Source of the DNA: an uncultured bacterium
GTDB taxonomy: Bacteria; Eisenbacteria; RBG-16-71-46; CAIMUX01
Length of the DNA: 64,000 bases
Assembly (NCBI GenBank): GCA_964371055.1
Contig: CAYJLF010000001.1
Location: 277,639 to 341,638, forward strand
Direction of reading: 5' to 3'
Shown: one piece after another, positions 1 to 64,000 of the stretch
Layout of the letters: every line of letters begins with the position of its first letter
How positions within the stretch are numbered: position 1 is the first letter of the stretch
Program-made: the position numbers and the translations under genes
Notes under the pieces: generated by a model
What the model saw: only the letters and a program-made list of their open reading frames with translations
Database searches by the model: none
Told to the model about the DNA's origin: nothing

Positions 1-1
1 T

Positions 2-916
2 CCCCCGGGAGCGCCGGCGGAGCACTTCGTCTTCTGGGTCGGCCCCCTGCTGACCGCCTACGCTTCCGCCTTCGAGCAGACCGAAACGGAGTGGACCGTC
101 GGATCGGCCGAAGACACGGCCGTCGACGGAATCTGGGAGCAGGTCGATCCCAACGGCACCTGGCACGTGGTCACGCCGGTCCAGCCGGAGGACGACCACA
201 CCCCCGATCCGGGCACGATCTGCTGGGTGACGGGACAGGCGCCGCCCGACTCCGGCGAGGATGACAACGACGTCGAGGGAGGAGCCACGAGTCTCGTCTC
301 GCCGCGGCTCGACCTCGACATCGACGGGCTGGTGATCCTCCGGTACTGGCGCTGGTACACCAACGACACCCAGGGGGCGTCCGACGACGAGTGGGTCGTC
401 GAAGTCAGCGAAGACGACGGCGCCACCTGGAAGGACCTGGAACGGACCTCCGTCAGCGAGCGGCAGTGGACCCGGATGGAGTTCGTCCTCTCCGACCTCA
501 TGACCATGACCAACCAGGTCCGCGTCCGCTTCCGGGCCTCGGATTTCGGCCCCCCCTCCATCGTGGAGGCGGCGGTGGATGACTTCGAGATCGTCTACAT
601 CGGACAGACTCCGGCCGGCGTGGAGGAAACTCTCTACGTCCCGTTCGGGTTCGCGCGCGGGCCGGCCAACCCGGCGCGCCCCGGCTCGGCGGTGCGCTTC
701 GGCCTCGAACGGTCGGGGCCGGTCCAGCTCGCCCTCTACGACATCCAGGGACGCCGGATCCGTACGCTGATCGAGGGGTCGCTGGGCGCCGGAATGCACA
801 CGCTGACCTGGGACGGGCGCGATGACCGCGGACACCTGGTCCCCTCGGGCGCCTACTTCTACCGGCTCGAGGCGGGTCGTCAGGCCCAGAACCGGAAGAT
901 CCTGCTGGTCCACTGA
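2..916 (+). CDS. C-terminal fragment (5'-truncated at the window edge) of a large secreted protein. It is a paralog of the C-terminal region of the C25-like protein at 37716..42551, with a MAM/jelly-roll-like region followed by a FlgD-Ig-like C-terminal sorting-type domain.
   Basis: Frame 2 is open from nt 2. The segment ...DDHTPDPGTICWVTGQ...WVVEVSEDDGATWKDL... aligns to ...DDHTPDPGIRCLVTAN...LAVDVSNDGGVSWAPL... in the 1611-aa protein. The terminal ~80 aa (LALYDIQGRRIRTL...LTWDGRDDRGHLVPSGAYFYRLEA...KILLV) is the FlgD-Ig-like CTD shared with five other ORFs. Confidence 0.6.
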   Translation, partial: PPGAPAEHFVFWVGPLLTAYASAFEQTETEWTVGSAEDTAVDGIWEQVDPNGTWHVVTPVQPEDDHTPDPGTICWVTGQAPPDSGEDDNDVEGGATSLVSPRLDLDIDGLVILRYWRWYTNDTQGASDDEWVVEVSEDDGATWKDLERTSVSERQWTRMEFVLSDLMTMTNQVRVRFRASDFGPPSIVEAAVDDFEIVYIGQTPAGVEETLYVPFGFARGPANPARPGSAVRFGLERSGPVQLALYDIQGRRIRTLIEGSLGAGMHTLTWDGRDDRGHLVPSGAYFYRLEAGRQAQNRKILLVH

Positions 917-1104
917 TCTCTGGACTCCGGTTGGCGCATCAAGACGCGCCGGTCACCGCCTCGGGCGGGGCCGGCGCGTTTCGCCTTTCGGTTCGATCCA
1001 CGGCACGCGCTTGTGCCGGCCGATCCGGACAGCTACAGTCTCGGCTCGTCCGTTGAACAGATCCAACCCGGGCCGCGGCGCAACGCCGCGAGGAAACCGC
1101 CATC

Positions 1105-1896
1105 ATGACCTCAGTCCGCCGTTCGCGCGATCGACACGAGCTGTACGAGGCTGCCGTACAGTGCCCTGAAGCCGACGTCATCTTCTTCGACCGGGTCTAC
1201 CGGGAGTGGAACGGATCCCTGCCGCGATCTCTGCGCGAGGACTTCTGCGGCACCGCCGCGATCTGCGCCGAGTGGGTGCGACGAAGGCGGGACAACACGG
1301 CGATCGGCGTCGACCTGCATGCCCCGACGCTCGCGGTGGGGAAACGGCGGCACATTGCGCCCCTGGGCGATGATGCCGCGCGCGTTGCGCTGCTACGCCA
1401 GGATGTTCGCGCCACTCGGGCCCCTAAGGTTGACGTGATCGGGGCGCTCAACTTCTCCTACATGGTGTTCCGGCGCCGGTCCGAACTCGTCGACTACTTC
1501 CGCGGCGTGCGCGCGTCGCTGGCGCGGCACGGGATCTTCGTCCTGGACATCTTCGGCGGCTGGGACGCCCAGGCGCTCAAGACCGAGACCCGGCGCCGGA
1601 GCGGGTTCACCTACGTTTGGGACCAGGCGGCGTTCGACCCCATCACCCACCACACTCGGTTCCACATTCACTTCCGATTCCCTGACGGCAGCGAGATGCG
1701 CCGCGCCTTCACCTACGACTGGAGACTCTGGACCATCCCGGAAGTGCAGGAGGCTCTGGCCGAGGCCGGCTTCGGCCGCTCCACCGTCTACTGGGAGGGG
1801 ACCGATCAGCGGACCGGGCGCGGCAACGGGGTCTTCCGCCGGACGGCCAGGACGGCGAGCTGCCCGGGGTGGATCGCCTACATCGCGGCCGGTTGA
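1105..1896 (+). CDS. Class I SAM-dependent methyltransferase
   Basis: 263-aa ORF with a Gly-rich motif I-like segment (EDFCGTAAI) and overall Rossmann-fold methyltransferase-like layout. Assigned by family resemblance only. Confidence 0.5.
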   Translation: MTSVRRSRDRHELYEAAVQCPEADVIFFDRVYREWNGSLPRSLREDFCGTAAICAEWVRRRRDNTAIGVDLHAPTLAVGKRRHIAPLGDDAARVALLRQDVRATRAPKVDVIGALNFSYMVFRRRSELVDYFRGVRASLARHGIFVLDIFGGWDAQALKTETRRRSGFTYVWDQAAFDPITHHTRFHIHFRFPDGSEMRRAFTYDWRLWTIPEVQEALAEAGFGRSTVYWEGTDQRTGRGNGVFRRTARTASCPGWIAYIAAG

Positions 1897-2078
1897 CGCC
1901 GATGGGCCGCTGACCCGCGGACCGGGCACCGGGCGCGTCACACTCTTGCCACGAAACCCCCTGGCGCGGGAGCGGTAGGATCTCGAGCGGGCGGGGGCAG
2001 AAGCGGCGGGATCGATTCCAGCGATTCAGGGGCGGTCCCGCCATCCCTGCGCGCATCCAAGATCCGGGAGGAGAAACG

Positions 2079-3353
2079 ATGTCCCGACGGCGTATCTGGA
2101 TCCTGCTCGTTCTCGTCGCGGTCGCGGCCGCGGTCATCGTGGCCCTCGCCGGACGGGGTGGGGACGCGGCCCCGGCATGGCGGACCGAGGCTGTCACCCG
2201 CGGCGCGGTTCGCACGCAGGTCTCGGCCACGGGCACCCTGAGCGCGGTGACGACCGTCCAGGTCGGAAGCCAGGTCAGCGGCACGATCGCGGCGCTCTAC
2301 GCCGACTTCAACGGTGTGGTCAAGCGCGGCCAGGTGCTCGCCCAACTCGATCCCACGTTTCTCCGCGCCCAGGTCGCACAGAACCGGGCCGAACTCCAGC
2401 GGGCCGAGGTGCAGTTGCGCCAGGCCCTCCGGGACAGCGCCCGGGTCGCCCCGCTCGGGGCCCAGGGCCTGGCGTCGCAGGCCGACCTGGATGCGACGCA
2501 GACTTCGCTCGACGCGGCGCGGGCCTCCGTTGCAGCCGCCCGCGCCACCATGGAACGGGCGGAGACTAACCTGCGCTACGCCACGATCGTCTCACCCATC
2601 GACGGCGTCGTCATCTCGCGCGACGTCGACGAGGGACAGACCGTCGCGGCCTCTCTCCAGGCGCCGACGCTCTTCACGATCGCCAACGACCTGACGCAGA
2701 TGCAGCTCGAGACCGCCGTCGACGAGGCCGACATCGGATCGATCAAGGCCGGGCAGGCCGCCAGCTTCACGGTCGATTCCTATCCGGAAATGAGCTTTCG
2801 CGGAACCGTCCACCAGGTGCGCCTGCAGCCCGAGACGATCCAGAATGTCGTGACCTATACGGTCGTCATCCTGGTGGAGAACCCGGACCTGCGCCTCCTC
2901 CCCGGCATGACCGCGAACGTGACGATCCTGGTCGACTCGGTCGAGGGAGTCCTCAAGGTTCCGGCCGGAGCGCTCCGGTTCAGGCCACCCGGGGCCGCGG
3001 CGCCAGGCGACGCCGGTCCGCCGCGATCCGCGCCCGCGCCGGCCGGCGAGCGGCGCGAAGGGGGCCCTCGTCCCACGCCGGGATCGGAATCGGGAGGACC
3101 TCTTGCCGGAGGCGGCCGGGGCCGGGTGTTCGTCCTGGACGGGGGGGAGCCTCGCCCGGTCCGGGTCCGTACCGGGCTGAGCGACGGCACCTTTACCGCC
3201 GTCTTCGCCGATTCGCTCCGCGAGGGGGACCTGGTGATCGTCGGAACCGCCTCCTCCACCAACGGAGCCGCTCCGGCATCCGGCCAGGTCAACCCGTTCG
3301 GGCCACGCATGCCCACCGGCCGCAGTGGGAGCAGCAGCGGGGGCCGGCGCTGA
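2079..3353 (+). CDS. macA: Efflux transporter periplasmic adaptor subunit (MacA/HlyD family)
   Basis: N-terminal TM anchor. The segment QVSGTIAALYADFNGVVKRGQVLAQLDPTFLRAQVAQNRAELQRAEVQL is a typical MacA-type biotin-lipoyl/coiled-coil signature. GGGAGGAG Shine-Dalgarno sequence upstream. Followed by a MacB-like ATPase and permease. Confidence 0.8.
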   Translation: MSRRRIWILLVLVAVAAAVIVALAGRGGDAAPAWRTEAVTRGAVRTQVSATGTLSAVTTVQVGSQVSGTIAALYADFNGVVKRGQVLAQLDPTFLRAQVAQNRAELQRAEVQLRQALRDSARVAPLGAQGLASQADLDATQTSLDAARASVAAARATMERAETNLRYATIVSPIDGVVISRDVDEGQTVAASLQAPTLFTIANDLTQMQLETAVDEADIGSIKAGQAASFTVDSYPEMSFRGTVHQVRLQPETIQNVVTYTVVILVENPDLRLLPGMTANVTILVDSVEGVLKVPAGALRFRPPGAAAPGDAGPPRSAPAPAGERREGGPRPTPGSESGGPLAGGGRGRVFVLDGGEPRPVRVRTGLSDGTFTAVFADSLREGDLVIVGTASSTNGAAPASGQVNPFGPRMPTGRSGSSSGGRR

Positions 3354-3367
3354 CGCGCCGGGGTATC

Positions 3368-4141
<774 letters not shown>

Positions 4142-4218
4142 GGGATCGGCCGTCCCGGTCCGGAACCGGACCCGGCATCAGGCAAGGAGCCTGCCCCGGT
4201 GAAGACGACGAAAGGAGC

Positions 4219-5442
4219 ATGATGTTCCGCTTCAGTCTTCTGCTCAAGGCCGCGTTGCGATCGATCGCCCGGAACAAGATGCGCTCGGGGCTCACCGTCC
4301 TCGGCATCATCATCGGGGTCGCGGCGGTCATCGCCATGGTCGGCATCGGCGAAGGGGCGAGCAATATGCTCAAGTCCCAGATCGCGTCCCTCGGTGACAA
4401 TGTCATCAATGTCTTCCCCGGCTCTCACTTCGGCGGCGGCCGCTCGGGCGGAGCCGGCACGAGTTCCAGCCTGACCGAGGAGGACGCCGAGGCGATCCGG
4501 ACCCTGGTCCCCTCCGTGTCCCGCATCAGCCCGATCGCGCGCAGCGGCGCCATGGCGGTCTACGGCAACCAGAACTGGCAGACCTCGGTCATGGGGGGCG
4601 GCCCCGACTTCTTCACCATCCGGAGCTGGGCGATCGTGAAGGGAAGCGGGTTCAACGACTCCGCCATCCGCGGGGCGGCCAAGGTGGCGGTCATCGGCCA
4701 GACCGTCGCCGAACGACTCTTCGGGGACGCCGACCCGATCGGCGAGACGATCCGGCTGAAGCGGCTTCCGTTTACGGTCATCGGCATCCTCGACCGCAAG
4801 GGACAGAATGCGTGGGGACAGGATCAGGATGACGTGATCATCGCGCCCTACACGACCGTCATGAAGAAGCTCTCCGGTCAAACCTCCCTGAGCATGGTCC
4901 TCGCCTCCGCACGCTCCTTCGAGGAACTCCCGGCTGCGACCGATGCGATCACTTCGCTCCTGCGGCAGCGCCACCGCATCGGTCCCACCCAGGACGATGA
5001 CTTCACGGTGCGGACGCAGCAGGACATCAGCAACGTCATGGGCTCGACCGCCCAGGTGATGAAGACCCTCCTCGCCGTGATCGCATCCATTTCGCTGCTC
5101 GTCGGCGGGATCGGGATCATGAACATCATGCTGGTCTCGGTCACGGAACGAACGAGGGAGATCGGGATCCGGATGGCCGTCGGGGCCAAGGGATGGCACG
5201 TGCTGGTGCAGTTCCTCTCCGAGGCGATAGTCCTGTCGAGCCTCGGTGGTCTCCTGGGCATCATCCTGGGAGTCGGTTCGGCGCGGGTGGTGGAATCGAC
5301 CATGCGCTGGCCGGTCGACGTGGCGCCGCACTGGATCATCGCCGCATTCGCTGTGGCTGCGGCGGTTGGCGTTCTCTTCGGCTTCTGGCCGGCGCGCAAG
5401 GCATCCCGCCTCGATCCGATCGAGGCGCTGCGCTACGAATAA
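4219..5442 (+). CDS. ABC transporter permease, FtsX/MacB family (large periplasmic domain, 4 TM)
   Basis: N-terminal TM, ~220-aa periplasmic domain, three C-terminal TM helices and the FtsX-like motif region (LLVGGIGIMNIMLVSVTERTREIGIRMAVGA). Confidence 0.85.
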   Translation: MMFRFSLLLKAALRSIARNKMRSGLTVLGIIIGVAAVIAMVGIGEGASNMLKSQIASLGDNVINVFPGSHFGGGRSGGAGTSSSLTEEDAEAIRTLVPSVSRISPIARSGAMAVYGNQNWQTSVMGGGPDFFTIRSWAIVKGSGFNDSAIRGAAKVAVIGQTVAERLFGDADPIGETIRLKRLPFTVIGILDRKGQNAWGQDQDDVIIAPYTTVMKKLSGQTSLSMVLASARSFEELPAATDAITSLLRQRHRIGPTQDDDFTVRTQQDISNVMGSTAQVMKTLLAVIASISLLVGGIGIMNIMLVSVTERTREIGIRMAVGAKGWHVLVQFLSEAIVLSSLGGLLGIILGVGSARVVESTMRWPVDVAPHWIIAAFAVAAAVGVLFGFWPARKASRLDPIEALRYE

Positions 5443-5461
5443 GTCGGCGATCGGGGCCGAT

Positions 5462-6136
5462 CTACCGGACCGCGGCCTCAGCCGGCTGGATCGAGGCGAG
5501 CATCGCCTCCAGACCGGGCAACGCCTTGTCCATCGCCGCGCGCGGGCCGGCGCACTTGAAGAACCACGGCCCGCCTTCCCCTTCGACCACCGCGGCCCAA
5601 AGACGGTAGTTCTCCTTTTGCGCGCCTCCCTCGTGGGGAGTGCCGTGGGGATCACCGTGGGGTCCGCCTGCCATTCCCATCATCGATCCCGTCGCATAGG
5701 TGCCTTCCACCGCCACCGTGCTGGCGCGAAACGCGCCGACCTGCCGGCTCTCTCTTCGCGCCCGTTCGGCCGAGGGCTTCCCGTCCGGCTGGGAGATCTG
5801 CGCGATCCAACGATCGACGTTGGCCTGCACGTCTCCCCCCTGACCGGCGCCGAAGTGGAACAGAATCAGTTCAGGCCGGTCCTCCCCCTCTTTCGCCGGG
5901 GGGAGAGCGAACTGCGCGGCGCGCATCGAAGAAGCCGGCTCGACGTCCGTCCATCCTTCCGGCACGGAGAAGGCCAGTCCGGCCGAGGAGGTCGCGCGCA
6001 TCGGGCCGGCGGCGCCGCTCCCGCCCGGAGAAGAACAGCCCGTGGCCACGAAGAACACCGCGACGATCGCCAGCGCCAATCGCGATACGCGTTCGCCCAT
6101 CCGCACCGCGGCGCCGTTGGACTGCATCGAGCTCAT
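5462..6136 (-). CDS. Hypothetical lipoprotein (signal peptide plus lipobox ATGC), Gly/His-rich; unknown function
   Basis: MSSMQSNGAAVRMGERVSRLALAIVAVFFVATGC lipobox. No family recognised. Lies directly downstream of the histidine kinase on the same strand. Confidence 0.4.
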   Translation of the reverse strand: MSSMQSNGAAVRMGERVSRLALAIVAVFFVATGCSSPGGSGAAGPMRATSSAGLAFSVPEGWTDVEPASSMRAAQFALPPAKEGEDRPELILFHFGAGQGGDVQANVDRWIAQISQPDGKPSAERARRESRQVGAFRASTVAVEGTYATGSMMGMAGGPHGDPHGTPHEGGAQKENYRLWAAVVEGEGGPWFFKCAGPRAAMDKALPGLEAMLASIQPAEAAVR

Positions 6137-6206
6137 CGTTCCTCCTTCCGGCGCACCCCCCGAAGACGGCGCACGCCTCTATGGTTAAAGGAGGGGCGGA
6201 CGCCCC

Positions 6207-7703
6207 TCAACTCCCCTGGATCGTTGGCAGTTTGACCGTGAAGGTCGACCCCTTGCCCGGGGTGCTTCGGATGTAGACGATTCCCCGGTGGGCCTCGACG
6301 ATCTTGCGCACGATCCAGAGGCCGAGGCCGGTGCTGTCCTCTCCCCCCGTCGGCGCCGCCGTCAGCTTCTTCCCCATCTGGAACGCCTCTTCCAGGTCCT
6401 GCGGCGCGAAGCCGGGACCGGCATCGGTGATCTCGATCGTGATGTGGCTCGGCGTTCCCTTCAACTCGACCGCCACCGTCGAGTCGGTCCGGGAGTATTT
6501 GACCGCGTTGCTCACGAGGTTGTCGAGCACCTCCTCGATCCGGGGACCGTCCATCTCGATCTGCGGAAGGTGATCGGGGATCGAGGCTTTGATCGCGATC
6601 TGCTTGCGGGCGGCGGCGGCCTGGTTCATCCGCACGATCGATTCGACCATCGGCTTGAGCGAGTCGACCTTGAGATCGAGGGGAAGGTCCTTGACCTCGG
6701 CGATCAGCGCGTTGCTCAGGTCCTGAGAGAGCCTGAGGATCCGCGCGCTGGTCATCAGGATCTCGTCGATCAGCGACTTCTGCTGTTCAGCGTTGCCATC
6801 GTAGGACTGGAGCAGCTCCGCCAGCGCGGCGATGGCTCCGGCCGGATTCTTGATGTCGTGCGCGATCATCGCCATGAGCTCCTCTTTCTTCTGCTGGAGC
6901 TCGCGCAGCTGGGAGTTCGACTCCTCGAGGAAAGAGACCTCCTCGCGCAGTTCCCGGTTCATCTTGCGCAGTCGGCGGGTCGAGTCGAGCAACTCGGCGA
7001 CCTTCAGCCGCAGGCGGTCGACCTCGCGTTCGAGTTCGGAACTGAGGCGATCCACCAGCGGGTCACCCTCCCCCGCGCGCGGCGCGAAGCCGCCCAGGCG
7101 GGGAGGTTGCGCCGTGCCATCCCCTACGACGGTGGCGCCCCGCGGGACGCGTGGCCCATCCGGGCGGGTGCCCGCGGAGCGGCGCCGTCGAGCGAAGACC
7201 CAGACACCGGCGCCGCCGATCAGGAACGCAAGCCCCGCGATCAGCAGGACGGAAAGGGGAGAACCCGCTCCGGGTCGCTCCGACGAGGGCTCCGCGGACA
7301 TCCCCGAGGAGGCGGCCTGGCGTTCCAGCACGCGAAGGATCATCCCCGTGGTATCGGCCGGCCAGGAACCGTCCGGCGCGAAGGCCGCGATCCGAACCGG
7401 TCGTGTGCCAGACTCTGTCGTCGGAACGACGAGGAGCGTGTCTGAAGTCGGAACGCCCCAGGTGATGCCATCGGCCGAGATTCGGAATCGCGCCTCCGCG
7501 GGACGGGGCCGGAGCGCGACCGCGAGAGAGAGTCGTTGCCCGGTCTCGACGCGGAGTTCGCCGGCCTCGGCCAGGACGGACCTGCCGTCGACTTCGATCG
7601 CGACGATTTCGAGGCGCGGGCGGCTCCCCTCCCGGGCCAGGGTCGCAACGGGCAGGCCACCGATCAGAAGGAGGGCAGCCCAGGAGAGAACGTGGATCTG
7701 CAT
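6207..7703 (-). CDS. Sensor histidine kinase (signal peptide, ~150-aa periplasmic domain, TM, coiled coil, HisKA, HATPase_c)
   Basis: H-box MAMIAHDIKNP, N-box LDNLVSNAVKYS, G-boxes DAGPGF and GLGLWIV. I trimmed the start from the 684-aa track ORF to MQIHVLSWAALLLIGG (ATG at 7703), because the upstream 186 aa are Arg/Ser-rich nonsense. Confidence 0.8.
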   Translation of the reverse strand: MQIHVLSWAALLLIGGLPVATLAREGSRPRLEIVAIEVDGRSVLAEAGELRVETGQRLSLAVALRPRPAEARFRISADGITWGVPTSDTLLVVPTTESGTRPVRIAAFAPDGSWPADTTGMILRVLERQAASSGMSAEPSSERPGAGSPLSVLLIAGLAFLIGGAGVWVFARRRRSAGTRPDGPRVPRGATVVGDGTAQPPRLGGFAPRAGEGDPLVDRLSSELEREVDRLRLKVAELLDSTRRLRKMNRELREEVSFLEESNSQLRELQQKKEELMAMIAHDIKNPAGAIAALAELLQSYDGNAEQQKSLIDEILMTSARILRLSQDLSNALIAEVKDLPLDLKVDSLKPMVESIVRMNQAAAARKQIAIKASIPDHLPQIEMDGPRIEEVLDNLVSNAVKYSRTDSTVAVELKGTPSHITIEITDAGPGFAPQDLEEAFQMGKKLTAAPTGGEDSTGLGLWIVRKIVEAHRGIVYIRSTPGKGSTFTVKLPTIQGS

Positions 7704-7935
7704 GGGGCGAGTCAAACACGCCCGGGGGCGCAGGGCAAGCCCACGGCGACGTGGCCGGGCGTGAGGCCGGGAGACCGGCGAAGGCTCCGGGCGGCCGCGG
7801 ACGGTAACCCCCTCCCTCGCCCGTGAACGCGCGGGACCGCTGTGATACCATCGAGCGCGAGCCGGCCCCTCTCGCCTGATGCCGGCCTGGTCGGCCGGAG
7901 AACACGCCACCTGACCGGTCCCCGCGGAGGCCGTC

Positions 7936-8439
7936 ATGTCCGATCTGCGCGAACAGCTGCTCAAGGCAGGCCTCGTCTCGTCCCGGCAGGTCCGCCAGGC
8001 CAAGCACGACGATCGCGTGCACCGCAAGGAAGTCGGGCTCGAAGGCCTGCAGGAGGAACGCGCCGCCCAACAACGCGCCGCGGAGGAACGCCTGGAGGCC
8101 AAGCGGCGCGCCGACCGCGAGCGCGAGGAGGAACGGCGCCGCCGGGAGCTGGAACAGCAGCGGGCGGAGGTCCTTCGTTCGAGGATTCGCGGCGGTTGGA
8201 TCCGCGAGGCCACCGCGGGCGCTAAGCGCTTCTTTTTCGTGCTCGAAGGGGGGCGGATCACCTACCTCGACCTGAACGACGGCGCGGCCCGGCGCCTGCT
8301 CGGCGGCAGCGCCGCCATCGTCGACACCACCGGGGCGGTGCGGGGGGAGTTCTGCGTCATCGACGGCCACGCCGCCCAGTCGCTAGCGCGAGAGCATCCG
8401 GAGATCATCCGCTACTGGAACCGGTCGGTGGACCGCTGA
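7936..8439 (+). CDS. DUF2058-like protein (YaiL-like), with an N-terminal charged Lys/Glu/Arg coiled region
   Basis: N-terminus MSDLREQLLKAGLVSSRQVRQ followed by a highly charged ER-rich segment and a conserved C-terminal domain. Resemblance to the DUF2058 family. Confidence 0.45.
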   Translation: MSDLREQLLKAGLVSSRQVRQAKHDDRVHRKEVGLEGLQEERAAQQRAAEERLEAKRRADREREEERRRRELEQQRAEVLRSRIRGGWIREATAGAKRFFFVLEGGRITYLDLNDGAARRLLGGSAAIVDTTGAVRGEFCVIDGHAAQSLAREHPEIIRYWNRSVDR

Positions 8440-8453
8440 CCGGCGGTAAGCAC

Positions 8454-10784
8454 GTGCCCGAATCAGCGGCGTATCCGGAACCTGACCGCGCCGACGGCAC
8501 CACGGCTCGCGCTTTGTCCAGGTCGCGGTCGGCTGGTCTCTCTCTCACGGCTCTCCTCGCGCTCCTCACCGGACTCTCCTGCCTGTCGGCGCGCATTCCC
8601 GAGAGCGGCTCGCGGCAGCGGGTCCTCTTCTACGCGGCGCCGACCCAGCTCGCGCCCGGCGCCCGCCTCGATCCCGATGACCTGGAAGCGCGCCTGAAGC
8701 GCCTCGACTATCACTTCGTCGAGGAACCGAAAGCGCCGGGGGAGGTTCAACTGCGTCCCGGTGGCGGGACGATCTGGCTCCGGCCGTTCCACTATCCCGG
8801 CCGGGCCTTCCCGGGCGGCCGGGTCCGCCTGCGACTCGGATCGGGCGAGGTGGTGAGCGTCGAACCTCTCGATCCGATGGAAGCGGGCGATCTGCGCCTC
8901 GAGCCGGAACGAATCGCCGGTTTCGAAGGCGACCGGGGTGCCGTTCTGAAGCCGATCACCCTCCAGGATGCGCCGCCGCTTCTGGTGCAGGCGATCATCG
9001 CCAGCGAGGATCGTCGCTTCTACCAGCACATCGGGATCGATCCCCTCGGCCTCGTGCGCGCCTTCTTCGCGAATCTGCGCAAACAGGACGTGGGCCAGGG
9101 AGGATCGACGCTGACCCAGCAGTTGGCGCGCTCCCTCTATCTGCGCAATCAGAAGACGATCGGCCGCAAGATCAGCGAGGCCGCGATCGCGATCGGCCTG
9201 GAGATCCGATACTCCAAGGAGGAGATCCTCGAGGGCTACCTGAATGCCGTCTACTGGGGCCACTGGGGCCCGATGGAAATCCGCGGCGCGCGGGAAGCGG
9301 CTCAGTACTACCTCGGCACCGATATCGACCAGGCCGACGTCGCCGGCATCGCGCTTCTGGTCGGCATCCTCCCCGCGCCGAACGCCTTCTCACCGTACGG
9401 CCATCCTGACCGCGCCAAACGGCGACGGGACGTCGTGCTGAGAGTGCTGGAGACCCGCGGCATCCTGACCGCGGAGGAAGCAGCCAAGGCAAGGGCCAGG
9501 CCGATCCCGGAGCGTCGACCACCGGTGCGGCTCTCGGAAGCGTCCTACTTCCTCGACGCGGCGCGGGTGGAGATCGAACGGAGGGCGCCGAAGGGCATCG
9601 CCGACCGGCCCGGCACGAAGATCTTCACGACCCTCGACTTCCGCGATCAGGCCGCGGTGGTGGCATCGATCGAGAAGGGGCTCCCGGATCTGGAAAAGGC
9701 GCACCGCAAGCTGCGCCGCAAGGACCACATCCTCCAGGGCGCCGTCGTTTCCATCGACCCCGGTTCGGGCGCGGTGCGCGCCCTGGTGGGAGGGCGCGAC
9801 TTCCTCCGCTATCCGTTCAATCGGGCGGCCGAGGCCCGCCGTCAGCCCGGGTCGCTCTTCAAGCCGTTCGTCTTCCTCGCCGCCTTCCGCCGCGCCGAAC
9901 GGCGCGACGGATCGTCCTGGACGCCGGCCACCGTCATCGTGGACGAGCCGGTGGAGAGCAAGCCCGGGCGCAAGCCATGGCCGCAGAACTACGATCACGA
10001 GTACCGCGGCCCCGTGACGATCAGGCAGGCGCTGGAGCAGTCGATCAACGCGCCGACCGCACGGGTCGCGGTCGAGGTCGGCCTCCCGCGAGTCGCGGCG
10101 GCTGCGCAGGACCTGGGAATCCTGAGCCCGCTGCGGCCGGTGCCGTCTTTGAGCCTCGGCTCTTCCGAGGTCACGCTGATGGAGATCACGGGGGCCTACG
10201 CCGCCCTCGCCGAGGGTGGCGTCGCGCACGCGCCCCACCTGGTGACCGGGATCCTCGACCGCGACGGCGGGGTGGTTCCCCTCCAGCCGCTCGTCGATCC
10301 GCCGGGCGTGGGGAGGTCGGAAGCTTTCCTGACCACCCGGCTGTTGCAGGGGGTGATGGAGTCGGGGACCGGCAAGCGGGCCCGGGCACTGGGAGTACGC
10401 GGCGACGTGGCGGGAAAGACCGGCACCACGGACGACTACCGCGACGCCTGGTTCGTCGGGTTCACGCCGGTGAGGGCCATCGGCGTGTGGATCGGCTTCG
10501 ATGACAACCACCCGGTCGGCCTGTCGGGCGGGGCCGCCGCGCTGCCGATCTGGGCCCACGCGATGCGCTCCGCCCAGGGCCGGCACGGCGACGGATCGTT
10601 CCATCGCCCGCGCGGGGTCGTTCGGGTCCCGATCTGCATCGAGAGCGGGCAGGTCGCGACCGCTGACTGCCCCAGTTTCCTCGAGGAGGACTTCCTGGCC
10701 GGGACCGAGCCGACCGAGAGCTGTGAGCTGCACGCGCCAGGCCTGTTCGAGCGATTTTGGCGCAGGTTCGACTGGCGTGACTGA
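8454..10784 (+). CDS. Class A penicillin-binding protein (bifunctional GT51 transglycosylase / transpeptidase), with a ~165-aa N-terminal extension
   Basis: GT51 motifs EDRRFYQHIGID and GGSTLTQQLAR. Transpeptidase SxxK SLFKPF and KTGTT. Membrane anchor LSLTALLALLTGLSCL. Confidence 0.85.
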   Translation: MPESAAYPEPDRADGTTARALSRSRSAGLSLTALLALLTGLSCLSARIPESGSRQRVLFYAAPTQLAPGARLDPDDLEARLKRLDYHFVEEPKAPGEVQLRPGGGTIWLRPFHYPGRAFPGGRVRLRLGSGEVVSVEPLDPMEAGDLRLEPERIAGFEGDRGAVLKPITLQDAPPLLVQAIIASEDRRFYQHIGIDPLGLVRAFFANLRKQDVGQGGSTLTQQLARSLYLRNQKTIGRKISEAAIAIGLEIRYSKEEILEGYLNAVYWGHWGPMEIRGAREAAQYYLGTDIDQADVAGIALLVGILPAPNAFSPYGHPDRAKRRRDVVLRVLETRGILTAEEAAKARARPIPERRPPVRLSEASYFLDAARVEIERRAPKGIADRPGTKIFTTLDFRDQAAVVASIEKGLPDLEKAHRKLRRKDHILQGAVVSIDPGSGAVRALVGGRDFLRYPFNRAAEARRQPGSLFKPFVFLAAFRRAERRDGSSWTPATVIVDEPVESKPGRKPWPQNYDHEYRGPVTIRQALEQSINAPTARVAVEVGLPRVAAAAQDLGILSPLRPVPSLSLGSSEVTLMEITGAYAALAEGGVAHAPHLVTGILDRDGGVVPLQPLVDPPGVGRSEAFLTTRLLQGVMESGTGKRARALGVRGDVAGKTGTTDDYRDAWFVGFTPVRAIGVWIGFDDNHPVGLSGGAAALPIWAHAMRSAQGRHGDGSFHRPRGVVRVPICIESGQVATADCPSFLEEDFLAGTEPTESCELHAPGLFERFWRRFDWRD

Positions 10785-10831
10785 TGGAATCGATCCGGGT
10801 GGATGCGCGGGTAGGAGGGTAGGGTAAGACC

Positions 10832-12601
10832 ATGGCCGGGGCTGATCGCCGCATCGACCGCCGCAGTCTGCGCCGTCTGCTGCGCCTGCTGCTGGAACAT
10901 CGCCGCGCCCTCGCCATCGGCTTCGCTGGTCTGGTCGCCGTCGACCTGCTCCAGCTCCTCATTCCGAGATTGACGCAGGAGATCGTCGATCGCCTCGCGC
11001 GCGGCATCGCGGCCCCCCGTACCTTGTGGCTCCTGGCCGGGGCGATGGTCCTCGTGTCGATCGGGATGGGCCTCTGCCGGTTTCTCTGGCGCTATTTCCT
11101 CATCGGATCGAGTCACCGGATCGAGCGCGATCTGCGGCAGAAGCTCTACGATCACCTGCAGCGGCTTTCCCCTTCGTACTACGATCGGATGAAGGTCGGG
11201 GACATCATGGCGCACGCCACGAACGATCTGACCGCGGTGCGCATGGCCACCGGCCTGGCGACCTTGGCCGCCATCGACGCGGTGGTCCTCGCCACGGCCA
11301 GCGTCTCGGTCATGCTCACGATGAACGTGCGGCTGACGCTCCTGACCCTGATTCCGCTCCCCTTGCTCACCGTGCTGATGGCGCGCTTCGGCCGGATTGT
11401 GCACGCCCGGTTCACGGCGGTGCAGGAAGCGTTCTCCCGCCTGACCGAGAAGGCGCAGGAGACGATCTCGGGCGTCCGGGTGGTCAAGGCGTACGGCGAC
11501 GAGGCGTCGGAGAACCGCTACTTCTCCGACCGCGCACGCGACTCGGCCCGGGAGAACATCCGGCTCGCTCGCACGTGGGGCCTCTTCGATCCGGTCATCA
11601 GCGCGCTGGCCCGGGCGAGTCTGGCGATCCTGGTCGCGGCCGGCGGAACGATGGTGGTCCGCGGCCAGCTCTCCCTGGGCCAGTTCGTCGCCTTCACCAG
11701 CTATCTCAACATGCTGATCTGGCCGATGATGGCCGCCGGCTGGGTGGTCAACCTCCTGCAGCGCGGCACGGCCAGCCTCGACCGCCTGCAGGTGATCTTC
11801 GAGACGTCGCCCGAGATCATCGACGGCCGGCGCGCCGACCCGCCTCGCCCCCTCCTGTCCGTGCGGGACCTCCACTTCACCTATCCGGGCGCACCCGAGC
11901 CCGTGCTCCGCGGGATCAGCTTCGACTTGCCGGCCGGCGCCACGCTGGGGATCGTGGGACGGACCGGCTCGGGAAAGACGACCCTCGTGGAGCTGCTCCT
12001 CCGGCTCTACGATCCTCCGGTCGGGTCGATCCGGCTCGACGGCACCGATGTGCGCGATTGGAAGCTGGACCGGCTGCGCGCGGCGTTCGGCTACGTGCCG
12101 CAGGAAACGTTCCTCTTCGCCCTCAGCGTGGCCGACAACATCGCGTTCGGCGTCGATGATCTCCCGCGGAGCGAAGTGGTGCGCCTGGCGAGCCTGGTCG
12201 CCATCCACGAGGAGGTGCTGGCCTTCCCCGACGGGTACGACACCCTGGTGGGCGAGCGGGGCGTCACGCTCTCCGGCGGGCAGAAGCAGAGGATCGCCAT
12301 CGCCCGCGCGCTCGCTCGCGATCCCCTTCTTCTGGTGCTCGATGATGCGCTCTCCAGCGTCGATACCGGGACGGAGAGCCGGATCCTGGACGCGCTGCGC
12401 CACGGGCGCGAGCAGCGCACCAACATCCTGATCGCCCACCGGACCAGCACCGTGCGGATGGCCGACCTGATCCTCGTGCTCGAGGGGGGCGCTCTCACCG
12501 AGGCGGGCACTCACGAGGAGTTGCTCGCGCGCGGCGGGTACTATCGCGATCTTCACCGCATGCAGGAACTGGAAGACGAGGCGCGGCGCGTCGAGGTCTG
12601 A
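10832..12601 (+). CDS. ABC exporter, fused permease/ATPase (type I exporter, MsbA-like); half of a probable heterodimer
   Basis: Six-TM domain followed by Walker A GRTGSGKTT, LSGGQKQRIAIARAL, LLVLDDALSSVD and IAHR. Confidence 0.85.
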   Translation: MAGADRRIDRRSLRRLLRLLLEHRRALAIGFAGLVAVDLLQLLIPRLTQEIVDRLARGIAAPRTLWLLAGAMVLVSIGMGLCRFLWRYFLIGSSHRIERDLRQKLYDHLQRLSPSYYDRMKVGDIMAHATNDLTAVRMATGLATLAAIDAVVLATASVSVMLTMNVRLTLLTLIPLPLLTVLMARFGRIVHARFTAVQEAFSRLTEKAQETISGVRVVKAYGDEASENRYFSDRARDSARENIRLARTWGLFDPVISALARASLAILVAAGGTMVVRGQLSLGQFVAFTSYLNMLIWPMMAAGWVVNLLQRGTASLDRLQVIFETSPEIIDGRRADPPRPLLSVRDLHFTYPGAPEPVLRGISFDLPAGATLGIVGRTGSGKTTLVELLLRLYDPPVGSIRLDGTDVRDWKLDRLRAAFGYVPQETFLFALSVADNIAFGVDDLPRSEVVRLASLVAIHEEVLAFPDGYDTLVGERGVTLSGGQKQRIAIARALARDPLLLVLDDALSSVDTGTESRILDALRHGREQRTNILIAHRTSTVRMADLILVLEGGALTEAGTHEELLARGGYYRDLHRMQELEDEARRVEV

Positions 12602-12636
12602 GGGAACGAAGCGGACGGACGGAGAGGCAGGAAGCG

Positions 12637-14796
12637 ATGCGAGGAGGCACAGGCGGGTCGCTCGGAGCCGGCGGGGGCCGGGGCGGCGGCGGTCGGGGCC
12701 CCGGCGGCGGATCCCGCGCCGACGACGACGAGCAACTGGGCCGGGTCTACGACGGGCGGCTCGTACGGCGGCTGCTGCGCTACGTGCGGCCCCACCGGCG
12801 GCTCGTCCTGCTCGCCATGCTGTTCATGTCGATCGCCACGGCCGTCGACCTCATCACGCCCTGGATGATCAAGACGGGGATCGACAGCTACCTCGCCCGG
12901 CTCTACCTCGTCTGGGAGGGGGACCCGGCGTCGATCACGGACGTGGCCTCCGGGGCCGACGCGCTCCTCCTCGCGGAACCGGGGGTTCTGCTGGTGCGGA
13001 CCGCCGGCCGAGGCGCCGTCTCGACCGAAACCCGCCGGCGCCTCGAGGGAGCCGGGACCCTGCATCCCGCGACCTGCTACCTCTTCCCCGCCGCGGACCG
13101 CCGGGACCAGATCGGTTCCGTTCGCGGCGACTACTGGCTGGTCCCGGAAGGGGATCTGGCCCGAGTCCCACCGGCCACCCTCGTGCGGATCCGCGGCGCC
13201 GACATCGACGGGGTTCGACGGCTGGCGCTGGCTCTCGGCGGACTGATCCTGCTCGGGCTCCTGGTCGGCTACGGCCACGTCTATACCCTGTCGGTCGCCG
13301 GTCAGCGCGCGATGTTCGATCTGCGGGTCGACCTGTTCCGCCACCTCGGCACGCTGTCGCTGCGCTACTACGATCGCAATCCCCAGGGGCGGCTCGTGAC
13401 GCGTGTCACGAACGACATCGAGGCGCTGAACGAGATGTTCGCCGCCGTCCTCGTCAACCTCGTCAAGGATATCCTGCTGCTGGCCGGCACCATCGCGCTC
13501 CTCTTCGCCATGAACGTGCGCCTCGCCGCAATCGCGCTGACGGTGATCCCGGTCATCCTCGCCGTTTCCCTCCTCTTCCGCCGCCATGTGCGCGGCGTCT
13601 ACCGCGAGGTGAGGCGCCTGATCGCCGCGCTGAACGCCGGGCTGGCCGAGGACATCGGCGGCGTCAAGGTGGTGCAGGCCTTCGGACGCGAACGCGCACG
13701 CCGCGCCCTCTACCGGGAGACGAACGACGCCTATCTCGGCTCCAACCTGCGGCAGCTCGTCATCTTCGGGATCTTCCGCCCGGCGGTGGAAATCCTGGCG
13801 TCGGTGGGCGTGGCGCTGGTGTTGGTCTACGGCGGTCTCGGAGTCCTGTCGGGGGCCCTCACCCTGGGCGCGCTCGTCGCCTTCATCACCTATGTGCGCG
13901 GCATGTTCCAGCCCGTCGCCGACATGAGCGAGAAGTACAACATCATGCAGAGCGCGATGGCTTCGGCGGAGCGGATCTTTGGAATCCTCGACACCGAGCC
14001 GGAGGTGCGGGACGCCACGGTGGAACCCCCGGCCGAAGCGTCTCCGGAGACCGCCGTGCGCCCGGTGCGCGGACGGGTCGAGTTCCGGGGCGTCTCCTTC
14101 GCCTACACGCCGGAGACCCCGGTGCTGCGGGAGGTCAGTTTCGTGGTGGAGCCCGGTCGCAGCGCCGCCCTCGTCGGCCCGACGGGCGCCGGCAAGACCT
14201 CGATCCTCTCGCTGCTCTGCCGGTTCTACGATGTGAACGACGGCGCCGTCCTGATCGACGGAGTCGACGTCCGGCAATGGCCGGCCCGGGATCTCCGGCG
14301 GAACATCGCCATCGTGCTGCAGGACGCCTTCGTCTTCAGCCGGTCGATCCGCGAGAACATCACCTTGGGAACTCCGATGGCCGAGGCCGAGGTCCGGCGG
14401 GCCGCCGAGATGGTGCAGGCGCTCGACTTCATCGAGCGGCTGCCGGACGGTCTCGACACGGTGATGGCCGAACGGGGCGCCACGCTCTCGACCGGGCAGC
14501 GGCAGCTCATCTGCTTCGCCCGCGCCCTGGCCCATGATCCCCGCATCCTGATCCTGGACGAGGCGACCAGCAGCGTCGATCCCGAGACCGAGCGGAAGAT
14601 CCAGCAGGCGACGGTCACCCTGATGCACGGGCGGACCAGCATCGTGGTCGCGCACCGCCTGAGCACGATCCAGCGCGCCGACGAGATTCTCGTCTTCGAC
14701 GGCGGCCGGATCCTGGAGCGGGGATCCCATCGCGAGCTGCTCGACCGGCGCGGGATCTACCACAACCTGCACCTCTTGCAGTATCGTACCGGCTGA
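12637..14796 (+). CDS. ABC exporter, fused permease/ATPase; partner half-transporter. Unusual ~120-aa extracytoplasmic insert between TM1 and TM2 and a Gly/Arg-rich N-terminal tail
   Basis: Walker A GPTGAGKTS, LSTGQRQLICFARAL, ILILDEATSSVD and VAHR. Lies 36 nt after the previous gene. Confidence 0.85.
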   Translation: MRGGTGGSLGAGGGRGGGGRGPGGGSRADDDEQLGRVYDGRLVRRLLRYVRPHRRLVLLAMLFMSIATAVDLITPWMIKTGIDSYLARLYLVWEGDPASITDVASGADALLLAEPGVLLVRTAGRGAVSTETRRRLEGAGTLHPATCYLFPAADRRDQIGSVRGDYWLVPEGDLARVPPATLVRIRGADIDGVRRLALALGGLILLGLLVGYGHVYTLSVAGQRAMFDLRVDLFRHLGTLSLRYYDRNPQGRLVTRVTNDIEALNEMFAAVLVNLVKDILLLAGTIALLFAMNVRLAAIALTVIPVILAVSLLFRRHVRGVYREVRRLIAALNAGLAEDIGGVKVVQAFGRERARRALYRETNDAYLGSNLRQLVIFGIFRPAVEILASVGVALVLVYGGLGVLSGALTLGALVAFITYVRGMFQPVADMSEKYNIMQSAMASAERIFGILDTEPEVRDATVEPPAEASPETAVRPVRGRVEFRGVSFAYTPETPVLREVSFVVEPGRSAALVGPTGAGKTSILSLLCRFYDVNDGAVLIDGVDVRQWPARDLRRNIAIVLQDAFVFSRSIRENITLGTPMAEAEVRRAAEMVQALDFIERLPDGLDTVMAERGATLSTGQRQLICFARALAHDPRILILDEATSSVDPETERKIQQATVTLMHGRTSIVVAHRLSTIQRADEILVFDGGRILERGSHRELLDRRGIYHNLHLLQYRTG

Positions 14797-14850
14797 CCGG
14801 CTGACCGGCTGATCGGCGACCAGAGCCGGACCGGCGGGAGGAGACGATCG

Positions 14851-16626
14851 ATGAGCGTTCGCATCCAGGGAACCGTGGGAAGCGAGACGATCATCCGGGA
14901 GCTCGCCCCGGGCGTCCTGAAGGCAGGCCGGGGAACCGGCAACGACCTGGTCCTCGCCGATCCTTCGGTGTCGCGCGAGCATGCGGAGATCATCCTGGAC
15001 CAGAGCGGGGGCCGTGCTGCCATTCAGGTCCGCGATCTCGGCAGCCGGAACGGCACCTTCATCAACGGCACGCAGGTGCGTGATTCCGCCGTCGCGCGGA
15101 TCGGAGATCGTCTGCGCCTCGGGCAGGTGGAGCTGACGCTCAGCGACCCGTCGGTTGCGGACGCGCCTGCGCCGGGAGATGAAGGACGCCGTCCCCTGAC
15201 TTCCGCATCGTGGAGCGGCGCGCTGCCGCCCCACTCCGGGGCGGAGCACCCGAGCGAAGTCCGGTCGGCTCGCCTGAGTGGGGACGGTCAGGTTCATGCC
15301 TCCCGTTCCGTGCGCTGGGAGGAGATCGAGTCTTTGGGCGGGCGCCGCGACCTGGCGCGCACACTCCTCGACGCCCTGGCCGAGACCGGCAACCTCCTCG
15401 TGCGGCCACGCCCCGAGGCCGAGCTGCACGATGCGCTGCTGGCCCTGGTCGGACGTGTCGTTCCGGCTCGACGGGTGGTCCTGCTTCTCACCCCGCCGGG
15501 CAAGACGGAGGGGGAGGTCCTGCCGGAAGTGCGCGCGGTCCGGGCCGCACGTGAGGATGCCCGGGAGCTCCTCGTCAGCCAGACCCTGTTGCGCACCGTC
15601 CTGCAGGATAGAACCACCCTCCTCGTCAACGACGCGCGGTCCGACGCCCGGTTTCGCGAGCAGGCGAGCATCGTCGCCTCGGACCTGATGAGCGCGCTCG
15701 TCGCTCCCCTCTTCGACAACGAGCGCGTGATCGGCGTGCTCTATGCCGACAGCGACGATCCGCGCCTCGCGTTCGATCCGGAGTGGATCCGCGCCTTCAC
15801 CCTTCTGGCCAATGTCATCGCAGTGAAGCTGACCAACGCCCGGCTGCTCGAAAACGAACGGGAGCAGCAGCGGATGGCGCAGGAGCTGGCGACAGCCGCG
15901 CGCATCCAGAGAGAGATGCTGCCGCGCACCCTCCCCGGCATCCCGGGTTACGCGCTCGCTGCCCGTCTCACCCCCTGCTTCGAGGCCGGGGGCGATCTCT
16001 ACGACGCGCAGCCGCTGGCCGGCGGGCGGTGCGCCCTCTCGGTCGGCGATGTCACCGGGAAGGGGATGGGGGCCGCGTTGCTCATGTCGCACACGCTGGC
16101 GTCGATGCGGATCCTGCTCGAGGGGGAACCCCCGCTCGGAGACGCGGTGACGCGACTCTATCGCCAGACCTGCCAGATCGCCCCGATCGGCAATTTCGTC
16201 ACGCTTTTCTTAGCCCGACTCGACCCGCGCACGCACGTCCTGGAGTACGCCAACTGCGGCCACAATCCCCCCCTCGTCTTCGGGGCGGACGGCGCCTGCC
16301 GAGAGCTGGAGCCGACCGCGCTCGCCCTGGGGATGTTCCCGCTCGAGATGCTCCCTCCCGACTCGCTGCGCTGCGCCACGACCGAACTCGCCCCGGGCGA
16401 GTTGCTCTGCATCTTCTCCGATGGCATCCCGGAGGCGCTGCGCGGCGAGGAGTTCTTCGGCGACGAGAGGCTGGTAGAGTCTGTGCGGCGGCGCCTGGAG
16501 CAGCCGGTAGACCAGATTCTCGACGGTGTGCTGGAGGATCTCGGAGGCTTCCTCGGCGACGCCCCGCCCTCCGACGATGTCACGTTGCTTCTGGTGAGGC
16601 GATCGAGTCAGTCTTCCAGGTCGTAG
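14851..16626 (+). CDS. FHA-domain / GAF-domain / PP2C-type (SpoIIE-like) serine/threonine phosphatase
   Basis: N-terminal FHA (GRGTGNDLVLADPSVSREHAEII...GSRNGTFINGTQV). Central GAF-like region. C-terminal PPM/SpoIIE motifs (EAGGDLYD, VGDVTGKGMGAALLMS, FSDGIPEA). Confidence 0.8.
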   Translation: MSVRIQGTVGSETIIRELAPGVLKAGRGTGNDLVLADPSVSREHAEIILDQSGGRAAIQVRDLGSRNGTFINGTQVRDSAVARIGDRLRLGQVELTLSDPSVADAPAPGDEGRRPLTSASWSGALPPHSGAEHPSEVRSARLSGDGQVHASRSVRWEEIESLGGRRDLARTLLDALAETGNLLVRPRPEAELHDALLALVGRVVPARRVVLLLTPPGKTEGEVLPEVRAVRAAREDARELLVSQTLLRTVLQDRTTLLVNDARSDARFREQASIVASDLMSALVAPLFDNERVIGVLYADSDDPRLAFDPEWIRAFTLLANVIAVKLTNARLLENEREQQRMAQELATAARIQREMLPRTLPGIPGYALAARLTPCFEAGGDLYDAQPLAGGRCALSVGDVTGKGMGAALLMSHTLASMRILLEGEPPLGDAVTRLYRQTCQIAPIGNFVTLFLARLDPRTHVLEYANCGHNPPLVFGADGACRELEPTALALGMFPLEMLPPDSLRCATTELAPGELLCIFSDGIPEALRGEEFFGDERLVESVRRRLEQPVDQILDGVLEDLGGFLGDAPPSDDVTLLLVRRSSQSSRS

Positions 16627-18557
16627 ACCTCGGCCCACTCCACCAGGTTCAGCCAGCGCCAGACCCGTGAATCGAATCCCGATGGCCGCCCTTGGGTCTC
16701 CTCCCACATCCGGCGCAGCGGCTCTGGTCGCAGCATTCCCAGCGAGCGCAGGCGCGGAGAAGTCAGCACTTCCTCCACCCAGGGAGTGAGCTGCACGAGC
16801 CAGTCGGTCTGTGGGGTGACGAACCCGATCTTGTCCCGCCGGTCGAGGATCCCGTCGGGCACGATTCCGCGCATGGCGCGGCGCAGCAGGCGCTTCGTCT
16901 CGCCGTCAGGACCGATGTGATACTCCTCGGGGAGGGCCAAAGCGAACCCCGCAATTTCAGGGGTAAGAAAGGGGACGCGCCCCTCGACCCCGTGAGCCAT
17001 CGAGTTCCGATCCTCGTACCGCAGGAGAGCCGGCAGCATCGTGCGCGTCAGGGACGAGACCTGCTGCTCCCGGAGCGAGCCGGGGGCGAGCCCGAAGTCG
17101 CCGGCGCCCGGCTCGACGCCGCGCTCCAGAAACCAGCGCGGCTCGATCCACCCGGGCATCGCCTCCCGCCCGGTGAGGCGCCGGGCGGCCCCTTCCCACG
17201 GTCCGGCCGCATAGGAGGCCAGGGCGCGCCGCCCGAGCACGCCGCCGTCGATGCCGGGTCTCCTTCGAGCCTGGCGCCAGAGCCGCAGAGCGTCCACCCA
17301 CCGCCCCGCCCGTAGCAGCGAGGCCAGGCGCGCCGCCACGTGCGCCGGATAGCCACCGAGAATCTCGTCGGCTCCCTGGCCGTCCAGCACCACCTTGATG
17401 CCGGCCTCGCGGACGGAGGAGAAGACCTGATGCTGCGCGAAAACACTGGTGCTCTGGAACGGCTGATCCTGCGTCCGGATCAGATCCCGCAGGGAGCGGT
17501 GCAGGTCCGTCGCGCGGGGACGGCTGCGGTGCGCCATGACCCGTCCGGCTCCCTCGATCATTTCGATCCACGGTGCCTCGCTGAGGAGCGGATCATCCGG
17601 CACGAAGCTGAACGAGTGGATTCTCCCGGCTGCTCCCAGGTGACGGCGCATCAGCATCACGATCGTCGACGAGTCGATTCCCCCCGACAGCGTGGCTCCG
17701 ACCGGCACATCACTGCGCAGATGCAGCGCGACGCTCCGCTCCAGCAGATCCCGCAGTTGTTCCGCCGCCGCCTCGAACGAGAGCCCCTCGACCCTCGGCT
17801 GCGCCGCGTCGGCGGCGCGGTCGGGATCCCAGTAGGTGACGGGCCTCGCCTCCTCCGGTCTCTCCACGTCGAGGTCGAGGCTGCCGCCGGCCGGAACCTG
17901 CCGGATCCCGGCGAAGCAGGTCGTCTCACCGGCGTCGGTCAGCCCGAGCCGCAGGTAGGTCCAGATCGCGCGGGGATGCAACCGCCTCGAGATCCAGGGT
18001 AGCTCCAGCAGAGCCTTGATCTCGGAGGCAAAGGCGACGCGCCCGTCATCCACCGCGTAATAGAGCGGTTTGATGCCGAAAGGATCGCGGGCCAGCAGCA
18101 GGTGGCCGCGCGCGCGGTCCCAGTACGAGAAGGCGAACATCCCGACCAGGCGATCGAGGACAGGCGATCCCTGGCGCCTGAGCGCCTGCAGCAGGACCTC
18201 GGTGTCGGACGTCGACGTGAAGGAGACGCCCTGGGCGGACAATTCCTGCCGCAACTCGAGGTAGTTGTAGATCTCCCCGTTCAACGCCAGGTAGGGGCCG
18301 AGGTGGCCCGCCGACATCGGCTGCCGCCCGGCCGCGGTCAGATCGAGGATCGTAAGACGCCGGTGGAAGATCAGACAGCGCGCCGGCGGGAGACGGTCCC
18401 AGCCGCCGCCCTCGCCCCGGATCACCGCATCTCCGTGATCCCAGATCCACCCCGCATCGTCCGGGCCGCGGTGCGCGATGGCCCCCTCGAAGCGCCGCAG
18501 CACCTCGATCGGGAGGGCCCGGCGCCGCGCATCGATGATCCCCGCGATCCCGCACAT
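16608..18557 (-). CDS. asnB: Asparagine synthase (glutamine-hydrolysing), of the polysaccharide/EPS-cluster-associated type
   Basis: N-terminal MCGIAG class-II amidotransferase Cys, then the SGGIDSS PP-loop. Start trimmed to the ATG at 18557; the track ORF has a 41-aa spurious extension. Confidence 0.85.
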   Translation of the reverse strand: MCGIAGIIDARRRALPIEVLRRFEGAIAHRGPDDAGWIWDHGDAVIRGEGGGWDRLPPARCLIFHRRLTILDLTAAGRQPMSAGHLGPYLALNGEIYNYLELRQELSAQGVSFTSTSDTEVLLQALRRQGSPVLDRLVGMFAFSYWDRARGHLLLARDPFGIKPLYYAVDDGRVAFASEIKALLELPWISRRLHPRAIWTYLRLGLTDAGETTCFAGIRQVPAGGSLDLDVERPEEARPVTYWDPDRAADAAQPRVEGLSFEAAAEQLRDLLERSVALHLRSDVPVGATLSGGIDSSTIVMLMRRHLGAAGRIHSFSFVPDDPLLSEAPWIEMIEGAGRVMAHRSRPRATDLHRSLRDLIRTQDQPFQSTSVFAQHQVFSSVREAGIKVVLDGQGADEILGGYPAHVAARLASLLRAGRWVDALRLWRQARRRPGIDGGVLGRRALASYAAGPWEGAARRLTGREAMPGWIEPRWFLERGVEPGAGDFGLAPGSLREQQVSSLTRTMLPALLRYEDRNSMAHGVEGRVPFLTPEIAGFALALPEEYHIGPDGETKRLLRRAMRGIVPDGILDRRDKIGFVTPQTDWLVQLTPWVEEVLTSPRLRSLGMLRPEPLRRMWEETQGRPSGFDSRVWRWLNLVEWAEVYDLED

Positions 18558-19903
18558 CAGAGAACGCTCCCGCCGTCGTCCGGCGCGGAGCCCGGCGGAG
18601 ACACCCGGCCGGAGGAATCGCCGCTCCTGACCCACTGGTGGACGATGCGCCAGAGCAGGACGAAGTAGACGAGGTAGCACCCGGTCAGGGCCCAGGCCAG
18701 CGTCCGCACCGCCTGCGTCAGTGACCAGTCAGAGCGATGCGCCAGGGTGAGCACGCCCACCACCGACCCGAAGGCCGCCACATCGTAGATCAGCTTCCGT
18801 CCCTGGCCGCCCAGCACGAAGACGAGTCGGCTGAGGGGCGAGGTGATCAACTGCATGAACATCCATGGCACCAGAAGGCCGGCCAGGCTCCCGGCCACCC
18901 GCCAGCGCGAGCCGAAGACCAGCGCGAAGAGTGGTTCCGCGAAGAGGAGCAACGCCACCATGGGAAGGAGGCCGGTCGCGGCCAGCACCGCGGCGGTTCT
19001 CCAGAAGAGCCGGGTGGCCGCGGCCCTCCTCTCCCGCACCGCCGACGCCAGTCGGGCATGGAAGGCGTCGGCCACGTTGGCGCCGACCAGGGCCATCGGA
19101 AGGGCCACCACGCGCTGCACAAGCGCGAACGAGCCCGCGGCTTCAGCGCCGTAGATGCCGGCGAGAATCGGGATCGGAAGCTGCGCTGCGAGCACATCGA
19201 CGATCGAGGAAGGAAGACTGAAGAGGGCGAACGAACGGTACCGTCGTCCGACCTCGATCATCCCCCGGGTTCCCGAACGCGCCCACTGCGCCCGCAGATC
19301 GGGAGCCGCCCATCGGGCGAAGAGCGCCACCGCGGTGGCTCGACCGATGATCTCGCCCACGTAGAGGCCGACCCACCCGGCGCGCGCCGCGCCGGCGGCG
19401 AGCTGGGCCGCGATCCGCGCGGCGGCCTGCGTCACCCAGGTCTTCGAGACCACGCCGTAGCGATGCTCGCGCAGCAGCCAGTAACGAAGCACCGACCATG
19501 CGGCGTTGAGAACGAGCAGCGGGAGGAGCAGCCACGGCGCCCACGCCGGCAGTCCCGGGATCCAGCCGGGGCGCCAGGCGTGCAGCAGGGCGACCGCCGC
19601 GGTCGCCGCGGTGGAGAGGACGAGCGCCAACCGCAGGCAGAGCGCGACCAGAAGGGCCGCCTCCCGGGCATCCGCGGCGGCCGGTATCGCGACCTCGTAG
19701 CGCAGGCAGACGACCACCAGAGTCATGCCGAAGACCGCGATCAGGACACCGTAGACTCCCCACTCCGCGGGGCCGAAGAGGCGCGTCAGGATGGGAGAGA
19801 ACGCCAGCGTGAGCGCCTGGCCGAGGACGGTGCCTCCGGTGAGCACCGCGATCGCTCGGGGATAGGAGCCGCCGCGCGTCCAGGTCTTCAGAGCTGCCCA
19901 CAT
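18557..19903 (-). CDS. Polysaccharide biosynthesis protein / oligosaccharide flippase (Wzx-like, MOP superfamily), 12+ TM
   Basis: Polytopic membrane protein with Wzx-like topology. Its stop overlaps the asnB start codon by 1 nt (ATGA), which suggests translational coupling. Start chosen at MWAALKTW; start uncertain. Confidence 0.65.
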   Translation of the reverse strand: MWAALKTWTRGGSYPRAIAVLTGGTVLGQALTLAFSPILTRLFGPAEWGVYGVLIAVFGMTLVVVCLRYEVAIPAAADAREAALLVALCLRLALVLSTAATAAVALLHAWRPGWIPGLPAWAPWLLLPLLVLNAAWSVLRYWLLREHRYGVVSKTWVTQAAARIAAQLAAGAARAGWVGLYVGEIIGRATAVALFARWAAPDLRAQWARSGTRGMIEVGRRYRSFALFSLPSSIVDVLAAQLPIPILAGIYGAEAAGSFALVQRVVALPMALVGANVADAFHARLASAVRERRAAATRLFWRTAAVLAATGLLPMVALLLFAEPLFALVFGSRWRVAGSLAGLLVPWMFMQLITSPLSRLVFVLGGQGRKLIYDVAAFGSVVGVLTLAHRSDWSLTQAVRTLAWALTGCYLVYFVLLWRIVHQWVRSGDSSGRVSPPGSAPDDGGSVL

Positions 19904-20047
19904 GGAAGTCCCCGGGAGTCTCCTCTTCTTCGATGAATGGATCGTTCCGCGGGAGTGTACCCGCCGGCCCGGCGCGCGCAAAGGACGGGCGCTTGCCTCC
20001 CCCCCGCCGGCCTGCTATAGCTCCGCGATCAACCATGGAGGAATCCC

Positions 20048-21700
20048 ATGCCTGTCCATCCCCTGGCCGGACGGCCGGCGCCACGCGAGTGCCTGGCCAA
20101 CATCCCCCGCCTGGTGACCGCCTACTACGCGGTGCGTCCCGACCCAGGGGACACATCGCAGCGCGTCGCCTTCGGCACCTCGGGCCACCGGGGCACCTCC
20201 TCCCACGGAAGCTTCAACGAGACTCATGTCCTAGCGATCTGCCAGGCGATCGTCGAGACACGAAGCGCCGCCGGCATCGACGGTCCGCTCTTCCTCGGCA
20301 TGGACACCCACGCGCTCTCGGAGCCGGCGTTCGCCACCGCGGTCGAGGTGTTTGCCGCCCACGGCGTCGAACTCAGGATACAGGCGGGACGAGGCTACAC
20401 CCCGACGCCGGTGATCTCACACGCCATCCTCACCCACAATCGCGCCCACCGCGCCGGCGCGGCCGATGGCGTGGTCATCACTCCCTCGCACAATCCGCCT
20501 CCCGACGGCGGCATCAAGTACAACCCTCCCAGCGGCGGCCCGGCGGACACCTCCCTCACCCGGGCGATCGAGGAGCGCGCGAACGCGCTCATCCGGGAGG
20601 GCCTCGGGGGAGTGCGGCGCATCCCGTTCGAGCGAGCCCTCCGGACCTCGACCACGGTCGAGCACGACTACGTCATCCCCTACGTGACCGATCTCGCCTC
20701 GGTCGTCGACCTGGAATCGGTGCGCGGCGCCGGAGTGAAGATCGGCGTCGATCCGATGGGGGGCTCCGGGCTCGAGTACTGGGCGCCGATCGCCGAGACT
20801 TACCGCCTGGATCTCCAGGTCGTCAATCCGACGGCCGATCCGACCTTCTCTTTCATGACGCTCGATTGGGACGGCAAGATCCGCATGGACTGCTCTTCGC
20901 CCTATGCGATGGCGGGGCTGATCGGCCTGAAGGACCGTTTCGACATCGCCTTCGGCAACGACCCCGACTACGACCGCCACGGGATCGTGACGCCGGACGG
21001 CGGCCTGATGAACCCCAATCACTATCTCTCGGTCGCGATCGATTACCTCTTCCGGCGTCGTTCCGGCTGGAGGCCGGCGGCCGCGGTCGGCAAAACGCTC
21101 GTCTCCAGCTCGATGATCGATCGGGTGGCCGCTGCCCTCGGCCGTCCGCTGGCCGAGGTGCCGGTCGGGTTCAAGTGGTTCGTCGACGGCCTGCTGGACG
21201 GATCGCTGGGATTCGGAGGCGAGGAGAGCGCGGGCGCATCCTTCCTTCGCCGGGACGGGACCGTCTGGACGACAGACAAGGACGGCATCCTCCTCGATCT
21301 GCTCGCGGCGGAGATCACCGCCGTCACCGGGCAGAACCCGCACCGCCATTACCGCGAGATCGAAGAGCGGCACGGCTCCCCGGTCTACGAGCGGATCGAT
21401 GCCCCGGCCGACCCGGCGCAGAAGAAGGTCCTCGCCGGCCTCGCGCCGGAGATGGTGACCGCGGACCGCCTGGCGGGTGATCCGATCAAAGCCTGCCTGA
21501 CGCGCGCCCCGCACAACGACGCGCCGATCGGCGGACTTAAGGTGGTCACGGACGACGGCTGGTTCGCTGCCCGTCCTTCCGGCACCGAGAACGTCTACAA
21601 GATCTACGCGGAGAGCTTCCGCGGCCCGGATCACCTGCGCCGCATCCAGGAGGAGGCGCAGGCGATCGTGGCCGGGGCGTTTCGGCGCGCCGGGGTGTGA
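20048..21700 (+). CDS. pgm: Phosphoglucomutase (alpha-D-glucose phosphate-specific)
   Basis: N-terminus [51 protein letters not shown] parallels E. coli Pgm. Metal-binding and sugar-binding loops are present. Confidence 0.9.
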
Positions 21701-21728
21701 GCGGAGGCGGCCGGGTCCGGGTCCTACG

Positions 21729-22307
21729 CTAGCGGCCGAATCGCTCCTTCAACCGTCCCCACGACCGCTGCCAACGCGTGGGGCTATCCTCACCGGGAGT
21801 GTCCGCCGGGTTGGCTACGACTGTGATCGTCGTGTTGACCCGTACTTCGCCGTGAGCCGATCCGCCATTCCCCGTGTTGCCGAACCAGGCCGCTCTCCAG
21901 ACGTAGTTCCCCGGCTGAGCGGGCGCCGTGGCCGTGAGCTGCACCGGGAACACGACCGGGTTGCCCAACCCGTCATCGCCCGTCCCGGTCGGGCCTTCCC
22001 GGCGCGCGACCTCAACATTGTTGTGGTCGTAGAGAAGAGCGCGGATCCATCCGCTCTGCTGCCCGCCGTTCAGAGTGACGGTCACTGGATCCCCGGGGAA
22101 GTACTCTCCCTGGCTCGGCGAGGCCGCGAGCGAGCCGCGATGGTGATGGCATCCATTGCAGGAGACCGAGTCGTTGTTGTGACAGCTGCTGCATCCCTCG
22201 CTGCTCCAGAAGCTGGGGAAGGCCGAGACGAGGGTTGCAGCCCCGCCGAGCACCAGGGAGATGGCGAGGAGCACAAGCAGTCGGGACCGCGGAATACGGC
22301 AGGTCAT
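21729..22307 (-). CDS. Small secreted protein with two CXXCH motifs (putative dihaem c-type cytochrome or metal-binding protein) plus a beta-sandwich-like domain
   Basis: Signal peptide MTCRIPRSRLLVLLAISLVLGGAATLVSA, then CSSCH...CNGCHHH. GGAGG Shine-Dalgarno sequence 6 nt before the ATG at 22307. The track ORF had a 35-aa extension. Confidence 0.45.
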   Translation of the reverse strand: MTCRIPRSRLLVLLAISLVLGGAATLVSAFPSFWSSEGCSSCHNNDSVSCNGCHHHRGSLAASPSQGEYFPGDPVTVTLNGGQQSGWIRALLYDHNNVEVARREGPTGTGDDGLGNPVVFPVQLTATAPAQPGNYVWRAAWFGNTGNGGSAHGEVRVNTTITVVANPADTPGEDSPTRWQRSWGRLKERFGR

Positions 22308-22573
22308 GGGTGAAACCTCCTCTATGCGTGGGGCCTGAGACCGGGACGGGACGAGGAGCCTGTGGCGAGCTCGAGTCCATGCAGGTCCGTTGCGTGCCGC
22401 CCCGGAACACAAGCGGTAAGAGCCGATGCCGAGACCCGGCCGGCGCGCAGCCGCCCAAGTCAGGACCCAGCATTGTACACTCGGACACTCGTGAGTTCAA
22501 TCGCCCTTGTACAGGTCGCAACCAGCACTCACGCTCAGCATCGAGACATGGTCGCACCCTCATCGAGGGCGCG

Positions 22574-23080
22574 TCAGTCCACCCAGCGGAACCACTCCTT
22601 CGGGTGACCACAGATCTGGCACTTGTCGGGCGGTGCGTCGCCGAACTCGATGTTGCCGCACTTCTCACAGACCCAGACGCCGTGCGGTCGGAAGTCCTCG
22701 CCCCGTTCCGCGGCCGCGAGCGCCGCCTGATACATCCGCGCGTGGACCTCCTCCGCCGCTTTCGCCCAGACGAAGGTCTTCGCCGCTTCCTTCACCCCAT
22801 CGGCGCGGGCCTCCTCGAGAAAACGCACATACATGTCGGTGTACTCGTAGGTCTCACCGGCCACCGCGTCTTTCAGGTTTTCGGCCGTCGACTTCACTCC
22901 GCCCAGGTGGTCGAACTCACGCAGCGCGTGGATCGTCTCGGCGTGCGCCGCGGCGCGGAACAGCTTGGCGATCCCGTGGAATCCCTCGGCGTCGGCCTTG
23001 CGCGCATAGGCGAGGTACTTGCGGTTGGCCTGACTTTCGCCGGCGAAGGCGCTCTTCAGATTCTCGTCGGTGCGGCTCAT
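22574..23080 (-). CDS. rbr: Rubrerythrin (diiron ferritin-like domain plus C-terminal rubredoxin-like CxxC...CxxC)
   Basis: EXXH ferritin-like motifs (AHAETIHAL, EEVHARMY) and a C-terminal CEKCG...CQICG. This is the only credible coding part of the 556-aa composite track ORF. Confidence 0.85.
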   Translation of the reverse strand: MSRTDENLKSAFAGESQANRKYLAYARKADAEGFHGIAKLFRAAAHAETIHALREFDHLGGVKSTAENLKDAVAGETYEYTDMYVRFLEEARADGVKEAAKTFVWAKAAEEVHARMYQAALAAAERGEDFRPHGVWVCEKCGNIEFGDAPPDKCQICGHPKEWFRWVD

Positions 23081-23277
23081 GCTCTCCCCTTCCCGCCGGG
23101 ATGAACCCGGCATCTCCTCCCCCATCGAAGGTCCCTCCGTCGCGCCCGGAACCTGCGGGGCGCGAGGCAGTCCCATGCTAGCAGAGAGCGTCCAGGCCTC
23201 CACGCGCATCCCGCGGGCCGGCGGGGCGCGCCGCGGCGAGCGGCAGAGGCCACCTCGGAGGTACGGAAGAGGGTGGG

Positions 23278-24180
23278 CTATCGCTGGACGAGGATCTTGC
23301 GGGTGAGACTCCGGCCGTCGGCCTCCGCCCGACAGAGATAAACCCCCTGGTGGACCGGGAGTCCGTGTCGATCGAGCCCATCCCAGGCCAACCGGTGGTA
23401 CCCGGCGTCCATCGGCCCGTCGGCCAGCCGACGAAGGAGGCGGCCCCCGGCGTCGAACAGCAGGACACGGACCTCGGAGGGGCCCGCGAGGCGGAACGAG
23501 ATGGAACCAGCGTCGAGCACCGGGTTGGGCCAGGCGCGCAGATCGGAGAGCGGTCCCCCCGAGCTCGCCGTCGGCGCGTCCACCCAGGCCGGATCGGGCG
23601 CCTCGGGAACGAGCAGGTCGATGGCGTAGACGTAGTCTCCGCCGGTGAGCCCGTTGTTGTTGGCCGCGTTGGCCGTGAGGTAGAAGTGCGCATCCCCGGC
23701 TCCCGCCGCGGGCGCAGTCCAGAGGATCTGCCACGAGGCGGCATCGAGCTGTCCCGCGAAACTCCCGGCGCTGGTCTGCTTGAGGTAGTCCCGAGCGGTG
23801 CCCGGTCCCTCGGAGAGCTGCACGAGCGCAACGTCGACCGGGGAGAGGGCGCCCGCCTCGTTCCCATCGTCCTCGCGCATCACTGTCGTCTCGAATCCCC
23901 AGCGCCGCTGGCCGTCCTGCTGGATGCTGACGGTGAGGGGATAGGTCTGACCGGCGGTATAGGCTGCGGGCAGCCCCGCGATCGACACCAGGCCAGGACC
24001 GCTGTTGAGCGGGAACGAGCCGTGACAGGCGGTACAGGTGTCGAAGGCCGGCGGATCCCCGGCGTGGCCATCCGGCGGCCCCGAGCTGAAGGCGGCGACG
24101 GGCGCGACGTCCCACAGCACGAGCCCTCCGGCCAGAACCAATACATCGGCGAGCGTTCGAACTCGATGACGAGGCTCCAT
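23278..24180 (-). CDS. Secreted CXXCH-motif protein (putative monohaem c-type cytochrome-like) with a FlgD-Ig-like C-terminal domain
   Basis: Signal peptide, then FDTCTACHG near the mature N-terminus. C-terminus WPNPV...VRVLLFDAGGRLLRRL...LAWDGLDRHGLPVHQGVYLCRAEA...KILV. AGGAG Shine-Dalgarno sequence 8 nt before the ATG at 24180. Confidence 0.5.
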   Translation of the reverse strand: MEPRHRVRTLADVLVLAGGLVLWDVAPVAAFSSGPPDGHAGDPPAFDTCTACHGSFPLNSGPGLVSIAGLPAAYTAGQTYPLTVSIQQDGQRRWGFETTVMREDDGNEAGALSPVDVALVQLSEGPGTARDYLKQTSAGSFAGQLDAASWQILWTAPAAGAGDAHFYLTANAANNNGLTGGDYVYAIDLLVPEAPDPAWVDAPTASSGGPLSDLRAWPNPVLDAGSISFRLAGPSEVRVLLFDAGGRLLRRLADGPMDAGYHRLAWDGLDRHGLPVHQGVYLCRAEADGRSLTRKILVQR

Positions 24181-24320
24181 CGATCGGACTCCTCTCTCCA
24201 CCGCGCGAGAGCCGGGCGGCGCCCGATGGTGGCCGTAGGTCCACGTAACGGCGGAAGGAAACCGATGAGCATAGCCGATGGAGCTCGGCCCCGTCGAGTC
24301 GCGGAATCCGGTCCGACGAC

Positions 24321-25457
24321 TCAGGTCGTCCGCGCCGCGCGCACTGCCTGCCGGAGCATCCAGATCACCAGCACGACCCCCGCGACGAAGAGGACAAGGA
24401 ACAGGATCAGCGGGCTCAGCTGCAGGTTGACCGGCTCGGCCGTCACGTCGACGTGGGGCGCCAGTTCCGCGTTCTGAACCACCTGCCGGCTGACCGCGTT
24501 CAGACCGAGGACCGCGAACTGGACCAGGAGGGCGGCGATCCCCCAGCTACGCGGCACTCCGCCGGCCTGGCGAGAGACCCGCCTCGCGAGGAGCAGGATC
24601 CAGAGCCAGGAGAACAAAGGCGCCAGCGCCGTCGCCAGGGTCAGCACGGCCAGCGGGGGCTCCAGCAGACGAGCGCGGAGCGCAGGATCCAGCGCGCCGA
24701 GGATGTACCACGATCCGGCCGCGACGGTCCAGATCACGCCAAAGAGGCCGAGGCGCCCGGCGAAGGTGACCGCCCAGCGACGGTACTCCACGCCCTGCGA
24801 TCCCGCGAACACCACGGTGTCGAACGCGATCCAGGCCGAGGTCGTCGTCAGGGCAAGGCCGAACATCAAAAGCCAGCGCGGCCAGAGGGTCGGATCGCCG
24901 AGGTTGAGCGCGGTGCCAAGCGGCGCCCCGCCGACCGAGGTCGCTTCCCACAGACCGGCCCAGGCGTCGATGCGGGTCATGAGGCTGAAGTTGTTCGCGA
25001 AGAGCCATCCGATCACAACCAGGAGGATGGACGCCACCCAGCCCGCGGCGCGACGCCAGGGAGGGAGCGCGCCGGCCCGGAGTCCCAGCGCATAGATGTA
25101 GACGCCGTAGTACGCGACCGTGAGCAGGAGGATGACCGAGAACCAGGGCCAGGCCATCAGGATGCCCGCCGGGTAGTACGCCTTGTAGTAGGCCACCTGG
25201 GTGAAGAGCAGGGGCACGATGCCAAGATTCACGCCGCAGGCGACGATGACCGGCATCGCGTTCATGATCCGTCCCCCGAGGAGGGACGCATGGTCGTTTC
25301 CGCGGCGCCGCAACAACAGCGCCACCGGAATCCCGGCGAACCAGAGATTCATCGGCAGCGCGTGGAGGGCGAAGCCCAGGACCTTGAAGAGCACCAGAAA
25401 CCAGAACGGAGCCGGGTAGCCGAGGGGATTGTCCGGAGCCATCAGGGCCGGGTTCAT
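24321..25457 (-). CDS. Cytochrome bd-like oxidase subunit II-like (CydB-like) polytopic membrane protein
   Basis: ~9 predicted TM helices and a size (378 aa) typical of CydB. Translationally coupled (4-nt overlap) to the upstream CydA-like gene. Weak direct sequence signature, so the assignment rests largely on context. Confidence 0.45.
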   Translation of the reverse strand: MNPALMAPDNPLGYPAPFWFLVLFKVLGFALHALPMNLWFAGIPVALLLRRRGNDHASLLGGRIMNAMPVIVACGVNLGIVPLLFTQVAYYKAYYPAGILMAWPWFSVILLLTVAYYGVYIYALGLRAGALPPWRRAAGWVASILLVVIGWLFANNFSLMTRIDAWAGLWEATSVGGAPLGTALNLGDPTLWPRWLLMFGLALTTTSAWIAFDTVVFAGSQGVEYRRWAVTFAGRLGLFGVIWTVAAGSWYILGALDPALRARLLEPPLAVLTLATALAPLFSWLWILLLARRVSRQAGGVPRSWGIAALLVQFAVLGLNAVSRQVVQNAELAPHVDVTAEPVNLQLSPLILFLVLFVAGVVLVIWMLRQAVRAARTT

Positions 25458-26914
25458 GGCCTGTCCCTCCCCACCTGCCCCGGCGGCCCGCCGAGATCAG
25501 GCAACCCCTTCGGGAACGGTTCCGAGATCGCCGCCAGGTACTCCTGCAACAGGGCCGCCTCTTCCGGAGTCCCCGCCCAGGGAGGCATGAAGAAATGCGC
25601 GCGCTCGGGATGCTCGACCACCAGCCGGATCATCTCTTCGCTCCAGCCGCGAGTGAGGTGCGCCACGGCCGACAAACCCGCCGTCGAAGCGTGGCAATCG
25701 TTGCAGTGGTATTGGAAGAGCACCTCCCCGACCTTCTTTCGATCGACCGGCGGTAACTCCAGGAGGGAGCGTTCATCGATCTTCAAGGTCCCGGCCGTCC
25801 CCGCTGTTCGCATCGACCCTGCCGCCCAGGCGGCGGCCCCCTCCCACGACACCGCCTGCGGGTAGCGCCGCGCGACCCAGGCCCGCGTCCAGACGCCCCC
25901 CTCCAGGTAGCCGCGTTCGCGCAGGGGCATCAGCTCGTCTTTGTAGATCTGGTTGCTCCAGACCACGTCGTAGACGATGTAAGGCTTGCGCACGGCTTCG
26001 CGGATGAACTCCCCCGTGCCGACGGCCGCCAGACCGAAGGAGAAGAGGAGGATCGAGAACCCGGGGCTGACCCAACCCGGGCGCCGGTAGGGACCGAGAT
26101 AGAGCATGACGAAGACGATCGCGGTGACCGCGAAGATGATGCTCATGAGGATGTTGAGCGGAGCGGCCGCCACCAGCGCGGCCTGGGCCGAATCCGGGAG
26201 CGCGGCGTACCACCAGAGGCCCCCGAGCGTGACCAGGGCCGCGCCGAGCAACCCGGGGCGCGCCGAGCGCCGGCCGATCATCTCGAGCAGACCGTCTCCC
26301 TTCAGGCGGAAGGACGCATGCAGGTAGACATAGAGGCTCGCCAGGAGGAGCGCCCCGCCGGTCCGCGCGATCGTCTGCGGGAGAAACTGCGGGTTCAGAA
26401 AGCCGGTCCAGAATCCGTGGTTCTCGGGCCAGCGCCCCGGATGAAGCATGAACGCGGTGATCCCGGTGATGAGGACCAGCGAGATCCACGCTGCGCCCGC
26501 ATAGATCCAACCGATCTGCACGTGGGTCCTCGGCGGCAGCCGGTCCCAGAAGTAGTAGAAGACGAAGGCCGCGACGACCTCGATCGCGAAGAAGACATAC
26601 TCCATCGCCCAGCCGAAGACGAAGGCATGGATCAAGGCCTCGGTCGCCACCGGCGAGGCGAGTCCGATCGTCCACCAGATGCCGACGCCGGTGATCGCGC
26701 CGTAGACCACGGTGAGCAGAATGAAGAACTTCGCGTGGTCCTTGAGATAACCGAGATAGTCCCGACGCCCCTCGCGCCGGGCGAAGCCGGTCTCGGCAGC
26801 GAGGAACATCCCGCCACCGACGGCGTACATCGAGACGAAGACATGCAGGACCGCGATGGCCGCGATCAGCATCGGGGCGGTCAGGAACGGAACGTGCCAC
26901 CACGGATAGTGCAT
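25454..26914 (-). CDS. Cytochrome bd-family oxidase subunit I-like (CydA-like) with a fused C-terminal monohaem cytochrome c domain, no Q-loop (OR-C-like)
   Basis: N-terminal TM helices with conserved His in the AVLHVFVSMYAVGGG region. IREAVRKPYIVY resembles the CydA GRQPWIVY motif. C-terminal soluble domain carries CNDCH (CXXCH) and a distal Met region. Confidence 0.55.
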   Translation of the reverse strand: MHYPWWHVPFLTAPMLIAAIAVLHVFVSMYAVGGGMFLAAETGFARREGRRDYLGYLKDHAKFFILLTVVYGAITGVGIWWTIGLASPVATEALIHAFVFGWAMEYVFFAIEVVAAFVFYYFWDRLPPRTHVQIGWIYAGAAWISLVLITGITAFMLHPGRWPENHGFWTGFLNPQFLPQTIARTGGALLLASLYVYLHASFRLKGDGLLEMIGRRSARPGLLGAALVTLGGLWWYAALPDSAQAALVAAAPLNILMSIIFAVTAIVFVMLYLGPYRRPGWVSPGFSILLFSFGLAAVGTGEFIREAVRKPYIVYDVVWSNQIYKDELMPLRERGYLEGGVWTRAWVARRYPQAVSWEGAAAWAAGSMRTAGTAGTLKIDERSLLELPPVDRKKVGEVLFQYHCNDCHASTAGLSAVAHLTRGWSEEMIRLVVEHPERAHFFMPPWAGTPEEAALLQEYLAAISEPFPKGLPDLGGPPGQVGRDRP

Positions 26915-26950
26915 CGATCCCTCCCGGTGCAGGCCGGCTCAGGCAAAGCG

Positions 26951-28021
26951 TCAGATGAAGCGATAGGTCAGACCGAGCGCGAGGGTCTGCTTGAACTGGC
27001 CGGTCTTGCGAATGGCCGTGCGCAGCGCCTCGCGGTTCTGCAGGCGGCGGTCGTCCGAGACCACGGGCAGGACCGAGTTGTCGTACTTGTCGTAGACCAG
27101 CCGGGTGTAGAGCTTGACCGAGATCAGCTTCGTGAGCTGCGAGGAGAACTCGTTCTCCCAATCGACGTCCACCATCTTGACGTAGTCGGCAACGTCGGTC
27201 GGAAGGTTCCGCTCGCCCGGTCCGGGCCCTTCAAGTTCCGTCGCGGTCAGCAGGTCGAACTCGTCATCCCCCGAGTAGAAGAGCGCCTGATAGAAACCCA
27301 GCTTGCCGGACCAGGCGATCTTCCCTCCGGCCAACTTCGTCTTGTAGTCATTGATCAACTCGAGGCCGCCGTCGTTCGTCCCCTGAGTCTCGGTCGAGAG
27401 GTCGTTCCGGTCGACCTCGTTCTGGAAGACCTGCCGCGAACTCTGCCGGAAGGTGAAACCCAGCCTCGAGAGGAGCTGGTGGTCGGGCTGGTCGATGAAC
27501 TTCCGCGCGATCCCGGCCGATTCCTTGAACTTCAGGGGATTGAAACTCAGCCGGCGTCCGAGCGGATCGGTCAGATCCTGGAACTGGCTCTCGAAGCGGA
27601 CCGAAGCGAACGGGTCAACGTATCCGCCCAGGGTCAGGCGGAGGATCGACTCCAGGTCGATCAGGTCGTTGCTCTTCTCCGGCCGGTCCCAGCTTCGCTC
27701 CCCGTCCACCGTACTGACCACCTGCTGGTGTGTCTGGCCGTAGGCGAGCTTCAGCGTTGAGAGCCAGTTCGCCTTCACGCTGACCTGGTTCTCGAGCGCG
27801 CCGTTCAGGGTCGCGGTCCAGGACATCGCCCCCTTGTCGCCGCCATTCCAGTTGGTCGAGTAGGAGCTCTGCGTCAGCAGCAACCCACCCTCCAGCAGGG
27901 GATACCACTTTCCGGGTTCGAGGACCCGCTTTCCGTCCTTCGCTGCGTCCTCGGCGCCGGCCGGCGCTGCCCACGCGACGAAGAGGACCAGCCCCAACCC
28001 CAGGCACAAGCGTCGCATCAT
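26951..28021 (-). CDS. DUF3078-like outer-membrane beta-barrel protein
   Basis: Signal peptide MMRRLCLGLGLVLFVAWAAPAGA, alternating beta-strand pattern, and a C-terminal ...LGLTYRF aromatic terminus typical of OM beta-barrels. GAGGAGG Shine-Dalgarno sequence before the ATG at 28021. Confidence 0.55.
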   Translation of the reverse strand: MMRRLCLGLGLVLFVAWAAPAGAEDAAKDGKRVLEPGKWYPLLEGGLLLTQSSYSTNWNGGDKGAMSWTATLNGALENQVSVKANWLSTLKLAYGQTHQQVVSTVDGERSWDRPEKSNDLIDLESILRLTLGGYVDPFASVRFESQFQDLTDPLGRRLSFNPLKFKESAGIARKFIDQPDHQLLSRLGFTFRQSSRQVFQNEVDRNDLSTETQGTNDGGLELINDYKTKLAGGKIAWSGKLGFYQALFYSGDDEFDLLTATELEGPGPGERNLPTDVADYVKMVDVDWENEFSSQLTKLISVKLYTRLVYDKYDNSVLPVVSDDRRLQNREALRTAIRKTGQFKQTLALGLTYRFI

Positions 28022-28171
28022 CGGTCTTCTTCCTCCTCTGCGCCCGCCGGATCTACGCAAGGCACCATGCCCGAGCTCGACCCGGCCTTGCCAGTCTCGA
28101 AACACCGGTCCCGATCCGCACGCCGGCCCGGGCCGCTCCCGCGGAGCGTTCGCATCCTTGGGAGCCGCGCA

Positions 28172-29059
28172 TCATTCGTTCGCCGTCCGGGCGAAGACCA
28201 CATTCGACAGGGAGGACTCGTTTCCGGCCTCGTCGATCGCCTTCAGTCCGAATTCATAGCGGGTGGCTGCGGCGAGTCCACGCACCGTGTACTCCTCGGC
28301 CTGACCTGATGGATAGGGTGTGAAGCTGATCTCGGCGGAATCGGCCTCCGCCCAGGTCGCCTCGTCCAGGGACCCGGTCGTGTAGCGCAACATGTACCGC
28401 GCGGATGTGCCCTCCTCACCGTCGTCCCCGGGGGCGGACCAGGCCAGGCGAACGGTGCTCGACGTCACCGCCACGACCTCCAGATCGGTGATCGCCGAGG
28501 GTGGGACACCGTCGGGCGGCGGCAGGTAGAAGGAGTAGTCGACCGACAGCCGCCCCTGGTTGCCCGCCTCATCGATCGCACGCAGAGCGAAGTGATGCAC
28601 CCAGTCGACGCGCAGGCCGGAGACCCGCATCGAGTCCCGTTGCCCGGAGGCACTCGGGGCCGGCAAGCCGGTGATCACTTCGGCCGAGTCCCAGACCGCC
28701 AGCGTGATGACCGTGTCATGGCGGCGCAGCTCGTAGGCGTGGGCCCGCCCCGCATAGCGATCGTCTCCGGGGGCGGTCCAGATCAGCAGCACGACGCCAT
28801 CGCCGGCGACCTGCGCCGACAGGTCATCGATCTGAGCGGGAGGCGTGATGTCCAGTGGCGCGGCCGGATCATCGTCCCCGGAACAGGCGAGGAGGAGCAA
28901 GGGCAGCAGCAGGACGGCCGGCGCCAGCGCCCGGAGCAGCCGCGCCACTCCGCCGCTCGGTCTCGACTCCTCCGCATGGAAAGGTCGGTTCAGACGAAGA
29001 GTGGCGTGCGTTGTCCCCCGGTGGCGCGCGTCGATCTCGTCCTGGTGGAATCTCCCCAT
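28172..29059 (-). CDS. Lipoprotein with two fibronectin type III-like repeats
   Basis: Lipobox LLLLACSGDDD. Two repeats of ...LxWTAPGDDxxxGRAHAYELR... / ...LAWSAPGDDGEEGTSARYMLRY..., each followed by KAIDEAGN. Start taken at the ATG at 29059 with a GGGGAGG Shine-Dalgarno sequence; an internal GTG at 28948 is also possible. Confidence 0.5.
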   Translation of the reverse strand: MGRFHQDEIDARHRGTTHATLRLNRPFHAEESRPSGGVARLLRALAPAVLLLPLLLLACSGDDDPAAPLDITPPAQIDDLSAQVAGDGVVLLIWTAPGDDRYAGRAHAYELRRHDTVITLAVWDSAEVITGLPAPSASGQRDSMRVSGLRVDWVHHFALRAIDEAGNQGRLSVDYSFYLPPPDGVPPSAITDLEVVAVTSSTVRLAWSAPGDDGEEGTSARYMLRYTTGSLDEATWAEADSAEISFTPYPSGQAEEYTVRGLAAATRYEFGLKAIDEAGNESSLSNVVFARTANE

Positions 29060-29090
29060 CGTCAACCTCCCCGTGACACCCGGACTCTGG

Positions 29091-29255
29091 TCAGCTCTTG
29101 CGACTCGTCTTGACCCCGAATGAACTGATCTTCTGGGTCACCTTCTTCGATCCGCACTTCGGACAGGCAACCTTGGCCTTCTCGTGCTCCTTGATTCCGA
29201 GGATGAGGTTGAAGCTTTTGCCGCAGCCCGTGCACTTGTACTCGTAGGTCGGCAT
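29091..29255 (-). CDS. FmdB-family zinc-ribbon protein (54 aa)
   Basis: Not in the track because it is shorter than 60 aa. MPTYEYKCTGCGKSFNLILGIKEHEKAKVACPKCGSKKVTQKISSFGVKTSRKS has two CxxC pairs. AAGGAGG Shine-Dalgarno sequence 7 nt upstream. Confidence 0.7.
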   Translation of the reverse strand: MPTYEYKCTGCGKSFNLILGIKEHEKAKVACPKCGSKKVTQKISSFGVKTSRKS

Positions 29256-29499
29256 GGATAGACCTCCTTGAACCTCCGGTCCCGTCTTCCGTCCGTGGGG
29301 AGTCTACCCTCGGGTCCGCAAGCGGCTCAAGCGTCGGCGAACCGGCCCGGGGTGGGGGTGGACGGAACAGAACTCCATGCCTTGCCCGCTGTGGTGGGAG
29401 GGACCCGCCCGTGCCGCGCTTCTACGGTTGGCTCCGATGGTGTATCCTCTTCGACGGTTGATCCCCCACCCGGCTTCCATTCTCGACAGGAGGCACAGC

Positions 29500-30543
29500 A
29501 TGCGACTTGCCACCGGACTTTTCGCACTCTTGGTCCTGACCGCTCCGGCCGACGCGCAGCGGCTCTTCGTCGGTCTGGAGGGCACGGGGCTTCCCACCCG
29601 GTCCTCCGACCTGGCAGGGTTTCCCAATGTCTCCTGGAGCGATCACAACGCCTGCGATGTCAGCGGCGCCGCGGCCACTCCCGAAGGGGAACTCCTGATC
29701 TGCGCCGGCCCCTTCACGACACGGCTCTACCGCCTCGCGCTCAGCGGCTCGCCGGAGCTTCTGGCCACGATCTCGGTCGACATTCACGGCATGGGGTATG
29801 GGAACGGAACGCTCTACGGTTTCTCGAACTTCACCTCGCCGCGAGGGATCTACACGATCGACCGGACGACGGGGCAGGCCGCGCTGGCCGTCGACCTGGA
29901 CGCCTCGGGATTCCGCTTCTTCGCGCTCGACTTCAACCCGGACGACGGCCTGCTCTACGGGTACACCGAGTACGGTTCACCGACCGGTCTGTACTCCATC
30001 GATCCGGTCTCGGGCGCCACGACCTTCATCACGGGACCGATCCCGGCGTCCAATACGCAGGGACGCGCACTGGCGGTCGGCCATGGCACGATCTATCTGG
30101 CGGCGACGCGGGGCGCGGACGAGATCCCGCTCTATGCCTACGACCTCGAGGCGGGCGCACAGTGGGTGGCGTTCACAGCGCCCTATCCGCAGTCGAATGC
30201 GACGGGAGGCGCGGCCTGGATCCCGGCGCCCGCGAGCGGTCTGCCCGCGGGGAAGGATGCGTATGGACTCTCCCCCACCATCGACCTCGTCGCGCCAAAT
30301 CCGGTGCGCAACGGAGCGCGGGTCGCGTGGTCGCTTCCAGCCCCGGGTCGGTATCGCCTGGAACTGTTCGATGTGGCCGGACGGTGCGTGTCGGTGCTCG
30401 ACGCCGGGATGATCGATTCAGGCTCCTGGACGACGACCTGGAATCGGACGGTGGAGGGCGCCGGCCTGCCGGCGGGAACCTACTACCTCCGCTTGTGGAC
30501 GGAGGGCGGAGACGCCACGGCCCCGATTCGGCTCATCCGGTAG
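29500..30543 (+). CDS. Secreted beta-propeller-like protein with a FlgD-Ig-like C-terminal domain
   Basis: Signal peptide MRLATGLFALLVLTAPADA with an AGGAGG Shine-Dalgarno sequence. Repetitive LYG/IYT blades. C-terminus APNPVRNGARVAWSLPAPGRYRLELFDVAGRCVSVL... Confidence 0.55.
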   Translation: MRLATGLFALLVLTAPADAQRLFVGLEGTGLPTRSSDLAGFPNVSWSDHNACDVSGAAATPEGELLICAGPFTTRLYRLALSGSPELLATISVDIHGMGYGNGTLYGFSNFTSPRGIYTIDRTTGQAALAVDLDASGFRFFALDFNPDDGLLYGYTEYGSPTGLYSIDPVSGATTFITGPIPASNTQGRALAVGHGTIYLAATRGADEIPLYAYDLEAGAQWVAFTAPYPQSNATGGAAWIPAPASGLPAGKDAYGLSPTIDLVAPNPVRNGARVAWSLPAPGRYRLELFDVAGRCVSVLDAGMIDSGSWTTTWNRTVEGAGLPAGTYYLRLWTEGGDATAPIRLIR

Positions 30544-30568
30544 CGTTGGATCGGGGCGCGGACGGACA

Positions 30569-30943
30569 TCACGGGTGCAGAACGTGCTCGGCGGGGGCGA
30601 TCGCGCAACGGATCTCGGCGACGTCTCCGCCGGCGATCGTGATCTCGTAGTCGTCGTGGCTCTCGTCATCACTCTCAGGACACTCGGTCAGATCCGCGGG
30701 CACGACATGGGCCGCGAGCAGTTCCTCGCCGTTGAGCAGGGCGTCGATGAGACCCTGGTCACTGGCGTAGAGCGTGGCGGCCGCCCAGAGATTGCGCTGG
30801 TTGGAGAGGCACGAGGCGCGGCCGGCGCGTGCCCGGGTGCGCGCATAGTTGGGGGCCGCGATCGCAGCCAGAATGCCGATCACGACGCAGACGATCGCGA
30901 GTTCCACGAGGGTGAAGCCTGCCCGACGACGCGGTTCTGACAT
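30569..30943 (-). CDS. Prepilin-type N-terminal cleavage/methylation domain protein (type IV pilin or pseudopilin-like)
   Basis: RRRAGFTLVELAIVCVVIGILAAIAAPNY is the class III signal (G|FTLxE). AAGGAGG Shine-Dalgarno sequence. 124 aa. Solitary, with no pilus assembly genes nearby. Confidence 0.7.
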   Translation of the reverse strand: MSEPRRRAGFTLVELAIVCVVIGILAAIAAPNYARTRARAGRASCLSNQRNLWAAATLYASDQGLIDALLNGEELLAAHVVPADLTECPESDDESHDDYEITIAGGDVAEIRCAIAPAEHVLHP

Positions 30944-31215
30944 CGTCTCGCCCTCCTTTTCCTCCGGCGTCGCCCCGCCCCGTCCGGGCGCACGCCGGTC
31001 CGGAAGGACGATTCGTTCATCGCTGGTGCCAAAGAAAGTGGAGGGCGAGGGATCTTTCCCGCCCTGAGACGATTCGCGCCAATGATCTGCCGGACAAGGA
31101 GTTAGCGGGCGGCTACCGGGCTCCGCCCACCTCGGCCGCCACCCGGCCGGCCATGGACACAAGAGCGAACCGCAATGCCGGTTGCAGAGCGCGCGAACCG
31201 GGAAGAATCTTCCGC

Positions 31216-31746
31216 TCAGTCGTCTCCAGCCTCCGAGGCCGGTGTCTCCGCGATGCTCCGGCCGAGGATCAGGTGGGCCCGGGCCTCGCCGTGGCACCGC
31301 ACCACGCCGGGCAGACAACCCCAGCGTTCGAAGCCGGACTTCTCGAGCAGGCGGATGCTCGCACCATTCCCCTCGATGACAATGCCAAAGATGCTCCGGT
31401 GTCCGAGCGCGACCGCATGGGCGACCGCCGCGTGGACGAGCGCCGTCCCGACGCCGCGTCCCTGATGCGCGCCCGCCACGTAGTAGCTCAGCTCGGCCGC
31501 GTGCGCCGTCGCCGCCCGTCCCGGCCGCCAGGGCGACAGCGTGGCATACCCGATCACGGCGTCATCGAAAACCGCCACCAGGACGGGATAGCGCGGTTCC
31601 TGGTGCTCCGCGAACCAGGCCTGCCGTTCGGCCGCCGGCATCGGCGCCAGGTCGGCCGTCTGGAAGCGCCGCGCCACCGCTTCGTTGTAGATCGCGTCGA
31701 TGGCCCGCAGGTCGGCGGCGACCGCGGTCCGGATCGTCGTTCCCAT
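31216..31746 (-). CDS. GNAT-family N-acetyltransferase (phosphinothricin acetyltransferase-like)
   Basis: The segments AVIGYATLSPWRPGRAATAHAAELSYYVAGAHQGRGVGTALV resemble the acetyl-CoA-binding motifs A/B of PAT-type GNATs. Confidence 0.7.
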   Translation of the reverse strand: MGTTIRTAVAADLRAIDAIYNEAVARRFQTADLAPMPAAERQAWFAEHQEPRYPVLVAVFDDAVIGYATLSPWRPGRAATAHAAELSYYVAGAHQGRGVGTALVHAAVAHAVALGHRSIFGIVIEGNGASIRLLEKSGFERWGCLPGVVRCHGEARAHLILGRSIAETPASEAGDD

Positions 31747-31791
31747 GGGCCTGCCTGCCCCGGCTTGGATCCGCGGACGCGGACCGACTCC

Positions 31792-33465
31792 TTACCCGAT
31801 CGTCTTCTCCACTTCGGCGAGAATCATCGCCGCGCGCTCGACCGCCCGTGCCCTGGCCTGAACGGCCCGGCGGCGGACCGCCTCGACCCACGCGGCATCG
31901 GTCAGGCTCTTCAGGTTGATGACAACGTTGAGGTAGGCCCCCTCCGCGCAGGTTCGCGCACAGAGGGCCGCCACTCCGGCATCCGACACCGAATTGGGAT
32001 TGCCCGATCGCACGGTCTGTTCGGCCAGATCGAACACCTCGAGAGAGCGCTCGAGCACGGAGAGGGGGATCTCCGCGGCGCGCTGCGTCGCCTCCTGCAC
32101 CGCCGCTTCCTTCGCAGCTGCATCGGCCGGAGCCTTGCCCGGCAGCCGGAAGGCATCCATCACCCGGTTGAAGGCGCGCGTATCCTCGTCGACGGCCCAG
32201 AGGAACCAGTCCTTCAGTTCCTGTCCTTTGGGCGCGAGCGTCTTCATCGGCTCCCAGGAGGCGTCGAGCCCCTTCTTCCCGATCGTCAGGTTCGCCACCA
32301 TCGCGGCAAGCGCGCCGCCGAGCGCCCCACAGAGCGCGGCCACACTGCCGCCGCCGGGGGCCGGCGAATCGCTCGACAGCTCGTCGGCGAAACCGCGAAC
32401 CGTCAACTCCACCAGGGAGCCCTTCCGATCGGCCACCGCGTATTCGATCACCTTCTTGTCCAGATCGAACGGGGCCAGCTCCGACAGGCCGAGGGAACGG
32501 ACGGCGGTGTGCAGGATCTCCTTCTCGGGCACCCCGGTCGACTTGCCGGAGCGCGCGAGGTAGTACCGGCCGGCCTCGAGGAGTGCCCGCTTCGGGATCA
32601 ATCCGACCAGTTCGCTGCCGGTAACGCGCAGGCCTAGTCGGGCCGCCTCCTCGACACACGTCTCGAAGGCGACGTGCGGAGGGGTGACATTGGCGTCGAT
32701 CAGGTTGATGGAGACCTGCGCGCATCCGTACTCCTCGATCGTCCATCCGACCGCTCGCACCGCCTTGAGCCGGCCGGGGCTGTAGACCTTGTTGCCGTTC
32801 GCATCCAGGACCGTTTTGCCGGCGGCGTCTTTCTTCAATCGACCGTTTTCCCGGATGCTCAGCGCGACCTCGTGGGCCAGCTTCTTGTCGCGGGTATTGA
32901 GATTGACGTTGTACGCGATCAGGAACTCGCGCGCGCCGATGGCGGTGGCGCCGGTGCGCGGGTTGAACTCGGCCGGGCCGAAGTCGGGCTTCCAGGCCGG
33001 ATCGGCCAGCTTCTTCGGCAAACCCTCATACTCGCCCGATCGGATATTGGCCAGCGACTGGCGTTCGGGGGTCGCAGCAGCGCGGTCATAGAGGTAGACG
33101 GGGATCCCGAGGTCGCGCCCGACGCGGAGGCCCAGGCGGCGCGCGATCTCAGCACACTCCTCCATTGTGACACCGCTGACCGGAACGAAGGGGCAGACGT
33201 CCGTTGCTCCCATCCGGGGATGCTCCCCCTGATGCTTGCTCATATCGATCAGCTCGGCCGCCTTCGCAATGGCCCGAAACGCCGCCTCCCCGACCCCCGC
33301 GGGCGACCCGACCAGGGTAAAGACGGTACGGTTGGTCGCGGCGCCCGGATCGACGTCCAGCAGGCGAACCCCCTCCACCCCTCTGATCTCCGCGGCAATC
33401 GCATCCAGGACCGCCGCGTCCCTTCCCTCGCTGAAATTCGGGACACACTCGACCAGCTTCTGCAT
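31792..33465 (-). CDS. ftcD: Bifunctional glutamate formimidoyltransferase / formimidoyltetrahydrofolate cyclodeaminase (FTCD-like)
   Basis: N-terminus MQKLVECVPNFSEGRD (formiminotransferase FT domain) through ~aa 320, then a cyclodeaminase helical domain (ELSSDSPAPGGGSVAALCGALGGALAAMVANLT). Confidence 0.85.
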   Translation of the reverse strand: MQKLVECVPNFSEGRDAAVLDAIAAEIRGVEGVRLLDVDPGAATNRTVFTLVGSPAGVGEAAFRAIAKAAELIDMSKHQGEHPRMGATDVCPFVPVSGVTMEECAEIARRLGLRVGRDLGIPVYLYDRAAATPERQSLANIRSGEYEGLPKKLADPAWKPDFGPAEFNPRTGATAIGAREFLIAYNVNLNTRDKKLAHEVALSIRENGRLKKDAAGKTVLDANGNKVYSPGRLKAVRAVGWTIEEYGCAQVSINLIDANVTPPHVAFETCVEEAARLGLRVTGSELVGLIPKRALLEAGRYYLARSGKSTGVPEKEILHTAVRSLGLSELAPFDLDKKVIEYAVADRKGSLVELTVRGFADELSSDSPAPGGGSVAALCGALGGALAAMVANLTIGKKGLDASWEPMKTLAPKGQELKDWFLWAVDEDTRAFNRVMDAFRLPGKAPADAAAKEAAVQEATQRAAEIPLSVLERSLEVFDLAEQTVRSGNPNSVSDAGVAALCARTCAEGAYLNVVINLKSLTDAAWVEAVRRRAVQARARAVERAAMILAEVEKTIG

Positions 33466-33580
33466 ACAATCCCCTTACGCCGTGATCCCCGTCCGGGGCC
33501 GGGGGAGTATCCCCTCTCGCCGCCCCCACCCGGGGATCCGTCCGATAGCCAGAGGCCATTGTAGCGACGGGAGGTCCGAC

Positions 33581-34147
33581 ATGAAACGATCGCGGAATCT
33601 CGAGGCGGCACTTCTTGGTTCGGCCCTCGGGCTGGCCGCCATCCTCCTGGCCCTCGCTGGGCCGATCTCCTGCGGCGGCCGGAAGGCCCAGTCCTCCGGC
33701 GGCAGCGGCGTGTCCAACCAGCAAGGTCAGGGCTTCATCGTCCCGCTGAGGGAGCAACGGCGCTGGGCGTACGAGATCGACCCGACACCCGCGCTGGAGA
33801 AGAAGCCGGCCTACCTGCTCAAGACCATCGGCTTCCCGTCGCTCGGCAGCAGTCTCGACAACGAGGCTCTGGCCGTCCTGCGCGACGTGGCGACGATGAT
33901 GAAGGATCGCGCGAGGGTGAAGATCCTCTTCCTCGGACTGACCGACCAGGGGACAGAGAAGGTCAACGCCGAGAACCTGGGCCTGAACCGGGCGAAGGCC
34001 GCGCGCGATTTCGTGGCAGAACAGGGAGTCGAGAAGACGCGCACGACGATGGCGACCTTCGGCGCGCGGGCGGCCCAAGGCGATCCCCGCGACCCCGTTG
34101 CGCAGGAAAAGGACCGCCGCGTGGAGATCTGGTTAGTCGAGGAGTAG
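33581..34147 (+). CDS. OmpA-family (peptidoglycan-binding) lipoprotein
   Basis: Signal/lipobox LALAGPISCGG. C-terminal OmpA-like domain (LGLTDQGTEKVNAENLGLNRAKAARDFV...RRVEIWLV). GGGAGG Shine-Dalgarno sequence. Confidence 0.7.
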   Translation: MKRSRNLEAALLGSALGLAAILLALAGPISCGGRKAQSSGGSGVSNQQGQGFIVPLREQRRWAYEIDPTPALEKKPAYLLKTIGFPSLGSSLDNEALAVLRDVATMMKDRARVKILFLGLTDQGTEKVNAENLGLNRAKAARDFVAEQGVEKTRTTMATFGARAAQGDPRDPVAQEKDRRVEIWLVEE

Positions 34148-34188
34148 CGTTCGGGGGGTGGCGATGGAGGTGCGGCGATCGAGGTTGG

Positions 34189-36621
34189 CTAGCTGTCGCG
34201 GAGCAGCGCCTCCAGCCTCTCCCGCTGCGGATCGGTCTTCCCGTCCGCTACGGTCGGAGTGATCTCCAGGGCGCGCCTCCAGATCGTCCGCGCGGACTCC
34301 ATGTTCCCCATCCGCGCGTGGGCTGTGCCGAGGTTGTAGAGGAGCCCCGGCAGGCGCTCGTGTATGCGCGCGGCGGCTTCGTACGCCCCCACGGCCTCGG
34401 CCAACCGCTCCTGTTCCAGGTAGATGTTGCCGATGTTGTAGAGGATCGTCGGGTTTCCGGGAGCGCGCGCCAGGGCGCCCTGATAGCAGGCGAGCGCTTC
34501 GTCGACGCGTCCGTCCTGGCGCAGGAACCAGGCCTTCCGGAAGAGAGCCTGGGGAAGGTGTGGATCGGCCTCCAGCGCCCCTTCGAAGCTGGCGCGAGCC
34601 TCGCGTCCCTGACCGCGGGCCAGTTGCAGCTCGCCCAGTCCGACCAGAGCTTCCGCCGCGTCCGGCTCGAGGTCGAGCGCCCGCCGGTAGAGGGCCTCGG
34701 CGGCGGCCGGGTTTCGCGCCGCGATCTCCAACTCAGCCAGGCCGATCAGCGGCTCGGTCGCCTGCGGCGTGCGGCGGACCTGCTCCTCGATGGCCCGCCG
34801 GGCCCCGGGGAGATCTCCCTGCCGACGCAGGATCGTCCCGACCAGCAGGTGGATTCCCTCCCGCTCTGGTTCGCTGACCGCGAGCGCCCGGGCGATCTTC
34901 AACGCCTCGTCGGTCCGTCCCGCCAGGAGCGCGGCCGTGGCGCGCAGCTGGTGCACCTCGAGCTCATCGGGGACCCGCCCGCCGTGCACGGCGATCAGCT
35001 GATCGAAAGCCGCCAGCGCTTCGCCGCCACGCCCCATCTGCACGAGGAGAGATCCCTTCATCCGCAACGCCGTCTGGTCATTCGCGTGCTCGGCCAGCAC
35101 GGAGTCGATCACGGCCAGCGCGGCGGGATAGCGTCGTTCGGCCGAGAGCGCGCGCGCCACGTCGATCCGGCGAAGTGCGTCGATCATGAGCTTGGGATCG
35201 ATCGGCTCGCCCGGCCGGACGGTCGCCATGCCCGCTCCCAGGTACCCCAGTGACCGCAGCCTCTCGGCCGTCTCCGCATCCATGGCGACCTGGCCCGCGT
35301 CACCGCCCGCATCCTTCTTGATGACCTGCTCGAGCGAGGCGGTCAGGGCCCCCACCACACGTCGCTCGCCGGTCACGCGATTCTGCAGTTCTCCGGGATC
35401 GGCGGCGCGATCGTAGAGCTCCGGCTGCGGCGCGCGGATGTACTTCCAACGCTCGGTCTCGAGGGCCCGCAGCTCGGCCAGGCCATGCTCGAGTTTCGGC
35501 GCGAGCGACTCGAGGTAGACCCAGGAGCGTCCTGGAGCATCCCCGGCCGCGACGGGGAGCAGGCTGAGGCCGTGACACGGAGGACGGGCCTCGTCCGCCA
35601 CGCCGGCCAGGTTCAGGATCGTCGGGAAGATGTCGGCCAGCGAGACCAGGGCATCCACGCGCCGGCCGCGCCAGGCCGCCTCCCGCCACGGTCCCGTCTC
35701 CGGCAGGCGAAGGAGGAGCGGCACGTCCTGCGTGGCCCCATAGATGAAATAGCCGTGGGTCCCTTCGCCGTGCTCGCCCCGGCTCTCCCCGTGGTCGGCC
35801 GCGACCACGACGGCGGTCCGGTCCAGGACTCCCATCTCCCGCAGGCCGTCGAGGAAGAGGCCGATCTGCGCATCCATGTAAGCGATCTCGCCAAGGTAAG
35901 GATCCGCGGGGTGCGCGCTGCGGTACGGCTCCGGCGGATCGTAGGGGAAGTGCGGATCGAAGTAGTGCAGCCAGAGCAGAAAGGGACCCTGCCGATGCTC
36001 GCGAACCCAGTCCAGGCCGAGCCCGGTCACCTCGGCGGCACGGCGCTGGGCCGCGTCGTTCTCGTTCACTCCACCCGCCTCCAGGAAGGCGTCGTCGTAG
36101 GTGTCGAATCCCTGGTTCAGCCCGAACTGGGCCGCAACCGGGAAGGCGCCGACGATCGCACCGGTGGCATACCCGCGCTCCCGGAGGATCTCGGCGAAGG
36201 TCTGCTTGTCGGGTCCGAGCACATGAGTGCCGTTGTTGCGCACGGCGTGCCGGTAGGGCCAGAGGCCGGTCATCATCGTCGCGTGGGACGGGAGGGTGAG
36301 CGGCGTCGGGCTCTTCGCCCGTTCGAAGAGAACTCCGTCGGCGGCCAGCGCGTCCAGATGCGGAGTCACGGCGGGACCCGAGCGCCGGTAGCAGGAGAGG
36401 TGATCCCGGCGGGTCGTATCCAGGGACAGGAGGATGATGTTCGGCGGCGGGCCATCAGGGACGGCCGCCCACGCGCCATACCGCCCGATTCTAGACTCCA
36501 GCGTGGAGAGCTCGGGCGCCGGGGCCTGCGGCGCGCAGCCCGGGGCCGAGAGCCCCATGAGCAGGATCGCCCCCAGAAGCCACGCGCCGGGCGACCGGAA
36601 GAGGCGGGAATGACTCCTCAC
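34189..36621 (-). CDS. Sulfatase-family (alkaline-phosphatase superfamily) enzyme fused to a C-terminal TPR-repeat domain. Start uncertain
   Basis: Sulfatase active-site region IILLSLDTTRRDHLSCY (the Cys that would be formylglycine-modified) ...TPLTLPSHATMMTG. More than eight TPR repeats at the C-terminus. Neither candidate start has a clear Shine-Dalgarno sequence. Confidence 0.7.
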   Translation of the reverse strand: MRSHSRLFRSPGAWLLGAILLMGLSAPGCAPQAPAPELSTLESRIGRYGAWAAVPDGPPPNIILLSLDTTRRDHLSCYRRSGPAVTPHLDALAADGVLFERAKSPTPLTLPSHATMMTGLWPYRHAVRNNGTHVLGPDKQTFAEILRERGYATGAIVGAFPVAAQFGLNQGFDTYDDAFLEAGGVNENDAAQRRAAEVTGLGLDWVREHRQGPFLLWLHYFDPHFPYDPPEPYRSAHPADPYLGEIAYMDAQIGLFLDGLREMGVLDRTAVVVAADHGESRGEHGEGTHGYFIYGATQDVPLLLRLPETGPWREAAWRGRRVDALVSLADIFPTILNLAGVADEARPPCHGLSLLPVAAGDAPGRSWVYLESLAPKLEHGLAELRALETERWKYIRAPQPELYDRAADPGELQNRVTGERRVVGALTASLEQVIKKDAGGDAGQVAMDAETAERLRSLGYLGAGMATVRPGEPIDPKLMIDALRRIDVARALSAERRYPAALAVIDSVLAEHANDQTALRMKGSLLVQMGRGGEALAAFDQLIAVHGGRVPDELEVHQLRATAALLAGRTDEALKIARALAVSEPEREGIHLLVGTILRRQGDLPGARRAIEEQVRRTPQATEPLIGLAELEIAARNPAAAEALYRRALDLEPDAAEALVGLGELQLARGQGREARASFEGALEADPHLPQALFRKAWFLRQDGRVDEALACYQGALARAPGNPTILYNIGNIYLEQERLAEAVGAYEAAARIHERLPGLLYNLGTAHARMGNMESARTIWRRALEITPTVADGKTDPQRERLEALLRDS

Positions 36622-36979
36622 CGCCAACCGCGGCTGAAAGCGCGTCGTTGCATCCACGTGGCAGCGACCCCAATCCCGGAAACGGCCGAGCGACAGGCCG
36701 TGGGACCCATCGCCGTCCGTCTGCCGTCGTTCGCGATTCCATTGGTTCTGCGTCCCATCCGGCCCGCGACCCTGACTCATCCTGATCAGGAGGGGCCATC
36801 GATCCCAACGATGCCGGATGTAGTCAACGATAGTTGAGATCATCGGTCTTGGCAAGTCCAAAGATCAGGTTTTGACTGATCAGCATCCTCGCCATTGGCG
36901 ATCCCAGAGCAGGGTATCTCGCTCTAACGGACCGAACGGTATTGAGTTACCTCATCTCAATGAACGGCGATGACCTCCG

Positions 36980-37462
36980 CTAGTAATCGAGCGTCAGGAT
37001 CCGGCCTTCCGTGAACGAGAAGAACTCATCTCGGTCAGCCAGCTTCACCCCCTCCACCAGGTCGGCCTCGGAGAATCCGGCCACTTTCAGGCAGGTCGGA
37101 CAGGCCCGCACGCGCACACCCTTCGCCAGCATGTTCCGCAACGACTCTTTCGCTCCCGGGAAGGGCTCGAGCGTGACGTCCGGGGCGTCCTTCGTCAGCA
37201 GGCCGACCGCCTTGATGTCACAGTAGACGAGGACGGGACGTCCACTCTCCGCCACCACTCCCGCCATCCTGAAGGCCATCAGCAGTCGATGGGGATCATC
37301 CACGCCATGGCTGACGTGCAGGAGAAGACCGTCCGCGGTGTTCGCCCCCGCGACGGCCTCGCCGGCGGGTGGCTCGTCCGCCGCCGAGCGCCCCTGGATC
37401 AGCGCTACGCTGGCCAGCACCACCATGGCCAGGCCGAGAACAACGATCCACCTCGTCCTCAT
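36980..37462 (-). CDS. DsrE/DsrF-like family protein with an N-terminal signal peptide
   Basis: MRTRWIVVLGLAMVVLASVALIQG signal, then a DsrE-like fold with VYCD and CPTC Cys motifs. AAGGAGAG Shine-Dalgarno sequence. TAG stop. Confidence 0.55.
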   Translation of the reverse strand: MRTRWIVVLGLAMVVLASVALIQGRSAADEPPAGEAVAGANTADGLLLHVSHGVDDPHRLLMAFRMAGVVAESGRPVLVYCDIKAVGLLTKDAPDVTLEPFPGAKESLRNMLAKGVRVRACPTCLKVAGFSEADLVEGVKLADRDEFFSFTEGRILTLDY

Positions 37463-37715
37463 CGATCTCTCCTTTCGCACCGCACCCGTGAACTCGCCGG
37501 ACATCGTCTCCTTCCCGGCGTCCTCTGCCGCAGGTACCACCGTGCCAGGGCGGGCGCAAGTCAGATCACGGGCGACGGCCTCGCCGGCTCCGACCCGTCA
37601 TCGGTTATACTCATCCTGGTCTCCAAACTTTCGCGTTGCGCTGGGATCGCGGCCCCGCCGCGATCGTCACAGGGCGACCCGTCCGCCACCCCCGCCGGTC
37701 ATCCCTGGAGGGACG

Positions 37716-40700
37716 ATGCTGTTCAGCCCGATCCGATTCCCCGGGAGGGGACTCTCCCGCACCTGCGTTTTGGTGCTCGGTCTTGTGACCTGGGGAACCG
37801 ACTCCGCCGTCTCCGCACCGACCAGGGTGATCCCCGCCGACGGTGCCCACGGGGCGCCGCCGCCGTCGGTCCGGGTTCTGGAATCCACGCCTGACCGGCT
37901 GAGCCTGAGCTTCGAGCTCCCCGTGCTCATCGAAGAAGTGGAGCGCAGCCCCGGTTCGACTCGTCACCGCCTCGCCATCCCGGAAGGCGGGGAACTCGGA
38001 CGGCCGGGGGGGCCGCTCCTGCCGGTCTTCACGCGCCTGGTCGCCATCCCGGACGAGGTCGGGGTGCAGTGCTCGTTCGTCAGCCTGGAGAGCGAAGATC
38101 GGGCCGCACCCACCGAGTTCTGGAGCGGGTCGGGCAGAGACGACACCGGTTCGGACCTCGTCGAGATCGGCCGTCCCGCGCTGATGCGGGGCCTGCGCGT
38201 CGTCCCGGTCCGCTTTCGACCCGTGACCTACGATCCGTCCCGAAACATCCTCCGGGTCCACTCCCGCCTCCGGGTCGACCTCCGATTCGAGGGAGAGGAC
38301 CTCGAGAATGCGCGCCCGTCCCGACCCGATGCGGCCGTCGCGCCAAGCTTCGACCGGCTCTGCCGGGAGTTGGTCCTGAACTATGGTGACCGCGAGAAGA
38401 GCGACCGCGCGGGAACCGGCACCTGGCTTCTCATCGCCCCGAACGATCCCGCCGTGACCAACCGCCTGCAGCCGCTGCTCGACTGGCGCAAGCGCCGGGG
38501 GATGCCGGTCCGGCTCGCCACGACCGCGGAGACGGGCACCTCGACCGCCCAGATCAAGTTCTACCTGCAGAACGCTTACCTCAACTGGCCCGTCCCGCCG
38601 GAATTCGTCGTTCTGGCCGGCGATGCCTCCGGCACCTACCAGATCCCGACCTGGTTCGAGGGGTTCTCCGGCTACGGCGGTGAGGGAGATCATCCTTACG
38701 CGCAGTTGGAGGGGAACGACGTCCTCGCCGACGTTCATCTCGGGCGCCTGTCGTTCAACACCCTGGGTGAACTCGAGACGATCGTGGCCAAGCTGGTCGG
38801 CTACGAGCGTGACCCGTACGTGGACGATGCGACCTGGTTCAAGCGCGCCTGCCTGACCGGCGATCCGAATGCCTCGGGCTGGAGCACGGTTCACGTGATG
38901 CAGTGGATCAAGGCGGGCCTGCGGCATCGCGGCTACGCGGAGATCGACACCATCTTCGGAGACCCGTTCGTCGCGCAGATGCAGACGGCGCTCAACCGCG
39001 GTGACACGATCTTCGCCTACCGGGGCTACTGGGGAATGAGCGGCTGGACCAACTCACTGACCTACGCGTTGCTGAACGGACGGAGACTGCCGTTTTCCAT
39101 CATCTCGACCTGCGGCACGGGATCCTTCGCCGCCGAGACCGCACTGTCCGAGGGATTCCTGCGGGCGGGATCGGCTACGACGCCGCGCGGCGCCATCGGA
39201 GCGATCGGCACCGCGACGCTCGGCACCCACACCCGCTTCAACAACACCCTGACCATGGGAATCATGCAGGGCCTGCTCTACGAAGAGACCTACCACCTCG
39301 GCGCCGCACTCAGCCGGGGCAAGCTCGAGCTCTTCCTCAACTACGACGGGAGCGACCAGGCAATCTACGTCGACATCTTCTCGCACTGGAACAACCTGAT
39401 GGGCGATCCGGCGACGGAGTGCTGGACCGGTTTCCCGGAGCTCCTCGCGGTCTCGCATCCCACCTCGATGGCGGTCGGGGATCACGCCCTGTCGGTGGGC
39501 GTCTCCGGCCCGGAGGGACCGGCGGCGGGCGCCCTGGTGTGCGCGTGGAAGACCGCGGGGCTCGGGGGGCCGGAGGTCTACCTCACCGCCCTGACGGATG
39601 AGGAGGGGAACTGCGAGCTGCCGGTCGCCCTGAGCCACGCCGGCGACCTGCTCCTCACCGTGACCAAGCACGACCATCGGCCTTATCTCGCCACCATCCC
39701 GGTCACGCCGCAACCGCTGGTCGTGGGATATCAGTCAGCGTTCGTGGACGACGACAACGCCGGCGAGAGCGCGGGGAACGGAGACGGCTGGGCCAGCCCG
39801 CTCGAGGCTTTGGAGCTGCGGATCCAGCTCAGGAACTTCGGCACGCAGCTCGCGCCCCAGGTGACGGCGGTTCTCTCCTCCGCGGACCCGTATGTCGCCA
39901 TCACCGACGACACGGAGGAGTTCGGCGATCTGCCCGGGGGGCAGTCCGCCTGGTGCGCGGACGACTTCGGTCTCACGATCGATCCCGATTGTCCGGACGG
40001 CCACCTCCTCACGTTGGAACTGCAGATCCTGTCGCCCCTCCAGGAGTGGCGCAACGTCTTCACGCTGCCGGTCGCTTCCGCGCGCCCGGCCGTGGTCGCC
40101 GCGCATGTGCACGACGACGGGAACGAGACCCTCGATCCCGGAGAATCGGCCGACTTCAGCGTGGTCCTGCGCAACGACGGGACGATTCCCGCCGCCAACA
40201 CCACCGTGGAGCTGACCTCCCTCAGCCCCTGGATCTCCGTCCTCGACAGCTCGGGTACCTTCGGGACGATCCCTCCCGGAGCCGAGGCGGAGAATCTGTC
40301 GGACCGTTTCCGTCTGCACGCTTCGCCTCAGACCTTTCCCGGGCACCAGGCCGAGTTCCTGCTCCTCACCCGCTTCAATGGAGGAGCGATCGACACGGCG
40401 TCGGTCGCGATCGAGGTGGGATCGCGCGCCTCGACCGATCCCGCCGGACCCGACCGGTACGGATACGTCGCCTTCGACGATACGGATACGGCGTACGAGG
40501 CGGCGCCGGAGTATGCGTGGATCGAACTCGATCCCGCGCTGGGCGGGAACGGCACGGAGCTGCCGCTGGGCGACTACGGGCACTACCAGGACAAGTCGGG
40601 GACCGTCGAGTTGCCCTTCGCCTTCCGCTTCTACGGGGAGGAGCGCACCCACGCGACGATCTGCTCGAATGGATGGATCGCCCTGACCCCGACCCATCTC

Positions 40701-42551
40701 ACCGTCTACCGGAACACGACCATCCCGGGCGCAGGCGCCCCAAGCGACCTCGTGGCGGTCTTCTGGGACGACCTCTACCAGGATGGAAGCTCCCGGGTCT
40801 TCCACGCGTACGACCCGGTCGGGCATCGATGGATCGTGGAGTGGAGCCGGTTCCGCAACCTCGAAGACGGCTCGCTCGAGACCTTCGAGGCGATCCTGCT
40901 CGACCCACGCTTTCACGACACCGACACGGGAGACGGCGCCATCCTCTTCCAGTACCAGACCATCGCCAATGTCGACGTGCTCGACGGCTACGCCACGGTC
41001 GGGATTCAGGACTTCGACCATACCGATGGCCTGCTCTACTCCTACTTCAATCAGTACGAGGCGGGCGCGGCGACGCTCGAGGCGGAGCGGGCGATCCTCT
41101 TCCAGCCGGTGATTCCCGGTCCGCGCGGCGGAGTCGAGGGGATCGTGCGGAACGAGTCGCTGGGAGGTCTGCCGCTGGCGGGAGCGCAGGTCTCGCTCTA
41201 TCCCGGAGGTCGGACCTTCCCCACCGCCGCGGACGGATCGTTCGAGGGGGGCGTCGCCACCGGCGCCTACCTGGCGGTGGCCAGCCACGCCGGGTTCGCC
41301 CCCGACAGCGTGCTCGATGTCGTCGTGAGCGAGGGCGAGATCGTGCACCTCGAACTCGCTTTGATGGACGACGCAGGACCGACGATCTCCGCGGTCACGG
41401 AACCCGGGCACACGAGCGACACGGCGGGACCCTACAACCTGGAAGCCACGGCCAGCGACCCCAGCGGCGTCGCCTCGGTGGGTCTCTTCTATCGCCTCGA
41501 CGGAGGTGAGTGGCACGAAGTGCCGATGACCGGCGCCGGCCCGACCTACGCGGCCGGGATCCCCGGGGCGCCGGCCGGCACCGAGGTCGAGTATTACATC
41601 TCCGCGATCGACGGCGCGGGACTGGGAGCGTGCAGTCCACCCGGCGCTCCGGCCGAAGCCTACACACTTCTGATCACGACCGTCGCCTACAGCTACGCTG
41701 GCGAGGGCCCCTCCGACGCGGGCTGGACGATCGGCCTGCCGGAGGATGACGCCCTGCGCGGCATCTGGACTCGGGCCGACCCGCTCGCGTCCTGGTTTGG
41801 GGGAGAGCTCATTCAACCGGACGACGACCACACGCCGGATCCCGGCATCCGATGCCTGGTCACGGCCAACGTGATCCCCGGCGGGACCGACCCGGAGGGG
41901 GATGTCGATGGTGGCTGCACGACCGTGCTCAGCCCGGTGATCGACCTGAGCACGGCGACTTCCGCCTGGGTGGAGTACTGGAGATGGTTCGGCGAAATGG
42001 GGGACGCCACCGACGATGAACTGGCGGTCGACGTGTCCAACGACGGCGGAGTCTCCTGGGCTCCGCTGGAGCGCGTGCCGGAGAGCGATCCGTCCTGGCG
42101 GCAGGTCACCCGCGATCTCGGCGCCATCCTCCCTTTGACCGGGCAGATGCGCCTGCGCTGCCGCGCGTGCGATCTCGGCGAGCCGACGCAGCTCGAAGCA
42201 GCCTGGGACGATCTTTCCATCGAGGTGTTCGTGCCGGGGCCAACGTCCGCCTTAGGGTCCGTCTCGGCCGGCGCGATCGACGCCCTGGTGCCGGGGCGGC
42301 CGAATCCCTTCGCCGGCATGACCACGATCCGCTACCACACCGCGAAGACGGGAAAAGCGAGCCTCGCCATCTTCGATGTGCACGGCCGGGTGATCCGGCG
42401 CCTGTGGGAAGGGCCCTGCCCTGCGGGCGAACACCAGGCGAGCTGGGACGGCCGCGACACGCAGGGATCCGCCGCCCCGGCCGGGGTCTACTTCGTCCGT
42501 CTCGAGACCGCCGGGTATCGGGGCGAAAGCAAGCTCCTGGTCGTCCGGTGA
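37716..42551 (+). CDS. Very large (1611-aa) secreted peptidase-C25 (gingipain)-family homolog with multiple downstream Ig/jelly-roll-like domains and a FlgD-Ig-like CTD. The catalytic Cys is conserved, but the catalytic His position reads Tyr
   Basis: FVVLAGD...GNDVLADVHLGRLS...VGYERD, AYRGYWGMSGW and LPFSIISTCGTGSF align to RgpB YVLLIGD...GNDHYNEVFIGRFS...IHYERN, ANYTGHGSETAW and LPFIFDVACVNGDF. Start trimmed to MLFSPIRF (ATG at 37716, GGAGGG Shine-Dalgarno sequence). Confidence 0.8.
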   Translation: MLFSPIRFPGRGLSRTCVLVLGLVTWGTDSAVSAPTRVIPADGAHGAPPPSVRVLESTPDRLSLSFELPVLIEEVERSPGSTRHRLAIPEGGELGRPGGPLLPVFTRLVAIPDEVGVQCSFVSLESEDRAAPTEFWSGSGRDDTGSDLVEIGRPALMRGLRVVPVRFRPVTYDPSRNILRVHSRLRVDLRFEGEDLENARPSRPDAAVAPSFDRLCRELVLNYGDREKSDRAGTGTWLLIAPNDPAVTNRLQPLLDWRKRRGMPVRLATTAETGTSTAQIKFYLQNAYLNWPVPPEFVVLAGDASGTYQIPTWFEGFSGYGGEGDHPYAQLEGNDVLADVHLGRLSFNTLGELETIVAKLVGYERDPYVDDATWFKRACLTGDPNASGWSTVHVMQWIKAGLRHRGYAEIDTIFGDPFVAQMQTALNRGDTIFAYRGYWGMSGWTNSLTYALLNGRRLPFSIISTCGTGSFAAETALSEGFLRAGSATTPRGAIGAIGTATLGTHTRFNNTLTMGIMQGLLYEETYHLGAALSRGKLELFLNYDGSDQAIYVDIFSHWNNLMGDPATECWTGFPELLAVSHPTSMAVGDHALSVGVSGPEGPAAGALVCAWKTAGLGGPEVYLTALTDEEGNCELPVALSHAGDLLLTVTKHDHRPYLATIPVTPQPLVVGYQSAFVDDDNAGESAGNGDGWASPLEALELRIQLRNFGTQLAPQVTAVLSSADPYVAITDDTEEFGDLPGGQSAWCADDFGLTIDPDCPDGHLLTLELQILSPLQEWRNVFTLPVASARPAVVAAHVHDDGNETLDPGESADFSVVLRNDGTIPAANTTVELTSLSPWISVLDSSGTFGTIPPGAEAENLSDRFRLHASPQTFPGHQAEFLLLTRFNGGAIDTASVAIEVGSRASTDPAGPDRYGYVAFDDTDTAYEAAPEYAWIELDPALGGNGTELPLGDYGHYQDKSGTVELPFAFRFYGEERTHATICSNGWIALTPTHLTVYRNTTIPGAGAPSDLVAVFWDDLYQDGSSRVFHAYDPVGHRWIVEWSRFRNLEDGSLETFEAILLDPRFHDTDTGDGAILFQYQTIANVDVLDGYATVGIQDFDHTDGLLYSYFNQYEAGAATLEAERAILFQPVIPGPRGGVEGIVRNESLGGLPLAGAQVSLYPGGRTFPTAADGSFEGGVATGAYLAVASHAGFAPDSVLDVVVSEGEIVHLELALMDDAGPTISAVTEPGHTSDTAGPYNLEATASDPSGVASVGLFYRLDGGEWHEVPMTGAGPTYAAGIPGAPAGTEVEYYISAIDGAGLGACSPPGAPAEAYTLLITTVAYSYAGEGPSDAGWTIGLPEDDALRGIWTRADPLASWFGGELIQPDDDHTPDPGIRCLVTANVIPGGTDPEGDVDGGCTTVLSPVIDLSTATSAWVEYWRWFGEMGDATDDELAVDVSNDGGVSWAPLERVPESDPSWRQVTRDLGAILPLTGQMRLRCRACDLGEPTQLEAAWDDLSIEVFVPGPTSALGSVSAGAIDALVPGRPNPFAGMTTIRYHTAKTGKASLAIFDVHGRVIRRLWEGPCPAGEHQASWDGRDTQGSAAPAGVYFVRLETAGYRGESKLLVVR

Positions 42552-42623
42552 GTCCGGGCGATCCTCGAGGAGGGAGATCGGCTGATCGCCCCCGAGCGAC
42601 GGCCAGGACGGAACGGAGAGGCC

Positions 42624-43724
42624 ATGTGCCACAGGACGGAATCATCGATCCGGATCGGAGCTCTCGTCGGCTTCCGCGCGGCTGTTGTCGGCCTGGCTGG
42701 GATCATCGCGCCGGCCCTCAGCATCGACGGCGACGCCCGCGCCGCGATCCTCCATGTCCCCGGTGACTACCCGACCATCCAGGAAGCAATCTACGCCGCC
42801 TCCGCCGGAGATCAGGTGGTGGTCGGTCCGGGCACTTACCACGAGAGGCTCCTGGTGGCCCGCAGCATCCATCTCCTTGGAGAATTCGGCTACGAGGGCA
42901 CCGTGATCGACGCGGATGGACAAGACGCCGCGGTTCGCTTCGAATCAACGCTCGCGGATGGAGCGATCCTGGAAGGGTTCACGATCCAGAATGGGGCGGG
43001 AGGCGGAGTCGACGCCGGCGGCGTGTGCGCCATCGACTGTTCCCCGATCGTTCGCGGGAACCTCATCCGATTCAACTGGGAGACCGGCCTGTCCGCTCGC
43101 GGCGAGGGTACGCCTCTCTTCGAGAACAACCTCGTGATCGAGAACGGCCAGGGAATCATGCACTGGCAGTCCGAGGCGACGATCCGAGGCAACACGATCG
43201 CCCGCAATGCGGGCTCCGGGATCGAGCTTGCCAACCGGACGCCGGCCGAGATCAGCGGCAACCTGATCTACGCGAACGAGGGCAGCGGCATCGAAGGAGC
43301 GATCCCGGACGGCGTGCCGACCTGCCGGATCGAGGGGAACACCCTGATCGGCAACGAAAACGGAATCGAAGTCTCGTACTTCGCAGACTCGATCGTGTTC
43401 CGCCGGAACATCGTGGCCACTAACCGGGGCCGTGGCGTGTTGTGCTGGGGCCGAGGCAGATCCTGCCCCGTTCTCTCCTGCAACGATGTCTGGGGGAACC
43501 CGGTCAACTACGAGGGAGCCGATCCCGGATCGGACGACATCTCGCAGGATCCGCTCTTCTGCGACGCGCCCCGGGAGGACTTCGCCATCGCGGCGGGCTC
43601 ACCCTGCCTCCCGGAGTCGAGCCCCTGCGGCATGTTGATCGGCGCACTGGCCGAGGGGTGTGGCCCCACTCCGGTGCGGACACAGACCTGGGGATCGATC
43701 AAGGCCGCCTATCGAGCCGAGTAA
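42624..43724 (+). CDS. Secreted right-handed parallel beta-helix repeat protein (pectate-lyase/NosD-like fold)
   Basis: Signal peptide. Repeated GNxIxxNxGxGI beta-helix rungs (GNTIARNAGSGIE, GNLIYANEGSGIE, GNTLIGNENGIE). Cys-rich C-terminus. No FlgD CTD. Confidence 0.65.
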   Translation: MCHRTESSIRIGALVGFRAAVVGLAGIIAPALSIDGDARAAILHVPGDYPTIQEAIYAASAGDQVVVGPGTYHERLLVARSIHLLGEFGYEGTVIDADGQDAAVRFESTLADGAILEGFTIQNGAGGGVDAGGVCAIDCSPIVRGNLIRFNWETGLSARGEGTPLFENNLVIENGQGIMHWQSEATIRGNTIARNAGSGIELANRTPAEISGNLIYANEGSGIEGAIPDGVPTCRIEGNTLIGNENGIEVSYFADSIVFRRNIVATNRGRGVLCWGRGRSCPVLSCNDVWGNPVNYEGADPGSDDISQDPLFCDAPREDFAIAAGSPCLPESSPCGMLIGALAEGCGPTPVRTQTWGSIKAAYRAE

Positions 43725-43842
43725 TCGTCGCGGACCTCCCCCGCGTTCTGCACCGTCAGGTCCGACCAGCAGGTCGTGCCCGGCCTGCGTTCTCTACGAC
43801 GAACGCCGGCATCCGCCAGCACATCGCGATGTTCGATGCGCC

Positions 43843-45339
43843 CTACTTCAACAGCAGCATCTTCCGGCTGCCAAACTCCGCGCCGGCGCGGACCGCATAG
43901 AAGTAAATCCCGGCGGGCAGCGGCCGCCCGTCGTCGCCGGTGCCGTCCCAGAGGTAGGTGAACTCACCCGGAGTCTCGTGCACGAGCACGGCGGAACGCA
44001 CGATCCGCCCGGCGGCATCGTGGATCCGCACGGCGACGCTTCCCGCCCGGTCGATCGCGTAACCGATGGAGGTTTCCCGATCGAACGGGTTGGGGCTGCT
44101 GCCGCGTAACCTCAGCCCGCCCGCACGAACGCCGGCCCCGATCGATTCATCCACCTGGCCGTCAGGCACCGAGGAGGAGGGGTTGCGGCGGTAGAGCACG
44201 ATGTGGCCCTGCAGGATGTAAATCGGCGGCGTGTGGCCGTTGTAGTTGTAGTTGCAGTCCGTGCAGGTCTGGCCGTTGACACACTCCGGGTTCGTCGGAC
44301 GGCAGTAGTTGACGTACGGCTGGACGTTGTAGTCGAAGGTGTTGTCCTCGCCCGGGAGGATGGCGCCGGTCAGGTCGACCTCCCACGCCGGGGCGGCGTC
44401 CCCGGGGCACCAGCCGGCGCGGTTATAGGTCCACGTTCCTCCCTGCGGGCTGCAGCTGTTCTGCGCGCAGTCGCCGCGCCACAGGTTGTGCTGGAAGACG
44501 GTGCCGTTGGCGGTGACCTGATGCCACCGGTTGCAGAACTCGGCGCAGTTGGCCGTGTTCCCCTGCCCGTGACCGGTGCAGTAGACGCGCCCCTTCACGG
44601 CATCGGGCGCTCCGTCGATCGGCACCGTCAAAGGCGCGAAGTGATTCTCGATCGGGTCATCGGGGTCGCCGTAGAGCGTCCAGTAGCTGGACCAGAGGTT
44701 GATCACCTCGTACGGGATCATGTCGGGTTCGCCGTGGATGAAGGCAAAGTCGATCGTGACAACCCACCCGCGCGTACCGCCGATCCAGGTCTCGATGTAG
44801 TTGCTCAGGAGCACGTCGCCGCGCAGCAGCTGCATGTAGTCGGTGACATCGATCTCCCAGGTGCAGCTCACCGGACGAGGCGGCGGCGTGATGTCGTAGG
44901 GCGTCACGACTCTCCCGATCTCGATCCACTCCAGTTCGCGCCCGCCGTCCGCTCCGATCCGGCCGGTCTCGCGGCCGAGGCGGAGATAGCCGATCCGGTC
45001 CCACGGATCGCAGTCGCCAGGCGACTCGGGACACTCGATCCGGTAGAACATGAGGACTTTCGAGACGTGAAGCGAAGTGTCAGGGAAGGTGAAGGTCGAG
45101 TCGTGCGACGTCGCCCAGTTGTAGAAGTCTCGGTCGTAGGTACGCACCCAGGTGGTATCGGGATCCTCGGCCCGGGCCGGGCCGACGACCGCGGCGAAGA
45201 GGACAAGGAGGGAGAGCAACCCGACCGTGAGGGTCCCTCGGACGAGGTCGACGGCCCTTTCCCTTCGCGGGTGAACGCGACCGGCCGGGGGCGCGACGCT
45301 CGAGCAGACCATCAAGGCGGACCGGACGCTGTGGCGCAT
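43843..45339 (-). CDS. Peptide-N4-(N-acetyl-beta-glucosaminyl)asparagine amidase F (PNGase F) homolog with a FlgD-Ig-like CTD
   Basis: TFTFPDTSLHVSKVLMFYRIECPESPGDCDPWDRIGYL...EIGRVVTPY...EIDVTDYMQLL...YIETW parallels PNGase F TFTFPADVTTVKTIKMFIKNECPNKTCDEWDRYANVYV...EIGRFITPY...EIDVTDFKSLL...YTETW. The catalytic D (CDPWDR), E (AEFCNRWH) and E (NRAGWCPGD) equivalents are present. Start at MRHSV, with GGAGG. Confidence 0.8.
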   Translation of the reverse strand: MRHSVRSALMVCSSVAPPAGRVHPRRERAVDLVRGTLTVGLLSLLVLFAAVVGPARAEDPDTTWVRTYDRDFYNWATSHDSTFTFPDTSLHVSKVLMFYRIECPESPGDCDPWDRIGYLRLGRETGRIGADGGRELEWIEIGRVVTPYDITPPPRPVSCTWEIDVTDYMQLLRGDVLLSNYIETWIGGTRGWVVTIDFAFIHGEPDMIPYEVINLWSSYWTLYGDPDDPIENHFAPLTVPIDGAPDAVKGRVYCTGHGQGNTANCAEFCNRWHQVTANGTVFQHNLWRGDCAQNSCSPQGGTWTYNRAGWCPGDAAPAWEVDLTGAILPGEDNTFDYNVQPYVNYCRPTNPECVNGQTCTDCNYNYNGHTPPIYILQGHIVLYRRNPSSSVPDGQVDESIGAGVRAGGLRLRGSSPNPFDRETSIGYAIDRAGSVAVRIHDAAGRIVRSAVLVHETPGEFTYLWDGTGDDGRPLPAGIYFYAVRAGAEFGSRKMLLLK

Positions 45340-45569
45340 GACGTTTCCTCCGCGGAACGGATGGTGAAGGAGGCCTCTCGGCCGGCGCGTGCTCGATGGG
45401 GGGGAGCGCGCGTCCCGGCACACGTTGGCGGAATCCTAGCCCGCCGGAGGCGCCGGGGCAATGGTGGTCCATGCCCGCTGGCCCTTGCTCTCCTTCCGGC
45501 TCCGTGCGATACTTGGTCCCGCGTTCCGCGATGGTCGCCTGATGAACCGGGATGCGAAGGACGTGTGAA

Positions 45570-46787
45570 ATGAAGTGGATCGGTTCGCTTCGGATCGCGA
45601 CCTGGGCCGCGGCCATGATCCTGGGTTCATGGGCTTCGCCCGCCTGGAGCTACGAAGGGGCCGTCGTCGTCTGGGGATCCAACAGCCACGGCCAACTCGA
45701 CGTCCCGGCGCCCGACAGCGGCTTCGTCGCGATCTCCGCGGGCGACTTCCATAGCCTCGGGCTCACCGCCGACCGAACCATCGTGGCCTGGGGATGGAAC
45801 GACTACGGGCAGTGCGAGGTGCCGGTTCCCAATGCCCGGTTTGTGGCGATCGATGCCAGCGGCGTCTACAACCTGGCCCTCAGAGAGGACGGAAGCATCG
45901 CTCCCTGGGGACTCAACAGCTACGGGCAGTGCGACGTGCCGGAGCCGAACCTCGGGTTCCGTGCCATCGCGGCCGGGGGGCTTCACGGTCTCGCGCTCCG
46001 GGACGACGGTTCGGTCGCCGGTTGGGGCTACAACGACTACGGACAATGCGATCCCCCGACGCCGAACTCCACGTTCGTCAAGATCTCGGCCGGGTCACTG
46101 CACAGCCTGGGGCTGAGGGCCGACGGAACGATCTCGGCCTGGGGCGCCGACTACTATGGGCAATGCGCGATCCCGGCGCCGAACAGCGGGTTCGTGGCAG
46201 TGGCGGCGGGTGGAGAGCACAGCCTCGGCCTGAGGGCCGACGGAGTGGTTGTCGCCTGGGGACTGAACAACTTCGGGCAATGCACGGTGCCGCCCCCCAA
46301 CTCCGGCTTCGTGGCGATCGCCGCCGGCCAGCAATTCAGCCTGGGAATCAAGTCCGACGGCACCATCATCGGATGGGGGTACAACAACCACGGTCAGTGC
46401 AACCCATCCCAGCCGAACAGCGGTTTCGTTTCCGTCTCGGCTGGGTACGCCCACGGGATGGGACTGCGCCTCCACCCCGCGGGCGTCCGGGACGAGGTCA
46501 CGGGAGCCACCGGGGTCACGCTCCTGCCCAACCACCCGAATCCGTTCCAGCCGACAACGACGATCCGGTTCGAGCTGCTCGACGCGCGATGGGCGCTGCT
46601 CCAGGTCTACGACATCCAGGGGCACCTCGTGCGCACCCTGGTCTCCGGTCCCGTGTCGCCCGGACGGCACGAAATGACCTGGGACGGTTCGTCGGACCAA
46701 GGCAGGGTTGTGCCGGCAGGCGTCTATCTCTGCCGGCTTCAGGCACGCGGGGTGGAGCGGACCCGGTCCATGGTCCTGACCAGATAG
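45570..46787 (+). CDS. RCC1-repeat (regulator of chromosome condensation-like) beta-propeller protein with a FlgD-Ig-like CTD
   Basis: Seven repeats of the form WGxNxYGQCxVPxPNxGFVAIAAGxxHSLGLRxDG. Signal peptide MKWIGSLRIATWAAAMILGSWASPAWS. CTD NHPNPFQPTTTIRFELL...LQVYDIQGHLVRTL. Confidence 0.75.
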   Translation: MKWIGSLRIATWAAAMILGSWASPAWSYEGAVVVWGSNSHGQLDVPAPDSGFVAISAGDFHSLGLTADRTIVAWGWNDYGQCEVPVPNARFVAIDASGVYNLALREDGSIAPWGLNSYGQCDVPEPNLGFRAIAAGGLHGLALRDDGSVAGWGYNDYGQCDPPTPNSTFVKISAGSLHSLGLRADGTISAWGADYYGQCAIPAPNSGFVAVAAGGEHSLGLRADGVVVAWGLNNFGQCTVPPPNSGFVAIAAGQQFSLGIKSDGTIIGWGYNNHGQCNPSQPNSGFVSVSAGYAHGMGLRLHPAGVRDEVTGATGVTLLPNHPNPFQPTTTIRFELLDARWALLQVYDIQGHLVRTLVSGPVSPGRHEMTWDGSSDQGRVVPAGVYLCRLQARGVERTRSMVLTR

Positions 46788-46797
46788 GAGCGATCGG

Positions 46798-47400
46798 CTA
46801 AAGCTCCTTCGCGTGCTCCGCGAGATACTTCGCGACGCCGTCGGGCGAGCCCTTCATTCCGGCCTTCCCCTTGTTCCAGCCGGCCGGGCAAACCTCGCCG
46901 TGCTTCTCGGTGAACTGCAAAGCGTCGATCATGCGGATCGCCTCGTCGATGTTACGCCCGAGGGAGAGGTTGTTCACCACCTGGTGCTGCACGATCCCGT
47001 CCCGGTCGATCAGGAACGTGCCGCGCAGAGCGACGGCATCACCGATCAGCACGTCATAGTCGCGCGCGATGCTCTTGGAGAGGTCGGCGACGAGGGGGAA
47101 GCGGACGTGTCCGAGACCGCCCTTCTCCACCGGCGTGTTCTTCCAGGCCAGGTGACTGAACTGGGAGTCGACGCTCACGCCGATGACCTCGACGTTCCGC
47201 TCCTTGAACTCCTCCAGCCGGTGGTCGAAGGCAAGGATCTCAGTGGGGCAGACGAAGGTGAAGTCGAGGGGATAGAAGAAGACGAGGGCGTACTTCCCCT
47301 TGGTGTAGCTGCGGAAATTGAACGTCTCGTTGATCTCGTTGTCGCCCATCACGGCCTTGGCGGTGAAATCGGGGGCGGGCTTGCCGACCAGCACGGACAT
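46798..47400 (-). CDS. ahpC: Typical 2-Cys peroxiredoxin (AhpC/Tsa1 type)
   Basis: Peroxidatic Cys in FTFVCPTE. Resolving Cys in GEVCPAGW. GAGGAGG Shine-Dalgarno sequence. Confidence 0.9.
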   Translation of the reverse strand: MSVLVGKPAPDFTAKAVMGDNEINETFNFRSYTKGKYALVFFYPLDFTFVCPTEILAFDHRLEEFKERNVEVIGVSVDSQFSHLAWKNTPVEKGGLGHVRFPLVADLSKSIARDYDVLIGDAVALRGTFLIDRDGIVQHQVVNNLSLGRNIDEAIRMIDALQFTEKHGEVCPAGWNKGKAGMKGSPDGVAKYLAEHAKEL

Positions 47401-47569
47401 GTCGTTCCTCCTCGCGGCGCCTGCGCCGCCGGCTCCGGGGTCTCGCGTATTGTGTTGACGAGCGCTTGGATGCCGGGATCGTCGGGGAGATCGGTGGAAT
47501 CGATCCGGCGACCTCCCGGGCGCGACGCCCCGCGCCCGGGAGCCGGCCGGCCCGGGACTGTGACCCCGG

Positions 47570-48238
47570 CTACGCGCCCGCCTGGCGGACCGCCTGGATG
47601 AAGACCTCGGCCGGCTGGGCACCGACGAAGTCGATCGTATCGTTGACCACGATCTTCGGGACGCCGGAGACGGAGTACTTCTGGATCATGTCGGGGAACT
47701 CGCTCACCTCGACGCAATCGGCCGTGATGCGCTCGTGAAGGATCGCCAGCTTGTGGGCCAACCTGGCCGCACGTGGGCAATAGGGTCAGGTCGGGGTCCC
47801 GAAGACCTGGATGTGGACATCCTTCCGCAGCACGCCGATCTCGTCGGCCACCTTGGGCGAAAGGTCGGTGGTGCCGTTTGCGACATCGACCAGGCTTTCG
47901 ATCAGGCTGGAGAACTCGTAGCCGGTCGGGATCCCGACGAACCGGACCCGCCCCTTCGCCTTGCCGCTCAGGGCGAAGGTCGGGATCCGGACGACGCCCA
48001 TCTCCCGGGCGCGATCGGCCTCGGAGACGAAGTCGTGCACGCGCAGCGTGATCTGACCGGAGAGGGCCGCGACCTCTTGCAGAAGTTGCGTCGTCTCACG
48101 GCAGTACTCGCACTCCTGGATCGGCATCTCCCCGGGGGAGGCCCCCTGGGTGAAGTGGTCGATCACGACCGGGTTCTTCAACTGCTTGGCGAAGTGATCG
48201 CGGATCGCCTTGCTGTCTTTCTCGGAAATCATCGGCAT
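47570..48238 (-). CDS. Two-domain thioredoxin-fold protein-disulfide oxidoreductase (Pyrococcus PDO / glutaredoxin-like family). The first active site is CEYC. The second reads U-P-Y-C, with an in-frame TGA (putative selenocysteine) replacing the first Cys of CPYC
   Basis: Track ORFs 47786..48238 and 47570..47761 are in the same frame, separated by one TGA plus 8 codons. The joined protein ...VHIQVFGTPT-TGA-PYCPRAARLAHKLAI... aligns to P. furiosus PDO ...VRILVFVTPTCPYCPLAVRMAHKFAI..., so the TGA falls exactly on the first Cys of the CPYC redox motif. Confidence 0.65.
47745..47788 (-). ncRNA. Putative bacterial SECIS element (intragenic mRNA hairpin immediately 3' of the in-frame UGA)
   Basis: The mRNA reads UGA CCC UAU UGC CCA C then GUGCGGCC-AGGUU-GGCCCAC. 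This gives a 7-bp GC-rich stem with one bulged C and a G/U-containing apical loop. The hairpin begins ~13 nt after the UGA, as in characterised bacterial SECIS elements. Confidence 0.45.
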
Positions 48239-48394
48239 GTCGCAACTCCTCCCTGGCCGGCCGCCGGCCGGTCCGTCCGGGCCCCTGGGTCCACGGGTCG
48301 GAAAGCTACCGCACCCTCACAGCCCCGCCAAGCGCCCGATTCCCAGCCGGCCGGGCGCGATCTGCATCCAACGGAATGCGCCTCAGCCGTCTCC

Positions 48395-48440
48395 GGCGGG
48401 TTGACGCCCCCGACGGCGCCCGGGATACTTCCCGATCAGA
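48395..48440 (+). promoter_or_regulatory. Candidate sigma70-type promoter for sod (TTGACG-N18-ATACTT) with an overlapping GGGAtactTCCC inverted repeat, in the divergent sod / Sec-PDO intergenic region
   Basis: ttgacgcccccgacggcgcccgggatacttcccgatc lies ~45 nt upstream of the sod ATG. By pattern only. Confidence 0.3.
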
Positions 48441-48483
48441 TCGTGGACCCCAAACGGCCCCGGGAGGGGGCAAGGAGACGACA

Positions 48484-49098
48484 ATGCCGGTCTATACGCT
48501 TCCGGACCTCAAGTACGACCATGGCCAGCTGGAGCCCCATCTGTCGGCGCGCATCCTGCAGCTCCACCATGACAAGCACCATCTCGCCTATGTCAACGGC
48601 GCGAACGAGACCCTGGAGAAGCTCGAAGAGGCGCGCAAGAGCGGGAACTTCGGTGCGATCAACGCGTTGGAGAAGAGCCTCGCGTTTCACATCTCGGGGC
48701 ACAAGCTCCACTCGATTCTCTGGACCAACATGAAGCCGCACGGCGGGGGCGATCCCACGGGCGACGTGAAGGGGCAGATCGAGGCGGACTTCGGCGGCTT
48801 CGAGGCGTTCCGCAAGCACTTCAACGCCGCCAGCGCCGGCGTCCAGGGCTCGGGCTGGGGCGTTCTCGCGTGGGAGCCGCTCGCCGGCCGTCTGATCATC
48901 AACCAGGTCTACGACCACCAGGGCGAGCACGCGCAGGGCAGCGTCCCGATCCTGGTCTGCGACGTCTGGGAGCACGCCTACTACCTGCAGTACGAGAACC
49001 GCCGCCCCGAGTGGATCACAGCTTTCTGGAACGTCATCAACTGGGACGACGTGAACCGCCGGTTGACCGAGGCGAAGCAGGGCAAATTCAGCATGTAA
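48484..49098 (+). CDS. sodA: Fe/Mn-family superoxide dismutase
   Basis: Metal ligands in LHHDKHH, ...D-VWEHAYY. AAGGAG Shine-Dalgarno sequence. Start trimmed to MPVYTLPDLKY. Confidence 0.9.
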   Translation: MPVYTLPDLKYDHGQLEPHLSARILQLHHDKHHLAYVNGANETLEKLEEARKSGNFGAINALEKSLAFHISGHKLHSILWTNMKPHGGGDPTGDVKGQIEADFGGFEAFRKHFNAASAGVQGSGWGVLAWEPLAGRLIINQVYDHQGEHAQGSVPILVCDVWEHAYYLQYENRRPEWITAFWNVINWDDVNRRLTEAKQGKFSM

Positions 49099-49112
49099 CG
49101 GTGTGATCCGGG

Positions 49113-49170
49113 TGCGGCTTCCCCTAACCACCCCGTGCAGCAAGGTGAAGGGAAGCCGCCCCGGGTACTC
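49113..49170. terminator. Perfect 10-bp GC-rich inverted repeat (GCGGCTTCCC ... GGGAAGCCGC) between the convergent sod and 49194..50066 genes; possible bidirectional terminator hairpin
   Basis: Seen directly in the sequence. The loop is ~27 nt and there is no obvious U-tract. Confidence 0.35.
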
Positions 49171-49193
49171 CCGCGACTTCCCCACTCGAACGC

Positions 49194-50066
49194 CTACTTC
49201 CCCGTTGCGGGCTCCGCGGCCGGTTCAGGTTTCCCCGCGTCTCCGGCCGGCTCCGTCCCGGCCGCCTTCTTCTTCTCGATGAGCGCCTTGATCTCGGCCG
49301 GCGGATCGAAGCGACCGTCCGGGATCGACACATTGTGCGCCACGCTGTCGGTGACGAACTCCATGACCTGCATCCCGTTCATGACCGATTGCTTCATCCG
49401 GAACGGGATCTGCAAGCCATCGACCTCGCGGTAGTCGGAGAAGAACACGTCGACCGGGAATGTTCCCTGGTCGGTCGTGATCTTCATCGCGGCCTTGACC
49501 TGCATCCCGCTCTCGCGGTCGAACCACCAGGTCTCGGGCGCTCCCTGGTTGGGGGTCATCGTGACCTTCCAGGCCGGCCGGCCGTCGATCGTGTCCACCC
49601 CCGCAGTCTCCGCCGTCTTGAACCACGCGCGCCAGTTGCTGAGCCCCTCGAAGTCAGCTTCCCGCCGAGCGAGCGTGAGCTCTTCCCCATCCTTGAGTTT
49701 GGAGCCGGACATGGCATTCGACTCCCAGTACCAGGTGCCATCGCCGCCGGACTGCATCGGTCCCAGCGCCTCCGACTCCATCATCGTGAAGGTGGAGGCG
49801 GGTCGAGCGGACCAGGAGGTCATGGTCGCCTTGAGGCCCATCGCCGGGATCTCCATCGAACCCTTCATCCAGCGGTTCTCGAGCCTCTTCATCGCGTCCG
49901 CTCCGCCCGCGGCCTGGACCGCCTTCTGGATGATCGTCTCACCCGGGGGCAGTTCATCCGCCGACCCCGGGGCCGCCCACCCCGTGCCGAGGACCGCGAT
50001 CGCAAATCCGATCGCGATGACGCCTGCTCGCCGACTCCACCCCATCCGCCCGCGCGTTCCCTTCAT
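49194..50066 (-). CDS. Hypothetical secreted protein (signal peptide; possibly a LolA-like / outer-membrane lipoprotein-sorting fold)
   Basis: Signal peptide MKGTRGRMGWSRRAGVIAIGFAIAVLGTGWAAPGSA. Lys/Glu-rich acidic C-terminal tail. No confident family. Confidence 0.4.
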   Translation of the reverse strand: MKGTRGRMGWSRRAGVIAIGFAIAVLGTGWAAPGSADELPPGETIIQKAVQAAGGADAMKRLENRWMKGSMEIPAMGLKATMTSWSARPASTFTMMESEALGPMQSGGDGTWYWESNAMSGSKLKDGEELTLARREADFEGLSNWRAWFKTAETAGVDTIDGRPAWKVTMTPNQGAPETWWFDRESGMQVKAAMKITTDQGTFPVDVFFSDYREVDGLQIPFRMKQSVMNGMQVMEFVTDSVAHNVSIPDGRFDPPAEIKALIEKKKAAGTEPAGDAGKPEPAAEPATGK

Positions 50067-50086
50067 CGTTCCTCCTCCTCGTTGAT

Positions 50087-51427
50087 TCAGTGCCCTTCCC
50101 GCATCCAGACCAGAGCCGCCTCCAGCACCGCATCCCGCCCCGAGAGCAGGACGTCCCGCCGGAGCCCCACCGTCACGTCGGGCGCCACTCCGATCCCTTC
50201 GAGGCGCGCTCCGCCGTCCGACACGTAGTCGGCGAAAGCGTATTGGAACCCGTCGCCGTTCGGCAGTTTCTCGATCGCCGACGGCAAGGCCGCGCCGGCG
50301 GTCGTCGATCCGAAGAGCCTCGCTCGACCGAGATCGTGCAACCCTGCCGCCAGGATCTCCGAGGTGGAGGCCGACAGCCCATCGATCAGGACGGCCGCCG
50401 CGCCGCCATAGGTCTTCGCCCTCGGGTTGACCGTGAACTTGATTTCGTTGTCGCGGGTCTTCATGACCCCGAGGCGCCGGCCCTCTCCTTCGACCAGCCA
50501 GCTCGCCATCCCCATCGCCATCGCGCCGATCCCGCCGGGGTTGCCCCGCAGGTCGATGATCACTCCCTTGGTGTCGGCGAACGATTCCATCGCATCGTTG
50601 AAACCCGCCATCACTGTTCCGGGATCGAGGAAGATGGGAAACCGGATGTACCCGATCTCCCCCTCCAGCCGGCGGCTTTCGATCCAGGCGTGGATCGGAG
50701 GGAGGTTGCCGAACTGGGAGCGGTTCCCGCGCGGCGCCACCAGCGGCAAGGTCCGTTTGACTTCCTGATCGTCTCCGCCGAGGAAGCGTGCTTCGATCTC
50801 ACCCCCGACCGGTCCTCCGATCCAGGAACGCAGCGCCATCGTCATCATGAGCTCGCGGGTCGTTTCCTCTTCGAAGTGGGCCTGCACCCGCGCCAGCGTC
50901 GGTTCGATCTCCCGCCGGCCCGCCCGCACCAGCACCCACCCCGGCTTGACGCCGAGACTTTCCGCCGGCGATCCGGGGACGACCTCCACCACCACCGCCC
51001 GTCCGTCGACCAGGCGGAAGTCGAGGCCGCACGTCCCCTCGCCTCCTGCGTGCCCCGCCATGTCCTCGTAGACATCCGTCGGGATGATGCCGAAGTGCGA
51101 AAGGCCAAGGGTGTCGATCAGGGAGGTCATCGCCGCGCGTGACTCGGCGCGGGTCACGGCCTGCTCGACGCGCGGGCGGAAGAGGTCGCGGATCGCGTTC
51201 CAGTCGAGCCCGCCGAGTCCGGGGTCGTAGTGCTTGTCCCGGATCGTGGTCCAGACCTGGTCGAAGGAGCGCACCTCGAGTTCGCGCTCTTCGGGAGTGA
51301 GGGGCGCGACGCGCGGAGCGTGCGCACAGGCCAGGACGAACCCGGCAGTGACCACTAGGGTGGAAAGGAGCGCGGGTCGCGGGTAGATCCACCGCAGTTC
51401 CCGCCTCGCGCCGGCACCGTGACTCAT
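50087..51427 (-). CDS. S41-family C-terminal processing peptidase (tail-specific protease-like, with a PDZ-like domain)
   Basis: GVIIDLRGNPGG hallmark of S41 peptidases, with the catalytic Ser/Lys region. Lipoprotein-type signal LVVTAGFVLACA. Confidence 0.8.
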   Translation of the reverse strand: MSHGAGARRELRWIYPRPALLSTLVVTAGFVLACAHAPRVAPLTPEERELEVRSFDQVWTTIRDKHYDPGLGGLDWNAIRDLFRPRVEQAVTRAESRAAMTSLIDTLGLSHFGIIPTDVYEDMAGHAGGEGTCGLDFRLVDGRAVVVEVVPGSPAESLGVKPGWVLVRAGRREIEPTLARVQAHFEEETTRELMMTMALRSWIGGPVGGEIEARFLGGDDQEVKRTLPLVAPRGNRSQFGNLPPIHAWIESRRLEGEIGYIRFPIFLDPGTVMAGFNDAMESFADTKGVIIDLRGNPGGIGAMAMGMASWLVEGEGRRLGVMKTRDNEIKFTVNPRAKTYGGAAAVLIDGLSASTSEILAAGLHDLGRARLFGSTTAGAALPSAIEKLPNGDGFQYAFADYVSDGGARLEGIGVAPDVTVGLRRDVLLSGRDAVLEAALVWMREGH

Positions 51428-51827
51428 GCTTGGGCCTCCCGGCGGACCGTCCGCCAGTGATAGAGGTAGAGGGGAATCCCGACCAGGAGAAGGGCGAGAT
51501 TCTGGGCCGCCGCCCGCTCCCGGCGGGACCTTACGGGATCGATCCGCCGTCCGGTTTCCTCCCAGCGGCGGTAATCCTCCACCCAGGCGCGCAAGGTCGC
51601 CCGGTCACCGGCCTCCAGGGTGCTGTCCGCCGCCGCCGCCCGTGCGCGAAGCGGGTCCGGCGGCATCGGCGGCATCTTCTCGTGCCAGGCCTGCTCGCGC
51701 TCCGCCGCGGTGAAGACCGCCGCCTTGAGCGCCAGGTCCAGCATGCCGACCGCCCCGATGACGGCGAGGACGAGGCCGACGACGCTGAAGATGTAGAGAT
51801 AGACCACTCGGATCACACGCGGAGCAC

Positions 51828-51831
<4 letters not shown>
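51424..51831 (-). CDS. Small two-TM membrane protein, unknown function; 4-nt overlap with the downstream S41 peptidase gene
   Basis: Hydrophobic N-terminal (VVYLYIFSVVGLVLAVIGAVGML) and C-terminal (LALLLVGIPLYLYHW) segments. The overlap suggests translational coupling. Confidence 0.35.
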
Positions 51832-55508
<3,677 letters not shown>

Positions 55509-55515
55509 CCCCGGG

Positions 55516-56460
55516 CTACCCGGCCGGAATCGACTCCAGGTCCGCGAGGACGATCTGCCGGTCCTGTTCGTCCACGATGTCGCGGGCCGCCGCCCGGGCC
55601 CGGTCGAGCCAGCCGGAACTGGCCGCCCGGTCTCCGGCCAGCGCGGTCGCGCGAGCCATCGCCTCGTAGGCGAAGGCGAGATCGAAGCCGCCGAGGCCGT
55701 GGGCCTCGGTGATCTCGAGGCAGAGACGCGCGTGGACCAGGGCCGGCTCCGACCGCCGGAGCACGCAGTAGACCCGCGACACCTGCCATTCGCCGCGAGC
55801 GAAGTGGACCGGCTCTCCGATCGCTCCCCAGTGGTGCCGGGAGGCGTGGGCGCCGTGCAGCATCTCCGACGTCTCCGCCGGCGAGCGTTCGGCCTTGTCC
55901 ATCAACTCCCAGACCCGGTTGAACGCGTTCACGGCGAAGCGCCGGTGGTAACCCCGCTCGACCTGCTTGCGCAGCAGCGCGATTTGTCCGCCGTGATAGG
56001 CCAGGTGTTGAGCCACGCCATGCAGCACGACCTGCCAGGTCACGCCGATCCCCAGCGGCGCGTCTCTCTCCCCGCCGGCGACCTCGTCGAGGCGATGCTC
56101 GGGGAAGCGCGCGAGGGCCCGATGCAGAGCCTCCTGCGCGACGAAGAGCTCCTCCACCGCCACGGCCCACGCCTCCGGTCCAGTCTCCCCGGCCTTGGGC
56201 CAGTCACCATCCGCGGGCAAGCGCGGCACGCCACCTTCCAGCCGGCTCGTCACTTCGCGAGCCCACCCGGTGAGGTGGAGCACGATCTCCCAGATCGAGT
56301 GCGCTTCCGGGATCGGCAGGGCTGCCGCAGTCGTGGCCTCGATACCGGCCAGCACCTGGCGCAGGGACGGCCCGTGCCACGCATCTCCCTCCGTGGCCCG
56401 TCGCAACTCATCACGGAGCCGATCGATCTCACTCATGGTCTCTCCCGCGGAGGCCGGCAT
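55516..56460 (-). CDS. DinB-family (DUF664/DinB_2 four-helix-bundle metalloenzyme-like) protein with an extra C-terminal domain
   Basis: N-terminal DinB_2-like pattern with conserved His positions (WEIVLHLTGW...HLAYHGGQI). The C-terminal ~150 aa are uncharacterised. Confidence 0.55.
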   Translation of the reverse strand: MPASAGETMSEIDRLRDELRRATEGDAWHGPSLRQVLAGIEATTAAALPIPEAHSIWEIVLHLTGWAREVTSRLEGGVPRLPADGDWPKAGETGPEAWAVAVEELFVAQEALHRALARFPEHRLDEVAGGERDAPLGIGVTWQVVLHGVAQHLAYHGGQIALLRKQVERGYHRRFAVNAFNRVWELMDKAERSPAETSEMLHGAHASRHHWGAIGEPVHFARGEWQVSRVYCVLRRSEPALVHARLCLEITEAHGLGGFDLAFAYEAMARATALAGDRAASSGWLDRARAAARDIVDEQDRQIVLADLESIPAG

Positions 56461-56596
56461 CTCGGATCGGACCAGAACCTGTGACGCGCTCGTGCACGCC
56501 CCGAAACTAGGAAATCTCTGCCCGAACGGTCAATGGAGGTCGCACGTGGAGGTGACTTGCGCCGCAGATCGGACTGACTCTCTCAGAATCAGAATC

Positions 56597-58948
56597 TCAA
56601 TCCCGTCGCGCCTTTCCACTCCGGTAGAGCGCCTGCCGCGCGTCGATCCGCTCGGCGAGATCCGCCTGCCCGAGTTCTCGCGCCAGGGCCGCGGCGCGGG
56701 CCGCCGTGGTCACGGCGTCGTCGAACCGTCCCGCCTCGGCCTGCGCGGCCGCCAGCAGATCGAGCGCCTGCGGATCGCGCTCGCCCGACAGCCGCGCGAC
56801 CTGTTCGGCCAGCGCCACCGCTCGAGATCCGTTGCGCAGCGCCGGATCCGGGTGGGTCGCGTAGAGGAGCGCCAGAGGGACCAGCGTGCGCAGCCGCACC
56901 GGATCATGGCGGAGGATCTCCTCCATCTCGCGGGCCGCCTCCGCCGCACGCCCCTCGCGGAGACAGAGGGTGGCCAGGTTCTGACGTGCGGCCAGGTGCC
57001 CGGGATCCCGCGCCAGCACGCGCCGGAAGATCGCTTCCGCCTCGGCGAGATCGCCCTGCTGCGCCCGGGCCAGACCCAGGTTGTACTCGGCGTCCGCCGT
57101 GCCCGGCTCGATGGCCCGCGCCGTGTCCATCGCCCGGGCCGCTTCCTCCAGCCGCCCCAGCTCCGCCAACGCCACGCCGAGGTTGTTCCAGCCCCGCGCG
57201 TTCTTCGGATCGAGTCCCAGACCTCGCCGGTAGGCATCCACCGCCCCCTCGAGATCACCCTCTGCCTTGCAGAGTTCCCCGAGCTTGAAGTGGGTCAGAG
57301 CGCGGTCCGGCTCGAGGGTCAGCGCGCGCGCGAAACTCGCCCGGGCGGAGCTTGCGTCCGACTCGATCGTCTGCAGCACTCCCTGCAGATGCCAGGCGTT
57401 GCCGTTGGCCGGATCGAGTTCCTGCGCCCGCCGCAGGTGCGCGCGGATCCGCTCCCGCGCCTCCGGCGATCCGGCTCTTTCGAGGCGATCGAGCTGGGCG
57501 GCCGCCAGGTTGGCGTGGTTGATCGAGCGAAACGGTTCGGTCCGGGCGAGCGGAAGGTTGGCGACGATCGCGGCCGCGAGGAGCGCGAGCCCGGCTTTGA
57601 TCACAAGCCCGCCACGCATCCGGCGCCACTCTCCCTCGACCACGAACGCCACGCTGGCCGCGGCAAAGGGAAGGACGAGCGGCACCAGCGGCAGTCGGTA
57701 ACGGGAAACGATGAAGAAGGCGACGAGCCCCGCCAGGTAGACCAGGCCGAGCGCATGCAGGATCCAGAGGGTGCGGCGCGCCGGCCAGGTCAGCACGAGT
57801 CCCGCCGCGACCAACGGCAACAGGATGCCAAAGGACATGGTCGGAAGGAGCAGGCGTAGCACTCGCGACTCCTCGGCCGCGGTGTAGAGATCCTCCGTGT
57901 CCCCCAGTTCGACGACGTTGAGCGCCAGGAGCAGTTTGCGCCCGGTCAGCGCCAGCCATCTTCCGGGATGGCTCCGGATGAACTGCACCGCCTGGTCCAT
58001 CCAATGGCGCGACACCTCCCCCGGGGTCAGTGCGCGGCCGCGCGCTTCTTCCGCCAGGCGGACGGCATCGGCCCGCTCGTAGCGGGCGTCGCCCCTCCCG
58101 GTGAGCAGGGGAACGTAGCTGCCATTGGCGCGGGCGTGATTGCCGATGTAGAAGTTGGGACCGGCCTGCGCGGTCGTCAGCGTGAACTCACCGCCGACCA
58201 CGCCGTTGCGGATGCTGACGGGCAGCACGATTGCCAACCACCCGGCCAGCAGCATGGCCGGGGCGAACCAGCTTCGTCGCGGGGCGGCCGGCCCGAGCCA
58301 GACGATCCAGCCGAGGACGACCGGGAGGAAAAGGAGCGAGTTCTCGCGGGTCAAGGCGAGTAACCCGAGCGCCAGACCGGAGACGGTAGGCGCGAGCCAG
58401 GGCCGGCGCCATCCCCCACGCTGGTGCCGGGCCAGGGCCGCCAGCAGGGCCGGGAGCAGGAAGAGATCGAGCGATGTCTTCTGCAGCGTTCCATCGAAGA
58501 AGATCGCCGACGGGTGGAGCGCGAGAAGCAACCCGGCCGCCACGCCGGCGATGCGAGCCCGCCGCTCCGATCCCGCCACCGCGAAAAAGTCACGGGTCGC
58601 GCCGGCCAGCAGCGCGCATCCGACCGACCCGAGGACGATCTGCACTCCCTTCACCGCCGTCACCGAGGGACCGAGAATCCCGTAGACCGCGGCCAGGAAG
58701 TAGGGATAGAGGGGCGCTTGGTAGAAGACCTCGCGCGTCCCCTCTCCGGCCAGGATCCGGCGGGCCCACTCGTCATAGACCCGGGCATCCCCGAGCAGCA
58801 GGGAGAAGGCATCGGTGCGGGCATGTGCCAGCAGGTAGATCACGCGTGCGAGGAGTGCGATGACGGCGACGCCCAAGACCAGCCAGCGCCACCCGAACCG
58901 GTTCGACCGGGGGGGCACGTCCGTTCTCCGGGAACCGGTTTCCGTCAT
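56597..58948 (-). CDS. Glycosyltransferase family 39 (PMT/ArnT-like, GT-C fold) membrane protein fused to a C-terminal TPR-repeat domain
   Basis: N-terminal ~500 aa has 11+ TM helices with ...YDEWARRILAGEG...FYQAPLYPYFLAAVYGILG... ArnT/PMT-like loop 1. C-terminal ~280 aa carries about seven TPR repeats. Confidence 0.7.
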   Translation of the reverse strand: MTETGSRRTDVPPRSNRFGWRWLVLGVAVIALLARVIYLLAHARTDAFSLLLGDARVYDEWARRILAGEGTREVFYQAPLYPYFLAAVYGILGPSVTAVKGVQIVLGSVGCALLAGATRDFFAVAGSERRARIAGVAAGLLLALHPSAIFFDGTLQKTSLDLFLLPALLAALARHQRGGWRRPWLAPTVSGLALGLLALTRENSLLFLPVVLGWIVWLGPAAPRRSWFAPAMLLAGWLAIVLPVSIRNGVVGGEFTLTTAQAGPNFYIGNHARANGSYVPLLTGRGDARYERADAVRLAEEARGRALTPGEVSRHWMDQAVQFIRSHPGRWLALTGRKLLLALNVVELGDTEDLYTAAEESRVLRLLLPTMSFGILLPLVAAGLVLTWPARRTLWILHALGLVYLAGLVAFFIVSRYRLPLVPLVLPFAAASVAFVVEGEWRRMRGGLVIKAGLALLAAAIVANLPLARTEPFRSINHANLAAAQLDRLERAGSPEARERIRAHLRRAQELDPANGNAWHLQGVLQTIESDASSARASFARALTLEPDRALTHFKLGELCKAEGDLEGAVDAYRRGLGLDPKNARGWNNLGVALAELGRLEEAARAMDTARAIEPGTADAEYNLGLARAQQGDLAEAEAIFRRVLARDPGHLAARQNLATLCLREGRAAEAAREMEEILRHDPVRLRTLVPLALLYATHPDPALRNGSRAVALAEQVARLSGERDPQALDLLAAAQAEAGRFDDAVTTAARAAALARELGQADLAERIDARQALYRSGKARRD

Positions 58949-59059
58949 CGGTCGCGACTCCATCCGCGGTTCGCCTGCCTGCCACCATCGGGCGTCCTGC
59001 GTGTCCGACGCGCGCGAGCCCGCCCGCGGGTCAGACTAGCAGATCCCCCGCGAACGACG

Positions 59060-60118
59060 TCATCCCCTCGCCGGGTCGCCGGCTCCCCCCGACCACGATC
59101 GTGGTCCCAGTCCTTCATAGATCCGGCGGACGATCTCCTCGATCTCCTCCTCCTGCACGATCAGATCGCGGATCCGGTGCTGCTGCAGGAGAGATGTCAT
59201 CGTCCCCGCCAGGTCAGCGTTCCGAGGCTCGACCAGGAGGTGGACACGGCCCCCCTCCCGCCGGAGCAGACGGGTCCCGGGGAGCTCGACCGCGTCCGAG
59301 GCATCCTCCAGGTCGATGATCAGCACCCGCCCCCCGCCGAAGCGCGCGCGCAGTTCCGCCAGCGCGCCGTCGAACATGATCCGCCCGTGGTCGATGATCA
59401 CCACCCGCTCGCACAGCTTCTCGACGTCGCCCAGGTCATGGGTGGTCAGGATCACGGTCGTCCCCTCCTCCCGGTTGACCTCACGGATGAAGCGACGGAT
59501 CCGGTCCTTGGCCACGACATCCAGTCCGATGGTCGGCTCGTCCAGGAAGAGAAGATCCGGATCGTGCAGCAAGGCGCCCGCCAGATCGGCCCGCATCCGC
59601 TGGCCCAGGCTGAGCGACCGGACCGGCGTGTGCCAGAGAGGCCCGAGGCCGAGCAGATCCTCGAACCGTCGCAGGTGCTGCCGGTAGCGATCAGCGGGCA
59701 CGTGATAGATGTGCCGCAGAAGCTCCATCGATTCGATCACCGGGAGATCCCACCAGAGCCCGGTACGCTGGCCGAAGACGACCCCGAGGCGGCGGGTATG
59801 CTCGATCCGCTCTTTCCACGGGATCCGCCCCTGTACCCGCACCGAACCTCCGGTCGGCACGAGGATCCCGGTCAGAATCTTGATCGTGGTCGACTTGCCG
59901 GCGCCGTTCGGGCCGAGATACCCCACGAGCTCGCCTCGCCGCACGCGCAGCGACACGCCGTCCACCGCCTTCACCGTCTGGTACTCTCGCGTCACGAGGT
60001 TTTGGACCGCGCCCCAGGCGCCCCGATGATGCCGATAGACGCGGAACTCCTGACAGAGCCCGTCGATCTCGATCAAGTCGCGGTCGCCTCCCGGCGGTGC
60101 AACTCGGGCTTCGCGCAT
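59060..60118 (-). CDS. ABC transporter ATP-binding protein (ABC-2 type)
   Basis: Walker A GPNGAGKST, LSLGQRMRADLAGAL, LLFLDEPTIGLD and TTHD. GGAAGGAG Shine-Dalgarno sequence. The track ORF is trimmed by 139 aa. Confidence 0.85.
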   Translation of the reverse strand: MREARVAPPGGDRDLIEIDGLCQEFRVYRHHRGAWGAVQNLVTREYQTVKAVDGVSLRVRRGELVGYLGPNGAGKSTTIKILTGILVPTGGSVRVQGRIPWKERIEHTRRLGVVFGQRTGLWWDLPVIESMELLRHIYHVPADRYRQHLRRFEDLLGLGPLWHTPVRSLSLGQRMRADLAGALLHDPDLLFLDEPTIGLDVVAKDRIRRFIREVNREEGTTVILTTHDLGDVEKLCERVVIIDHGRIMFDGALAELRARFGGGRVLIIDLEDASDAVELPGTRLLRREGGRVHLLVEPRNADLAGTMTSLLQQHRIRDLIVQEEEIEEIVRRIYEGLGPRSWSGGAGDPARG

Positions 60119-60147
60119 CGTGACTCCTTCCCGGCCGGCCGGGCCGC

Positions 60148-60963
60148 TCAACTCCCAGTGCTCTGGTAACGGCGGACTCCACGCCGCCACACGACGAGGG
60201 AAGCCGCCAGCGTGAGCCCCGCCGCCAGCGGCGTGAGAAACGGCAACCACGACGGCAGGTTCCACGGATCGCTCTTCCCCAGAAGATGCAGCGACGGCAG
60301 GTAGTTGATGAAGGCCATCGGGAGGAAGAAGGTGAAAACCCGCCTCATCCAGGCCGGATAGATCTGCATCGGGTAGCTCGTCATCGCCTGCCCGCCGTAG
60401 CTGAAGACGTTGGTCAGCTCTCCCGTCTGCGGGCTCCAGAAAGCGGTGGAGGCGCCGGCGATGAAGATGCCGAGAAAGATCGCGCTCCCCGAGACGAGCA
60501 TGAGGATGAGGAAAAGGCCGTCGAGAAGACCCCAAGCCGGGCGCAGTTCGCTCAGCGCCCAGCCGAAGGCGACCGCTCCCTGCGTGAGCCGCCCGAGGTG
60601 GCGGAGTTGCAGATCGCTCGTGATCACCTGGAATCCGAGCGGCAACGGACGGGTCAGCAGCCGGTCGAAGTCGCCCATCCGCACCCGCGTGTCGAACCCC
60701 TGATAGCCGCCCGAGAGGATCTCCGCCAGGGTGAACGACAGAGAGGAGGTGCCGTAGAGAAAGGCCACCTCGGGCAGTGTCCAGTCGCCGATCGATCCGA
60801 ACCGGTGCAGCAGGATGACCAGGCCGACGAAGTCCAGCGAGGTCAGCACCACGTTGCCCAGGAGCTCCAGCCCGAAGGCGGCGCGGTACTGCATCTCGGA
60901 GCGCACGCGCGCGCCGATCAGGATGAAGTAGAGCCGGACGCGGCGGCGCATCTCATCCTCCAA
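60148..60963 (-). CDS. ABC-2 family transporter permease
   Basis: 6-TM hydrophobic protein in an operon with the ATPase; an ABC2_membrane-like fold is inferred. Confidence 0.6.
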   Translation of the reverse strand: MEDEMRRRVRLYFILIGARVRSEMQYRAAFGLELLGNVVLTSLDFVGLVILLHRFGSIGDWTLPEVAFLYGTSSLSFTLAEILSGGYQGFDTRVRMGDFDRLLTRPLPLGFQVITSDLQLRHLGRLTQGAVAFGWALSELRPAWGLLDGLFLILMLVSGSAIFLGIFIAGASTAFWSPQTGELTNVFSYGGQAMTSYPMQIYPAWMRRVFTFFLPMAFINYLPSLHLLGKSDPWNLPSWLPFLTPLAAGLTLAASLVVWRRGVRRYQSTGS

Positions 60964-61744
60964 ACGCCGGTAGCCGGCGCAGCGTGCGGCGCAGGATCAG
61001 CCGCCCGATCCCGGTCAGAAGGGCGACCCAGGCGAGTTGCACGGCGAAGGCCCGGAAGAGGCCCACGCCCTGGATCTTCCCCAGGTAGACACTGATCGGC
61101 AGGTGCGCCATGGAGGAGAACGGCAGCCAGTCGACCACCGCGCGCGCCCCTTCCGGCAGGAAGTTCAGAGGGATGATGAAGCCGGAGAGGAGCAGAATCG
61201 GCGCAGAAGTGAGGTATTGGATCCCCCGCGTCTCGACCGTGACGAAGGCGAGGCTGTTCACGACGAAGCGGAAGGCGAAGCTGAGCAGCATCCCGATGGC
61301 GAGGGCGACCAGCACGAGGGGCCAGGTGAAGACCCCCGACGGGAGCGACGCGCGGAAGAGCCAAAGGCCGAGCAGGTACGTCGGCGCCCCGCGGAAAAGG
61401 AGGTAATAGGCGGATCGGCCGAGATCGATCGCCCCCCAGTAGAGATGGAGGTCGAGCGGCCGGCCGAGGTCGATCGCGATGTCGCCCCGCACGATCCGCT
61501 CCGACAACTCACGGTTGCCGAAGGCGGTCATCACCATGAGCAGCGCCTGGCTCACCGTCGCGTAGGTCACGGCATCCTGGGCATTCAAACCGCCGACCAC
61601 GTCGCGATGCCAGAAGAGGGCCCGATAGAGAGAGACGTAGACGGCGCCAAAGAAGAGGTTGGTGGCGAGCCCGGCGAGATTGGCGGCGCGGTAGGCGAGG
61701 TATCGCTGAAAGGTCCGGGCCGCCACCTGGAGATAGACCTGCAT
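60953..61744 (-). CDS. ABC-2 family transporter permease (second permease subunit)
   Basis: 6-TM protein starting MQVYLQVAARTFQRYLAYRAANLAG. 11-nt overlap with the downstream permease. Trimmed from the 449-aa track ORF. Confidence 0.6.
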   Translation of the reverse strand: MQVYLQVAARTFQRYLAYRAANLAGLATNLFFGAVYVSLYRALFWHRDVVGGLNAQDAVTYATVSQALLMVMTAFGNRELSERIVRGDIAIDLGRPLDLHLYWGAIDLGRSAYYLLFRGAPTYLLGLWLFRASLPSGVFTWPLVLVALAIGMLLSFAFRFVVNSLAFVTVETRGIQYLTSAPILLLSGFIIPLNFLPEGARAVVDWLPFSSMAHLPISVYLGKIQGVGLFRAFAVQLAWVALLTGIGRLILRRTLRRLPAFGG

Positions 61745-61779
61745 CGGTCCCTCGCTGCGCCGAACGACCACGCCCCGCT

Positions 61780-64000
61780 TCAGCCTCCCAGCAGCCGCCC
61801 TCGTCCCAGCAGCGACTCGACGGCGAGCAGCAGAAGCACCATGATCAGGAGCGGTTTCCACAACTCGCGGCCATAGCGGCCGGTCAGAAGCTCGCGCGTG
61901 ATCTCCTGCTGCGGCTCCAGGATTTTCGCCTCCCGGCCGAAGAGACCCTTCATCGACTCCGGGTTGGCGACCGCAAGGTCCCCCTCGGTCGCATCGAGGT
62001 TGACCGCGAAGCGCGTCAGCGTTCGTCCCGAGACATCCTCGAAGCGGTAGATCCCGGGCCACGGGGCCGGCTGCGACCGCAGGCGAATCGTCCGCTCGAC
62101 CGGCGAGGCCTCGACCGGCGTCCGCGTGCCGAGCGGATCGACGCAGGTCACGGCCCCTTCCACGTCGCTCTCCGGCACCATCGCTTCCAGTCGCGCCCCC
62201 ACCAGGCCGACCCGCCCCTCCTCGCCGCCCCGCGACGCCAGGTAGCCGACCATCTTGTGCAGCAGCGGGGGGTAGGAGGCGCTCAACACGAAGTCGTTCC
62301 ACTGCCCGTCGAGCGAACTGGTGAAGAGCAGGAACCCAGGCTCCTCCAGAATGGCCGGATACGAACGCCCGAACTCGGCCAGCACGCGCGCCTCCTGTCC
62401 CGTGCGGCAGGTGACCAGCTTGCCGAAGCGCGCCGAGCCGAGATCATCGCCCGGACCGATCGGGAAGCCGCCGAAGATGGCGTGCGCCAGGACGAGCGGA
62501 CGCAAGCTCCGGAAGGTGCCCGGGGCGTCCTCCGCCGCGATGTTCAGAAGCTCGACCGAGGAGAGCCGCGGGAGAATCTCCGTGTGGTAGTAGCGCGGGT
62601 CGATCCGGTCGCCGAGACCGAGGAGGATCCCGCCCCCCCGCGCCTTGAAGCGAACGAGGTTCTCCACCGCCGGGACCGAGAGCCGCCCCACGTTCGAGAG
62701 AATGACGACCTGCGCGTTCCAATCGGGCTCTGTCGCCAGGCCCTCCGGCGTGGTCTCACGCACCTGGTAGAACTCGCCCGTCCCCTCGGGATCGAGCGCG
62801 GTGCGGAGAAACCGCCCCTCCTCCGGACTTCCGCCGGTGACTAAGAGGACGCGGCGCGCCCCCGGATCTCCCGCGACAAACCAGCCGGTGTTATCCCATT
62901 CCAGGGCATCCGCCCCCGACTTCACCTCGATCGCTCCATCCCCCGGCAACGCCGACAGCGGAATCGCCACGTCGTCGCGGCCTCCCGCGGGTAGATCGTA
63001 GACCGCATCACCGAGGATCATGCGATCGCCCAGGGCCGACGACGCGCGCAGCACGCGTTCCCGTACCGGAGAATCGGCATGATTCGCGAGCGTGACGACC
63101 AGGCGCCCACCGCGCGCCAGGGTCGTCGCGGCCTCATGGCGCAGGCGCGCCAGGGAGACATTGGCCATCGATTCCATCCGCGCCGGCACGAGGTAGACGA
63201 TGATCCCCTCCGGAATCGAGAACGACGCGGCGAGACTCTCCGCCACCGCTCCGCTGCCGTCGCGGGCCGCCTCGCGCCATGCATCCAGGTCGTGCTTCTG
63301 GAAGTCGGAAACGATGAAGAGCTCCCGGTTCATCGTGCGCGCACCGGCCAGGAGGGGGATCACCTGCGCCAGCGCGGCGGGCAGATCCGAACGCCCCGCG
63401 CTGAGCGTGGCCCGCCGTATCTCCTGCCGCAGAAGGCCGGCATCCGCGATCGAGGTGGCGAAGGGGATCGCCACCGGACGGCCGCTGAGCGCCAAGAGGG
63501 CGCGGTCTCCCTCCGCCATCAGATCGAGGATCTCGAGCGCACGCTCTCGGGCCAGCGCATAGACCGTCCCGCGGTCGTCGACGCCCCCGTTCGAGGCCCC
63601 GGTTCCGGTCCCGCCGGCTGCGGTTGCCCCGGGATCCGCCGCGCCGACCGTCATGGCCGTGGGAGTCTCCCCGGTCAGGCGCGGATCGGCCGCTGCCATG
63701 CTCCAGCTATTGTCCAGCACGATCGCGATCGTCGAACTGCCGCGCGACGCCAGTCCCGATCCCCGGTGCACCGGCTTGCCCATCGCCAGAGCGAAAAGGG
63801 CTATGATCAGCACGCGCAGCGCCAGCAGCAGCCACTGGCGCAACCGCATCCGCCGGACTTTCTGACGCGAGATCTCCTGCAGGAACTCGAGGCTGGAGAA
63901 GGGGAGTTCCTTCGCCCGCCGCCGACTGAAGAGGTGGATCAGGATCGGCAGCGCCGCCGCCGTCAGCCCGACCAGGAAGAGCGGGTTGAGGAAATTCAGG
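61780..64000 (-). CDS. BatA-like aerotolerance-type protein (N-terminal double-TM domain plus von Willebrand factor A domain), 5'-truncated at the window end
   Basis: The frame remains open upstream of the track start, to nt 64000: ...LNFLNPLFLVGLTAAALPILIHLFSRRRAKELPFSSLEFLQEISRQKVRRMRLRQWLL... is the BatA N-terminal double-TM signature. This is followed by the VWA segment IAIVLDNSWSMAA with a MIDAS DxSxS motif. Confidence 0.75.
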   Translation of the reverse strand, partial: LNFLNPLFLVGLTAAALPILIHLFSRRRAKELPFSSLEFLQEISRQKVRRMRLRQWLLLALRVLIIALFALAMGKPVHRGSGLASRGSSTIAIVLDNSWSMAAADPRLTGETPTAMTVGAADPGATAAGGTGTGASNGGVDDRGTVYALARERALEILDLMAEGDRALLALSGRPVAIPFATSIADAGLLRQEIRRATLSAGRSDLPAALAQVIPLLAGARTMNRELFIVSDFQKHDLDAWREAARDGSGAVAESLAASFSIPEGIIVYLVPARMESMANVSLARLRHEAATTLARGGRLVVTLANHADSPVRERVLRASSALGDRMILGDAVYDLPAGGRDDVAIPLSALPGDGAIEVKSGADALEWDNTGWFVAGDPGARRVLLVTGGSPEEGRFLRTALDPEGTGEFYQVRETTPEGLATEPDWNAQVVILSNVGRLSVPAVENLVRFKARGGGILLGLGDRIDPRYYHTEILPRLSSVELLNIAAEDAPGTFRSLRPLVLAHAIFGGFPIGPGDDLGSARFGKLVTCRTGQEARVLAEFGRSYPAILEEPGFLLFTSSLDGQWNDFVLSASYPPLLHKMVGYLASRGGEEGRVGLVGARLEAMVPESDVEGAVTCVDPLGTRTPVEASPVERTIRLRSQPAPWPGIYRFEDVSGRTLTRFAVNLDATEGDLAVANPESMKGLFGREAKILEPQQEITRELLTGRYGRELWKPLLIMVLLLLAVESLLGRGRLLGG

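Follow-up and report, generated by a model that had tools for sequence, protein, structure and literature searches.

The window, a 64,000-nucleotide stretch of DNA from an uncultured bacterium of the Eisenbacteria, carries five neighboring minus-strand genes (A to E) that an earlier note had described as a single cytochrome bd-like module; an ORF check found all five to be present where the note had placed them. These genes, the gene that precedes them (F), one domain within A, and one candidate promoter are listed below in window coordinates.

26951..28021, minus strand: gene F, a DUF3078 protein (PF11276, E = 6.6e-10; start codon checked)
25454..26914, minus strand: gene A, a bd subunit I of 486 amino acids, probably of the OR-C1a type
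25505..25762, minus strand: cytochrome c domain of A (approximately residues 385-470), with CNDCH at nt 25691-25705
24321..25457, minus strand: gene B, a partner subunit of 378 amino acids, probably of the OR-C1b type
23278..24180 (or 24201), minus strand: gene C, a predicted secreted mono-haem CXXCH protein (NF041895 and TIGR04183)
22574..23080, minus strand: gene D, a rubrerythrin (PF02915 and PF21349)
22472..22500, minus strand: sigma-70-like promoter match TTGAAC-17-TACAAT, a consensus match only
21729..22307, minus strand: gene E, a small, predicted secreted di-CXXCH protein (ORF and start codon)

Third-position GC content is 0.78-0.89 in the genes as compared to 0.68 for the whole region, and for A as well as for B over 1000 homologues were found at E <= 0.001 (the best 120 listed are at E < 1e-120); we thus consider these genes to be real rather than chance ORFs. 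A and B overlap by 4 bp (ATGA), and among A to E translational coupling is limited to this pair, with gaps of approximately 140 nt between B and C, approximately 197 nt between C and D, and 266 nt between D and E. F ends 36 nt ahead of A and is possibly co-transcribed with it. The TTGAAC-17-TACAAT match was the sole promoter-like site between positions 21500 and 28400, where 0.3 such sites were expected from shuffles; this consensus site lies in front of E. E is probably a separate transcription unit.

A is a true subunit I of the bd superfamily. It matches the Pfam CydA model PF01654 with 49.2 bits (cut-off 26.2; E = 3.9e-13), the main stretch of the match aligning residues 16-226 with profile positions 5-220 of 418, and a profile search against the PDB identified 5doq_A (E = 7.5e-8). 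Alignment with Geobacillus CydA by hhalign, at a probability of 94%, paired H24 with H21, E105 with E101, and E112 with E108, and all ten of the best Foldseek matches were CydA chains; PF01654, hhalign, and Foldseek thus support the proposal that A is an OR-C-type CydA to which a haem c domain is fused. An AF2 model of A (pLDDT 82) has 8 transmembrane helices. Active-site and proton-path residues are retained (H24, E105, E112, H131, and S145), including equivalents of E. coli H19, E99, and E107. Across 28 representatives of A that are 29-55% identical, no variation occurs at H24, R184, E302, E306, R309, P311, C404, C407, H408, and M443, while E105 and E112 are each kept in no fewer than 90% of these sequences. 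By contrast, features needed for a canonical quinol site are gone: helices 6 and 7 of the model are joined by a loop of only about 13 residues, so that the Q-loop is absent, as had been claimed from the sequence, and both haem b558 ligands are lost, Arg184 taking the place of H186 and M393 having no conserved Met counterpart. The alignment of the E306/R309/P311 motif with the canonical ExGRQPW is weak; an equivalence of E306 with E445 is suggested by a second HMMER domain, itself weak (conditional E = 1.6e-4), and by motif resemblance, while a 103-residue fragment of A that was searched alone did not recover CydA, and Murali et al. mark E445 as absent in OR-C1a (Table S6).

The C-terminal domain of A is a class I cytochrome c that, according to the model, lies on the periplasmic side. 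Translation confirmed the haem-binding CNDCH at residues 404-408, and the distal Met443 sits in an FFMPPW motif; the domain scores 25.9 bits against PF13442, just below the cut-off of 27, and PF13442 is precomputed for most homologues of A. The model and positive-inside counts place both the N-terminus and the cytochrome c domain outside, and the periplasmic location proposed previously is thus backed by the positive-inside rule as well as by the 8-helix topology. The linker between the helices and this domain is variable, and A of the window carries a private 18-residue insert within it.

With regard to B, an AF2 model (pLDDT 90, pTM 0.90) shows 9 helices in a bd-subunit fold. B has no CXXCH; in the alignment, His32 in helix 1 is invariant and helix 3 contains no Glu. 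Searches of B against Pfam and NCBIfam, including the CydB model PF02322, yielded no match at E <= 0.1, searches against PDB sequences yielded none at E <= 10, and a profile comparison between B and A likewise yielded no match. The description of B as CydB-like is hence accurate at the level of the fold and fails at the level of PF02322, of all other Pfam, NCBIfam, and PDB sequence models, and of the profile comparison with A. None of these searches tied B by sequence to anything else, so that its role is a guess; the literature regards the partner subunit as a CydA paralogue, designated OR-C1b.

The pairing of the two genes is strict. B immediately follows A in all 77 informative loci, i.e., those with room for B, and these loci span upward of a dozen taxon labels. 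In OR-C as described by Murali, Gennis and Hemp (2021), the CydA has 8 helices, no Q-loop, and a haem c domain at its C-terminus, and a paralogue is encoded next to it; the authors also reported many haem-c-less OR-C1b partners, annotated as "hypothetical protein", beside single-haem OR-C1a genes. A lacks a quinol site and carries its CXXCH on a C-terminal periplasmic extension after 8 transmembrane helices, and it is joined by an adjacent CydA-like membrane subunit without channel glutamates, as in the OR-C1 a/b arrangement. The numbering of H24, E105, E112, S145, H131, Y121, V77, and W80 in A equals that of the OR-C1a reference row in Table S6 of Murali et al. In addition, multi-haem relatives of 847-894 amino acids align end to end with A (E ~1e-80 to 1e-92), and many-haem OR-C relatives were reported from Desulfovibrionia by Murali et al. 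The homology, topology, residue conservation, and strict pairing observed for A and B make it fairly probable, in our assessment, that these are the large subunits (OR-C1a plus OR-C1b) of an OR-C1-type member of the bd superfamily, with a cytochrome c-fed mechanism and lineage-specific neighbors, an assignment made by the stated criteria of Murali et al. and by homology to multi-haem relatives. A-B would be a new member of a branch that is already catalogued.

A-B shares with OR-C1 the 8-helix CydA homologue without Q-loop and b558 ligands and with a C-terminal periplasmic CXXCH domain, the H19, E99, and E107 equivalents, the two glutamates being spaced by 6 residues, and a second bd-fold membrane protein directly downstream, which is a haem-c-less "hypothetical protein" in many of the genomes listed. 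It differs in that OR-C1b has 8 helices in the paper as compared to 9 in the model of B, in that an invariant E306/R309/P311 is present where no E445 equivalent is listed for OR-C1a, and in the linker insert of the window's A. Canonical CydAB, as represented by E. coli bd-I (6RKO) and Geobacillus (5DOQ), has the same fold in both subunits, and helices 1-4 of A are recognizably homologous to it, A retaining the His ligand as well as both glutamates of the channel; however, A lacks the quinol site, Q-loop, haem b558 ligands, and helix 9 and has a fused haem c, while B does not resemble CydB in sequence, and the 140 nt that follow B contain no apparent small CydX-like ORF. CydAA' (qOR4a/qOR4b) of Caldivirga and other Archaea resembles A-B in having a diverged CydA-like second subunit that keeps the helix-1 His and has no proton-channel glutamates; unlike A-B, it is archaeal, oxidizes quinol, and has no haem c.

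Judged from these sequence features, A-B probably takes electrons from cytochrome c and not from quinol. A periplasmic c-type cytochrome, either soluble or tethered, would reduce the single haem c in the C-terminal domain of A, which would serve as the electron entry point in place of haem b558 and the Q-loop of quinol-oxidizing enzymes. The electrons would next reach a high-spin haem site that helices 1-4 and 8 of A hold in place, with H24 as axial ligand, E105 at the site, and E306 and R309 as putative counterparts of canonical CydA E445 and R448. At this site O2, and possibly H2O2, would be reduced, with cytoplasmic protons supplied via E112, S145, and H131; B, which has the same fold, lacks the proton-path glutamates, and keeps one invariant helix-1 His, would act as a structural partner. 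Electron donor and oxidant are inferred here, as are the haem types and whether B binds a haem at all; as no purification or assay of any OR-C enzyme was found in the literature searched, O2 reduction and donation by cytochrome c are argued from homology.

A different function for the same bd-fold haem enzyme is possible, though we regard it as rather unlikely, i.e., that A-B is not mainly an oxygen reductase and instead reduces H2O2, NO, or nitrite, or serves in anaerobic metabolism as an electron conduit that connects periplasmic cytochrome c with the membrane or quinone pool. Canonical bd oxidases have peroxidase-type side activities, and the adjacent rubrerythrin is a peroxidase. The A-B family occurs frequently in MAGs whose labels name largely anaerobic groups, such as Bipolaricaulota, Anaerolineae, and Thermodesulfobacteriota, and the OR-C lists of Murali et al. 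include many sulphate reducers. SMUL_0150 of Sulfurospirillum, which is listed as OR-C1a, was found to be 39.5-fold more abundant in fermentation-adapted cells and 7- to 8-fold more abundant in fermentative as compared to respiratory growth; this rise in anoxic fermentation is an awkward fit for a purely aerobic role. On the other hand, anaerobes commonly carry O2-defence oxidases, and presence of the family in anaerobes is hence not decisive, while H24, E105, and E112, which define the O2-reducing site and proton path of bd enzymes, are kept across the family. In the three nearest relatives a superoxide dismutase gene immediately precedes A-B, as a peroxiredoxin gene does in one other locus; that several lineages have such neighbors speaks for exposure to oxygen.

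Rubrerythrin in the window, like superoxide dismutase or peroxiredoxin in some relatives, fits oxygen or peroxide defence and defines no module. The O2/H2O2-scavenging role proposed previously is plausible, the antioxidant neighbors that back it occurring only sporadically.

The reading of A-B as an OR-C1-type, cytochrome c-fed enzyme leaves genes C, D, E, and F as lineage-specific neighbors outside the conserved unit. The earlier proposal was that A to E form one dedicated O2/H2O2-scavenging module, with C and E as specific electron donors and rubrerythrin as a functional partner; in its favor, the five genes lie on one strand at close spacing, yet we give it little credence. In C, a signal peptide is followed by a choice-of-anchor V / Reeler-like domain (NF041895, E = 3.8e-25) with a CXXCH (CTACH) and then by a FlgD_ig / T9SS-type C-terminal domain; because CXXCH (occasionally CX3-4CH) is invariant in 18 homologues, C is very probably a real haem protein. 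It shares with other choice-of-anchor V / Reeler-like proteins (NF041895, PF02014) this domain, a variable C-terminal anchor, and the invariant CXXCH, but no link of such proteins to bd-type enzymes was found elsewhere, and C homologues lay in unrelated contexts, not beside bd genes, in 3 of 3 cases examined. The C-terminal type A sorting domain of type IX cargo is above cut-off in C (TIGR04183, 24.2 bits, cut-off 23; FlgD_ig, 41.3 bits), and C therefore probably leaves the periplasm; its sequence predicts a probable cell surface protein, which renders its description as periplasmic doubtful. D consists of a ferritin-like di-iron domain (PF02915, 81.3 bits, E = 1.1e-22) and a C-terminal rubredoxin-like domain (PF21349, RUBY_RBDX, 32.3 bits), both above their cut-offs, and it scores 122 bits against the NCBIfam rubrerythrin equivalog, below the cut-off of 200. 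E has a signal peptide, two CXXCH motifs (CSSCH and CNGCH), and then a probable beta-sandwich; it matched no family in Pfam or NCBIfam and shows faint collinear similarity to C (BLASTP E = 0.005 over 180 residues).

Conservation of gene order argues against such a module. When 80 other species-level loci, among them those of the nearest relatives at 70-75% identity, were searched by tblastn over 8 kb around A-B, none had a match to C, D, or E (0/80), and no other neighbor family was common to more than 15 loci. Apart from the window's own contigs, locus L084 is the sole one in which D adjoins A-B, and F is present only in L001-L003 and L084, with no match in the 80 other loci. L084 repeats the order F-A-B-C-D, its contig ending before the position of E; since L084 is so close to the window (B is 93% identical), the shared order says little. 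Co-conservation, which the earlier note had itself named as the test of the five-gene block, is thus confined to L084, and the two secreted CXXCH proteins that had been called obvious donors fail by the same 0/80 count. The intergenic gaps of 140-266 nt and the promoter-like site ahead of E also speak against one unit. Finally, that A-B is an ordinary quinol-oxidizing CydAB, as implied by the match of A to Pfam CydA and by the name "cytochrome ubiquinol oxidase subunit I" given at source to many homologues through automatic annotation, is extremely improbable and already contradicted by the absent Q-loop, the Arg at the His186 position and the lack of a conserved Met at the Met393 position, the 8 rather than 9 helices with a fused haem c domain, the failure of B against the CydB model, and the restriction of the main Pfam CydA stretch to the first 220 or so of 418 profile positions.

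Six genes occupy the minus strand between 21.7 and 28.1 kb of the window, and the earlier note's observation of five of them (A to E) was confirmed, with all reported CXXCH motifs found (CNDCH in A, CTACH in C, and both CSSCH and CNGCH in E):

26951-28021, minus strand, gene F, a DUF3078 protein
25454-26914, minus strand, gene A, haem c-fused bd subunit I of predicted OR-C1a type, 486 aa
24321-25457, minus strand, gene B, membrane partner of predicted OR-C1b type, 378 aa, with a 4 bp overlap with A
23278-24180, minus strand, gene C, secreted CXXCH protein with a T9SS-type tail, 300 aa
22574-23080, minus strand, gene D, rubrerythrin, 168 aa
21729-22307, minus strand, gene E, small secreted protein with two CXXCH motifs, 192 aa

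We regard all six genes as real because their third-position GC is 0.78-0.89 in a region of approximately 68% GC. Gaps of about 140, about 197 and 266 nt separate B from C, C from D, and D from E, respectively, and a single sigma-70-like site was found in the region, in the gap before E. F ends 36 nt upstream of A (spacer 26915-26950), an arrangement that is repeated in L084, a near-identical relative, and F may be co-transcribed with A and B in this lineage. The identical sequence is also present in ENA metagenome contigs. Neither tRNA genes nor Rfam families at gathering score were found in the whole 64-kb window (1-64000).

Gene A matches the Pfam CydA model with 49.2 bits (cut-off 26.2), the main match being confined to the model's first half, and a profile built from 35 A homologues matches Geobacillus CydA with E = 7.5e-8; an hhalign comparison of A with the same protein (94% probability) pairs H24 with H21, E105 with E101, and E112 with E108. 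The AlphaFold model of A (pLDDT 82) contains eight membrane helices, and its ten best matches among PDB structures are all CydA chains, with CydB chains next. The alternation of Lys- and Arg-rich loops places the N-terminus outside together with the C-terminal domain. Helices 6 and 7, which would flank a Q-loop, are connected by a loop of approximately 13 residues. The position of the b558 ligand His186 is occupied by Arg184 in A, and no conserved Met is found at the position of Met393. The haem c domain scores slightly below the PF13442 cut-off (25.9 versus 27 bits), and its CXXCH and the FFMPPW Met show no variation even among relatives with only 29-55% identity. CydA homology, helix number, the short loop at the Q-loop site and a periplasmic haem c domain thus support the OR-C reading of A put forward previously. 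Between its membrane and haem c domains, A also carries an Ala/Gly-rich insert of 18 residues, AAAWAAGSMRTAGTAGTL (window 25769-25822, residues ~365-382), which is absent in 34 aligned relatives; three of the longer representatives have low-complexity stretches of 100-350 residues at the same linker site.

An invariant motif, GEFIREAVRKPY (E302-x3-E306-x2-R309-x-P311; window 25979-26005, A residues ~302-312), is located at the outer end of helix 8 in A, where it aligns with GWxxAExGRQPW of canonical CydA. E306 and R309 are likely the counterparts of E445 and R448; the basis for pairing E306 with E445 is a weak second HMMER domain together with family-wide invariance, and a search of A residues 238-340 alone against the PDB, as an independent test of this pairing, returned chance matches only. 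Murali, Gennis and Hemp (2021) gave E445 as absent in OR-C1a, and the GEFIREAVRKPY motif is unrecorded in their survey. If the equivalence is true, the OR-C1a family retains both active-site haem positions.

Gene B yielded no match in profile searches of Pfam, NCBIfam and PDB, and hhalign found no sequence link between B and either the A family (7.6% probability) or residues 4-198 of Geobacillus CydA (0.7% probability); the identity of B therefore rests on its fold. The B model (pLDDT 90, pTM 0.90) has nine helices, with an invariant His, H32, in helix 1, and the B alignment contains neither a Glu in helix 3 nor a CXXCH. The B family is large and well conserved, with 55-65% identity across phyla; among the closest relatives, the sole one with a source name is labelled Candidatus Krumholzibacteriia. 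Since the fold is shared while sequence similarity is undetected, the previous description of B as CydB-like is fair as a statement about fold but wrong as one about family membership.

Murali, Gennis and Hemp (2021) defined OR-C by an eight-helix CydA without a quinol site, a C-terminal periplasmic haem c and a paralogue encoded next to CydA, OR-C1b; the donor, in their proposal, is cytochrome c, and 532 OR-C enzymes were counted across 24,706 GTDB genomes. The OR-C1a reference row of these authors (H24, E105, E112, S145, H131, Y121, V77 and W80) is identical in residues and numbers to A, and, in their gene lists, numerous OR-C1a genes with a single haem adjoin an OR-C1b gene annotated as a "hypothetical protein" and lacking haem c, for example in Chloracidobacterium, Thermoanaerobaculum, Hydrogenobacter and Desulfovibrio vulgaris DP4. 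A search with the A profile against 1.84 billion representatives yielded 329 clusters (50% identity, E <= 1e-30) with lengths from approximately 440 to more than 890 aa; among the long members, three are multi-haem proteins that align end to end with A, and three others have long low-complexity linkers. Based on the features that define OR-C1 and on this comparison with relatives, the window pair thus reads, at the level of sequence, as an ordinary single-haem OR-C1, and we consider membership of A and B in this family highly probable.

To define what accompanies A and B elsewhere, one genome per species was scanned for relatives of A; these are encoded in 456 stretches, of which the best 80 were taken with 8-kb flanks. 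These 80 loci carry labels including Chloroflexota/Anaerolineae, Acidobacteriota, Planctomycetota, Armatimonadota, Bipolaricaulota and Zixibacteria, as well as Kryptoniota, Ignavibacteria, Binatia, Thermodesulfobacteriota and others. In 77 of the 80 best loci A is directly followed by B, the contigs of the remaining three stopping right after A, and the median spacing between A and B tblastn matches is 31 nt (79 pairs, L084 and L085, another near relative, included). By contrast, C, D, E and F had no match at any of the 80 loci within the 8-kb flanks; all-against-all clustering of flanking ORFs from the 80 loci, with crude ORF calling, showed every other family to be confined to 15 loci or fewer, and a Pfam scan of 150 immediate-neighbour ORFs of the first 43 loci found at most four members per family. 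The order F-A-B-C-D is repeated in L084 only, where B is 93% identical and the contig ends before the position of E. As A and B are constant while C, D, E and F lack linkage elsewhere, the conserved unit is the A-B pair alone, and the proposal of a five-gene module of A to E that scavenges O2 and H2O2 did not hold up. Attractive haem and rubrerythrin genes nearby are, as a caution, not part of the conserved system. An 865-aa representative that holds both A and B (P0302) was rejected as evidence for a complex; because the stretch between A and B, its middle third, is rich in Arg, Pro and His and resembles out-of-frame translation, it was treated as an artefact, probably a frameshift or assembly error in a high-GC MAG rather than a true fusion.

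The earlier note also named C and E as candidate electron donors; this role is not supported, and only proximity in this locus connects them to A and B. C groups with the Reeler-like choice-of-anchor V family (E = 3.8e-25), and its CXXCH is invariant in 18 homologues, at times as CX3CH or CX4CH, while the C-terminal anchor varies; the conservation of the CXXCH makes it very likely that C binds haem. Its tail scores above the T9SS sorting-domain cut-off, which points to a location at the cell surface, and all three C homologues examined are in unrelated gene contexts. E had no family match; its similarity to C is collinear but faint (E = 0.005). A literature search on choice-of-anchor V haem proteins found nothing.

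With regard to mechanism, we lean towards a three-step route in which a periplasmic cytochrome c would reduce the fused haem c of A, electrons would then move to a b/d-type haem site formed by helices 1-4 and 8 of A, and O2 or peroxide would be reduced at this site. It is highly improbable that the pair has been recruited in this lineage into an envelope-spanning electron path, i.e., an extracellular-electron-uptake oxidase system of a new kind; there, F, probably an outer-membrane protein, would form part of the path together with C, a mono-haem Reeler-type cytochrome that its T9SS tail would export to the surface. E, a small di-haem carrier in the periplasm, would transfer electrons from an extracellular reductant, such as Fe(II) or a reduced humic compound, towards the haem c-bd oxidase of the inner membrane, and rubrerythrin would remove peroxide. 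The window adds no new kind of system, and A and B very probably belong to the known OR-C1 kind. In the literature searched, no OR-C member was found to have been purified or otherwise studied biochemically. The one OR-C expression datum found concerns SMUL_0150 of Sulfurospirillum multivorans, which the 2021 survey lists as an OR-C1a of the single-haem type. Its abundance was 39.5-fold higher in cells adapted to fermentation, and fermentative growth gave 7- to 8-fold higher levels than respiratory growth (PMC6242987, Table 2); an OR-C member is thus expressed without oxygen, and a non-aerobic role is possible. If OR-C enzymes are indeed bd oxidases driven by cytochrome c, they give its electrons a third path to O2, in addition to the haem-copper oxidases. 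They may also account for the oxygen tolerance of numerous uncultured, supposedly anaerobic lineages. The window offers a clean two-gene unit for expression and confident models of both subunits, with conserved residues for mutation in A (H24, E105 and E112, the latter two nearly invariant, R184, E302, E306 and R309) and in B (H32).

Antioxidant genes recur loosely near A and B. An Fe/Mn superoxide dismutase gene is located directly upstream of the pair in the three nearest relatives (L004, L006 and L085), a peroxiredoxin gene directly upstream in one locus (L052), a thioredoxin-like gene at 0.5-5 kb in six Bipolaricaulota loci, and rubrerythrin downstream in the window and L084. While superoxide dismutase directly precedes A and B in the nearest relatives, in the window it is 20 kb away, in a second antioxidant cluster (46801-49095):

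46801-47622, minus strand, peroxiredoxin
47789-48238, minus strand, thioredoxin-like protein
48376-49095, plus strand, Fe/Mn superoxide dismutase

Two adjacent ABC half-transporters at 10832-14793 (589 and 719 aa) were rejected as CydDC assembly factors; their CydD and CydC scores are far under the cut-offs, and SmdA and MsbA models match better. Finally, a FlgD_ig/T9SS-type C-terminal domain is present in at least five window proteins:

167-913, plus strand, FlgD_ig/T9SS-tail protein
23278-24180, minus strand, FlgD_ig/T9SS-tail protein (C)
29377-30543, plus strand, FlgD_ig/T9SS-tail protein
43846-45423, minus strand, FlgD_ig/T9SS-tail protein
45552-46784, plus strand, FlgD_ig/T9SS-tail protein

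The N-terminal domains of these proteins are unrelated and include RCC1 repeats and PNGase F-like, DUF6923-like and choice-of-anchor V domains, among others; many cargo proteins of this organism appear to be exported via such a tail.

What the first reader, a model, noticed from the sequence alone, without database searches (positions are those of the whole stretch)
37716..46787. Arsenal of large secreted enzymes all bearing the same ~80-aa FlgD-Ig-like C-terminal domain
- **Six members:** The ORFs end in a near-identical domain of the form (N/H)PNP(F/V)...(I/V)RF.L......L.(I/V).D..GR.(V/I)R.L.......G.H...WDG.D..G..(V/L)P.GVY(F/L).RL.A.......K.(L/I)L(V/L).
- **Which ORFs:** The 5'-truncated ORF at 2..916; the CXXCH protein at 23278..24180; the beta-propeller at 29500..30543; the C25 homolog at 37716..42551; the PNGase F homolog at 43843..45339; the RCC1 propeller at 45570..46787.
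- **Domain type:** This is the FlgD-Ig / T9SS-CTD-type sorting module. It is attached here to catalytically unrelated cargo, namely a protease, an N-glycanase, propellers and a cytochrome.
- **Clustering and duplication:** Four of the six are clustered within 9 kb together with a beta-helix protein. The first ORF of the window is a paralogous copy of the C25 protein's C-terminal half, i.e. a recent segmental duplication.
- **Interpretation:** This looks like a dedicated surface/secreted toolkit routed through one export or attachment pathway.
Basis: partly seen in the sequence, partly recalled or inferred. Interest (0 to 1): 0.6.

Follow-up and report, generated by a model that had tools for sequence, protein, structure and literature searches.

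The report
Secreted proteins sharing a T9SS-type tail
Six unrelated exported proteins in this stretch of an uncultured bacterium's genome end in the same small sorting domain that Bacteroidota-type bacteria use to pass proteins through their outer membrane; this arrangement is common and already recognised, so the finding is real but ordinary.

Summary
Exactly six ORFs in the window end in an ~85-aa domain (Pfam FlgD_ig), and leave-one-out HMMs recover each copy at E 1e-13 to 1e-27, with nothing else below E 0.1.

Several details are wrong:
- The copies are 21-38% identical, not near-identical.
- Three CTD proteins, not four, lie in the 9-kb stretch.
- ORF 2..916 is the end of a full-length 1623-aa paralog, not a recent segmental duplication.

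The domain is the PorU/PorZ-like subtype of the type IX secretion (T9SS) type A C-terminal domain:
- Its profile matches genuine PorU CTDs (hhalign 99.6%, E 1e-23).
- The best structural match is P. gingivalis PorU.
- It sits at the extreme C-terminus in 132 of 132 relatives.
- All five complete proteins have signal-peptide-like N-termini.

The organism is most likely Candidatus Eisenbacteria. NCBI already names such proteins there 'T9SS type A sorting domain-containing protein', and the profile hits about 500,000 representative proteins.

I found no T9SS machinery in the window or its flanks and could not screen the genome. Only the C25/beta-helix pairing is conserved, so this is not a dedicated toolkit locus.

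One side observation: the whole C25-like family lacks the canonical catalytic His.

Verdict: a new member of a known kind, of low interest.

The parts
2..916 (+). 3' end (304 aa) of a full-length 1623-aa C25-like paralog whose start lies upstream of the window. The CTD is encoded at 644-913.
   Evidence: FlgD_ig E 1.1e-9 and TIGR04183 25.8 bits. The full gene is seen in L154 with Propeptide_C25 + Peptidase_C25 + CarboxypepD_reg + FlgD_ig. It is 49% identical to the window C25 protein over full length.
23278..24180 (-). 300-aa exported protein: signal-like N-terminus, choice-of-anchor V domain with one CXXCH, and a CTD (23281-23550).
   Evidence: NF041895 E 3.8e-25; FlgD_ig E 1.5e-10; TIGR04183 24.2 bits. 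The gene call is on record.
29500..30543 (+). 347-aa exported beta-propeller-like protein (DUF6923/DUF4394) with the most divergent CTD (30271-30540).
   Evidence: DUF6923 E 1.7e-7; FlgD_ig E 2e-5 (24.9 bits, below the gathering score of 27); TIGR04183 22.2 bits, just below the cutoff of 23. Leave-one-out HMM E 2e-13.
37716..42551 (+). 1611-aa C25-like giant protein: signal-like N-terminus, C25 propeptide, C25 domain (aa 244-568; Cys466 kept, canonical His replaced by Tyr), CarboxypepD_reg domain, a region shared with ORF 2..916, and a CTD (42279-42548).
   Evidence: Peptidase_C25 E 2.5e-43. Gingipain R alignment and family alignment. Not PorU: NF033707 28.9 bits against a cutoff of 420. CTD model pLDDT 95.8.
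42624..43724 (+). 366-aa right-handed beta-helix (NosD-like) protein with a signal-like N-terminus and no CTD. It is the only conserved neighbour of the C25 paralogs.
   Evidence: Beta_helix E 1.4e-30. The CTD HMM does not hit it. Homologs lie in 16 related loci, next to the C25 gene in most Eisenbacteria loci, and there they do carry the CTD.
43843..45339 (-). 498-aa PNGase F homolog with a signal-like N-terminus and a CTD (43846-44115).
   Evidence: phmmer E 6.4e-32 to PNGase F 1PGS, covering residues 23-284 of 314. D60, E118 and E206 are conserved. FlgD_ig E 1.5e-11.
45570..46787 (+). 405-aa RCC1-repeat beta-propeller with a signal peptide-like N-terminus and a CTD (46515-46784).
   Evidence: RCC1_2 E 7.3e-59; FlgD_ig E 1.5e-10. 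The gene call is on record in 23 contigs.

Best explanation
The six ORFs are Sec-exported proteins that carry, at the extreme C-terminus, the type A C-terminal sorting domain (CTD) of the type IX secretion system. It is the PorU/PorZ-like subtype, which has an extra WDGxDxxG hairpin; Pfam models that subtype as 'FlgD_ig'.

Shown here:
- homology to genuine PorU CTDs;
- an Ig-like 3+4 beta-sandwich fold;
- a strictly C-terminal position;
- signal-peptide-like N-termini;
- unrelated passenger domains.

Inferred from how T9SS works in Bacteroidota: after Sec export the folded CTD is recognised in the periplasm and passed through an outer-membrane SprA/Sov translocon to PorV. The cargo is then released or fixed to the cell surface, with or without CTD removal by a PorU-type sortase.

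The host is most likely a Candidatus Eisenbacteria (Eiseniibacteriota) MAG, whose genomes hold many such CTD proteins. The six genes are members of that large cargo set that happen to lie close together. They are not one functional locus, apart from the conserved pairing of a C25-like gene with a beta-helix gene.
For: - Exactly six CTDs are found, robust to leave-one-out testing.
- TIGR04183 (T9SS type A CTD) scores 19.1-25.8 bits against a cutoff of 23. All six also align to the CTD segment of the PorU model NF033707.
- The window CTD HMM hits the C-termini of genuine PorU genes sitting directly upstream of PorV in metagenome contigs at E 1e-9 to 1e-13. One such pair was confirmed: PorU 1248 bits, PorV 504 bits.
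- hhalign of the window-type CTD profile against ten of those PorU CTDs gives 99.6% probability, E 1e-23, over 86 columns.
- The AlphaFold2 model has pLDDT 95.8. The top Foldseek hit is PorU 6ZA2 (TM 0.67-0.71), followed by PorZ 5M11 (0.68), the mirolase CTD, a NucA CTD in the T9SS translocon complex, and the RgpB CTD.
- The sequence keeps the conserved Gly at the start of beta4 (invariant G in D..GR) and, in four of six copies, the Lys in the last strand. PMC11285876 reports both as functionally important.
- 132 of 132 CTD matches in 77 related loci end within 20 aa of the ORF end, 115 of them within 3 aa.
- All five complete proteins have a hydrophobic, signal-like N-terminus.
- NCBI already names close relatives 'T9SS type A sorting domain-containing protein [Candidatus Eisenbacteria bacterium]'.
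- A T9SS review notes that CTDs are sometimes labelled as FlgD_ig superfamily.
- One cargo carries a 'choice-of-anchor' domain. By NCBIfam's naming convention (my own knowledge), this class is found ahead of alternative C-terminal sorting signals.
Against: - No T9SS core gene (PorV, GldM, or any T9SS family in Pfam or NCBIfam) is in the 64-kb window or in 10 kb on each side. The rest of the genome could not be screened.
- Three of six CTDs fall just below the TIGR04183 cutoff. Pfam Por_Secre_tail matches only one, below its gathering score.
- A GC-biased PorV motif scan of metagenomes returned PorU-PorV pairs. The ones I could identify were Bacteroidota (Hymenobacteraceae, Chitinophagaceae). 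It also returned a PorV/PorQ-family gene from Elusimicrobiota. None could be assigned to Eisenbacteria.
- The searchable literature does not report T9SS in Eisenbacteria. It treats T9SS as a Bacteroidota system that 'may be present' in some other FCB phyla.
- The same domain profile also matches proteins with up to 23 internal tandem copies, so the fold is not exclusively a sorting signal.
Confidence: 0.7

Rival explanations
1. The tail is the same CTD fold, but in this lineage it is read by a different or reduced sorting system. Candidates are a PorV/PorQ-family barrel with a non-canonical processing enzyme, or the 'PorU2/PorV2' putative type IX sorting system modelled by NCBIfam, rather than the canonical Bacteroidota T9SS.
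For: - No canonical T9SS gene was seen in about 84 kb of this contig, nor any PorV or GldM in the 81 loci held at the time.
- NCBIfam holds models for PorU2 (NF052324) and PorV2 (NF052325).
- In a 70% GC Elusimicrobiota contig, a protein with this CTD sits directly upstream of a PorV/PorQ-family gene (NF033709, 127 bits). That is well outside Bacteroidota.
- Eisenbacteria carry greatly expanded C25-like families that are related to PorU only weakly (72 bits at most, against a cutoff of 420) and lack its catalytic His.
Against: - No PorV/PorQ, PorU2 or PorV2 homolog was found near any CTD gene in the window or in the Eisenbacteria loci.
- The window C25 protein does not match PorU2 at E <= 0.01.
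- Failing to see machinery in about 2% of a genome says little.
Confidence: 0.15
2. The tail is a generic Ig-like (E-set/FlgD_ig) module that serves as a stalk, an adhesion domain or a carbohydrate-binding domain on secreted proteins. It is not an export signal, and secretion proceeds by another route.
For: - Pfam's best match is FlgD_ig, not Por_Secre_tail.
- Foldseek also finds FlgD and the Fn-like domains of C5a peptidase at similar TM scores (0.6-0.7).
- The profile hits proteins with many internal tandem copies.
Against: - The domain occurs once and at the extreme C-terminus in 132 of 132 relatives. That is not expected of a generic Ig module.
- It shares a specific profile with PorU CTDs (E 1e-23), including the terminal K-x-x-L motif.
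- Passenger domains are unrelated to one another.
Confidence: 0.12
3. The ORFs are flagellar FlgD-related proteins, as JGI's automatic names for relatives suggest.
For: - JGI names many short relatives 'flagellar hook assembly protein FlgD'.
- There are weak hits to FlgD equivalog models and to FlgD structures.
Against: - Scores of 16-33 bits fall far short of the FlgD cutoffs of 230-383, and only the Ig-like segment of FlgD aligns.
- The N-terminal parts are a C25 domain, a PNGase F homolog, RCC1 repeats and so on.
- No flagellar genes are in the window.
Confidence: 0.01

Closest known systems
T9SS type A C-terminal domain (TIGR04183 / Pfam PF18962 Por_Secre_tail), especially the PorU/PorZ CTD subtype solved in 6ZA2 and 5M11
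   Same: - About 85 aa, at the extreme C-terminus, with an Ig-like beta-sandwich fold.
- PNPF start, D..GR loop with a conserved Gly, GVY strand, and a K-x-L-L-x-R end.
- The extra hairpin after strand 5 (WDGxDxxG), as in PorU and PorZ.
- Attached to unrelated Sec-exported passengers.

   Different: - The host is not Bacteroidota.
- Half of the copies score just under the curated cutoff.
- In P. gingivalis the hairpin-bearing CTDs of PorU and PorZ are the uncleaved ones. Here that subtype is on ordinary cargo.
- The machinery was not observed.
Gingipains and PorU (MEROPS family C25, clan CD cysteine peptidases)
   Same: The 1611-aa protein has a C25 propeptide and a C25 domain (149 bits). It keeps the catalytic Cys and the Asp aligned with the gingipain S1 Asp, and like both relatives it ends in a CTD.
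   Different: - The canonical Gly-His-Gly catalytic His is replaced by Tyr/Trp/Phe in nearly all of the 108 aligned homologs (only two distant ones keep GHG), whereas RgpB and ten genuine PorUs keep it.
- It scores 28.9 bits against a cutoff of 420 on the PorU model.
- It is about 500 aa longer, with extra C-terminal domains.
- There are three paralogs within about 50 kb.
PNGase F of Elizabethkingia meningoseptica (PDB 1PGS/1PNF)
   Same: Both PNGase F domains align (E 6e-32), and D60, E118 and E206 are conserved.
   Different: It carries an added linker and a CTD, and comes from a high-GC candidate phylum.
FlgD Ig-like domain (Pfam PF13860)
   Same: This is the best Pfam match for all six tails, and the fold is similar.
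   Different: There is no FlgD N-terminal domain or Tudor-like scaffold. The resemblance is limited to the Ig-like module. The Pfam family evidently also captures T9SS CTDs.

Membership tests
T9SS type A CTD (TIGR04183 / PF18962) | Match to the family model above the curated cutoff | tested here: inconclusive
   TIGR04183 scores 25.8, 24.2 and 23.8 (pass) and 22.2, 20.6 and 19.1 (fail) against a cutoff of 23. PF18962 matches only the C25 protein, at 22.4 bits against 27. Most database relatives carry both PF18962 and PF13860.
T9SS type A CTD (TIGR04183 / PF18962) | Homology to the CTD of proven T9SS proteins | tested here: met
   hhalign against ten PorU CTDs taken from PorU-PorV loci: 99.6% probability, E 1e-23.
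T9SS type A CTD (TIGR04183 / PF18962) | Located at the extreme C-terminus of the protein | tested here: met
   True for six of six in the window. In related loci, 132 of 132 matches end within 20 aa of the ORF end.
T9SS type A CTD (TIGR04183 / PF18962) | Compact Ig-like 3+4 beta-sandwich like the solved CTDs | tested here: met
   AlphaFold2 pLDDT 95.8, seven strands. Foldseek: PorU 6ZA2 TM 0.67-0.71, PorZ 0.68, mirolase CTD 0.59. FlgD and Fn-like domains score similarly, so the fold alone does not discriminate.
T9SS type A CTD (TIGR04183 / PF18962) | N-terminal Sec signal peptide on the cargo | tested here: met
   All five complete proteins have a basic N-terminal region followed by a hydrophobic segment (mean Kyte-Doolittle 2.0-3.0 over 10 aa) within the first 55 residues. 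This is a heuristic; no SignalP run was possible.
T9SS type A CTD (TIGR04183 / PF18962) | Genome encodes the T9SS core (SprA/Sov, PorV, PorU, GldK/L/M/N) | tested here: inconclusive
   None is in the window or in 10 kb on either side. Metagenome PorV hits could not be tied to this lineage.
T9SS type A CTD (TIGR04183 / PF18962) | CTD-dependent export and cleavage or attachment | not testable with these tools
   Requires experiment.
Peptidase C25 (gingipain/PorU) | Pfam PF01364 above the gathering score | tested here: met
   149.2 bits against 23, plus Propeptide_C25 at 43.2 bits.
Peptidase C25 (gingipain/PorU) | Catalytic His-Cys dyad of clan CD | tested here: not met
   The Cys is conserved (C466, 99% of 108 homologs). 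The His of the G-H-G motif is Tyr in the window protein and Tyr/Trp/Phe in nearly all aligned homologs. RgpB and ten PorUs keep the His.
T9SS sortase PorU (NF033707) | Full-length match above the cutoff | tested here: not met
   28.9 bits against 420, and only the CTD segment aligns. A genuine PorU scores 1248 bits.
FlgD flagellar hook cap protein | Full-length FlgD architecture and an equivalog-level score | tested here: not met
   At most 33 bits against cutoffs of 230-383, and only the Ig-like segment aligns. No FlgD N-terminal domain is present.
PNGase F | Both domains present, with catalytic residues D60, E118 and E206 | tested here: met
   E 6.4e-32 over residues 23-284 of 1PGS. The motifs WDR, YxETW and CAExC are conserved. 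The residue roles come from my knowledge of the PNGase F mutagenesis literature.

The most novel reading that the evidence does not exclude
Candidatus Eisenbacteria, and perhaps other non-Bacteroidota lineages such as the Elusimicrobiota contig seen here, may route a large PorU-type-CTD cargo set through a non-canonical type IX-like sorting pathway. The greatly expanded giant C25-like proteins, which keep the Cys but lack the clan-CD catalytic His, would then form a distinct functional class. They could be a relocated-His protease, a pseudo-protease or adhesin, or an alternative CTD-processing enzyme, rather than gingipain- or PorU-like peptidases.
Probability: 0.12. Interest if true: 0.6.

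Novelty: new member of a known kind. Interest (0 to 1): 0.2.

Why it matters
As it stands the finding matters little. C-terminal T9SS-type sorting domains on diverse secreted proteins are a textbook feature of Bacteroidota and their relatives. Annotation pipelines already label these proteins in Eisenbacteria, and the domain profile matches about half a million representative proteins.

Two things are useful:
- 'FlgD' labels on such proteins are misleading and should be read as secretion tails.
- The cargo list gives a first hint of the extracellular lifestyle of an uncultured phylum. It includes a PNGase F with intact catalytic residues, RCC1 and DUF6923 propellers, a CXXCH choice-of-anchor protein, and several giant C25-like proteins.

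Two questions remain worth following: whether this phylum has a canonical T9SS at all, and what a family-wide His-less C25 domain does.

Tried and rejected
1. T9SS genes in the window. Pfam and NCBIfam scans of about 45 ORFs found none.
2. Local HMMs for PorV and GldM, built from FASTA files in the PMC7323717 supplement. No hit in the window or in the 81 loci held at that point.
3. The Fidelibacterota C25 homolog as a possible PorU next to PorV. It is not PorU, and its neighbours are type IV pilus and poly-gamma-glutamate genes.
4. A GC-biased DNA pattern for the PorV motif P-D-[AS]-R-[AS]-[AG]-x-M-G in metagenome contigs.
   - It returned 72 loci, most of them holding a PorV-family match.
   - The high-GC ones I could identify were Elusimicrobiota, Hymenobacteraceae and Chitinophagaceae.
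5. Tetranucleotide similarity to assign those loci. It is dominated by GC content and not discriminating: the Elusimicrobiota locus scores 0.93.
6. Window flanks through exact-protein look-ups. No T9SS families appeared. An FGE-sulfatase protein beyond the right end is not followed by gldLMN-like genes.
7. Cluster look-ups for source names of the window proteins returned no names.
8. Literature searches linking Eisenbacteria to T9SS returned nothing.
10. A structure model of the C25 domain was not attempted.
11. The idea that the 9-kb stretch is a conserved operon was rejected.


Full report
**The observation.** The window is about 69% G+C. It reads like ordinary chromosome, with mfd, a class A PBP, asnB, a phosphoglucomutase, FTCD, SOD, a peroxiredoxin and a BatA operon.

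Translations of the six named ORFs all end in a similar ~85-aa segment.
- Pfam places all six in FlgD_ig (PF13860), E 2e-5 to 1.5e-11.
- An HMM built from the six tails finds exactly those six in the six-frame translation of the window. The next ORF scores E 0.28.
- In a leave-one-out test each omitted tail is still recovered at E 1e-13 to 1e-27.

So the shared domain is real and far beyond chance.

Several details need correcting.
- The tails are 21-38% identical, not near-identical.
- Only three CTD proteins lie in 37716-46787. The beta-helix protein there lacks the domain.
- ORF 2..916 is not a duplicated half-gene. The contig upstream of the window shows it is the end of a complete 1623-aa C25-like paralog, preceded by a third paralog of 1611 aa. 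The three are 49-53% identical over full length.

**Whose genome.** The RCC1 protein occurs, identical, on 23 metagenome-assembled contigs; the longest shown is 434 kb.

Relatives of the C25-like protein in a species-level genome collection are led by Candidatus Eisenbacteria MAGs, at 39-50% identity with several paralogs per genome. More distant copies occur in Cloacimonadota, Marinimicrobia/Neomarinimicrobiota and Fidelibacterota. Tetranucleotide composition agrees with the Eisenbacteria loci but is driven mostly by GC.

I take the host to be Eisenbacteria or a close relative. NCBI files this phylum among unplaced candidate phyla.

**What the tail is.**
- *Family models.* NCBIfam's T9SS type A sorting-domain model TIGR04183 scores 19.1-25.8 bits against a cutoff of 23, so three copies pass and three narrowly fail. 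All six also align to the CTD segment of the PorU model.
- *Genuine PorU CTDs.* A metagenome scan made for another purpose returned real PorU-PorV gene pairs. One was confirmed at 1248 and 504 bits. The window-derived CTD HMM hit the C-termini of those PorUs at E 1e-9 to 1e-13.
- *Shared motif.* An alignment of ten such PorU tails shows the same pattern: PNPF..T..F, D..SGRLV, WDGRD..G, GVY.YR, KL.IL.
- *Profile comparison.* A profile-profile comparison with the window-type CTD gives 99.6% probability, E 1e-23.
- *Structure.* An AlphaFold2 model of the C25 protein's tail, built with 126 sequences, has pLDDT 95.8 and seven strands. Its best PDB match is P. gingivalis PorU (TM 0.67-0.71). PorZ, the mirolase CTD, a NucA CTD bound in the T9SS translocon complex and the RgpB CTD follow. 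FlgD and the Fn-like domains of C5a peptidase score similarly, so the fold alone does not decide the question.
- *Published CTD features.* PMC11285876 describes the CTD as a 3+4 Ig-like sandwich and notes an extra hairpin after strand 5 in PorU and PorZ. It identifies a conserved Gly at the start of strand 4 and a Lys in the last strand as functionally important. The window tails have the hairpin-length insertion, an invariant Gly in D..GR, and the Lys in four of six copies.
- *Position.* In 77 related loci, all 132 matches to the CTD HMM end within 20 residues of the ORF's end, and 115 of them within 3.
- *Signal peptides.* All five complete window proteins, and the beta-helix protein, begin with a signal-peptide-like segment. 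This is a heuristic only.

**How known it is.** A database search with the six tails returned 500 proteins. Most carry both Por_Secre_tail and FlgD_ig Pfam labels.
- NCBI names include 'T9SS type A sorting domain-containing protein [Candidatus Eisenbacteria bacterium]' and 'FlgD immunoglobulin-like domain containing protein'.
- JGI often mislabels them 'flagellar hook assembly protein FlgD'.

A full HMMER scan of 1.84 billion cluster representatives found 500,794 matches, 341,483 of them at E <= 1e-10. The top scorers hold up to 23 tandem copies.

A T9SS review notes that CTDs are sometimes labelled as FlgD_ig superfamily. A study of a Rubrivirga alginate lyase shows the same signal peptide plus C-terminal 'FlgD Ig-like' layout. 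The module is therefore common and already recognised.

**The passengers.**
- The PNGase F homolog aligns to 1PGS over both domains (E 6e-32) and keeps D60, E118 and E206.
- The RCC1 protein is a clean RCC1-repeat propeller.
- The 347-aa protein is a DUF6923/DUF4394-like propeller.
- The 'cytochrome' is a choice-of-anchor V protein with one CXXCH.
- The C25-like protein has a C25 propeptide and domain (149 bits) but is not PorU (28.9 bits against 420).
  - Aligned to gingipain R and to ten genuine PorUs, it keeps the catalytic Cys.
  - It has Tyr where they have the catalytic His of G-H-G.
  - Of 108 aligned homologs from Eisenbacteria and other FCB-type phyla, nearly all have Tyr, Trp or Phe there. 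Only two distant ones keep GHG.
  - C466, E479, H505 and H557 are conserved.
  - Whether it is an active protease is open.

**Is it a locus?** Homologs of the beta-helix protein occur in 16 related loci. In most Eisenbacteria loci they sit next to the C25 gene, and there they carry the CTD. PNGase F, RCC1, the propeller, the choice-of-anchor V protein and the flanking genes have no counterpart in those loci, apart from one weak match for the sulfatase/TPR gene.

The 9-kb 'cluster' is therefore not a conserved unit. CTD genes are simply dense in these genomes: about 55 additional CTD ORFs in roughly 1.3 Mb of related loci, besides the central C25 genes.

**The pathway.** This is the weak link.
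- I found no T9SS core gene in the window or in 10 kb on each side.
- Local PorV and GldM HMMs found nothing in the window or in the 81 loci held at the time.
- The GC-biased PorV scan found PorU-PorV pairs. Those I could identify were Hymenobacteraceae and Chitinophagaceae.
- A 70% GC contig carrying a CTD protein directly upstream of a PorV/PorQ-family gene turned out to be Elusimicrobiota.
- Nothing could be tied to Eisenbacteria.
- The searchable literature does not mention T9SS in this phylum.

I could not reach the rest of the MAG, so the presence of the machinery is inferred, not shown.

**Verdict.** The best explanation (confidence 0.7) is Sec export followed by CTD-dependent type IX-like passage or attachment.

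The main rivals are:
- the same CTD read by a non-canonical sorting system (0.15);
- a generic Ig-like module with no export role (0.12).

A flagellar FlgD role is excluded by the domain architecture.

The finding is a new member of a known kind and of low interest. The His-less C25 family and the unresolved machinery in Eisenbacteria are the only parts that might repay further work.

Noticed in passing
window 37716-42551 (aa 435-471), and homologs in L005-L081: The C25-like family has the motif YRG[YWF]xGMSGW where gingipain R and ten genuine PorUs have Y.GHG, so the canonical clan-CD catalytic His is missing. This holds for nearly all of the 108 aligned homologs; only two distant ones keep GHG. 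The Cys (TCGTGSF) is 99% conserved, and E479, H505 and H557 are also conserved.
   Followed up: partly
L154 1-9812 (contig upstream of window position 1): Two more full-length C25-like paralogs (1611 and 1623 aa) lie in tandem. The second runs into the window as ORF 2..916. The three paralogs are 49-53% identical.
   Followed up: yes
window 42624-43724; L006 7939-10263, L011 8080-9816, L073 7805-9307 and others: NosD-like beta-helix proteins are the one conserved neighbour of the C25 paralogs in Eisenbacteria. Elsewhere they carry the CTD, but the window copy ends without one.
   Followed up: partly
L136 10869-13522 and L131 1016-2830: In a ~70% GC Elusimicrobiota contig, a protein ending in the same WDG-type CTD sits directly upstream of a PorV/PorQ-family gene (NF033709, 127 bits). 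This pairs a CTD with a PorV-family gene well outside the FCB group.
   Followed up: partly
P0323-P0346: The top hits of the CTD profile among 1.84 billion representative proteins contain 8-23 tandem copies of the domain. The same fold therefore also serves as an internal repeat module, not only as a terminal signal.
   Followed up: no
window 23278-29137 (minus strand): The choice-of-anchor V/CXXCH CTD protein lies downstream of four genes: a 391-aa ORF with no family match, a protein with cytochrome bd subunit I-like and cbb3-type cytochrome c domains, a DUF3078 outer-membrane-type protein, and an fn3 protein. This may be a redox-related envelope operon.
   Followed up: no
L002 11229-20956, compared with window 46798 onward: In one assembly (ERZ13692939) the sequence downstream of the RCC1 gene differs. 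It has a 432-aa peroxiredoxin call, then proline dehydrogenase, an EF-hand protein and a 971-aa multiheme-like protein. This is either strain-level rearrangement or a chimeric contig.
   Followed up: no
L155 1-1077 (about 9 kb beyond the window's right end): An fn3 + BACON_2 + FGE-sulfatase protein lies here. The FGE-sulfatase fold is shared with GldK/PorK, but no gldLMN-like genes follow it, so it is probably unrelated to T9SS.
   Followed up: partly

Follow-up and report, generated by a model that had tools for sequence, protein, structure and literature searches.

Gene, reading frame and predicted product

The window, by which we mean the whole 64 kb stretch of DNA that was analyzed, carries on its minus strand a 222-codon frame (48238..47570) that is interrupted only once in the ORF listing and its translation, by a TGA at 47786-47788. 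The features of the locus are as follows.

47570..48238, minus strand: predicted selenoprotein CDS, complete; 222 codons, of which one is the UGA (Sec151), followed by the TAG stop at 47570-47572; two-thioredoxin-fold protein resembling protein disulfide oxidoreductase (PDO) and the AhpF N-terminal domain
48101..48112, minus strand: domain 1 motif C43-E-Y-C46, from the translation
47786..47788, minus strand: in-frame UGA, putative U151, with which the UPYC redox motif opens; TGA invariant in 15/15 Sec-clade sequences
47777..47788, minus strand: predicted domain 2 redox motif U151-P-Y-C154, equivalent to the CPYC of Pyrococcus PDO; the 1J08/1A8L alignment puts the motif on 'TPTCPYCP'
47753..47772, minus strand: SECIS-like hairpin GUGCGGCCAGGUUGGCCCAC, starting 13 nt after the UGA
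46798..47400, minus strand: typical 2-Cys peroxiredoxin of 200 aa with FVCPTE and EVCPA motifs (Pfam AhpC-TSA, Redoxin and 1-cysPrx_C), downstream on the same strand
48484..49098, plus strand: Fe/Mn superoxide dismutase (SOD) of 204 aa (Pfam Sod_Fe_N and Sod_Fe_C), divergently transcribed

The first ORF (48238..47786, minus strand) encodes 150 aa, MPMISEK...VHIQVFGTPT, with the TGA at 47786-47788 as its stop. Eight in-frame codons, PYCPRAAR (47785..47762, minus strand), separate this stop from the second ORF (47761..47570, minus strand), which begins with a TTG at 47761, encodes 63 aa and ends with the TAG at 47570-47572. Read through the TGA, the product has 222 residues, MPMISEK...FGTPT-U-PYCPRAARLAHK...RQAGA. 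An earlier note on this DNA had described two minus-strand ORFs sharing a frame and parted by a TGA plus eight codons, with CEYC in domain 1 and the TGA on the first Cys of the domain 2 CxxC motif (FGTPT-U-PYCP), and the ORF listing and translation bear out both points. C43 and C46 are invariant among the 15 aligned N-terminal fragments.

Automatic gene calling yields a 150-aa and a 63-aa fragment at most loci, and the gene is annotated as two fragments in every assembly examined, with one source naming the first fragment 'AhpF'. The second call differs at the orthologous loci L022 and L025, where a shorter ORF is reported, although L022 nevertheless keeps the TTG. Because the second-ORF calls vary between assemblies, automatic annotation of this gene is inconsistent. 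The catalytic UxxC site is regained once the two fragments are joined.

For assignment to a family, the 222-aa product was searched against the NCBIfam profiles with U replaced by C. It matched the equivalog model TIGR02187.2 at 247.4 bits, against a cutoff of 185 bits, with residues 6-219 covering positions 2-208 of the 209-position profile; this model has the short name PDO_seleno_TRX and the product name 'protein disulfide oxidoreductase'. Pfam recognized Thioredoxin_3 twice, together with Glutaredoxin and Thioredoxin in the C-terminal half. Solved PDO structures (1J08, 1A8L, 2YWM, 2AYT and 2HLS) aligned over their full length with E = 1e-39 to 6e-25, and residues 1-217 aligned to the Pyrococcus structures 1J08 (E = 1e-39) and 1A8L (E = 2e-36), the latter in agreement with the colinearity with Pyrococcus furiosus PDO that had been proposed earlier. 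By these alignments, the predicted product is composed of two tandem thioredoxin-fold domains collinear with PDO. Three other assignments were rejected: full-length AhpF (TIGR03140, 73.3 bits against a cutoff of 502.9, covering only profile positions 27-184 of 515), classical glutaredoxin (GRX_bact, 31.4 bits against 90) and classical thioredoxin (TIGR01068, 28.9 bits against 96.8).

Conservation of the TGA and its cysteine counterparts

No fewer than 23 contigs, drawn from separate ENA assemblies and up to 434 kb long, carry the exact 150-aa ORF, and the same split is found in all of them. Among the best 120 matches in a search of 5.8 billion proteins, 14 are exactly 150 aa long, are 64-98% identical and end in VHIQVFGTPT, while the rest are full-length proteins of 215-259 aa with 43-56% identity. 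The two named genome matches are either Candidatus Eisenbacteria metagenome-assembled genomes (MAGs) or an unclassified MAG whose gene order is the same, and the organism of the window therefore probably falls within or close to this lineage.

In the DNA of the orthologous loci, a TGA occupies the Sec codon of every one of the 15 distinct Sec-clade sequences, down to 44% protein identity, and the peptide that follows in this clade reads P-[Y/H]-C-P-[R/G/A]-A-A-R-[L/M]-A-H. Two more distant relatives, L014 (labelled Candidatus Eisenbacteria) and L019, have TGC at the same codon. An alignment of orthologs at this position, proposed in the earlier note as a check, thus returned TGA throughout the Sec clade and TGC outside it, and the occurrence of both triplets at one codon is the Sec/Cys pairing that would be expected of a selenoprotein family.

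A second Sec clade is represented by L017 (position 1056) and L018 (position 687), from metagenome contigs Ga0222749_10034396 and Ga0210384_10075689; its members are 44% identical and read VFTTPS-U-PYCPAAARMAH. The TGA and the core of the downstream hairpin are common to this clade and the window gene, which could mean either that the Sec forms descend from one ancestor or that SelB constrains the sequence.

Translation across the UGA

The TGA is retained within an uninterrupted 222-codon frame (230 codons in L016) by 13 distinct full-length orthologs, whose N-terminal 150 aa are 64-84% identical, and none of the 13 has a second stop or a frameshift. By Nei-Gojobori counting over all pairs, purifying selection is stronger after the TGA (codons 152-222, pN/pS 0.26) than before it (codons 1-150, pN/pS 0.35). 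In the four codons immediately downstream of the UGA, the only variation is synonymous or an exchange of Y and H (CCC/CCA/CCG, TAT/TAC/CAC/CAT, TGC/TGT and CCA/CCC/CCG), which implies that they are read as P-[Y/H]-C-P. These comparisons of sequence show that translation continues through the UGA at 47786-47788 and does not end there.

Within the window, TGA is the stop of 13 of the 22 confident genes and the commonest stop codon among them. Genome-wide reassignment of UGA is accordingly rejected, and the use of TGA as an ordinary stop elsewhere in the window points to site-specific recoding and not to a variant genetic code.

A conserved hairpin downstream of the UGA

A hairpin, GUGCGGCC-AGGUU-GGCCCAC, had been proposed to start 13 nt after the UGA and is indeed found there, at 47772..47753. 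In its predicted fold, GUG-C-GGCCA / GGU / UGGCC-CAC, eight pairs and a single bulged C are capped by a three-base GGU apical loop, which begins 22 nt downstream of the UGA. The same hairpin lies within the minimum-free-energy fold of five of six Sec-ortholog segments, the exception being L020, whereas neither the sequence nor the folding of the Cys-form segments revealed a comparable hairpin in the two TGC relatives, L014 and L019. No Rfam family matched anywhere in the window at gathering thresholds, so that no curated RNA family covers the hairpin. The folding energy of the 61-nt window region is not significant alone (z = -0.68 against shuffled controls), and the z-scores of the 61-nt segments, whether of the Sec or the Cys form, lie between -0.8 and +1.3; as a hairpin this short in coding sequence of 68% GC cannot be judged by energy, conservation was used instead.

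The hairpin columns are nearly invariant in the 15 distinct sequences, while flanking third positions vary freely, and synonymous diversity is 0.22 in codons 152-159 compared with ~0.48 elsewhere. Three rare codons are conserved within the hairpin, CGT, AGG and TTG, which make up 7%, 5% and 6% of the Arg and Leu codons in the window genes. Standard pairs fill 96.7% of the pair cells, compared with 25-47% in controls slid by 1-3 columns. There is one compensatory change, from C-G to U-A in L025, and one change from G-C to G-U in L016, and the apical loop has an invariant GG with a third base that varies among U, C and A. The observed covariation was reached by 23 of 500 column shuffles, which is modest support stemming from a single double change, and the conserved AARLAH peptide could be responsible in part for the conservation of the hairpin. 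The more distant clade of L017 and L018, at 44% identity, keeps the hairpin core GCGGCC-AGGAUG-GCC. The earlier note had named a lack of conservation or covariation in the hairpin as grounds against its reading; the element is conserved at synonymous sites, shows the one compensatory change and is absent from the TGC forms.

A template of eight pairs with a GG loop occurs nine times in 128,000 window positions, and it lies at the distance of a bacterial SECIS after only two of the 1334 TGA triplets of the window, one of which is the Sec codon. Bacterial SECIS elements as sought by bSECISearch are reportedly stem-loops just 3' of the UGA within the coding region, with a G-containing apical loop and a distance from UGA to loop of roughly 16-37 nt. 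By these criteria, and by analogy with fdhF, the position, stem and G-rich apical loop of the hairpin fit a candidate bacterial SECIS.

Selenocysteine as the most probable reading of codon 151

Taken together, the conserved TGA, the intact frame and purifying selection, the hairpin that accompanies TGA and not TGC, and the Cys homologs favor the reading put forward in the earlier note, that of a Sec-containing PDO/glutaredoxin-like protein. We regard it as highly probable that, as a whole, UGA151 encodes Sec by means of the downstream SECIS hairpin and that the product is a PDO-like reductant of the adjacent peroxiredoxin. Under this explanation, the 20-nt hairpin located 13 nt downstream would act as a bacterial SECIS that recruits SelB with Sec-tRNA(Sec) to the ribosome, and the Sec thus incorporated would be the nucleophile that opens the C-terminal UPYC motif.

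The alternative that survives best is read-through independent of Sec, in which a near-cognate tRNA (Cys, Trp or Arg) or some other suppressor would produce the full-length protein without selenium, and the hairpin would either stimulate read-through or merely reflect the encoded peptide. The evidence for translation downstream of the UGA is compatible with this alternative, as it does not extend to the identity of residue 151, and the sequence available, consisting of the window and related loci, contains no Sec machinery. ARAGORN found no tRNA-Sec, or tRNA of any kind, in 13 related loci or in the 64 kb window, a small part of a genome whose source contig alone is 434 kb long; Pfam detected no SelA, SelB or SelD domains in 20 window ORFs or the central 20 kb of this same small part of the genome; and selA, selB, selD and tRNA-Sec were likewise absent from ~150 kb of orthologous loci. 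We nevertheless consider Sec-independent read-through improbable, as the UGA coincides precisely with the catalytic Cys codon of a CxxC motif for which TGC homologs exist, a hallmark of Sec/Cys pairs, and the hairpin agrees in position and in its G-rich loop with a bacterial SECIS and is kept together with its rare codons. In addition, the same family is catalogued as a selenoprotein (PMC13188914), and TGA is the main true stop in the genome.

Genuine termination at the UGA is less probable again, and we regard it as very unlikely. It would leave a 150-aa N-terminal domain protein and possibly a separate 63-aa thioredoxin-like protein initiated at the TTG at 47761, that is, a split gene, and this is how the gene callers interpret most of the loci. 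However, the 63-aa product would be without a CxxC motif, and the stretch of eight codons that separates the TGA from the TTG, encoding P-[Y/H]-C-P-R-A-A-R, varies synonymously and is under purifying selection with a pN/pS of 0.18. The TTG itself (window 47759-47761) is replaced by CTG in L015 (522-569) and CTA in L025 (571-618), neither of which is a start codon, and by ATG in L017 (1056-1103); the first two replacements indicate that a separate downstream protein is not conserved. Furthermore, no drift in frame between the two parts has occurred in the 13 orthologs. As for a pseudogene or a sequencing or assembly error at the Cys codon, a single base change would suffice to turn TGC or TGT into TGA, but this can be dismissed with near certainty given the identical TGA on the independently assembled contigs, its retention by every one of the 15 distinct Sec-clade orthologs, even at 44% identity, the absence of secondary stops and frameshifts, and the strong purifying selection downstream.

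The exact placement of the TGA had been offered earlier as an argument against a pseudogene or sequencing error, with frameshifts or independent stops in orthologs named as signs of decay, and the contigs, the ortholog TGA, the intact frames and the downstream selection now refute that alternative. Sequencing error, a pseudogene and a split gene are excluded or very unlikely, and the gene is a well-supported selenoprotein candidate that the earlier note identified correctly.

Gene neighborhood and proposed function

The location of the gene between a 2-Cys peroxiredoxin and an Fe/Mn SOD, which the earlier note had recognized, is upheld by Pfam matches of the called genes. The order of the Sec-containing PDO gene and the 2-Cys peroxiredoxin gene is conserved at L007, L008, L009, L011 and L022, and the divergent SOD neighbor is conserved at all of the longer orthologous loci. 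The N-terminal domain of AhpF passes electrons to AhpC, and archaeal PDO, together with thioredoxin reductase, reduces Bcp/Prx enzymes. Based on this knowledge of the family and the conserved gene order, the adjacent 2-Cys peroxiredoxin is, by analogy, the likely electron acceptor of the PDO-like protein. A thioredoxin-reductase-like flavoprotein encoded elsewhere would reduce the PDO-like protein, whose selenenylsulfide/selenol-thiol couple would then pass reducing equivalents to the adjacent peroxiredoxin, with Sec supplying a nucleophile presumed to be more reactive than Cys, and the two proteins may thus form a peroxide-detoxifying module beside the SOD. The conserved arrangement of SOD, Sec-containing PDO and 2-Cys peroxiredoxin suggests a testable path of electrons from the PDO to the peroxiredoxin.

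Directly beyond the SOD, several of the orthologous loci encode a ~500-aa Redoxin/AhpC-TSA/Thioredoxin_8 protein (L007:1346-2866, L009:7406-8902, L011:3091-4626 and L022:1460-2962, all on the minus strand). The equivalent position in the window (49194..50066, minus strand) encodes a 290-aa protein without a Pfam match, followed by an S41 peptidase.

Other genes in the window

A scan for in-frame TGAs with coding-like flanks, covering the window and all loci, detected no second selenoprotein candidate. Three window TGAs, at 14794, 28172 and 42549, are each preceded and followed by coding-like sequence of the same frame, none of them on a redox motif, and they look like ordinary boundaries between genes: an ABC transporter and a SpoIIE-FHA phosphatase, an fn3 protein and a DUF3078 protein, and a C25 peptidase and a beta-helix protein, respectively.

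FlgD Ig-like domains form the C-terminal ends of several large proteins of secreted type (window 2..913, 37227..42548 and 43843..45423), a set that includes a C25 peptidase protein of ~1600-1770 aa, an N-glycanase_C protein and a partial ORF at the start of the window. The recurrence of these ends points to a common C-terminal sorting signal in the organism. The 411-aa protein encoded at 45552..46787 (plus strand) contains approximately seven tandem repeats of ~50 aa with a consensus like G..HSLGL..DG.I.AWG.N..GQC.VP.PN, which by eye resemble an RCC1-type beta-propeller, and its C-terminal tail is like the FlgD_ig sorting domains of its neighbors; the gene-call table (L001 11452-12669) contains no Pfam match for this protein. 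An 891-codon ORF at 34192..36864 (minus strand) fuses a sulfatase domain (residues 141-422) to a C-terminal TPR array (residues ~700-890). Lastly, the N-terminal half of a 494-codon ORF at 25457..26938 (minus strand) weakly matches the profile of cytochrome bd oxidase subunit I (positions 5-220 of 418, E = 4e-13), and together with the adjoining ORF at 24324..25496, which has no Pfam match, it may represent a divergent bd-like oxidase pair.

Lineage and significance

We found no relevant report in the literature of Sec use in Candidatus Eisenbacteria, and the locus provides a first sequence-level hint of it. What appears to be new here is the apparent host lineage, an Eisenbacteria-like clade, along with the description of a compact SECIS and of the conserved SOD/PDO/peroxiredoxin context; no new selenoprotein family and no new recoding mechanism are added. 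A broader interpretation can be offered tentatively, as a possibility that we do not yet favor: that Eisenbacteria are a previously unreported Sec-using lineage, that the Sec form arose from a Cys-PDO ancestor, of which the TGC form that survives in another Eisenbacteria MAG (L014) would be a trace, and that the neighboring 2-Cys peroxiredoxin has in this protein its own, selenium-dependent reductant within a conserved SOD/PDO/peroxiredoxin oxidative-stress module. This interpretation would also include a very small SECIS whose core, GCGGCC-AGGNUG-GCC, is common to the 44% identical sequences of L017 and L018 from other metagenomes.

Comparison with known systems

The window protein resembles the PDOs of P. 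furiosus and P. horikoshii (1A8L and 1J08) in having two thioredoxin folds, an N-terminal CxxC motif and a second motif in which the 'TPT-C-PYCP' of the archaeal proteins aligns to 'TPT-U-PYCP'. It differs from them in the predicted use of Sec where they use Cys, in an N-terminal motif that is CEYC and not CQYC, and in an insertion of 5-6 residues after residue 30 that is absent from the Pyrococcus PDOs, whose domain 2 contains short insertions of its own.

The N-terminal domain of AhpF from Salmonella and E. coli (1ZYN, 1HYU and 4O5Q) is a homologous tandem thioredoxin-fold module to which the match is weaker (E = 1e-10 to 4e-09, residues 47-200). As with AhpF, the window gene is associated with a 2-Cys peroxiredoxin, whose gene it adjoins, and from this adjacency the same role as an electron shuttle is likely. 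Unlike AhpF, which is ~520 aa long, the window protein is free-standing, with 222 aa and no FAD/NAD(P)H reductase domains, and Sec would replace Cys in its C-terminal motif while the CxxC of its N-terminal fold is kept.

A UxxC motif on a thioredoxin fold, with Sec in place of the nucleophilic Cys, is known from a thioredoxin of Treponema denticola and a glutaredoxin of Clostridium sp. OhILAs (PMC13188914). These are single-domain proteins of other families (PF00085 and PF00462), in contrast to the two-domain window protein. The closest relationship is with a published selenoprotein family, like PDO and the AhpF N-terminal domain and with UxxC (PMC1794560, PMC9312934, PMC13188914, PMC11227280), that the literature indexes under 'AhpF N-terminal domain'. 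The view in the earlier note that the PDO-like family had not been described with Sec was therefore mistaken, as the family is already catalogued and the model itself is named PDO_seleno_TRX. Fujita et al. (2007) recovered 'Glutaredoxin-like, TGA, CHY_0740' (PMC1914089), and a 2024 study described four Asgard archaeal (Sifarchaeia/Borrarchaeales) members that probably evolved from Cys homologs (PMC11227280).

Judged by the family model, the domain architecture, UxxC, the Cys homologs, the hairpin and the intact frame, the window gene is a predicted member of this already catalogued selenoprotein family. The published members, compared here by description, have in common with the window protein the TIGR02187.2 model, a single Sec in UxxC, Cys homologs and a hairpin in the coding region directly after the UGA (PMC1794560, PMC9312934, PMC13188914, PMC11227280, PMC1914089). 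Known Sec members include those of Carboxydothermus hydrogenoformans (CHY_0740 / ABB15282.1) and Symbiobacterium thermophilum and the four Asgard sequences, and the window protein differs from all of these in its host lineage, which is apparently Candidatus Eisenbacteria.
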